The translations under genes were made by a program, and so were the position numbers. DNA of 32,000 nucleotides from Crocosphaera subtropica ATCC 51142 (GTDB lineage: Bacteria; Cyanobacteriota; Cyanobacteriia; Cyanobacteriales; Microcystaceae): assembly GCF_000017845.1 (NCBI RefSeq), contig NC_010546.1:1243382-1275381 (forward strand), given 5' to 3'. The notes under the pieces are model-generated. The model was not told the origin of the DNA, did no database searches, and was given only the letters and a program-made list of their open reading frames with translations. This document shows, in pieces, positions 1 through 32,000 of the stretch. Every line of letters starts with the position of its first letter. Positions within the stretch are counted from its first letter, which is position 1.

Positions 1-796
1 TCATGGTAAGAATAAATAATGCCGTCAACAGTACCACAATACTCCCCCCTGTCGAAACATCAAGATAATAGCTGAGATAGGTTCCTAAAACACAGGAAAG
101 AACACTACTGATCACAGCAACCACTAACATATAATCAAAGCGATCGCTCAACAAATAGCCAATCGATCCAGGGGTGACTAACATAGAAATAACCAGAATA
201 ATACCTGCGGTTTGTAATGCGGCCACAATTGTTAAAGCCAAAACAGAAAGCAAAGTATAATACATCACCTGAGTATTAAGACCAATAGCTGTGGCATGGT
301 TAGGATCGAAACAAAACAGAAGTAAATCTTTACGCCGTAGTAGAATAACAACCAAAGTAATGATTCCTGCCATTAAGCTTTGAATGATGTCTTGTTGAGA
401 AATACCCAAAACATTACCAAAAAGAATATGAAATAAATCAATATTACTCGGAATTTTTGTTACTAAAACTAACCCAAAAGCAAAAAATCCTGTAAAAACA
501 ATGCCAATGACAGCATCTTCTTTCAGTCGAGTCATAGACGTAATATAACCAATGGCAACCGTTGCCCCAAAGCCAAATAAAAATGCTCCAATAGCAAAGG
601 GAATATTCAGGGCATAAGCCACCACCACCCCAGGCACCACCGAATGGGAAATGGCATCCCCCATCAAAGACCACCCCTTGAGGGTAATATAGCAAGAAAG
701 CACCGCACAAACCAAGCCAACAAAGGCACTCACCCAGATAGCTTGCACCAAAAACCCATATTGCAAGGGTTCAATCAACCAGTTCCATACCATCAT
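1..796 (-). CDS. mntB: Mn/Zn ABC transporter permease (ABC-3 family); 3' end runs off the window
   Basis: Absent from the supplied ORF track because no stop lies in the window. The reverse strand from 796 reads ATGATGGTATGGAACTGG = MMVWNWLIEPLQYGFLVQAIWVSAFVGLVCAVLSCYITLKGWSLMGDAISHSVVPGVV... and stays open for 265 codons down to position 2. It is a hydrophobic multi-TM protein typical of MntB/ZnuB/TroC permeases. Its ATG overlaps the mntA stop (ATGA, 796-793). Confidence 0.85.
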   Translation of the reverse strand, partial: MMVWNWLIEPLQYGFLVQAIWVSAFVGLVCAVLSCYITLKGWSLMGDAISHSVVPGVVVAYALNIPFAIGAFLFGFGATVAIGYITSMTRLKEDAVIGIVFTGFFAFGLVLVTKIPSNIDLFHILFGNVLGISQQDIIQSLMAGIITLVVILLRRKDLLLFCFDPNHATAIGLNTQVMYYTLLSVLALTIVAALQTAGIILVISMLVTPGSIGYLLSDRFDYMLVVAVISSVLSCVLGTYLSYYLDVSTGGSIVVLLTALFILTM

Positions 797-1578
797 GACT
801 CTGAACCCCGAACTCCGAACTCCGAACTTAGATTACTGACAGGTAACCCACCAAAGGTCATCTCTAAATTTTCTTCTGTAAAGGTTTCTTCGGTGGTACC
901 CGACGCTAGAATGGTACGGTTGAGGAGAATTGTGCGATCGCAGAAGGTAGAAATAGACATCAAATCATGGGTCGACACTAAAAGGGTATGACCTTCTTCT
1001 CGCAACTGGATCATCAGATCAATCATGCTTTTTTCCGTCTTAACATCCACCCCCGTAAAAGGTTCATCCAGTAAAATGACTTTACCTTCTTGCGCCAAAG
1101 CCCTGGCTAGAAACGCCCGTTTTTTCTGTCCTCCTGACAGTTCACCGATCTGATGATGACGAAACTCTGTCATACCCACTCGTTCTAGGCTTTCCATCAC
1201 TAATCTTTTATCTTTGGCACTGGGAATGCGTAATAGGTTCATGTAACCATAACGTCCCATCATCACCACTTCAAAGACACTGACGGGAAAGTTCCAGTCC
1301 ACTTCATCGGCTTGGGGTACATAAGCCATCCACTGGCGTTTTTGAGCTTTTTTAACGGAAGTTCCTCCCACCAAAACCTGTCCTTGACTGGGGGACAAAA
1401 ACCCCATGATCGATTTAAACAAGGTGGACTTACCGCAACCGTTAGGACCGACCAACGCAGTAATCGAACCGGGTTCTACGGTACAACTGGCATTGTACAG
1501 GGCTAGTTTAGCGTTGTTGTAGGTAACACTGAGGTTATCTACTGTAATATTGAGTCGTTGGTTTATTGATGACATCAT
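793..1578 (-). CDS. mntA: Mn ABC transporter ATP-binding protein
   Basis: 261-aa ORF with Walker A GPNGCGKST, ABC signature LSGGQKKR, Walker B VILLDEP and H-loop STHD. It is flanked by a cluster A-I binding protein gene and an ABC-3 permease, in the order known for Synechocystis mntCAB. Confidence 0.9.
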   Translation of the reverse strand: MMSSINQRLNITVDNLSVTYNNAKLALYNASCTVEPGSITALVGPNGCGKSTLFKSIMGFLSPSQGQVLVGGTSVKKAQKRQWMAYVPQADEVDWNFPVSVFEVVMMGRYGYMNLLRIPSAKDKRLVMESLERVGMTEFRHHQIGELSGGQKKRAFLARALAQEGKVILLDEPFTGVDVKTEKSMIDLMIQLREEGHTLLVSTHDLMSISTFCDRTILLNRTILASGTTEETFTEENLEMTFGGLPVSNLSSEFGVRGSES

Positions 1579-1765
1579 TGTGAACTAAATCCTTAAATGG
1601 TTTGTATTAAAGAGTTATGAGACACTATACCGCTACGCACTCATGCAAAATTAGACTAGAAAAGGGTTTCAAGTTTTGTGAATTTCCGAACCATAATGCC
1701 TAGTGCTATAAGGGGTGGAACATAAATCTCATTCATTATCTTAAGAAATGTAAATTGCTTGTTAA

Positions 1766-1802
1766 ACCTGTCTGAAGTTACACTTGCTTGACTTAAACAG
1801 GT
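1766..1802 (-). other. mRNA-sense hairpin just after the mntC stop
   Basis: The minus strand reads ACCTGTTTAAGT-N12-ACTTCAGACAGGT: 12 pairs including one G.U, with one bulged C. The G.U becomes a C/A mismatch on the plus strand. No U-run follows. Confidence 0.35.
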
Positions 1803-1804
1803 AC

Positions 1805-2788
1805 TTATTGCGTCTTACTACCAGCGAGTAACCCGTTAGAAATAACACGAGCATCGTATTCGAGTAAGTCTAAGAAGGTAGGCACTGGCCCTTCTTCGGT
1901 GGAAAGAGAGTCAACATAAAGGTTGCCCCCAAACCGTGAGCCAGTGGTTTTGGCGACTTGTTTTTGTCCCTCGTCACTGACGGTACTTTCACAAAAAACA
2001 GTAGGAACCTTATTCGTTTTCACCTTATCAATGACCGTTTTGACCTGTTTAGGAGTAAACTGCTGTTCAGCATTAATCGGCCACATATAAATTTCTTTTA
2101 AATTGTAGTCACGGGCTAAATAGGAGAATGCTCCCTCGCAACTCACTAAATATCGCTGATTTTCAGGGACTTGCTCTAAATCTGCTTGGAGTTGCTCATC
2201 AATCGCTTTGAGTTTTTCGCTGTAAGCAGCAGCATTGGCGTTGTATGTCTCGGCGTTGTCGGGGTCAAGTTCCACAAAGGCTTTACGAATATTCTCCACA
2301 TAAACTAAAGCGTTTCTAGGGGACATCCAAGCATGGGGGTTAGGTTTATCGGCGTAGGGACCTTCTGAAATAGGAATGGGTTCAATCCCTTCTGTCAACA
2401 GCACTGAAGGCACATCTTTGATATTGCCTAAAAACTGCTCAAACCAACGTTCTAGGTTCATGCCATTATATAAAACAAGGTCAGCGTCTTGCGCTTTGGT
2501 AATATCACTAGGAGTTGGTTCATAACCGTGAATTTCTGCGCCAATACGGGTAATTGACTGTACGTCTAACTTATCCCCCGCTACGTTTTGAGCGATGTCC
2601 GCTAGAACGGTAAAAGTTGTCAATACTTTCTTTTTTCCCTGATGATCGGCAGCTAATTCCCTGGGTTCCCTATTGTCTGTTTGGGTGGAAGGATCAGTGA
2701 CTTCATTGGAAGTACAACTGATTAACCCAACCCCTAAAGTCAAACTAAGGGTAAGGACAATGCCCCGTGACAAGAATATGGGTATCAT
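1805..2788 (-). CDS. mntC: Mn-binding periplasmic solute-binding lipoprotein (TroA/PsaA/MntC cluster A-I)
   Basis: 327-aa ORF with a signal peptide and lipobox LISC. Candidate metal ligands lie in EIHGYEP, NPHAWMSP, VSCEGAFSY and LYVDSL. There is no His-rich ZnuA-type loop, which favours Mn over Zn. Confidence 0.9.
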   Translation of the reverse strand: MIPIFLSRGIVLTLSLTLGVGLISCTSNEVTDPSTQTDNREPRELAADHQGKKKVLTTFTVLADIAQNVAGDKLDVQSITRIGAEIHGYEPTPSDITKAQDADLVLYNGMNLERWFEQFLGNIKDVPSVLLTEGIEPIPISEGPYADKPNPHAWMSPRNALVYVENIRKAFVELDPDNAETYNANAAAYSEKLKAIDEQLQADLEQVPENQRYLVSCEGAFSYLARDYNLKEIYMWPINAEQQFTPKQVKTVIDKVKTNKVPTVFCESTVSDEGQKQVAKTTGSRFGGNLYVDSLSTEEGPVPTFLDLLEYDARVISNGLLAGSKTQ

Positions 2789-2810
2789 TGCAAAATTGAT
2801 TGGCTTTATC

Positions 2811-2851
2811 TCATAATTTTATCATAATTATCTCATAATTTTTTCATAATT
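2811..2851 (-). promoter_or_regulatory. Four phased direct repeats (plus TCATAATT, minus AATTATGA) upstream of mntC; candidate regulator site overlapping the promoter
   Basis: TCATAATT starts at 2811, 2822, 2833 and 2844, an exact 11-bp period. Copies 1 and 3 extend to TTATCTCATAATTTT (2806-2820, 2828-2842), a 22-bp super-period. The last repeat ends 22 nt before the mntC ATG at 2788. Confidence 0.5.
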
Positions 2852-3242
2852 GCTTAAGACAAGCATACTGATATCTTGCACCTTCGCTCAAACGAAGCTC
2901 CTTTAGACGTGAGTGTGGTGTTAGGAGTTCAGAGTGCGACTACGTCGTGCTACGCAACGGAGTTAGAATTTTTTTAACGAGGGAATCAGGGTTTGATAAG
3001 AGATCCGCTTTAGATAGTATAGTATCAAGTCTCGAAGCAGGGAGCAGGGAGAAGGGAGAAAAAAGTTACTCTACTAAAATAAGCGGATTTGGTATGAGAC
3101 TTCTTATTGGTTGTCAGTTTTCCATAGATTCTCTTCCGTCGAACTCAAGTCCTTTAGGGAAGGAACAGGGAACAAAGTTTATTTTGACGGTAACTTCTTA
3201 AGAATTGATTTTCTGTCCTTGGTTATTAAATTTTAAAAAACC

Positions 3243-5162
3243 CTAGGATAAATTAAAACATTGATCATTTTCTTCTAATTGTTTTGTGAGACTATCAGCC
3301 ATCATAGGCTTAGCAAAATAATAGCCTTGACCATAGGCATACCCTAAATTAGAAAGGATTTCTTGCTGTTTTAGGGTTTCTATTCCTTCGGCCACTAAGT
3401 TAAATTTCATTTCTTGGGCGATGGTGGCAATAGCTTTACAGATAGCTAATTTTTCTGTATCTGCTTCATTTTCTGGTACAAAAGAACGATCGACTTTAAT
3501 TTCATCAAAAGGAAATTGTAATAACTGTATTAACCCTGCTTGTCCTGTGCCAAAATCGTCCACTTTCAAGCGAACGGACATTTTTTTTAACCAATCTAAG
3601 CTTTGACGATATAATTCTAGATTCTGATAAATGATCCGTTCTGTAATTTCTAATCCTACTAAATGGGGAGCAATATTCGCCTCAATAATCCGTTGATAAA
3701 TTTGTTCAATAAAATTCTTGTCTTCTAGTTCTGCTGCACTCAGATTAAAAGATAACCAAAAATTAGGCTTAATCGAATGCCATTGGGTGAGTTGTTCTAA
3801 TCCTTGACACACAACCCAGTCGGTAATGGGATAGGTTAATCCTATGGCTTCAGCAACAGGAATAAATTCAGCAGGAGAAATCATTCCCAGTTCGGGAGAA
3901 CTCCACCGAATTAAAGCTTCTGCGCCAACAATTTCCCCTGTCGCTAAAGAAACAATGGGTTGATATACTAACCACCGTTCATTTTCTCTTCCTGGTTGTC
4001 GTAAATAGGATTCTATTAACATCTGACGGGCATATTGATTGGCTAACTGACGATTCCAAAGACGGATACGATTGTTGGGTAACTCAGAACGGCGATCGCT
4101 TTTGGCTTCTCTGGCAGCGGTTTCTGCAATTTGTCGCAATCTATCTATGGATTGATCCTGTTCACATTCGGGAAGATCATTGGTAGCAATTCCCATAGAT
4201 GCACTAATTTTTGCTCCTTCAATCTCTAAAGATTGAATTTCTTGCAGGATAGAAACGGCAATAGAATAGACATCAATGATAGGAAAAAGCAACAAAAATT
4301 CATCTCCTCCTTCTCGAATCGCAATGCCATCATTACGTCTTGTAGAGTCACGAAATATCTCAGCAACAGCTATCAGTATTTTATCCCCTAATTCATGTCC
4401 TCGTTGATCGTTAATTCGTTTAAATCGATCCAAATCAATATAGATACAGGCTTGCCATTGTCGGGTTTCTGAATTCAAAAATCGACGGTTATATAATCCG
4501 GTTAACGCATCATAATTCAGAGGACTAATATCTAGGAAAGTAACATAAAGTAATTGCTGAGAAAGGGGAACAAAAATATTAATAAAATGACCGACTAATT
4601 GTTCTTCATAATGAATTTCAATTTGTTGAGATTTTCCTGTTTCAAAGGCTTGAAAATACAAATCCATTAAGGGCTTTTCTTGAGGATAAACAGGTTGACA
4701 AAAAATAGGAAATTTTTCTCCCAAACATTCCCCTAAATTAAATTGCTCTTGAAACATTTTTTGTCCAACAGCATTAATTTTGAGCAATTTTAAATCATTT
4801 TCTTTTTTTTCTAATAAAAGATTCCCTGTCATCGATTTATCCCAGGTTGTCTCTAATAACTGAAAGGTTTTTCCTAAATACCGTAACTGATGCTGACTTC
4901 TGAATAGAGCAATCACTGCTGTCCAGGAAACAATAGCTGTTATTAGATGCCAATAGGTAACATGATGGTAAAATGCGGCTAAAAAATGACCAACTCCACA
5001 ACTAAAAACAAAAGCGATCGCCAATAATAAATTAATCCAAATGGTTCGTTGTGCATTGTTTAATAGAGGTAAGAGCAATGCTGGAATTAAAAAGTAAGCA
5101 CCGGCGATCGCTGCGTTAAAAATGCGATAATTATGATCCAAAATGAAACCTCGATAAGCCAA
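3243..5162 (-). CDS. Membrane-anchored PAS-GGDEF-EAL c-di-GMP turnover protein
   Basis: 639-aa ORF with a hydrophobic N-terminus (about 3-4 TM) and a PAS-like segment ending ...LLYVTFLDISPL. It has GGDEF (REGGDEFLLLF) and EAL (GAEALIRW) motifs plus DDFGTG, EGIET and QGYYFAKP. The start codon at 5162 is TTG and there is no nearby in-frame ATG. Confidence 0.9.
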   Translation of the reverse strand: MAYRGFILDHNYRIFNAAIAGAYFLIPALLLPLLNNAQRTIWINLLLAIAFVFSCGVGHFLAAFYHHVTYWHLITAIVSWTAVIALFRSQHQLRYLGKTFQLLETTWDKSMTGNLLLEKKENDLKLLKINAVGQKMFQEQFNLGECLGEKFPIFCQPVYPQEKPLMDLYFQAFETGKSQQIEIHYEEQLVGHFINIFVPLSQQLLYVTFLDISPLNYDALTGLYNRRFLNSETRQWQACIYIDLDRFKRINDQRGHELGDKILIAVAEIFRDSTRRNDGIAIREGGDEFLLLFPIIDVYSIAVSILQEIQSLEIEGAKISASMGIATNDLPECEQDQSIDRLRQIAETAAREAKSDRRSELPNNRIRLWNRQLANQYARQMLIESYLRQPGRENERWLVYQPIVSLATGEIVGAEALIRWSSPELGMISPAEFIPVAEAIGLTYPITDWVVCQGLEQLTQWHSIKPNFWLSFNLSAAELEDKNFIEQIYQRIIEANIAPHLVGLEITERIIYQNLELYRQSLDWLKKMSVRLKVDDFGTGQAGLIQLLQFPFDEIKVDRSFVPENEADTEKLAICKAIATIAQEMKFNLVAEGIETLKQQEILSNLGYAYGQGYYFAKPMMADSLTKQLEENDQCFNLS

Positions 5163-5493
5163 TACTACAGATAATTAATTGTCTCCTTTTATAAGTTTTA
5201 TATACTTATACATTTAATAAGTACATATAGCTAACTTGAGGAAATAAAAAACTATCAATTTCAGTATTCCCACTTTTGACCCTCAAACTAACATTGAGAA
5301 TGATTAAGGTTTTATGGGAAAAAATTTAATCGTCAGGAAACAACAATTATTTACAATTACCTTATAATCACAAAAATTGATGAAGTCTAAGCATTATATA
5401 TACAAATTTTTTCTATTTTAACAAGGACTCTTATTAATTCTTAATTATTTATCGATTATGAGATCCATCCAGTAGGATATCCCATAGCTTATA

Positions 5494-6279
5494 TTAAGCT
5501 CTAAATTGTTTTTCTACAGCCCTCAGCAAAAATTCTCTCGGTAAAAAACGGGTAATATTAACAATAATCTTGTTTCCAATTCCTCCTGTTACCACATTAG
5601 ATTTATGATTATCTAAAGCGTTTAGGGCATCTTTGACTACAGCCATTGCTGATGTTAAATTACCATTATTCTTATCTTGAAAACTTTGAGGAAATCGGGC
5701 TGCTTCAAAGAATTCGGACTCCGTTGGTCCAGGACATAAGGCTAAACATTTGATACCTTTATCTTTATTTTCTGCCCATAATGCTTCAGTAAAACTGAGA
5801 ACAAAGGCCTTAGTTGCTGCATAAAGGGACATATAAGCTAAAGGTTGAAATCCCGCAATAGAAGACACATTGATGATACTTCCTTCTCCTCGTTGCTGCA
5901 TCTGAGATAAAAACAGATGGGTTAATTCAACCAAAACAGTCACATTTAGTTGAATCATTGCTAACTGTCGAGATAAGTCTCGCTCATAAAAGAGTCCATA
6001 ATCCCCGAAACCAGCGTTATTTATCAATAAATCTACCGATAAGCCCTTATTTTGAACCCAATCATATACCTTTTGACCCGCCTGGGGTTCCGTTAAATCT
6101 TGTACCATCACCTTAACATCAATCGAGGTCTTTTCTCGTAAATGTTTAGCTAATCTATATAGTTTATCCTGGGAACGGGCAATTAAAATGAGATTAGTTT
6201 GACGAGTCGCTAATTCTTCAGCGAATGCTTGTCCAATACCCGAAGATGCGCCGGTAATTAGAGCCGTTTTCATCACCAT
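5494..6279 (-). CDS. Short-chain dehydrogenase/reductase (SDR) family oxidoreductase
   Basis: 261 aa with cofactor motif TGASSGIG, NNAG and catalytic YAATK. Confidence 0.85.
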   Translation of the reverse strand: MVMKTALITGASSGIGQAFAEELATRQTNLILIARSQDKLYRLAKHLREKTSIDVKVMVQDLTEPQAGQKVYDWVQNKGLSVDLLINNAGFGDYGLFYERDLSRQLAMIQLNVTVLVELTHLFLSQMQQRGEGSIINVSSIAGFQPLAYMSLYAATKAFVLSFTEALWAENKDKGIKCLALCPGPTESEFFEAARFPQSFQDKNNGNLTSAMAVVKDALNALDNHKSNVVTGGIGNKIIVNITRFLPREFLLRAVEKQFRA

Positions 6280-6410
6280 TATGATTACAATCTAAAAGGA
6301 GTTACTATTGTTACAAATTGTAACGCAAGTGAACAGAAAAAATCCAACGCCAAGGCTGAGTCAACAGCTTGTGCAACTCACCCTTTTTTTTGCCGTCAGT
6401 AACCTTATGA

Positions 6411-7616
6411 ATGATACCCCGAAAACCGATGCCCATGAAAGTTATTAAATTCTTAGGTCACTTTCTGCGATTGCGGTGGGGTGCTAAGTCTTTATCCCTA
6501 ATGGATCGCTATCTGGCTTCACAGTTAATTGGCCCCTTATTATTTTCTGTGGGTTTAGTGTCCGTCTTGGGAGTGGCCATTGGTTATTTATCGGACTTAG
6601 CGGATAAGGTGGTAGATTCTAATTTACCCCTAATACAAGCCTCAGAAATTTTACTATTAAAGGTGCCAGAGTTTACCGCTTATGCGTTGCCCATTTCTGT
6701 GATGCTAAGTACCTTATTAACCTATGGACGTTTGAGTAACGATAGTGAATTAATTGCCTTTCGGGGGTGTGGGGTTAGTCTCTATCGTTTGATTGTTCCT
6801 GCGGTGGTGATGAGTTTGGTAGTCACAGGGGTGACATTTTTAGTCAGTGAATTGGTGGTTCCGGCGGCCAATTATCGGGCTACCGCTATTTTAGTGGAGT
6901 ATCTACAAGAGGAGCATCCCTATTGGCAAAATAAAGACATTTTCTATCCTGATTATGAGCAAGTGGTTTTACCCAATGGAGAAAAAGAAAAGCGGTTAAA
7001 ACATTTATTTTTTGCCGAACAATTTGATGGTCAAAATCTTAAAACGTTAACAGTTTTAGAATGGTTAGAAGAACGATTAAATCGTATTGTCGTGTCCGAT
7101 TCAGCTACATGGAATGGACAAGAAGAAACTTGGGATTTTTTCGATGGGACGATTTATCAATTAGCCCCAGATGCGTCCTATAAAGAAGCTTATCCCTTTG
7201 AACACCGACAATTACCTTTAACCAAAGCAGCCTTTGAATTTGCCTTACAAGGCCGTGATCCCTACGAAATGAATATTATTCAGGCTAGGCAATATATGAA
7301 AATTTTAAAGATGATGGGGGATGATAAAAAGTTACGAATGTTTCAAGTGAGAATTCAACAAAAATTGGCGTTTCCCTTCATTTGTGTCGTGTTTGGGGTA
7401 GTGGGTTCGGCCTTGGGGTCTATGCCTCAGCAGATGAGTCGGGCGACGGGTTTTGGCTTAAGTGTGGTGATTATTTTTAGTTACTATCTATTAGGCTTTC
7501 TTATTGGCAGTTTGGGTTTAATGGGGTTAATTTCACCTGTTTTAGCGGGCTGGCTACCTAATATTCTGGGGTTAGCAATGGGAGGCTGGTTACTATATCG
7601 TTTTGCTGAATCTTGA
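6411..7616 (+). CDS. LptF/LptG (YjgP/YjgQ) family permease
   Basis: 401 aa. The N-terminal LMDRYLASQLIGPLLF, three TM segments, a large soluble loop and three C-terminal TM segments match the LptF/G layout. The first roughly 30 codons may be a 5' over-extension. Confidence 0.8.
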   Translation: MIPRKPMPMKVIKFLGHFLRLRWGAKSLSLMDRYLASQLIGPLLFSVGLVSVLGVAIGYLSDLADKVVDSNLPLIQASEILLLKVPEFTAYALPISVMLSTLLTYGRLSNDSELIAFRGCGVSLYRLIVPAVVMSLVVTGVTFLVSELVVPAANYRATAILVEYLQEEHPYWQNKDIFYPDYEQVVLPNGEKEKRLKHLFFAEQFDGQNLKTLTVLEWLEERLNRIVVSDSATWNGQEETWDFFDGTIYQLAPDASYKEAYPFEHRQLPLTKAAFEFALQGRDPYEMNIIQARQYMKILKMMGDDKKLRMFQVRIQQKLAFPFICVVFGVVGSALGSMPQQMSRATGFGLSVVIIFSYYLLGFLIGSLGLMGLISPVLAGWLPNILGLAMGGWLLYRFAES

Positions 7617-7633
7617 AGTTTCTGGTGTAATAA

Positions 7634-7786
7634 AATAATAAAGTTGTATAATTTTGATAGCTAAAACTATTTATTTTTCGTTAACTATAAAAATTATTCA
7701 GAAAATAAAGTTATATAATTTCGCCTGTTCGATAGATGGGCTAGTTTGAATTTTTTCTTTTGTCGAATAATAAAGTTGTATAAGTT
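7634..7786. repeat. Three dispersed direct copies of a 21-nt motif, AATAATAAAGTTGTATAATTT
   Basis: Copies lie at 7634-7654, 7701-7721 (18/21) and 7766-7786 (20/21), spaced 67 and 65 bp. Each copy contains TATAAT or TATAAG. Confidence 0.6.
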
Positions 7787-8061
7787 AAACGAGCGCCGAA
7801 TATTATACCCTTGCTATGATATTTTTATCGGTAAGCCTGTATGAATTTTAGGAGGTATAGCCATACTCTCCAATACTGGATTTCAAGCATGGTGCGCACT
7901 GGCGAAGCCAGATCCGTGCAGGATCGCTTAAAATGTCGCAATAGCAAAGAGATTTGGTTCATAAAATTCGGATTTTCTGCCCCACTTGTAAGGTTAAAGG
8001 GAGTTTAAAAAATGTTCATAAACTTCATGGTAATAGAAAAATGGGCAGAGAACTATTTATT

Positions 8062-8171
8062 CCTCTTCTGTCAGACTCTGAAAAATGGGAATCAAACCCT
8101 GATTCTCTCGTTAGGTGTCGTTGGCTGTAATGACGGAAATTCTTCAGAATTTAGGAAAGTGACAGAAGAGG
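8062..8171. repeat. 110-bp unit bounded by a 12-bp inverted repeat in the clcA leader (MITE-like or structured RNA)
   Basis: CCTCTTCTGTCA (8062-8073) pairs with TGACAGAAGAGG (8160-8171). The interior carries a 23-nt motif (8091-8113) that recurs at 2975-2997, and an AAATTC-TTCA-GAATTT hairpin. Confidence 0.45.
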
Positions 8172-8387
8172 GATAATTTTAGTCTAACAAGGTTAAATTA
8201 CCTGCCATTGTTCAGTTTTATGAATAGGATGATTCAGTTCTGCAATATTGGAATCAACCCATTAAATTGTTTAACAGTAAGGATCTGATTGAAATTTGAT
8301 TTAAGCATTTTGCTCTCACTTCATGATTATAAACTAGAATTTTTGTAGCGTTTTTCTCTCAGTATCACCTCTTTAAGAAAGTTACTT

Positions 8388-9788
8388 ATGAAAAAAGATT
8401 CCGTGGGTGACTCAAAAGATTCGACGGCTCCTCAGCCAGAGGAAAAAAACAGTTCGAGGCTCATGCCCCAAGCTTTGTTGGAGGCCAAACAAAAGCTCAA
8501 GATTAGGCTTCTCCTGTGGGCCGCCTTAGTGGGTATTTTAACAGGAGGAGTCGGAACTTTATTTCAAGTAGCTGTCTCTCAACTGATCCAAGGAAGAGAA
8601 TATTTAATACAGTTGGTCAAAAACGATGCTGTCTTAAACTGGTTAGTGCCAACTGTACTCTCAGCCATCATGGTCTATTTAGCCTTTGGGTTGATGCGTC
8701 GATTAGCCCCTGAAACTGGAGGTAGTGGGATTCCTCAAATTGAAGGGTTTCTTGACGCACTTCTTCCCTTACGCTGGCAATGGGTTCTCCCTGTTAAGTT
8801 TTTAGGGGGACTATTAGCTCTGGGTAGTGGCATGGTATTAGGGCGAGAAGGCCCAACCATTCAAATGGGAGGAAGCATTGGCAAGATGGTGGGGAGTTAC
8901 TTTCGTAGTTCGGGAGAACAAATCAAGATTCTAGTAGCGGCCGGAGCAGGAGCCGGACTAGCTAGTGCCTTTAATGCACCCTTAGCTGGTATTTTGTTTG
9001 TTAACGAAGAGATGCGTCCTAACTTTAAAGATCGCATTAGTTCCTATCGGGCAGTGGCACTGGCCTCAGTGATGGCAACCATTGTCGTAAGAATTTTTCT
9101 CGGTCAAGGTGCTGATATCAAGATCACTAAATTCGAGGCACCCCCCTTAGTGTCACTTCTAGGCTTTGCCCTCTTAGGTATCTGTTTAGGGATTATCGGT
9201 TATGTGTTTAATTTGTGTCTCTTTCGCACCCTTGACTGGTTTTCCAACCAAAGAGGTTTGTCCTATCTGGTTACTGGTTTATATGTCGGTGCTGCGATCG
9301 GTTTCCTGAGTTGGTTATATCCTCCAATTATTGGAGGTGGTGATGAGACAATTTTTTGGGCGTTTAGAAATGAAGCACCTGGCTATGTCTTACTTTCGCT
9401 CTTTTTGCTTCGTTTTGGACTAACGATGTTCTGCTACGGTTGTGGAGTCCCTGGCGGTATCTTTGCACCGATGCTTGCGTTAGCCACGACCTTCAGTATG
9501 GGGGCTACTCAGGAAGTTCATGATTGGTTTGAGTTTCCTTTTCTACTTCCCGAACCAGATGCTTTTGCTGTGGCGGGAATGGGGGCATTGGTAGCTGCCA
9601 CCGTGCGCGCTCCTTTGACGGCAATTGTGTTAACCATTGAGATGACAGATAATTATTTATTAATTTTGCCTTTATTAGTGACCTGTTTAACTTCTACTAT
9701 TACGGCTCATGCTTTAGGCGGAGAGCCGATTTACAGCGTGCTTCTGAAGCGGAACTTAAGACGGACTCAGCTAGAACAATCAAGTTAA
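8388..9788 (+). CDS. clcA: ClC-family H+/Cl- exchange transporter
   Basis: 466 aa with the canonical ClC motifs GSGIPQ, GREGPTIQ, FNAPLAGILFVNEEM and GIFAPML. Confidence 0.9.
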   Translation: MKKDSVGDSKDSTAPQPEEKNSSRLMPQALLEAKQKLKIRLLLWAALVGILTGGVGTLFQVAVSQLIQGREYLIQLVKNDAVLNWLVPTVLSAIMVYLAFGLMRRLAPETGGSGIPQIEGFLDALLPLRWQWVLPVKFLGGLLALGSGMVLGREGPTIQMGGSIGKMVGSYFRSSGEQIKILVAAGAGAGLASAFNAPLAGILFVNEEMRPNFKDRISSYRAVALASVMATIVVRIFLGQGADIKITKFEAPPLVSLLGFALLGICLGIIGYVFNLCLFRTLDWFSNQRGLSYLVTGLYVGAAIGFLSWLYPPIIGGGDETIFWAFRNEAPGYVLLSLFLLRFGLTMFCYGCGVPGGIFAPMLALATTFSMGATQEVHDWFEFPFLLPEPDAFAVAGMGALVAATVRAPLTAIVLTIEMTDNYLLILPLLVTCLTSTITAHALGGEPIYSVLLKRNLRRTQLEQSS

Positions 9789-9820
9789 TGTTCTAAATTT
9801 TACCAATGCAAAGTTAATTT

Positions 9821-10516
9821 CTAATCGGAGGCGCTATACAAAGAAACTAATCTAGCCACGATTACTGTCAAATAAATAGCCCCTACCATTGCTTCAAAAT
9901 TAGACAAAACCATGACCCATTTACCGGTAGGAAAAATATCGCCATAACCGACAGTCGTTAAAGTAATTAAACTAAAATACATGGCTAAATTCCAAGGCTT
10001 CAGTTCATATTCCCTCGAAACATCAATATGAAAAGCTTGAGGATTAATTTCCCAGATTGTGTAATAGATAAAAGACCAAATAATGCCAATAAACAGATAA
10101 GCAGTAATCGCTGAAACGATAGTTTGATTAGTAACAGTTGGCCTGCGAGCGAGTATCTTTATGGTGGTGAGCCAGCCGTATCCAAAAACGCTAATTTTGA
10201 TTAAGCCAGCATATATTAAAAACAATTGTTTTAGATGAGGAAACAAACTAAAATACAGAAAAAAATCAGAAATTAAAACTGTAAAAATTAAAGATAATAG
10301 AATGAAAACACTGCGGTTAGAATAAATATGATGATGTTTGTAAAAGCCTCGTAAACTGATTAAGGCCATGGTGAGTAAAAATAAAAGATTTGTACATAAT
10401 AACTGGACAGTTGTTTCACTAACAATAGCAATGACAATACTAATAACAGTTAGAAATAGAATCAAATAAGAGTTGGTTAATATATCAAGCATAATTTTTT
10501 CTATCAAATCAAACAA
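9821..10516 (-). CDS. Small K+ channel (ion transport 2 / pore-loop family)
   Basis: 231-aa polytopic membrane protein with the K+ selectivity filter TTVGYGD near its C-terminus. The ORF-track start at 10516 is TTG. The first ATG is at 10492. Confidence 0.8.
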   Translation of the reverse strand: MFDLIEKIMLDILTNSYLILFLTVISIVIAIVSETTVQLLCTNLLFLLTMALISLRGFYKHHHIYSNRSVFILLSLIFTVLISDFFLYFSLFPHLKQLFLIYAGLIKISVFGYGWLTTIKILARRPTVTNQTIVSAITAYLFIGIIWSFIYYTIWEINPQAFHIDVSREYELKPWNLAMYFSLITLTTVGYGDIFPTGKWVMVLSNFEAMVGAIYLTVIVARLVSLYSASD

Positions 10517-10635
10517 AGCATAATCTATATTAACCTCAGTTTGGTTAAAATCCTTCTATCTTAATCTTATCTAATACCCATAATTTGCCTCAGTTAATAG
10601 TTATTTACATGGAAATATTCTCAAACTAAGCAGGT

Positions 10636-12252
10636 TCAATTAGTTGGTTGCAGAGCTTCGTTCAATTGCTCTTGGGTCAAAGACTGAATTAAATGAAGAG
10701 GGAGCGGATTTTGTCCCATTTGCTGGACAGCAGTATCTGTTAAATAAGGCTCAAATTCCTGTTGTTGATTTAAGTAAAGATTGAAAAAAGCTAAGCTCAG
10801 ACTTTTGAGATAAGAATAAGCTAAATCTCTTCCTTCTCCGACAATAAAATCAGGTAAATTATCTCCCCCTGTCAAAAAAGATAAATGAGTTCCATTTTTA
10901 ACTAAAATTAAATATTTATCTTCTTTTTCAACATCAGCAAAAGGAGAAATTTGTTCAGGTAAAGGAGGGGCAAAAATATCTGAACTTCCGGCAATAAACA
11001 TCATAGGAACTGAGATATTATTAATACCTTGATTACCAAAAGCGGGATTAGTAACAGGATTAATTGCAATAACAGCTTTGATTCTTGGATCTTCAAGTTC
11101 AGGTAAAGGAGGAGCATTTGTTATTCCTTGACATTGCCAAAGTAAGGCTGGATTTAAGTTAATTACGTCAGGATTATCTAACTTAGCACATTCTTGTTTT
11201 AAATACTCCCATCGTACATCGGCACCACCTGTTGCTGTTGCTGTATATCCTCCTAAAGATTGACCCAAAATACCGACATTTTTTAAGTTTAATTGACCTT
11301 GAAAAGTTGGATCGGATTGTTCTTTTTCTTCTAAGGTATCTAAAGCGAGAGTAACATCTTTGGGTTGATCCATCCAAGCATTAGGATTAGGAAAAGTATC
11401 TAACCCTTGTAAAGCATCTTTCATTCTTTGGGCATCACTTTCAGGAAAGTTAATTCCTACAGTAGCAAAGCCATGAGAAGCCAAATGTTCGGCTACATAA
11501 CGTAAACCTTGAAAATCAGAATTTAAGCCAGGAGTAATAACAATTGTGGGCGCAGGTTTAGACAAGTTTTGAGGTAAATAAACAAAGATAGTTAAGGGAT
11601 CTTCATTAGGGCGAGGAATGGTTATTGTTTCCGAAGTCCAAATGATTTGTCCAGCTTTAGATAAGTCAGATAAGTTAACAGAAGAAGCAGTTGATGCTTC
11701 TGTTTCAGTTTGACTATTTAACCAATTAAAAATACGCTCTGTTGATTGATATAAGTGATCAGCTTCATTAATCGTATTACGAATCGTTTCTAAATTAACA
11801 GCTAAGGTTGAACTATCATAATTTTTAATAACATCAATAATTTTCAATCCATCTGGATTGGCAGCTGCGAGTAAAATAGCTCCCTGTAAAAAGGGTTGAC
11901 TCTGATCTGAAGGGGCATTAATTGCTCGACTCAATTGCTTGACAATTTCTTTGCCGAAATTGGTGTTGAAAAACTCGAAAGCTTCTACTTCATTAACTGG
12001 GAAAGATTTATTGAGTAAAGCCCTGAATTTTGTCAATTCTTCAGGGGTGAAATGCTTAGTATAGAAAGCAAAGTCAGGTGTTATTGTTCCATCTTTAGCA
12101 AAAACCCCTAAACTGTCCACAGAAACATCAAATTCTCCTAATGGGGCAATAGAAAATGTGATTTTTTCTGCTGCAAAAATTGGGAAAGATGGCAACAGTG
12201 ATAGTATTCCTAGTCCTAAAGTTAATCCGAATCTTTGAGTTAAATTAATCAT
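10636..12252 (-). CDS. Exported DUF1400-domain alpha/beta hydrolase
   Basis: 538 aa with a signal peptide (...FPIFAAEK) and an N-terminal region resembling the cyanobacterial DUF1400. Nucleophile elbow GQSLGG, with candidate Asp in AGSSDIF and candidate His in NGTHLSF. Confidence 0.8.
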   Translation of the reverse strand: MINLTQRFGLTLGLGILSLLPSFPIFAAEKITFSIAPLGEFDVSVDSLGVFAKDGTITPDFAFYTKHFTPEELTKFRALLNKSFPVNEVEAFEFFNTNFGKEIVKQLSRAINAPSDQSQPFLQGAILLAAANPDGLKIIDVIKNYDSSTLAVNLETIRNTINEADHLYQSTERIFNWLNSQTETEASTASSVNLSDLSKAGQIIWTSETITIPRPNEDPLTIFVYLPQNLSKPAPTIVITPGLNSDFQGLRYVAEHLASHGFATVGINFPESDAQRMKDALQGLDTFPNPNAWMDQPKDVTLALDTLEEKEQSDPTFQGQLNLKNVGILGQSLGGYTATATGGADVRWEYLKQECAKLDNPDVINLNPALLWQCQGITNAPPLPELEDPRIKAVIAINPVTNPAFGNQGINNISVPMMFIAGSSDIFAPPLPEQISPFADVEKEDKYLILVKNGTHLSFLTGGDNLPDFIVGEGRDLAYSYLKSLSLAFFNLYLNQQQEFEPYLTDTAVQQMGQNPLPLHLIQSLTQEQLNEALQPTN

Positions 12253-12287
12253 GTTAATATTGCTAAATCGTAAAAGATTAATAATTA

Positions 12288-12325
12288 AAGTGAGTTTAAG
12301 CTTAGAAAGCTAGTTAAACTCACTT
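12288..12325 (-). terminator. Strong hairpin terminating the sulfatase operon
   Basis: Perfect 12-bp stem AAGTGAGTTTAA / TTAAACTCACTT with a 14-nt loop, 32 nt downstream of the stop at 12357. It is followed on the minus strand by TAATTATTAATCTTTT. Confidence 0.6.
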
Positions 12326-12356
12326 GGTTGCGAAGATTTATTAAATACAAAAAAGA

Positions 12357-13016
12357 TTACGGAGCAGGAACGACACGATAGTAAACTCCATTAGCCCCGG
12401 CTGCTGGACTAAACCAAGTTCCGTTGCAATTATAAAAATTTCCTCCATCAGATTGACTAGAAACACATCCTGACGGAAGACTGGGATAGATAGCCCCTAC
12501 AGTATAAGCACTTCCAGATGTCTCTTCGGGTGCAGAATTATTGGTTGCTGTGGCACTAGCTGCTCCGATCGCTGCTCCTGCTGCTGCTGCCCCGGCAGCA
12601 GCCCAACCACCGCAATTATAACAATCAGAGCCGTAGTGATTGACCACAGCAGGGGGATGATAAGTAGAGTAGGTTCCACCATGATAATCGCCATACCCAA
12701 CGCCCCCGTTAACAGTGGTTCCATAAGGACTCGTAGCACGCCAAGAACCACCGCCCCCTGAGGCTGTACCACCCCTAGCTCCGGTACCACTCCAAGAGCC
12801 ATCACCCCCTGAAGCGGTGCCACCCCTAGCTCCGGTACCACTCCAGGAACCACCGCCCCCTGAAGCGGTGCCACCTCGAAATCCAGTACCACTCCAAGAC
12901 CCACCGCCTCCTGAGACTCTACCCCCTCTAGCTCCTGCGTGGAAGAAAGCAGCAGAGGGATCGCAAGTAAGAGTCATAGAAAGAAGCGTAATCAAGCTAA
13001 TCACTAAGGTTTTCAT
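12357..13016 (-). CDS. Exported Gly-rich tandem-repeat protein with a Cys/aromatic C-terminal region
   Basis: 219 aa with a signal peptide (MKTLVISLITLLSMTLTC...SAA). Four 17-aa units RGGTASGGGGSWSGTGA are followed by ...CYNCGGW..., an Ala-rich stretch, and ...FYNCNGTWFSPAAGANGVYYRVVPAP. Of the three open frames here, this is the only one with a signal peptide and operon context. Confidence 0.7.
   Translation of the reverse strand: MKTLVISLITLLSMTLTCDPSAAFFHAGARGGRVSGGGGSWSGTGFRGGTASGGGGSWSGTGARGGTASGGDGSWSGTGARGGTASGGGGSWRATSPYGTTVNGGVGYGDYHGGTYSTYHPPAVVNHYGSDCYNCGGWAAAGAAAAGAAIGAASATATNNSAPEETSGSAYTVGAIYPSLPSGCVSSQSDGGNFYNCNGTWFSPAAGANGVYYRVVPAP
12738..12929 (-). repeat. 51-nt tandem repeat (about 4 copies) encoding the RGGTASGGGGSWSGTGA units
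   Basis: Residues 30-93 of the 219-aa protein. The GC-rich repeat keeps several reading frames open. Confidence 0.8.
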
Positions 13017-13027
13017 TATTAATTCTC

Positions 13028-13831
13028 CTATTCAGATTGAGTTGGTGATGTTGTATCCGTGGAAGTAGAATTTGGGGGTTCAGGGGGTGCAAAAGGAATG
13101 GTGGTAGCCTTTTTTGCTTCGGAAGAGGTAAAATCCCCCGCAGAAACCGGAATATCTAGCTGCCAATCAGAAAACTCCACTTGATGCCGTAGTCTTGAAG
13201 GATCATCTCGATAGACGGCCCGAATCATGCGAGGTAGCTTATCTTCAGCCCCAATCCAAATTTGGGCAAAAATAGTGTCATTGGCCACCGCGACAATATC
13301 CGTTGTGGTTCCCCCCACCACGCTAGATTGACCTACAACAAAGGCAATTTGTAGTCCTTCTCTGATATCTTGATAGGGATTGCTAACAATGACATCAGTG
13401 AAAGGAAAATAGATGGCCGCAGAATCATAGGCTAATTTTAAGGCAGCATCAAGGGTTGCTGGCGCATCAGCCACCGCCACCAGATTTTCAGCAGGAGAGT
13501 AGGCAGTGATTGTCTGACCATCGTAATAAAATTCGTTAGCTGGCCCATCTCCAGGGGTAATCACTTTTAATTGATTGGGTCGTTGTAAGGTAACTTCTGA
13601 AATCGTGGTGTAAACCAGAGGAGGGCCAAGGCGACTGGGACTTTCGTAGGTGCTGACGGCAGTAAAAGTCATTGAATCGGTAGCCGTTAGGCGATCACTC
13701 ATGGACTTGATTAAGGCGATCGCTTGAGGTTCAATTTCACTCTTTGTTTGGGCGGTTATTCTCTGGGGAATAGCCAGTAAACTAACACTGACTAAGGAGA
13801 AAAGAAGAGATTTTTTCCATAAACTAGACAT
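13028..13831 (-). CDS. Exported DUF2092-like (LolA-fold-like) periplasmic protein
   Basis: 267 aa with a signal peptide ending ITAQ. The pattern ...LQRPNQLKV...YYDGQTITAYSP...YFPFTDVI...FSDWQLD... matches my recollection of DUF2092. The C-terminal tail is Pro/Ser/Thr-rich. Confidence 0.7.
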   Translation of the reverse strand: MSSLWKKSLLFSLVSVSLLAIPQRITAQTKSEIEPQAIALIKSMSDRLTATDSMTFTAVSTYESPSRLGPPLVYTTISEVTLQRPNQLKVITPGDGPANEFYYDGQTITAYSPAENLVAVADAPATLDAALKLAYDSAAIYFPFTDVIVSNPYQDIREGLQIAFVVGQSSVVGGTTTDIVAVANDTIFAQIWIGAEDKLPRMIRAVYRDDPSRLRHQVEFSDWQLDIPVSAGDFTSSEAKKATTIPFAPPEPPNSTSTDTTSPTQSE

Positions 13832-13887
13832 CTTGTTACAATCTCCTGAGACTTGTTTTTTGTGAAATGAATAGTCAGTAGGGACGA

Positions 13888-15219
13888 TTAGGAAACACCC
13901 TTAACTGGGGGAGGGGACCAGATTTTCTCTAAGACGGGTGCTTTAGGGGAATATAACCTCATAATGAGATTGAAATGATCTGACGGTGAGGGCAACCAGT
14001 TCCCTTCCTTATTTTCTCCAGGAGACTCATGGGAGATGAAAATATCGAGAGAACCATCGTCATTAAAGTTCAAATTATCGCGATCGCCGATGGCATAACG
14101 GTTAAGAGGATTATCGACAAAAAATTGTTGGTTATTGTACATCGTAATCGACCAAAAGGCATTAACAGGGGGGATTTCTTCTGATTCAAAATGAATGACA
14201 TAATCATGTTCCCCACTCAAGGGGTTGCCCTCCTTGTCAACTCGTGTCAAGGGATAGATGGCATCTTCAGGCAAATTTGCTCCTAACCCAACCCAGGCGA
14301 CTCCTGCACGGTGTAAATAGTCTGTTCCGTAGCTTCCCAAGTCATAGGTCATTAACCAGTTATTTTTGACCTCTGCTTTAGGGGTTTGGCCGGCTTTGAC
14401 CACTTGTTCATGGGCAACAGAAATACTACGCTCAAGTCCTTTGATGATTACGGGATCAAGTGCTTTTAAATCAAAGTTTTCATCGGGGATTAAACCAATT
14501 TCTGCCAATTTTTTCCCTATTTCTTGGTCCTTAAGGGCAGGAGGATTCGCTGTCATCAACCTACACATTCGAGTGAAAAAAGAAGCCGCATCGAGGTTTT
14601 TGACCTGTTCAACGGGGGGAGTTTGGGTATCAATTCCGTCCGTAACCGGGACATGGGTGGGCGGTTGATAAGATTTCTCCCATTGACTCAACGGGGTTAG
14701 CTGATATAGGTCTTGGATGGCGTGAACTGCTTCATAATCGGCTTTTCCGTTCGTCTGTGTTCGTCCAATAATCCAAACCATGGAGGTTGGTGACTGAATT
14801 TTCTGTACTCCTTCAGGAAGTTCTCCCGTCCAATTGGGCGGTAAAATGGCAAAATCCCCTTTTTTTGTGCCTGTCGTCCGTTTACCGGGGGAAGCAAAAA
14901 TATTTGTCCAAGCGTCTAGCATGGGCATTAAATAGTAACGTCCTCCTGTATCGGGAACACTCAAAATGATGGGTTCAGCCGAAAGATCAAGCCAAGCAGA
15001 GGAATATAACGTATCGGCATTGGGACTCACCACTGCTGTAAAGGAAGCATCAGGAAAGGCTTTTAAGTGGGCAAATTGGTTAATCGGGGCTTTAAATCCT
15101 TGGGAGGAAGAGACGGCCGTTGTGATTGCTTGGGTAATATCCATTAAAATTAAAGGATAACCGAAGATATAGGCTTCAACGCCTAAGTTAAAAGCTTGTT
15201 CTTCTGATAAAGGGGTCAT
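13888..15219 (-). CDS. DUF1254/DUF1214 two-domain protein
   Basis: 443 aa. The N-terminal half has YIFGYPL...NADTLYSSAWLDL...PIILSVPDTGGRYYLMPMLDAWTN (DUF1254 pattern). The C-terminal half has YGTDYLHRAGVAWVGLGANLPEDAIY...PPVNAFWSITMY...NRYAIGDRD...NWLPSP...NLIMRLYSP (DUF1214 pattern). No signal peptide is present in this frame. Confidence 0.85.
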   Translation of the reverse strand: MTPLSEEQAFNLGVEAYIFGYPLILMDITQAITTAVSSSQGFKAPINQFAHLKAFPDASFTAVVSPNADTLYSSAWLDLSAEPIILSVPDTGGRYYLMPMLDAWTNIFASPGKRTTGTKKGDFAILPPNWTGELPEGVQKIQSPTSMVWIIGRTQTNGKADYEAVHAIQDLYQLTPLSQWEKSYQPPTHVPVTDGIDTQTPPVEQVKNLDAASFFTRMCRLMTANPPALKDQEIGKKLAEIGLIPDENFDLKALDPVIIKGLERSISVAHEQVVKAGQTPKAEVKNNWLMTYDLGSYGTDYLHRAGVAWVGLGANLPEDAIYPLTRVDKEGNPLSGEHDYVIHFESEEIPPVNAFWSITMYNNQQFFVDNPLNRYAIGDRDNLNFNDDGSLDIFISHESPGENKEGNWLPSPSDHFNLIMRLYSPKAPVLEKIWSPPPVKGVS

Positions 15220-15376
15220 GGTTATAAAACCTCAGGTTTTTGATTAAAAAGAAAAATTGGCTGTTAATAAGAAGCAAATCAGGTTAAAAATTGAGGGATT
15301 TAACAACAACTCCGATAAAACTGACGAAACCAATAATTAACAAATTAGAAATAACAGAATATTTTGGCTGTTTTAC

Positions 15377-17731
15377 CTACTGTCGGGCCATAATTGTCCG
15401 CATTTCTGCTTCATGGTCATGAATTAAATCGCCACTGACATCCACAACAACAGTATAAATTTTACCCGTAAACTTAAACGGCGGTTCATAATCAGGAGTG
15501 ACAGGAGAACCAGGGGCAAAACCACAGGTTAAACCGCTACTTACTCCTATATTGAGAGGAATGGTTACCGAAACGTCCGTTTGTCCGACTAATTTTTCGT
15601 CAATATACAATTGAGCGCGACCTGGCGCACCTTTTCCTGTGGCGAGATCCACTTGGCCAGTGGGTTCAAACTCAAAGCGTAACTGATGACGACCTTCTGG
15701 GATCGATTCCTTTGATTGAAGATGATAGAGCGATCGCGCTAAATAATTATGAACCCAGTGCAGTTTGCCCCCTTTGACATAGAAAGCATACCCCCCATCA
15801 TTACCTCCATGAGCGAGTAAAACCCCTTCTGCGCCCCCTTGAGGAATCTCCACATCGGCCGTGATACTATGGAGACGATTTAGCACTCTGACGGCACTAT
15901 TTGAGGGAATTTCTTGAGTGTTAGGATAGTAAGTATAGCGAGTTCGAGCCTCCGCAATTTGAGGTCGTTCTTCTGCAAGACGCTGTACACCACGGCCATC
16001 AACGGGTAACACATTATATTTGCCGGCTTCTACATACCAAGTTGCCACCATTTCGATGAGTTTTGCCCGATTATCTGCTGCAATATTGTGATTTTCGGCA
16101 AAATCTTCAGCAATGTGATACAGTTCCCAGTGATGGGCATCCAGTTCGGTTAGGGTATCTTTAGCAATAGGAACGCCAAAGGGTTTCCCTGCTTCGGTGA
16201 AAGAAGGACCGGGCCAAGGACACACAGCACGCCAACCGTCATAATAGAGGGAACGATGCCCCATCATCTCAAAATATTGGGTAATATGCTTACTTGGTGC
16301 TTCGGCATTATCTAAGGTATGGGCAAAACTCACCCCTTCAATGGGGGATTGTGTCACCCCTCTAATGGTGGTTGGGGGGTCAATTTCCAGTAATTCCAGC
16401 ACCGTTGGCACTAAATCAATGGCATGGGCGTACTGGGTCCGAATTTCGCCCTTTGCCTTAATCCCTTGGGGCCAATGCACAATTAAGGGATCGCTAATAC
16501 CCCCTCGGTAGGTTTCTCGTTTCCAACGTCGGAAAGGGGTATTACCTGCCCAAGTCCAACCCCAAGGATAATGATTAAACGTTTCGGGTCCTCCGAGTTT
16601 GTCAATTTCTTTGAGATTATCTTCGAGGGTTTCAGGGACATTATTAAAAAAGAGGGTTTCGTTGATCGAGCCTTGCAGTCCCCCTTCTGCACTCGCTCCA
16701 TTATCGGAAATGACCATAATAATCGTATTCTCAAATTCCCCAATATTTTTGAGAAAATCCAATAAACGACCGATATGATAATCTGTATGGGTGAAAAATC
16801 CCGCAAAAACCTCCATCATGCGAGCATAAAGCCTTTTTTCATCGGCTGAGAGGGAATCCCAGTGAGGAACATCGGGATCATGACGAGACAGTTCAGCATT
16901 TTGGGGAACAATGCCCATTTCTTTCTGACGGGCAAATACTTTCTCTCGGTACGCTTCCCAACCGTCATCAAATTGTCCGGCGTAAGCGTCTGCCCACTCT
17001 TTGGGGACATGATGGGGGGCGTGCATCGCACCAGGACAAAAATACATGAAAAAGGGCTTATCGGGGGCAATTTGTTTAGAATCAGCAATAAAGCTTATGG
17101 CTTTGTCCGCAATATCTGCGTTAAAGTGATAACCTTCTTCTGGTGTTTTGTCAGGATGGACTTGGTGGTTATCATAGACGAGAGCGGGGTAGTATTGATG
17201 GGTATCTCCCCCTAAAAAGCCGTAATATCGCTCAAAACCCCGTCCCAACGGCCAGCGATCGTAGGGACCGGCGGCCGACAGTTGATCGGCAGGGGTTAAA
17301 TGCCATTTGCCGATCGCATAGGTATTATAACCTTTTTGTAGCAATATTTCTGATAAAAAGCCATTTTCAAAGGGAATGTTGCCATTACTGCCTGGATAGC
17401 CCGTTGAACCTTCTGTAATGCAGGCCATAGCGTTGGAATGGTGATTACGTCCCGTCATAATACAGGAACGAGAGGGAGAACATAAGGCTGTCGTATGTAG
17501 ATTGTTATAACGCAAACCATTAGCAGCTAAGGCATCTAAATTAGGGGTTTTTATGGGACTTCCATAACACCCAAATTGTCCAAATCCAGTATCATCGAGG
17601 ACAATAAACAAAACGTTGGGGGTGCCTTTTTTTGCCCGTAATGGTTCTGGCCAAGCAGGGCTAGATTGATCTACAGTTCGTCCGATAACCCCAGAAAAAG
17701 CGGTTCCAGGTTTATATTCTTGCAAAGCCAT
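15377..17731 (-). CDS. Cys-type arylsulfatase (AtsA-like, about 780-aa class)
   Basis: 784 aa with the sulfatase signature LCSPSRSCIMTGR (C-x-P-x-R) and metal-site residues in FIVLDDTGFG. It has a long C-terminal beta-rich domain and no N-terminal signal peptide. Confidence 0.9.
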   Translation of the reverse strand: MALQEYKPGTAFSGVIGRTVDQSSPAWPEPLRAKKGTPNVLFIVLDDTGFGQFGCYGSPIKTPNLDALAANGLRYNNLHTTALCSPSRSCIMTGRNHHSNAMACITEGSTGYPGSNGNIPFENGFLSEILLQKGYNTYAIGKWHLTPADQLSAAGPYDRWPLGRGFERYYGFLGGDTHQYYPALVYDNHQVHPDKTPEEGYHFNADIADKAISFIADSKQIAPDKPFFMYFCPGAMHAPHHVPKEWADAYAGQFDDGWEAYREKVFARQKEMGIVPQNAELSRHDPDVPHWDSLSADEKRLYARMMEVFAGFFTHTDYHIGRLLDFLKNIGEFENTIIMVISDNGASAEGGLQGSINETLFFNNVPETLEDNLKEIDKLGGPETFNHYPWGWTWAGNTPFRRWKRETYRGGISDPLIVHWPQGIKAKGEIRTQYAHAIDLVPTVLELLEIDPPTTIRGVTQSPIEGVSFAHTLDNAEAPSKHITQYFEMMGHRSLYYDGWRAVCPWPGPSFTEAGKPFGVPIAKDTLTELDAHHWELYHIAEDFAENHNIAADNRAKLIEMVATWYVEAGKYNVLPVDGRGVQRLAEERPQIAEARTRYTYYPNTQEIPSNSAVRVLNRLHSITADVEIPQGGAEGVLLAHGGNDGGYAFYVKGGKLHWVHNYLARSLYHLQSKESIPEGRHQLRFEFEPTGQVDLATGKGAPGRAQLYIDEKLVGQTDVSVTIPLNIGVSSGLTCGFAPGSPVTPDYEPPFKFTGKIYTVVVDVSGDLIHDHEAEMRTIMARQ

Positions 17732-17745
17732 ACATTTAACCTCAT

Positions 17746-18273
17746 TTAAGATTTTTCACTAGGAATTGTTGAATTTTTGCCTCTCAACTGAGAGGGAGCA
17801 AAGAAAAATTCATGAACATTTTCTTTTCCAAAATAAATTTCAAGTTCTTTTAAAATATTGTGTATAAAAAAAACAATTGATATGCACAATGTGACGGCTA
17901 AAACTTGATAGATATTTTCTGAAACGAGAAAACTTTTAAAAGCAGGAATAAGGGATTTAGTTTGATGATAAGCATGAAGCAAATGTTCCATTATTCCCAG
18001 TATCAAAACGGCTACAGTATAAATAAAGGTTTTATACAAAATGCTGAGATAACGAGGACTTTCCTCAAACCGATTCATCCAAGGGGTTGCATCCATAATG
18101 GCTACGGCCTTAGCCGCCACTAATGCTCCTATAATGGCTTTTGAAAGAACATAAGTGTCAATGGAATATTCTTTTAAAAATAGCTTCATAATTAAAAGAA
18201 TGTAACCAAATCCCAATAGAAAAAATAGGGCTAAAGAGCCGATTTTTCTGATTTCGCGCTGAAGTGCTTGCAT
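17746..18273 (-). CDS. Small polytopic membrane protein, first gene of the sulfatase operon
   Basis: About four hydrophobic segments. Its stop is 14 nt before the sulfatase ATG, with GAGG in between. The ORF track starts it at 18288 (MEMSI...), but those five codons lie inside the IS terminal repeat, so the native start is most likely the ATG at 18273 (MQALQREIRK...). Confidence 0.6.
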   Translation of the reverse strand: MQALQREIRKIGSLALFFLLGFGYILLIMKLFLKEYSIDTYVLSKAIIGALVAAKAVAIMDATPWMNRFEESPRYLSILYKTFIYTVAVLILGIMEHLLHAYHQTKSLIPAFKSFLVSENIYQVLAVTLCISIVFFIHNILKELEIYFGKENVHEFFFAPSQLRGKNSTIPSEKS

Positions 18274-18276
18274 AAT

Positions 18277-18724
18277 AGACATCTCCATAATTTAATAAAA
18301 TCAAGAAATATAGTATAATAAAATGAATAATTAGTTCAAAAAAGAAGAGAATTAACTGAAGCTCAAATAAAAGAAAATAAAGCTTTATCATCTAATCGGA
18401 TTTTTGTTGAGCATTTAATTCGAGTTGTCAAAGTATTTAAAGTAGTTCAAGAAAGATTTCGCTTACATAAGAGTCGATATAAATCGGTTTTGTTAACCGT
18501 TTGTGGATTAGTTCGGTTGAGAATTAGTTCCTTGATTTTGAAAATAATAGAATCCTCCCAATCTGGAGAGGTAATTGACGTTATAATGAGCCATAGTTTT
18601 ATGTCCAAATTAGAGTTAATTCCTTCAACCCCTTATTAATTCGTTCTGAAGGCTAATTTTGACTTCAAGTTTAATCTGCCTGTTTTCATTGCTGTAACTG
18701 GGTTATGGATTCTTGGAGATGTCT
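18277..18724 (+). mobile_element. Internally deleted IS (IS4/IS5-type DDE) retaining both ends
   Basis: A perfect 11-bp terminal inverted repeat, AGACATCTCCA (18277-18287) / TGGAGATGTCT (18714-18724), is flanked by direct AAT (18274-18276 and 18725-18727). It encloses a transposase C-terminal fragment. Confidence 0.7.
18331..18639 (+). pseudogene. Transposase C-terminal fragment (DDE, E-x6-K signature)
   Basis: The frame is open from 18331 and reads LVQKRRELTEAQIKENKALSSNRIFVEHLIRVVKVFKVVQERFRLHKSRYKSVLLTVCGLVRLRI... The S-x-R-x-x-VE-x6-K ... CGL pattern is the C-terminal catalytic region of IS4/IS5-like transposases. There is no start codon and the two Asp-bearing regions are missing. Confidence 0.7.
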
Positions 18725-19028
18725 AATGTTTTCCCTTAGGAAGTAATTGAGAAATTAAGGGATTTAATGATCACCCCCATAAGACTAAATAAATAAATTA
18801 ATAACTAATAGAGTAATCCCAATATTTGGATATTGTAAGACAATTCATAATTGTACGAGTGTAACCTAATTTGAAGCTTTAAAAGTGTTAAGAAATATAA
18901 AAAAATGTAATGATTATTTAAGATGGAAAAGAATAAATTTTATAGATTTTCTTAAGATTTTTTTTAAAAAAAAGTAGTTTATACTATTTTCTATAAATAT
19001 TTTAATAGTTAATACTGAGGAATCGTTA

Positions 19029-19403
19029 ATGATTTTAAAATCATTATTATGCTCAACTTTATCTTCCATGGCTATTATAACTAGCCTTGGTATTTTTCCC
19101 TTAAACGTCAACGCTCAAACTAATTCACAGGCTAATTGTGTTCAAGAACCCCAGTCTTATATTTCCCCTGAACTCTTAGCAACGATGGCCTATCGGGAGT
19201 CTTTTAAAAAGGAAGGAATTCCGGGTTATGGTGTCTTAGAAACAGAATTCAGTGCAGGAAATATTACAGCAAAAGACATTGTACAAGCAGCAATAAAAGC
19301 TTGTGTTCTTAGCAATGAATATGGCATCGCTAGTCATGAAAACTACGTTGACGATGTGAAAAGTCAACTTCAATCTATGATCCAAGCTGATAATAGTCGA
19401 TAA
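19029..19403 (+). CDS. Small exported protein of unknown function
   Basis: 124 aa with a signal peptide ending VNA/QT and GAGGAA 9 nt upstream of the ATG. Two Cys residues. No family recognised. Confidence 0.55.
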   Translation: MILKSLLCSTLSSMAIITSLGIFPLNVNAQTNSQANCVQEPQSYISPELLATMAYRESFKKEGIPGYGVLETEFSAGNITAKDIVQAAIKACVLSNEYGIASHENYVDDVKSQLQSMIQADNSR

Positions 19404-19619
19404 AAACAGTAAGAATACTGACTTAATTTCACTTAAGTTGGAAAAAAGTTAAGTAAGACAGAGAACAGGAACGAGTAACTTCTATAGAGTGCAGATAATA
19501 AGTTAAAAATTAATAACAAATCATCCAAAAACTGACTTATACGCAAACCTATTGTCTGTTTAAAAAATCCTGTTTTCTGGTCTTTTTTAACAAATAACTT
19601 CGACTTTATCCGACAAATT

Positions 19620-21902
19620 ATGTTACACAAAATTTTAAAATTTCTTTATTTGAAACCTATAATACAGGGTACTGTTTTAATTAGTTATTATTTGTTTTCC
19701 GCAAATGTACAAGCCAACCCGATAATAACTAAAACTGACCAAGATATTTTTTATGAACCATCAATTTTAGTTATTCCAGAAGATAAACCTTTGGCCAATG
19801 AAGTCGAAGTTAAAAAAGATAGTTTTACGATTTTAGAAAATACCGTTAATTCTAACCAACCTGAGACAACATCTTCTTGTCTTACGTTTACTCCTTTAAC
19901 TAACACTGTCACCCCTAATATATCATCTACTAAAAAGAAGGAAAACGAAATAAAAGCTACCAGTAATTGTGCCACAGATTTGATAGAAATTTCAAATCCT
20001 AAACCATTAAAAGTATTTCAGAATAAAAACTCTGATTTTTCGTTAAATCTTCCAGAAACTTCACCTAAGTCTTCACAAGATTTACCTGTCGTAGAGACAA
20101 CTCAACCCGTTGAAGACAACCGCTGGCATTTTAAATTACAACCTTATGCCACCATTCCCATTAATACCTATGGAACGGTTTCGGCGAGGGGAGAAACGGT
20201 TAGTTATCATTTAAGTTTAGGGGAATTATTAGATACATTAAGAGCAACTGCAAGCGGTCGTTTTGAAGGTTGGAACGGTCGTTGGGGATTTATTATTGAT
20301 GGTTATTTTGCTAGTTTACAAGATATTGGTAATCTGCAAATATCTCGTTCGAGAAACCCTAATCCTATTAATGTTTTAAACTTTTTATTAAATAGAGGAA
20401 TTAATACTAGACTGCAAGAAGTCGTTAATGTCATTGATCAAGAAATTCAAATCGCTAATAATATTCAACAAGTAAGAGAAGCTCAACCTTTTCAAAATTT
20501 AGAACGTCAAGTTCAAGATTTGAAAGTTGTTGTTTCGGAAGATGCCCAAAAACTTCAGGAATTGCAAATTAGATTCCAAGAATTTGAAGATAAAGTAATT
20601 ACAGGTCGTCAACAGATAGAGGTATTAGAAACAAGAGTTGAAGATTTGCAAGACCTTGAATCACAAATTAATACTTTACAGAATTTTAAAACAAACTTCA
20701 TTAATAATATCAATACTGAACAATTTCAAGCATTTCTTGACCTTGATTTTCAAAACTTAAATCAATTAGCAAATCAAGTTAGTAGCATTGAACAAGTAGG
20801 ACAAGAATTAAGACAAACTAGAAATAATTTAGAACGTGCGAGTCAGCGAGTTAAAGAACTACGCTCGCAACGAGATAGTGTAGCTTTAGAAAATGTTGAA
20901 ACCAAGCTAGAAGAAGCCAAAGCATTACTTAATGATGAACTGATTACAGATGAGGAAAAGTTAGAGAGTTTTTTGGACAAACTTGAAGAATTAAAAAACA
21001 TTGAATCAGACATTGACCTAGTGAAAGAAATAGGAATTAATGATATTGAATCTTTAGAAAAAATTATTGCTTTAAGGGTTCAAGATTTACCGATTATTGA
21101 CGATTTACAAGACTTAAACAACCAAATTCAAGAGCTAAATCAACTTACCGATATTAATCAAATTGAACAAAAACTAATACAAACCAGAGATAATTTAGAG
21201 CGTGTTAGTCAACAAGTCAAAGAACTGCGGTCACAACAAGATAGTGAAACTTTGCAAAATCTTGATAGTCAACTCGAACAAGCAAAAGTATTATTAGATC
21301 GAGAAATTCAAGCAGTCAACCAAATTCAAGACTTTCTAGAAAATCAACAACCTCAACAACTTGAAGCAACCATCGGAGCAAGTTTACAATTTGATCAAGG
21401 AATTTATGATTTTGCCCTTAGTTATCATATTGGGGATCTTCCCTCCCATGAATTGCCTGAACAACCTTCTAATCGCAATTTTCCTCTAATTTGGTTTCAA
21501 CCTATTGTGGGGGTTCGCCTTAATGATATTAGTGTTGAAATTGATACAATTAATAGGTTTGAGCTATCAAGTTCTTTGGTTAATATTCAGGGTACGGTTC
21601 AACGAAAATTTGAGCGAGGACGTACTTGGTTTGAACCCTTATTAGGAGGAAAATTCGGTATTCAAATCTCAGATCCCATTACTTTTTGGTTAAGAGGTGA
21701 TGCTTCGGGGTTTGGACTAGCAGGAGAAACAGATATTAGTTGGAACTTATTGTTTGGGTTAGATTGGTGGATTCATCAACAAATTTCATTGCAACTTGGC
21801 TATCATTTCTATGAGATCGACTATAAAACTGGCAATGATAATGACTTTAGATTTGAAGAAAATCTAAACGGACCTTTTGTTTCAGCAACCTTTCATTTTT
21901 AG
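19620..21902 (+). CDS. Exported protein: outer-membrane beta-barrel-like segments interrupted by a long coiled coil
   Basis: 760 aa. Signal peptide ending VQA/NP, then a low-complexity linker (aa 33-166). Beta-like segment aa 167-245 (RWHFKLQPYATIP...GRWGFIIDGYFASL). Heptad-rich Q/E/L region about aa 262-580. Alternating-pattern beta segment aa 581-760 ending ...GPFVSATFHF, with a terminal aromatic Phe as in OMP C-terminal signatures. Confidence 0.7.
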   Translation: MLHKILKFLYLKPIIQGTVLISYYLFSANVQANPIITKTDQDIFYEPSILVIPEDKPLANEVEVKKDSFTILENTVNSNQPETTSSCLTFTPLTNTVTPNISSTKKKENEIKATSNCATDLIEISNPKPLKVFQNKNSDFSLNLPETSPKSSQDLPVVETTQPVEDNRWHFKLQPYATIPINTYGTVSARGETVSYHLSLGELLDTLRATASGRFEGWNGRWGFIIDGYFASLQDIGNLQISRSRNPNPINVLNFLLNRGINTRLQEVVNVIDQEIQIANNIQQVREAQPFQNLERQVQDLKVVVSEDAQKLQELQIRFQEFEDKVITGRQQIEVLETRVEDLQDLESQINTLQNFKTNFINNINTEQFQAFLDLDFQNLNQLANQVSSIEQVGQELRQTRNNLERASQRVKELRSQRDSVALENVETKLEEAKALLNDELITDEEKLESFLDKLEELKNIESDIDLVKEIGINDIESLEKIIALRVQDLPIIDDLQDLNNQIQELNQLTDINQIEQKLIQTRDNLERVSQQVKELRSQQDSETLQNLDSQLEQAKVLLDREIQAVNQIQDFLENQQPQQLEATIGASLQFDQGIYDFALSYHIGDLPSHELPEQPSNRNFPLIWFQPIVGVRLNDISVEIDTINRFELSSSLVNIQGTVQRKFERGRTWFEPLLGGKFGIQISDPITFWLRGDASGFGLAGETDISWNLLFGLDWWIHQQISLQLGYHFYEIDYKTGNDNDFRFEENLNGPFVSATFHF
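20787..21308 (+). repeat. Internal duplication within the coiled-coil region (offset 375 nt, 125 aa)
   Basis: IEQVGQELRQTRNNLERASQRVKELRSQRDSVALENVETKLEEAKALLNDEL (aa 390-441) aligns with IEQKLIQTRDNLERVSQQVKELRSQQDSETLQNLDSQLEQAKVLLDREI (aa 515-563). The similarity is also visible at nucleotide level. Confidence 0.8.
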
Positions 21903-22006
21903 GTACCGAAATAAGATTTATTTGAAATTCTCTAAATTCTCTAATTACAAGCCAAACTAACCATTGTCGTAACCTACCCACAGATGAATGATATCAATAA
22001 TATTAT

Positions 22007-22468
22007 TTAAGGAGCAGTAACATCATTATCCCATAGTTCAACTTTAGCCAAAGAACAACTCATGCTATGTTCATTAGCTAATTCATGTATCCATTTTCCC
22101 ATTTGTTGGTTTTGATCATTTCCGCTTAACCAAGTAACACTCAGAAGACTGAGATTGCCTCCTGCAATCGGTTCACAAGTAAATTTTAAATTCCCTGGAG
22201 AGTTCTCAGAAACCCCTGATTGGCACTTCCAACTTTTTGGATCAATGATTAATTTCCAATCACTATCATCTCTGGCTTCAATGAGAATTTTATCTTCTTG
22301 ATCTGAACAAATCCAACTATTCATTTGATCAGCTATATTAGGTAATTCATCTAAATTAGATGGGTTATTTTGTGCTGTTAATTGAGAAGTAGATTGAGCT
22401 AATAAAGTTAAAGGAGATAAAATTAAAAGAATTGTTGTTTTTGTTAAAATCAATGACTTTAATTTCAT
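22007..22468 (-). CDS. Small exported protein of unknown function
   Basis: 153 aa with a signal peptide ending LLA/QS and four Cys residues. No family recognised. Confidence 0.5.
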   Translation of the reverse strand: MKLKSLILTKTTILLILSPLTLLAQSTSQLTAQNNPSNLDELPNIADQMNSWICSDQEDKILIEARDDSDWKLIIDPKSWKCQSGVSENSPGNLKFTCEPIAGGNLSLLSVTWLSGNDQNQQMGKWIHELANEHSMSCSLAKVELWDNDVTAP

Positions 22469-22593
22469 GTGTTTCCTCAGCTAATCTCTTTATTAAAAAT
22501 GTTTTTAATAAAATTATAAAAGGTTTCTAAAAATTTGGTTTAACGAAATACAAATCCAAGTAAACTAAATTTAGTTAAACTTTAACAAAGATT

Positions 22594-23136
22594 ATGAAAC
22601 AATACAGGAAACTATTGGTTTTTCTTCAACTTCCCACTATCGTAACTTTTTCTTGGTCTTTTTTATCTATCCCTGTCAACGCCCAAGGTTCTACTATTGC
22701 TTGTTTTGAATATGTTCAAGGGTTAGGAGCCAATCGAGAAACTGCCCAATCCATTTGTGCCAGTTATCCTCAATATGCGGGTTATTGTGCTGATAAAGTA
22801 AGGAGCATTGGAGGAACTTGGGAAACGGCTGAATCCTTATGTCAAGATGGAACTCGTTTCTCAGGACAGTGTTTTATAGGAATGAGAGCGCAAGGAGCGA
22901 CTTGGGAGCATTCAGAGTCTTTGTGCAAGAATGCAACAGCAAATACCAGTCAATGTGTTCAACAAGCTAGGGGTTTGGAAGGCTTTTCTTGGAAAGGTGC
23001 TTTACAAGAATGTCGTCCGCCTCAGATTGCCGATGCCCTACAAAATTGTATCAATTCTTTAACCCATGATCTTCATGGCAACCCTACAGGAATTTCTCCA
23101 GAAGCTGCATCACAGGAATGTAGTCGGGGAAGGTGA
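22594..23136 (+). CDS. Exported Cys-rich repeat protein (five Cys-pair units)
   Basis: 180 aa with a signal peptide ending VNA/QG. The mature part follows C-x17-C-x9-C-x17-C-x9-C-x17-C-x9-C-x18-C-x11-C-x23-C. The core G-x-(T/S)-W-E-x-(A/S)-E-S-L-C recurs (GGTWETAESLC, GATWEHSESLC, GANRETAQSIC, GFSWKGALQEC). Confidence 0.6.
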   Translation: MKQYRKLLVFLQLPTIVTFSWSFLSIPVNAQGSTIACFEYVQGLGANRETAQSICASYPQYAGYCADKVRSIGGTWETAESLCQDGTRFSGQCFIGMRAQGATWEHSESLCKNATANTSQCVQQARGLEGFSWKGALQECRPPQIADALQNCINSLTHDLHGNPTGISPEAASQECSRGR

Positions 23137-23328
23137 TAGATTGGCCGTGGCCGTGGCCAGAGGGAAAAAGTTTAACTAAGGTTGTTCTCAAATAGGAAGG
23201 AATGAACCATGATTAATTTCTAATGAGTCGAAAAACAAACCACAACCATGGCCAATAAAAACCACATTCGATGATCGAAGCGTATTGCACTACTATAAAT
23301 AAGAGCTTTATCGAATCTCTACAGAGTC

Positions 23329-24657
23329 ATGGTTAATTCAGAATATTATTTCATCAGTGATCTTCATATTGGTGGTGAAGGCAACTTAGCCGTTTGTGAT
23401 TTTGAAACAGAATTAATTGATTTTTTACAACTTCTAGAAGGTAAAACTCATTCTACAGAATTGATTATCCTCGGCGATGCTTTTAGCTTTTGGGAAATGA
23501 CTCGTACTTCTCCTACAGCTAAATTAGAAACCATTATTACTCAGCATCCCAGATTATTTGAGCAGTTTAAACGCACAGGTCGAAATATCAAGATCACCTT
23601 GCTCCCAGGAAATCATGACTATGAACTGGCTTGTTATGAAGAGTTTAAAACAACTCTCCAGGCTTACAATATCACTTTAGAAGCGAAAGAAGCGATTACT
23701 CGTCAAATACAGGGGAAAACTATCTGGATCGAACACGGCCATCAACAAGACAGTTTCAATCGTATTGCTGATTTTGGTAATCCTTATGCTACCCCGATTG
23801 GCTACTATATTGTCAGTCAAATTGTAGATAGCTTAGTGGAAAGATCGAGCTTAGGTAAGTATAGCTGGCTTAAAGATATTGAATCTGTCTATCCTAACGA
23901 AGAAATCCCTTATTGGTTCTTCTCTAACTATTTCTATAAAGAGATGAGTCTCTGGTTACGTTGGGTTTTATTACCTTTTTTACTGTTATTAAGTGTGAGT
24001 CTTATCTTACTAATTAGTGCTGCCTTAGAACAAGTGGGGATAGTTAACAGTGGTTTCTTTTCTCGGCATTGGTTAGAATTTTTACAAAACTTTGGTTTTG
24101 CTGGCAAAGCTTTAGAATTTACTGTCAATTTAGTTTTGTTCATTGATAGTTTATTTTTAGGAAGCTTAATTTTAGTAATGATTCCTTTATTATTTGTTTT
24201 TAGAGATATTCAAAAAACTTTGCGTCGATATGGCTTTAAAAGTAAGAAACATGGACTAAAGAGTAAACAGAATTCTTATCTTGAAGCTGCCCGCCAAGTT
24301 TTTGAACAAAATCCAGATGTCTTTGCCTTTGTCTATGGACACACCCATCATCCTTCCTTAACTCGAATTGACCCTAATTCCAGCTATGTTTTAGGCGATC
24401 GCTATGTTATCAATACAGGGAGTTGGCTCAAAAAACTTAAGAGAATTCCCTCTATTTTTCGATTTTTCCCCGCTGTTTATTATCCTTCTTTTCAACTCAA
24501 TTACTTTAAAATTTTCATTAATAATGGGAAAATTGAAATTTTCTATGAGTGTTTGCCCAAAGAAGCTGAATCAGGTTTAACCCTCTTAGAGAAGCTAGCA
24601 ATAATAGGTCGAAAAAAACAAAGATTCATTTCACTTCCACAACATACTATTATTTAA
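23329..24657 (+). CDS. Calcineurin-like metallophosphoesterase with an inserted two-TM hairpin
   Basis: 442 aa with MPE motifs SDLHIGG, ILGDAFSFW, PGNHDYE, EHGHQQD and YGHTHHP. Two strongly hydrophobic segments (about aa 207-233 and 264-291) lie between the HGH and GHTHH motifs. The gene contains a HIP1 site (24395). Confidence 0.8.
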   Translation: MVNSEYYFISDLHIGGEGNLAVCDFETELIDFLQLLEGKTHSTELIILGDAFSFWEMTRTSPTAKLETIITQHPRLFEQFKRTGRNIKITLLPGNHDYELACYEEFKTTLQAYNITLEAKEAITRQIQGKTIWIEHGHQQDSFNRIADFGNPYATPIGYYIVSQIVDSLVERSSLGKYSWLKDIESVYPNEEIPYWFFSNYFYKEMSLWLRWVLLPFLLLLSVSLILLISAALEQVGIVNSGFFSRHWLEFLQNFGFAGKALEFTVNLVLFIDSLFLGSLILVMIPLLFVFRDIQKTLRRYGFKSKKHGLKSKQNSYLEAARQVFEQNPDVFAFVYGHTHHPSLTRIDPNSSYVLGDRYVINTGSWLKKLKRIPSIFRFFPAVYYPSFQLNYFKIFINNGKIEIFYECLPKEAESGLTLLEKLAIIGRKKQRFISLPQHTII

Positions 24658-24774
24658 TTTTAAAAAATAGGTATTCTTCTTCATACTCAAAACTATCTTT
24701 TCCACCCTATTAAATTCGTGTTCTTTCATTCCTGCTAACCGCATCACTTTCCAAGTCTTAACTTCTTCTCCTCG

Positions 24775-25558
24775 TCAGTGAATTTCGGTAATTGCCCATT
24801 GAATGCGTCGATTTTGGAATTCTGTGACTGATTCAGTGACTTCTGAGAGATAAGCTTGAGTCAAAGGCAATTTATCCAGCTTTTGCTGCAACATGGCTTT
24901 TAAACCTGTCGTTGTGCCAATTTTACCGATGGTTATGCGTTGGGGAATATCAAGATTGAGCAGTTGAGTCACCACTTCTTCTACTTGCAGTTTAATCTGC
25001 TTATCTCGTTCTTCCCAATTAACTCGCTTATTGATAGAAACAGGACGCTGTAAGGTGGGTGAATGCTCGTGAATGCTCATTTAACCAATCTTTATCATTA
25101 CGATACAGCCACATCCCTGAAACTTGATGTAAACGATGCCAATATGTCTCCCCATACTGCTGTAAATCTTGCCTGAAACATTGGGGACAAAATCGCAGAT
25201 ATTCAGCATAATACAGCTTTGACTTAGGGATTTTCGCTATTTGTGCAATCGATTTACTTTCCTTACCCTCCATCAATTCCTGTAACCGTTTCACCTCACG
25301 ATTGCTCAAAAACGTCCGATAATAGGGTAATAAAGTATGCTCTTGTAATAACTGATTAAGGGTTAAATTTGACCCTAAAGGTAACTTATTGATTAAAGTA
25401 ACCAGATTGTTCGGTAATCCGAGATAATATTGCTTTTTTCCTGCTGTGTTAAACAAATCAATCTGTGTCTGCCGAAAACTACGGTTTCCACTCCTGAGAT
25501 GATAACGACACAGCACACTGTAGAATAGTTCATCACTCAGAAATATCCACAGGAGCAA
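24775..25558 (-). pseudogene. tnsD: TnsD/TniQ-family target-selection protein, frame-broken with an internal deletion
   Basis: 25028..25558 has a TniQ-like N-terminus (SDELFYSVLCRYHLRSG...LRFCPQCFRQDLQQYGETYWHRLHQVSG). 24775..25080 has a TnsD-like C-terminus (VNWEERDK...PQRITIGKI...LPLTQAYLSEVTESVTEFQNRRIQWAI). The middle of a full-length protein is missing, and the two frames overlap at a tandem GAATGCTCGT/GAATGCTCAT (25061-25080). Confidence 0.7.
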
Positions 25559-25904
25559 TATCTCGGTACTTCTTCATTTGTACTAAATTCCCCGAACGTA
25601 TTGCGTCTAACATCGGTTTCACTAGATATAATCCTTCTTGTGCAACCTTGTGAATTAAATCAATGGTTATGATTTCATCGCCACCGATAGTAATAGCTCG
25701 CCATTGCACCATTTTGTACAATTTGATCAGAATGTCTATGATTCCTTGGGTTTCTTCATACAGTACGTCACTAATTTCCTGAGAATAGGGAACCTCGGTT
25801 TTTGTCCACTGATCATCCCACATTCCCTCCACAAAAAACTGCCAATCTCTGTCATTTTCCATGCGTTTCCAGCATACTGCACCTTCTCCTGTTCCCCGGT
25901 ACAT
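25533..25904 (-). pseudogene. tnsC: TnsC-like transposition ATPase, C-terminal fragment only
   Basis: The 123-aa ORF ...WKRMENDRDWQFFVEGMWDDQWTKTEVPYSQEISDVLYEETQGIIDILIKLYKMVQWRAITIGGDEIITIDLIHKVA... matches the C-terminal region of Tn7-like TnsC. No Walker motifs are present. It overlaps the tniQ start, as it would in an operon. Confidence 0.65.
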
Positions 25905-25960
25905 AATGGAAAGGTTGAGTATAATATAGCTAGTGGGAGATTAGAGATAATGTGAACAGA

Positions 25961-26151
25961 ATGTCTACAGCTTATTTTCAAAATCTGATTGAATCAATCG
26001 AAACCTTATTAATTGAAGATCAAGATTATTTATTTGATTTAATCCGTAAAAGACGCATCGAAAAAAGAATCCTGAACTACAAAATAAGATTACCAGTGTT
26101 TTAATATTATTAGCTAAAGATCCTTTTACTCCATCTTTAAAGTCTCATTAA
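25961..26151 (+). pseudogene. Possible scar of a type II toxin-antitoxin pair
   Basis: A 47-codon ORF at 25961-26104 (MSTAYFQNLIESIETLLIEDQDYLFDLIRKRRIEKR...) resembles the N-termini of small cyanobacterial antitoxins. In another frame, 26107-26151 reads LLAKDPFTPSLKSH-stop, which resembles the ...P..P.LK.HKL.G segment of RelE/YafQ-type toxins. Both pieces are short. Confidence 0.3.
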
Positions 26152-26164
26152 ATATTTTAGGAAG

Positions 26165-26842
26165 CTATTTGCGAATTTGGTTATTACGAATATATAAATA
26201 ATTCATGTTGTCATAAGGAAGAATACCAGACCAAATAGTTAATCCTAAAATAACTAATTTATGAATCATTTTATAGTTATCAATAAAATTAGAAATAGAA
26301 TCATTAAAATTATAGTTAATTATTAATAAAATAACGATTCCCATTAAATTGTTTTTGTCATTTTTTAGACTATCGACGCTTTTATTATGATTGTCAAGTC
26401 TCTTTTGTATTTTTTCATCTTGATGAGTTTCTAAATAGTTTTCTACCTCATGTTTAAATACTATATTTTTATTATATTTATATTTTTTTTGTACTTCTGA
26501 TTCAGGATATATATTGATGATCCAATGAATTATATATTGTAGTTCAATCAATAAGTTACTCACTAATATTCTAAACAATTGAGCAAGATGTGAAAGTAAG
26601 AAATATCCTATTATTACTATCATATAAGGAATAAGGTTTATTATTTGTTCATTAATTATTGAAAAATTATCAGATGAAGAAAAACTTTTTATAAAAATTA
26701 AATATTTCTGTATAAATACAAATGTCAAGATATAACCTGTAATAAATGTTAACTGTAAAACCTTACTCCAATTGCTAGTATCTTTATCAAAAATTAGTTT
26801 AAACTGTTCTTTGAGCCAATCTATTATCATATTTTTTCTCAC
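26165..26842 (-). CDS. Very AT-rich orphan polytopic membrane protein
   Basis: 225 aa (GTG at 26842, first ATG at 26830) with four to five hydrophobic segments around a Lys/Asn/Glu-rich loop. Three 60-nt lines I counted gave 13-27% G+C, against 33-55% for two lines counted in glmS. No family recognised. Confidence 0.5.
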   Translation of the reverse strand: MRKNMIIDWLKEQFKLIFDKDTSNWSKVLQLTFITGYILTFVFIQKYLIFIKSFSSSDNFSIINEQIINLIPYMIVIIGYFLLSHLAQLFRILVSNLLIELQYIIHWIINIYPESEVQKKYKYNKNIVFKHEVENYLETHQDEKIQKRLDNHNKSVDSLKNDKNNLMGIVILLIINYNFNDSISNFIDNYKMIHKLVILGLTIWSGILPYDNMNYLYIRNNQIRK

Positions 26843-26888
26843 ATTTGCTTTTATTTATAATCATTATACTTATATTATAAATAATGAA

Positions 26889-26913
26889 GGATAGTATATT
26901 AGTTACACTATCC
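26889..26913 (-). terminator. Weak hairpin downstream of glmS
   Basis: GGATAGT-N11-ACTATCC lies 35 nt after the glmS stop and is followed on the minus strand by TTCATTATTTAT. Confidence 0.3.
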
Positions 26914-26947
26914 ATCGCTATCTAAGCAAAGTTAATTCTAATGAATT

Positions 26948-28834
26948 TTATTCCACTGTAACACTCTTAGCTAAATTCCGAGGTTGATCTACATCTAAAC
27001 CTCTTCTAGCTGCAATATGATAGGCTAATAATTGTAAGGGAATGACGGCAATAATCGGGGATAAAATTTCATCCACATGGGGAACAAATAATAAGTCATC
27101 GAATGTTGATCTCGCTTCATTATCATCAACAGAAGTTACCCCTATTAACCTTGCATCCCTTGCTTTTGCTTCTTGAGCATTGGATAATACTTTATCATGA
27201 ACTTCTCCCGGCATAGCAATAGCAACCACAGGAACTTTCGCATCTAATAAAGCAATGGGCCCGTGTTTCATTTCTCCAGCAGGGTAGCCTTCAGCATGAA
27301 TATAACTGATTTCTTTTAATTTTAAAGCCCCTTCTAAAGCAATGGGAAAATTAACCCCTCTTCCTAAGAAAATAAAGTCCTGGGTTTCGATAAATTCGTG
27401 GGCTAATTCTTCAATTTGTTTTTCTTGTTGACTTAAAATGAGCTCAATTTGATTGGGTAATTCTCTTAACCCTTTAATCAAACTTTCAAACTTTTCTAAA
27501 CTCAACCGTTTACGACGATAAGCTAACTCTAATGCTAAGAAATAAAAGCCCATTAATTGCGCCGTAAAACTCTTAGTAGCCGCCACACCAATTTCTATCC
27601 CTGCTTGGGTATTAATGATACGATCTACCATGTGAGCAAGGGTACTTTCGGGACGATTAGTAATGCCTAAAATTCGGGCATCGTAAGGAAATTCTAAGCC
27701 CATTCTGCGCTGTTTTTCCATCTCCAATGCGGCTAAAGTATCGGCGGTTTCCCCTGACTGTGTGACCCCAACGGTTAAGGTATTAGCTAACATGGGGGCA
27801 GGAGAATAACGAAACTCTGAGGCATATTGCACCATCGTGGGAATACCGGCTAATTGTTCGAGTAAATATTTACCCACGACACTAGCATTCCAACTGGTCC
27901 CACAAGCGACAATTTGAATATAATCGACGTTGTCACATAATTCTGCTGCTAATCCTAGCGCAATGGGGCTTTTTTCTTCCCCATTTTCAATATTCCAGCT
28001 AGGATCTAAATAGGTTTCTAAACAACTTCTTACTACCGAAGGTTGCTCATAAATTTCTTTGAGCATGAAATGACGAAACCCTTGTTTTTCAACGGTGGCA
28101 ATATTCCAATCAAGGGTTCTCGGAAGCTTTCTCAGGCGTTTGAGGTCAAAATCGTAAACTTCTACGCCGAGGGCAGTTAAACGGGCAATTTCGCCGTTTT
28201 CCAGAGATAAAACCGCATGGGTATGAGGCACAACCGCCGTGACATCGGAGGCGCAGAAAAATTCCCCTTGTCCAAAGCCGATAATTAAAGGGGCCTGATG
28301 CCGTGCGACAATAATTTCATCCGGGTAGTCTGCACAGATAACGGCGATCGCAAAAGACCCATTGAGACGATGAACAGCTTTTTGTACTGCTTCTAATAAC
28401 CCATCATAATCAACGGTTTCAGGAAGATATTGAGCAATTAAATGGGGAATTACTTCGGTATCAGTTTCTGAGAGAAATTCACACCCTTTCTCTATCAATT
28501 CTTCCCGTAATTCTTGGTGATTTTCAATAATGCCATTTTGCACCACTGCCACCCGTTTGCTACTATCTCTGTGAGGGTGGGCGTTATGTTCTTCTGGTTT
28601 GCCGTGGGTGGCCCAGCGAGTGTGGCCGATACCCATTTGTGAGGGGTTAACCTCCCGTTCTAATTTTTCTCTGAGGTTATAGAGTTTGCCTTTTGCCCTC
28701 GTACAGTGTACCGTACCTTCTAAAACTGTAGCAATACCGGCTGAATCATAGCCTCTGTATTCTAATCGTTCTAAACCGTCGATTAATACCTCGGTTGCTG
28801 TTTTGGTGCCAATATAGCCAACAATTCCACACAT
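26948..28834 (-). CDS. glmS: Glutamine--fructose-6-phosphate aminotransferase
   Basis: Full-length GlmS. The start is set at the ATG at 28834, giving MCGIVGYIG, because the class II amidotransferase needs Cys as the first mature residue. The 17 extra N-terminal codons in the ORF track are rejected. Two SIS domains are present and the protein ends ...NLAKSVTVE. Confidence 0.95.
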   Translation of the reverse strand: MCGIVGYIGTKTATEVLIDGLERLEYRGYDSAGIATVLEGTVHCTRAKGKLYNLREKLEREVNPSQMGIGHTRWATHGKPEEHNAHPHRDSSKRVAVVQNGIIENHQELREELIEKGCEFLSETDTEVIPHLIAQYLPETVDYDGLLEAVQKAVHRLNGSFAIAVICADYPDEIIVARHQAPLIIGFGQGEFFCASDVTAVVPHTHAVLSLENGEIARLTALGVEVYDFDLKRLRKLPRTLDWNIATVEKQGFRHFMLKEIYEQPSVVRSCLETYLDPSWNIENGEEKSPIALGLAAELCDNVDYIQIVACGTSWNASVVGKYLLEQLAGIPTMVQYASEFRYSPAPMLANTLTVGVTQSGETADTLAALEMEKQRRMGLEFPYDARILGITNRPESTLAHMVDRIINTQAGIEIGVAATKSFTAQLMGFYFLALELAYRRKRLSLEKFESLIKGLRELPNQIELILSQQEKQIEELAHEFIETQDFIFLGRGVNFPIALEGALKLKEISYIHAEGYPAGEMKHGPIALLDAKVPVVAIAMPGEVHDKVLSNAQEAKARDARLIGVTSVDDNEARSTFDDLLFVPHVDEILSPIIAVIPLQLLAYHIAARRGLDVDQPRNLAKSVTVE

Positions 28835-29040
28835 AATTTTATATATATTGATGATTAATTTATTAATTGTCGATGATGATGCCAAAAATGACCAGGGTTT
28901 TATGATTTATTGATGACTTATCTTAGGTCATAAGTTGTCTAGACGTGGGTTACCCCTTTTCTGTTTCATTCAATCAATGTACGGTTTGTCAAGACTAAAT
29001 AAATTATAAAATCATCTAATATATGGATATATGGATCTAT

Positions 29041-29090
29041 TTTGCCCACCTGTAACTTAAGTCAACAAAGATAAGTTACAGGTGGGCAAA
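29041..29090. repeat. Perfect 19-bp inverted repeat with a 12-nt spacer
   Basis: TTTGCCCACCTGTAACTTA (29041-29059) and TAAGTTACAGGTGGGCAAA (29072-29090), about 210-255 bp upstream of the glmS start. Confidence 0.8.
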
Positions 29091-29148
29091 TAATCAAAAA
29101 ATTATTAATTAATAGATAATTGACAATTATTTGTGCTAATAACAATTT

Positions 29149-29168
29149 ACCCGCCTTCGGAGGCGGGT
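29149..29168. terminator. GC-rich tetraloop hairpin (terminator-like, usable on either strand)
   Basis: ACCCGCCT-TCGG-AGGCGGGT has a perfect 8-bp stem. The minus strand follows with TAAATTGTTATT. It lies 380 nt downstream of the SDR stop at 29548. Confidence 0.45.
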
Positions 29169-29547
29169 TAATCAGTGTACAAAGGATATGGACTCCTAGA
29201 AATATAAATGAATTGGTTAGATAGTGACTAACTAAAGTGAACACTGAACTCACAATGCTTTTTCACTTTTTCAACATCCTCTTTCCGACTCAGGTGTTGA
29301 TCATGGCTCTCACCCTAACATCTTCTTAAATTAATCACATAAAAAGCTGTGGGTAATACCATCGTGTCTTTTTAGAATGTTGCTGTTAAAAACACTGCGT
29401 CGACCAGAGCAGACGGCACAGACTCCAATCGATATTTTTTTAGAAGTTTGGTGTACTTCTTTGTGCCTGTCTTGATAGTAGCATCAACCTTAGAAAAATG
29501 CCTCATTTTCTTTACAAAACTTTATGCTGAAAGGAATTAGGTAAAAA

Positions 29548-30312
29548 TTACCAAGGAAGACAATTGCCATCCCAAGAAAAGAATTGTCCTGTATCATTTT
29601 CAGTTAAGTTATCAATAATAGTTAATAGTTGTTTAACGGTTCTTTCCACAGAAAATAACTTCTCTAGGGGAACATTTTTTTGGAACGGTTTAGATAAATT
29701 GGTGTCCGTTGTGCCAGGATGTAATGCAACCACAATTGTATGAGGACAAGTTCTTTTATATTCAATAGAAATGGTTTTTAAAAACATATTAAGGGCTGCT
29801 TTTGAAGCGCGATAACCGTACCAACCCCCCAGATAATTATCTTCAATACTGCCCACTTTGGCACTAATAGCAGCAAAAATGCTCTGGTGGGAATGACGAA
29901 AGAAAGGTAATAAATGTTTAGCTAATAAAACACTGGCGATACTATTAACTTGAAAGTAGGTCAATAAGTTTTCAGTGTTAATATGTCTGAGACTTTTTTC
30001 AGGATTAATATTATCTTCATGAAGAATACCGACACAGTTAATAACTAAATGGAGTTCTGATATTTCTTGTTTTAACTGTTTAGCTAGATTACTGATTTGT
30101 TCTTCTTCGATAATATCTAACTGTAATAATGTTAGAGAGTGAGAATATTGAATCTGTAACTTAAATAACTCTTGTGCTGTTTCTTTTTGGCGATAAGTTG
30201 CATAAATATTGACCCTTTCTTCACGTTCAATCAGAATTTTCACAAATCCTAGTCCAATTCCCCTAGAAGCCCCAATAATGAGAATATTTTTATCAATCTT
30301 TTCAGTATTCAT
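29548..30312 (-). CDS. SDR family NAD(P)-dependent oxidoreductase
   Basis: 254 aa with GASRGIGLG and catalytic YRASK. Separated from the upstream nth by 21 nt on the same strand. Confidence 0.85.
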   Translation of the reverse strand: MNTEKIDKNILIIGASRGIGLGFVKILIEREERVNIYATYRQKETAQELFKLQIQYSHSLTLLQLDIIEEEQISNLAKQLKQEISELHLVINCVGILHEDNINPEKSLRHINTENLLTYFQVNSIASVLLAKHLLPFFRHSHQSIFAAISAKVGSIEDNYLGGWYGYRASKAALNMFLKTISIEYKRTCPHTIVVALHPGTTDTNLSKPFQKNVPLEKLFSVERTVKQLLTIIDNLTENDTGQFFSWDGNCLPW

Positions 30313-30333
30313 TATATTTTGTAGTATAATTTA

Positions 30334-30972
30334 TCAACCGATAAAAGAACAGAGATGAGCTAATTTACAATCTTGACAATTCGGCGTTCTGGCCTTACAA
30401 ATTTGACGACCATGATAAATAATACGAATGGAAAAGTTTTCCCAATCTTTTTGCGGTAATAAAGCCATTAAATCTTTTTCAATTTTAACAGGATCAGTGG
30501 CTTTTGTTAACCCTAATCGTTGACTTAATCGTTTAACGTGGGTATCCACTGTGACCCCTGCATTAATACCAAAAGCGTGGGCTAAGACCACATTAGCTGT
30601 TTTTCTGGCAACTCCAGGTAATAATAATAATTCTTCCATTGTTTGAGGAACTTGACCGTTAAAATCTGCAACAATTTTTTGACAAGCTCCTTGAATATTT
30701 TTAGCTTTATTCCGATAAAATCCTGTAGAACGGATCCAGGTTTCTAATACCTCTCGATCTGCATTAGCTAACCCTTTAGCATCAGGAAACTGAGTAAATA
30801 ATTCAGGGGTCACTTTATTGACCCGTTCATCTGTACATTGTGCCGATAGGATAGTCGCTACTAATAATTGAACCGGACTATCATAAGTTAAACTACAAGT
30901 GGCATCGGGATATAATTGTTTGAGAATTTTTAGTATTTCTAACGCTTTTTTTAGTTGATTGGGTGTTTTCAT
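30334..30972 (-). CDS. nth: Endonuclease III (DNA glycosylase/AP lyase)
   Basis: 212 aa with an HhH-GPD region (LLLLPGVARKTANVVL) and a catalytic Lys/Asp context. C-terminal [4Fe-4S] ligands C-x6-C-x2-C-x5-C (CKARTPNCQDCKLAHLC). Confidence 0.92.
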   Translation of the reverse strand: MKTPNQLKKALEILKILKQLYPDATCSLTYDSPVQLLVATILSAQCTDERVNKVTPELFTQFPDAKGLANADREVLETWIRSTGFYRNKAKNIQGACQKIVADFNGQVPQTMEELLLLPGVARKTANVVLAHAFGINAGVTVDTHVKRLSQRLGLTKATDPVKIEKDLMALLPQKDWENFSIRIIYHGRQICKARTPNCQDCKLAHLCSFIG

Positions 30973-31526
30973 GATAAAAACCTGAGTTTAGGTTAAAGGG
31001 GGGAAGAAATTCACTGGGAGGATAAGCTTCCCTGAAATGACTATGGGATAAAGTATATATTTTCCTTGTTACAAATAATTCATATCTAATTCACCTTGTT
31101 TTTTAGTCTTGCACAAGTAACCTTTTGAACATCTTTTTATTTTCTGAGATACTAATATTACTCAAGTTCAATCATTTAAGTTCATCAATTCTTAATTTTA
31201 GTTGATCATTATCCTACATTATAATATAATATTTTTACACTGTTTTTCAGATTTTAATAAATACATGAAAAATGGGTAAAAGTGTATTGGTTAGTTATTG
31301 GAAAGTCATGGAACTTTTAATATTTTTAAATATCAATGTGCTTATGCTTGAAAACAAAAAACTTAGAAGATTTCATTAAAGATGTAGATAATCAATCGTT
31401 AAATAAAGATTTTTTTAGTAGTAGTATTACAAATAGCTGATATAGCTAGTCTATTTGGATCGTGAACGTTGGTCAGCTTTTATAACAATTAAAATAACTT
31501 TTTGATGAAATAAAGTAGGTAATATT

Positions 31527-32000
31527 TTGTATTTTAGTAACTTTGTAGGTGTAATTGCGCTGCTAATCGCCATTTATATTTTCTGGAAAATTCGCTTTAT
31601 TATTCTGCTGACGTTTGCGGCAGTAGCCTTGGCAACGGCAGTTAATTATTTAGTTCAGTTATTGATGAAGTCAGGGCTAAAAAAGCGTAGTGTATCAATT
31701 GTTGTGGCTTTATTTCTACTCTTGTTAATATTTGCAGTTTTTCTGTTGCTAATTTTTCCGCCATTTATCGATCAGGTACAACAATCCCTTTCCTTATTAC
31801 CTCTGGCTGTAGATAGGATTGAGGCTTGGTTAATGTGGTTGCAAGAAACAGTCCCAGAACAGCTTGTCGGAGAAATTCAAAAGCTAGAAAATCTGACTCG
31901 TGATTTACCCGGTATTGCCACCCAGCTTGTCGGCAATTTCTATAGTATTTTTTCAGGTTCGTTGGGTGTTCTGTTAAATATTTTGCTGGTGACGGTGGTA
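31527..32000 (+). CDS. AI-2E/PerM (UPF0118) family transporter, N-terminal part; runs off the window
   Basis: The frame is open from 31509 to the window end and is absent from the ORF track because it has no stop. It reads ...FVGVIALLIAIYIFWKIRFIILLTFAAVALATAVNYLVQLLMKSGLKKRSVSIVVALFLLLLIFAVFLLLIFPPFIDQ..., as in PerM-type permeases. There is no in-frame ATG, so TTG at 31527 is only a guess for the start. Confidence 0.65.
   Translation, partial: MYFSNFVGVIALLIAIYIFWKIRFIILLTFAAVALATAVNYLVQLLMKSGLKKRSVSIVVALFLLLLIFAVFLLLIFPPFIDQVQQSLSLLPLAVDRIEAWLMWLQETVPEQLVGEIQKLENLTRDLPGIATQLVGNFYSIFSGSLGVLLNILLVTVV

Follow-up and report, generated by a model that had tools for sequence, protein, structure and literature searches.

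The gene under study lies on the forward strand of a 32,000-nucleotide window of the Crocosphaera subtropica ATCC 51142 genome, the window being the whole stretch of DNA that was analysed. Its open reading frame starts with ATG and encodes a 760-aa product which is 100% identical to P0001/P0404 and corresponds to ACB50607.1 / UniProt B1WVM0 of this strain. In agreement with the initial annotation, the stretch RWHFKLQPY... begins at aa 168 and the C-terminus reads GPFVSATFHF. A signal peptide, a disordered linker, an 80-aa beta segment, a 334-aa heptad-periodic acidic helical region and a 181-aa beta segment follow one another in the protein, with these features:

19620..21902, + strand: whole gene, 760 aa plus stop codon (open reading frame list)
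19620..19715, + strand: Sec-type signal peptide, aa 1-32 (MLHKILKFLYLKPIIQGTVLISYYLFSANVQA, followed by NP; sequence inspection, N-terminus aligns with homologues)
19716..20114, + strand: disordered N-terminal linker, aa 33-165, probably periplasmic, with two conserved Cys motifs (pLDDT)
19872..19907, + strand: conserved motif SSCLTFTPLTNT with invariant C87 (alignment A1)
19956..19985, + strand: conserved motif ATSNCATDLI with invariant C117 (alignment A1)
20115..20354, + strand: N-terminal part of the predicted barrel, aa 166-245 (AlphaFold2 pLDDT 91-98)
20352..20405, + strand: conserved collar opening the insert, aa 245-262 (RSRNPNPINVLNFLLNRGIN; alignment)
20355..21356, + strand: inserted acidic coiled-coil region, aa 246-579, 334 aa (heptads, AlphaFold2, coil-less homologues)
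20715..21044, + strand: 110-aa block, aa 366-475, C. subtropica lineage only (homologue alignment)
20745..20927, + strand: in-frame duplication, copy 1, aa 376-436 (direct repeat D1)
21111..21293, + strand: duplication copy 2, aa 498-558, the ancestral module QKLxQTRDNLE...ELRxxxDSExLQNLE (direct repeat D1)
21240..21356, + strand: conserved insert end, aa 541-579 (DSETLQNLD...AKVLLDREIQ...FLENQQPQQ; alignment, AlphaFold2 pLDDT 86-92)
21357..21899, + strand: C-terminal part of the predicted barrel, aa 580-760 (AlphaFold2 pLDDT mostly 83-98)
21426..21485, + strand: conserved Pro-rich inter-strand segment of 20 aa, aa 603-622 (HIGDLPSHELPEQPSNRNFP; alignment A1)
21870..21899, + strand: beta-signal-like end of the C-terminal strand, GPFVSATFHF (alignments)

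Read by eye, the N-terminus has the elements of a Sec signal peptide, namely a basic n-region (K4, K7 and K12), a hydrophobic core and VQA/NP after A32, and these are kept in the homologue alignment. The RefSeq start (736-aa version) would take away the n-region. AlphaFold2 predicted aa 25-154 to be disordered (pLDDT <50), and the linker (aa 33-165) is 23-81% identical among homologues; an N-terminal extension of similar kind is also found in the coil-less homologues described below. In alignment A1 the SSCLTFTPLTNT motif, which occurs also in the coil-less P0134, P0135 and P0161, has an invariant C87 and nearly invariant F90, P92, L93 and N95, and in ATSNCATDLI the residues S115, C117, D120 and L121 are invariant. 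Judged from sequence, C87 and C117 may form a disulfide. We dropped C87 as a lipobox cysteine, its position being 55 residues past the signal-peptide cleavage site.

In the full-length AlphaFold2 model five strands (169-245) precede the helices (250-574) and seven strands (580-759) follow them, with pLDDT >90 in the beta parts and 80-92 at the base of the coil. DSSP places the strands of the N-terminal part at 169-178, 182-189, 192-199, 207-219 and 222-245; those of the C-terminal part are 580-602, 623-650, 655-682, 687-696, 704-719, 722-737 and 743-759. The hydrophobicity power has a period of 2 in both beta parts and of 3.5 in the coil. Identity to homologues is 61-99% for the N-terminal and 64-98% for the C-terminal part. 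The HIGDLPSHELPEQPSNRNFP segment between two of the strands has pLDDT 92-93 and seven invariant residues (L612, P613, P616, S617, N618, R619 and P622); it is placed opposite the coil and is presumed to be periplasmic, its side being deduced from the model. This segment is unusually long for a turn, and an argument from strand parity fails if it crosses the barrel lumen. The protein ends in Phe, the C-terminal aromatic residue of the beta-signal of BAM-dependent barrels. G751, A756, F758, H759 and F760 are invariant in alignment A1, G751 and F758 also across the wider family alignment, and the C-terminal F is found family-wide.

It had been proposed that the two beta parts close one barrel, and the prediction bears this out. 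A fusion of the two parts gave an AlphaFold model with pLDDT 90.1 and pTM 0.82, whose Foldseek matches were the closed barrels Pla, OmpT, pOmpT, OpcA and Legionella porin I (TM 0.50-0.57, probability 1.0), spanning the whole length of the model. The significant PDB matches of the full-length model were outer-membrane barrels and BAM-complex chains. The fused parts are thus predicted to form a closed antiparallel beta-barrel, with fold matches that are only moderate (TM about 0.5). The strand count is about 10 or 12, as far as secondary-structure strings and fold matches of moderate TM indicate. A sub-threshold match to PF13505 (OMP_b-brl; Pfam clan MBB) covers aa 645-744, where the full protein scores 18.3 bits and its fused form 20.9 bits against a gathering threshold of 28.7 bits, and remote family members reach 24-25 bits. 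By these scores the protein would be at best a relative of this model and not a member. The Pfam and NCBIfam scans gave no curated model for the barrel family, and PDB sequence searches with the full protein or the barrel profile gave no relative. Our literature search, which extended to the neighbour DUFs together, coiled coils in Microcystis and loop-inserted coiled coils, gave no paper that treats this barrel family.

We surveyed homologues with and without the insert and found both kinds. More than 200 proteins (90% clustering) from Crocosphaera, Gloeothece, Microcystis, Pannus, Snowella and Synechocystis share the split arrangement, which is therefore conserved and no one-off. Coil-less homologues are known in many cyanobacteria, including Gloeobacter and Pseudanabaena; a profile search with the two beta parts fused gave cyanobacterial proteins, 260-440 aa long, that cover 100% of the fused query in one alignment at about 50% identity. 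The spacing from DGY(229) to QG(594) is 365 aa in the query and 235-387 aa in coil-bearing proteins, compared to 26-31 aa in coil-less ones, and only truncated sequences lie in between. The view that the beta parts are halves of a barrel which is contiguous elsewhere, and that the coil is inserted into a loop, is thus supported: the alignment with coil-less homologues puts 334 aa between two neighbouring strands. The family itself is large, with 5641 representatives at E ≤ 1e-3 and 344 at E ≤ 1e-30 in a search that used the whole-sequence alignment and a profile from which the coil columns drop out. A long coil is present in only about 8 of the 150 top-ranking representatives. Other lineages carry inserts of 33-67 aa at the same loop, several of them helical, and P0217 carries 143 aa. 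In the alignments, the coil sits at the main insertion hot spot of the family, a loop of variable length.

The inserted region is all-helical in the AlphaFold2 model and its middle is poorly predicted (pLDDT <50 at 332-389 and 478-493). The 329 residues of aa 250-578 include 4 Gly and 3 Pro, have a net charge of -31 and consist of Q, L and E at 12-15% each. In the best register the enrichment of L/I/V/M at heptad positions a and d is 0.62, compared to 0.41 +/- 0.036 (maximum 0.52; z about 5.8) in 200 shuffles. This enrichment above the shuffles indicates that the periodicity of the middle region is more than compositional. The inserts of 8 other homologues are heptad-periodic too (z 3.2-7.0) and net acidic. 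Both ends of the insert are conserved. In the collar RSRNPNPINVLNFLLNRGIN, R245, P247, N248, L253, N254, L256, L257 and N262 are invariant in 14 coil-bearing proteins, and at the other end L545, Q546, L548 and F572 are invariant and D541, A555, N575 and Q579 nearly so.

Between these ends, sequence comparison shows that the coil lengthens through duplication of helical modules. The DNA repeat finder detected a direct repeat of 183 nt (D1; 72% identical, offset 366 nt), and at the protein level the two copies share 58% identity over 57 aa (E 2e-20). TRF on the DNA found only a trivial 12-nt repeat. The module of copy 2 is kept in all coil-bearing homologues. The 110-aa block is present in P0002 and P0003, is absent from P0004-P0014 and lacks 105 of its 110 residues in P0015/P0018; at the centre of the insert, it is presumed to form the tip of a hairpin. 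Matched indels in both arms were found in P0011 (+46, +42) and P0015 (+37, +37). P0018 (+57), P0007 (+51) and P0005 (+21) have insertions in one arm without a match in the other, for which a simple two-helix hairpin is no explanation. In Microcystis, Pro-containing capping boxes recur every 19 aa, and parts of this coil may be helix-turn-helix repeats and not a continuous coil. The DUF7902 cut-off was reached in P0007 only (26.4 versus 26 bits) and not in the query.

Next to the architecture, the models bear on the side of the membrane. In both AlphaFold2 runs, full-length and fused, seven strands follow the insert. Because these strands separate the coil from the periplasmic C-terminal Phe, the coil most likely lies in an extracellular loop. 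Both runs also show tight turns on the side of the C-terminus (NG at 220-221, 683-686 and 720-721), and four strands are 23-28 aa long (222-245, 580-602, 623-650 and 655-682). The insert tops a protruding four-strand sheet, so that a projection from the surface is most likely. In omptins, OpcA and OmpX a protruding sheet of strands is known on the outer side only. The earlier idea of a long stalk had allowed it to point to either side of the outer membrane, but strand parity and the protruding sheet of the predicted models favour the extracellular side, and surface exposure is the most likely arrangement.

With the same architecture the coil could instead be periplasmic and serve as a strut or tether, comparable to Lpp, the OmpM/SlpA stalk or the TolC hairpins, by which the outer membrane is kept at a defined distance from the peptidoglycan or inner membrane. 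A hairpin of 14-24 nm has about the right length for this, and the orientation is taken from predicted models. The cyanobacterial periplasm is wide and its peptidoglycan thick, and we know of no Lpp in cyanobacteria. Tethers of the OmpM/SlpA type have periplasmic coiled coils, at least in the systems dealt with in PMC10628300 and PMC9388160. However, we regard a periplasmic coil as unlikely. Two independent predictions put seven strands between coil and C-terminal Phe, the coil stands on the four-stranded protruding sheet with tight turns of 2-4 residues on the other side, and the insertion site is the main variable-length loop of the family. Moreover, no SLH or other peptidoglycan-binding domain was found in the Pfam and NCBIfam scans.

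In the window, a group of conserved neighbour genes is encoded on the opposite strand:

10636..12252, - strand: DUF1400 and cutinase/PETase-like alpha/beta-hydrolase (Pfam)
12357..13016, - strand: 219-aa protein, found in 4 loci
13028..13831, - strand: predicted periplasmic DUF2092 protein (Pfam E 3.6e-63; 6 loci)
13888..15219, - strand: DUF1254/DUF1214 protein (Pfam; 8 loci, including Thermodesulfobacteriota)
15377..17731, - strand: sulfatase (Pfam E 5e-65; 10 loci)

The DUF1400 protein has weak PDB matches to cutinases and PET hydrolases, and in 10 of 19 loci its gene is no more than 10 kb away from the barrel gene. A Pfam scan of the 219-aa protein gave no match. The DUF2092 gene adjoins the barrel gene in Pseudanabaena and in a Thermodesulfobacteriota MAG and is one gene away in Gloeobacter. 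The PDB relatives of the DUF1254/DUF1214 protein are the uncharacterised VPA0106 and VPA0735. Coil-bearing and coil-less genes have a neighbourhood of DUF1400 esterase, DUF2092, DUF1254/DUF1214, sulfatase and MscS in common. For instance, hyp157 upstream and DUF1400 downstream flank the coil-less gene of Chroococcopsis (L005) as well as the coil-bearing genes of Pannus (L016) and Microcystis (L001). The shared neighbourhood indicates that the coil arose in place, in a Chroococcales/Microcystaceae-type clade.

This neighbourhood could also be read as a pathway. In that case the insert, instead of a rigid stalk, would be a flexible array of amphipathic helices similar to an apolipoprotein, would bind hydrophobic or polymeric material at the surface, and would feed the pathway of the cutinase-like esterase, sulfatase, periplasmic DUF2092 protein, solute-binding protein and MscS encoded nearby. 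Conservation of the neighbourhood across phyla, including esterase and DUF2092, is in line with this, but it is equally strong around coil-less genes and so bears on the barrel rather than on the coil. The coils of P0377, P0378 and P0376 have sub-threshold matches to Apolipoprotein (PF01442, 32 bits) and HsbA (PF12296, 28 bits); these are far under the cut-offs (90 and 33.5 bits) and are expected of helical low-complexity sequence, and a Pfam scan of the query itself gave neither. Similarly, the Pro-punctuated 19-aa repeats of Microcystis would suit a flexible array, whereas in the query coil just 3 of 329 residues are Pro and the heptad periodicity is clear. FadL is among the fold matches, but its alignments have a TM of only 0.2-0.3, and we dropped a FadL-like transporter for this reason. 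Altogether, we consider a flexible array quite improbable.

Finally, the database names 'chromosome partitioning protein ParA' and 'chromosome segregation ATPase-like', together with weak NCBIfam matches of the coil to Rad50 and SbcC, would make it a soluble cytoplasmic coiled-coil protein of SMC/ParA/Rad50 type. This can be dismissed: these matches score 10-21 bits against cut-offs of 700-1000 and cover the coil only, the query carries a signal peptide and ends in Phe, its two beta parts are homologous to a barrel family, and the Pfam scan of the protein gave no family at E ≤ 1, including any P-loop, ParA or SMC head or ATPase domain. The public 'ParA / chromosome segregation ATPase' annotations are wrong. 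We treated the weak matches to Rad50, SbcC, Apolipoprotein, HsbA and DUF3130, the weak Pfam matches to SnoaL, HrpB2 and Exonuc_VII_L, and the DUF7902 match of P0007, as artefacts of helical composition.

It had been stated that no characterised barrel has this topology. The two-part barrel with a coil in a loop holds, but the arrangement is not without precedent, as the Hop proteins of Helicobacter and TolC demonstrate. In the Hop-family adhesins (BabA, SabA, HopQ) a passenger that sits in a loop interrupts the barrel, and type Vf secretion was proposed for them (Coppens et al. 2018, as given in PMC9289746). As described there, each is a single polypeptide whose barrel is interrupted by a large, mainly helical surface domain in an extracellular loop, without a separate translocator, and the present protein would share this plan. 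As in type Vf proteins, the alignment with coil-less proteins puts the passenger in a loop within the barrel sequence. However, the Hop barrels described there are 8-stranded and their passenger separates strands 1 and 2, an arrangement not found here, where the insert comes after 5 DSSP strands (3 or 5 membrane crossings) and before 7 more. The present passenger is a plain coiled coil without head domain, and the host is a cyanobacterium. Pfam scans at E ≤ 1 and E ≤ 10 gave no match to the Helicobacter OMP family (HP_OMP), and by sequence the two barrel families are unrelated.

The best structural matches of the fused barrel are the 10-stranded, vase-shaped omptins (OmpT, Pla) and OpcA (TM 0.45-0.54, probability 1.0), which also have long strands extending past the membrane. 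Unlike the present protein, omptins have no long helical loop insert. Full and fused Pfam scans gave no omptin match and sequence profiles no PDB match; the likeness, as judged from the models, is one of fold only, without sequence relationship or omptin membership. In TolC, long antiparallel helical hairpins lie between outer-membrane barrel strands. There three protomers build the barrel, and the helices are periplasmic and form a tunnel, whereas the present barrel is predicted to be a single-chain domain; a Pfam scan found no OEP repeats (PF02321) in the query. OmpM, SlpA and the cyanobacterial SLH-porins, as treated in PMC10628300 and PMC9388160, combine a beta-barrel with a long coiled coil in Terrabacteria-type envelopes. 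In these proteins the coil is N-terminal to the barrel, periplasmic, trimeric and SLH-capped, whereas the present coil is nested inside the barrel sequence and its predicted side is extracellular. The order SLH-coil-barrel is not that of the query, in which Pfam and NCBIfam scans found no SLH domain. Among coil-less members of the barrel family, Gloeobacter morelensis P0173, Pseudanabaena PCC 6802 P0184 ('outer membrane protein') and Chroococcopsis P0161 show 44-55% identity across the two beta parts. In N-terminal extension, C-terminal F and gene neighbourhood they agree with the present protein, and they are likewise uncharacterised.

We put the probability at roughly 60% that the protein is a Sec-exported outer-membrane barrel of an unnamed family with a loop-borne coiled-coil surface stalk. 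It would be exported by Sec and assembled by BAM into the outer membrane. The plan of the family would comprise a signal peptide, a disordered periplasmic N-terminal extension, with a Cys pair conserved in cyanobacterial members, and a barrel of ~260 aa and 10-12 strands, four of which would protrude from the membrane as in omptins and OpcA. A unicellular or colonial clade, whose members include Crocosphaera, Cyanothece BG0011, Gloeothece, Microcystis, Pannus, Snowella and some Synechocystis, would have modified this plan: the tip loop of one protruding hairpin, between the strand ending at aa 245 and the one beginning at aa 580, would have expanded in place to hold an acidic heptad-periodic helical region of 143-360 aa. 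As both of its ends join neighbouring strands, the insert must fold back on itself. For its conserved core we infer two antiparallel arms of ~95 residues each, which form a coiled coil about 14 nm long; the confident base segments (pLDDT 80-92), the arm-matched indels and the central position of the 110 aa of C. subtropica speak for this hairpin geometry. On the cell surface the stalk would most likely measure 15-25 nm. Its export route may be that of a loop-borne passenger like that of the Helicobacter Hop (type Vf) proteins, with the stalk folding outside the cell after the loop has been threaded during barrel assembly. As to its role, we guess that the stalk is a spacer or anchor which keeps a surface layer, mucilage or a partner protein a fixed distance away from the outer membrane, and it might work together with the products of the conserved neighbour genes.

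More tentatively, these proteins might represent a second, independently evolved class of self-export with a loop passenger ('type Vf-like'), in cyanobacteria. A 10-12-stranded barrel of an ancient family would thread a coil of 200-360 aa through its own loop, and the resulting fibrils of 15-25 nm on Microcystis, Crocosphaera and Synechocystis would space or anchor a surface layer, mucilage or the matrix of colonies. Together with DUF2092, DUF1254/DUF1214, the DUF1400 esterase, sulfatase and MscS, the barrel would form a conserved envelope module that is older than the cyanobacterial radiation. We regard this wider proposal as possible rather than probable.

A single-chain barrel that places a helical segment of 200-360 residues across the membrane from inside its own sequence would be a demanding BAM substrate, and such internal loop passengers have until now been known only from the Helicobacter Hop proteins. 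A second, unrelated case, for which coil-less orthologues provide natural controls, would suit the study of loop-passenger export. Although its members number in the thousands, the barrel family lacks a Pfam or NCBIfam model; its neighbourhood is conserved and unstudied, and hundreds of database entries misname the protein as ParA or chromosome segregation ATPase. The long acidic surface stalk is a candidate mucilage or S-layer anchor, colony factor, cation binder or phage receptor. The protein occurs in nitrogen-fixing Crocosphaera and in bloom-forming Microcystis, where metagenomes contain well over 100 near-identical sequence clusters.

The 760-aa product of the ORF at 19620-21902 (+) has the same sequence as ACB50607.1 (UniProt B1WVM0), a protein of Crocosphaera subtropica ATCC 51142. 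The layout proposed for it in the initial annotation, with a signal peptide, a linker and a helical part between two beta parts, was borne out by the ORF and by AlphaFold:

aa 1-32, signal-peptide-like N-terminus (VQA/NP)
aa 25-154, Ser/Thr/Pro/Asn-rich linker, disordered in AlphaFold (pLDDT below 50)
aa 166-245, N-terminal beta segment
aa 246-579, helical region
aa 580-760, C-terminal beta segment, ending GPFVSATFHF

The helical region has a net charge of -31 and contains few Gly and Pro (4 and 3 per 329 residues, respectively). In the best register, the fraction of L/I/V/M at a/d positions was 0.62, compared to 0.41 +/- 0.036 in shuffles, and hydrophobicity showed period-3.5 power in this region and period-2 power in both beta parts. 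The scarcity of Gly and Pro, the heptad enrichment and the period-3.5 power indicate that the region is more than low complexity. It includes an in-frame duplication (aa 376-436 and 498-558), whose two copies, offset by 366 nt, share 72% identity over 183 nt of DNA and 58% at the protein level (E 2e-20). In searches of curated family libraries, a match to OMP_b-brl at aa 645-744 was sub-threshold (18.3 versus 28.7 bits). Matches to Rad50 and SbcC scored 10-21 bits against cut-offs of 700-1000 and were rejected as coil-driven noise.

The RefSeq entry WP_243397386.1 has 736 aa instead of the 760 aa of GenBank ACB50607.1, the difference being window 19620-19691. The shorter start drops the basic n-region and half of the hydrophobic core of the signal peptide. 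The homologue alignment supports the 760-aa start. The otherwise disordered N-terminal linker harbours two invariant cysteines, C87 (SC..FTPLTN, window 19872-19907) and C117 (TS.CA.DL, window 19956-19985). Both motifs are common to the cyanobacterial homologues without a coil, except those of Gloeobacter; the cysteines may close a disulfide loop in the periplasm or belong to a binding motif.

Full-length coil-bearing relatives of 576-785 aa were found in Crocosphaera, Gloeothece, Microcystis, Pannus, Snowella and some Synechocystis. Among 14 of these, identity to the query is 61-99% in both beta parts and 32-84% in the coil, which varies in length. To build a fused profile, the coil was removed from nine coil-bearing relatives, and this profile was used as a search query. 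It retrieved cyanobacterial proteins of 260-440 aa, among them those of Gloeobacter morelensis, Pseudanabaena PCC 6802, Chroococcus, Aphanothece and Chroococcopsis, each aligning in one stretch to 100% of the fused query at ~50% identity. In addition, a Thermodesulfobacteriota MAG yielded relatives with ~25% identity. In a joint alignment, DGY(229) and QG(594) are 26-31 residues apart in the close cyanobacterial coil-less proteins and 235-387 residues apart in the coil-bearing ones, with truncated sequences as the only intermediates. The earlier proposal that the beta parts are halves of a barrel that is contiguous in other species is supported by these full-cover alignments, their identity and the short spacing. 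A profile search in 1.84 billion representatives gave 5641 matches at E<=1e-3, of which 344 had E<=1e-30; a long insert is present in only about 8 of the top 150. For the barrel family, neither Pfam nor NCBIfam has a model that reached threshold, and a PDB profile search detected no solved relative by sequence. The query belongs to an unnamed, widespread family of outer-membrane barrels, of which it is a lineage-specific variant.

An AlphaFold model of the full protein was built with a 107-sequence alignment. Its pLDDT exceeds 90 in the beta parts, is 80-92 in the two segments at the base of the coil (~250-330 and ~510-580) and drops below 50 at 332-389 and 478-493. DSSP assigned the following strands:

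N-terminal to the coil: 169-178, 182-189, 192-199, 207-219, 222-245
C-terminal to the coil: 580-602, 623-650, 655-682, 687-696, 704-719, 722-737, 743-759

The significant PDB matches of this model are outer-membrane barrels and BAM-complex chains. When the coil was cut out (aa 163-262 joined to 580-760) and the fused query was aligned with coil-less homologues, the strands were unchanged (pLDDT 90.1, pTM 0.82). In Foldseek, the whole of this fused model aligned with closed barrels in the PDB (TM 0.50-0.57, probability 1.0; OpcA 0.45-0.53), namely Pla, OmpT, pOmpT, OpcA and the Legionella Dot/Icm 'porin I'. The structure prediction that had been suggested as a check yields a confidently predicted barrel from the two beta parts. 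The initial interpretation, a split barrel with a coil inserted into a loop, is essentially correct.

We then considered on which side of the membrane the coil lies. In ~240 family members aligned to the barrel HMM, long insertions occur at two sites, after query residue ~240 (the coil site) and after ~189. At the coil site, other lineages have inserts of 33-67 aa, several of them visibly helical, while the Snowella protein P0217 has 143 aa with the base motifs of the coil-bearing proteins and the homologue P0219 a 262-aa coil of different sequence. This variety in length and type suggests that the site behaves as a variable surface loop. The ~189 site (window ~20184-20195) holds inserts of 28-119 aa in P0199, P0203, P0204, P0207, P0221, P0227 and P0240, from a lineage that includes Xenococcus PCC 7305; P0203 and P0240 also have Gly/Pro/Val-rich, non-helical inserts at the coil site.

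Seven predicted strands separate the coil from the C-terminal Phe, a residue that faces the periplasm in known barrels. The predicted turns of 2-4 residues (NG 220-221, 683-686, 720-721) are on the same side as the C-terminus. The four long strands (23-28 aa) flanking the coil and the 651-654 turn are predicted to form a protruding sheet as in omptins and OpcA, where this sheet is extracellular. The hot spot at ~189 is best accounted for if strands 182-189 and 192-199 form the outer end of a long first hairpin; the barrel would then have 10 strands, and loop 2 would carry the coil. A count of 12 strands would place the coil in loop 3 with the same parity. A caveat is a conserved Pro-rich segment of 20 aa (603-622), presumed to be periplasmic: a crossing of the lumen by this segment would change the parity. 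Overall, the model favours an extracellular coil, to which we assign a probability of roughly 0.7.

Both ends of the insert connect to adjacent strands, which requires its chain to double back. The shortest complete inserts (~205 aa, in the coil-bearing homologues P0012-P0014) align with query residues 246 to ~346 and ~476 to 579, suggesting a conserved core with arms of ~95 residues, each ~14 nm long if a residue adds 1.48 angstrom. Conservation is strong at both junctions, with RxxPNxINxLNxLL at the start and DSExLQxLE...AK...F..N at the end. Lengthening of the insert appears to fit a two-arm hairpin in part: the 110 extra residues of the C. subtropica lineage lie exactly mid-insert, and matched growth is seen in P0011 (+46 in one arm, +42 at roughly the mirror position) and P0015 (+37 and +37). 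In contrast, P0018 (+57), P0007 (+51) and P0005 (+21) have additions in one arm only, and the extra sequence in Microcystis consists of 19-aa repeats whose caps contain Pro. Some inserts may therefore include side hairpins or helix-turn-helix arrays. Heptad periodicity (z 3.2-7.0) and a net negative charge (-7 to -36) are likewise seen in the inserts of eight other homologues. Residues 422-470 of P0007, a conserved C-arm module, score just above the threshold of Pfam DUF7902 (PF25472; 26.4 versus 26 bits); the match is weaker in P0005 and absent from the query. Helical modules of this kind from cyanobacteria may have been the source of the DUF7902 model.

The initial annotation knew of no characterised barrel with such a topology, but the principle has a precedent: a passage in PMC9289746 describes the Helicobacter Hop family (type Vf adhesins) as interrupted 8-stranded barrels with the passenger in the loop between strands 1 and 2. 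This is the nearest known topology. The query shares the interrupted barrel, but differs in barrel family, strand positions, passenger type and phylum, and is not a Hop member. Tethers of the OmpM/SlpA type also join a coil to a barrel; their coil is N-terminal, periplasmic and SLH-capped, whereas that of the query lies inside the barrel sequence, and a Pfam scan detected no SLH domain in the query. TolC, a trimeric barrel, has helical hairpins spliced between strands as well, but on the periplasmic side; the query carries its long coiled coil in what is most likely an extracellular loop. What is new is thus the coil-bearing variant in an unnamed barrel family, rather than the loop-passenger principle. 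P0018, P0216, P0377 and many Microcystis entries bear the names 'chromosome partitioning protein ParA' or 'chromosome segregation ATPase(-like)'. These are annotation errors, as Pfam and NCBIfam scans found no ATPase domain, and apparently stem from coiled-coil similarity.

Next to the barrel gene, the same genes recur within 10 kb in 19 non-redundant loci:

Genes within 10 kb of the barrel gene
sulfatase, 10/19 loci
DUF1400 cutinase-like hydrolase, 10/19
DUF1254/DUF1214 protein, 8/19
MscS-type channel, 8/19
DUF2092 periplasmic protein, 6/19
157-aa protein (hyp157), 6/19
solute-binding protein, 5/19
219-aa protein, 4/19

In the window, the conserved neighbours lie at 10636-17731 (-). The set is conserved from Gloeobacter to Microcystis (loci L001, L003-L007, L009, L010, L013, L016, L020 and L022) and also surrounds coil-less genes in Gloeobacter, Pseudanabaena and Chroococcopsis; a partial set (DUF2092, DUF1254/DUF1214) accompanies the barrel gene of the Thermodesulfobacteriota MAG. 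Chroococcopsis has the order hyp157, coil-less barrel, DUF1400, and Pannus and Microcystis hold the coil-bearing gene in the same slot, indicating that the coil arose in place in an orthologue. PDB relatives of the neighbouring products are structural-genomics entries or, weakly, cutinases, and a literature search retrieved no paper connecting these genes to each other. Judged by gene content, the barrel would be part of an old envelope module, and the neighbourhood is silent on the role of the coil. Two ORFs with signal-peptide-like N-termini and no Pfam match flank the barrel gene, at 19029-19403 (+, 124 aa) and 22007-22468 (-, 153 aa); the former adjoins it again in loci L009, L012 and L022.

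Elsewhere in the window, overlapping ORFs at 24775-25558 (-) match the TnsD C-terminus (PF15978, 24775-25080) and TniQ (PF06527, 25028-25558), just downstream of glmS (GATase plus SIS, 26948-28885 (-)). The arrangement resembles a Tn7-like element, or what is left of one, inserted at the attachment site by glmS, with tnsD/tniQ possibly frameshifted. The GC content of 26001-27000 is only 23%. A GGDEF-EAL protein with an N-terminal ethylene-receptor-like (ETR1_N) domain is encoded at 3243-5162 (-), close to an LptF/LptG permease (6411-7616), a ClC channel (8388-9788) and a ZnuA/ABC pair (793-2788).
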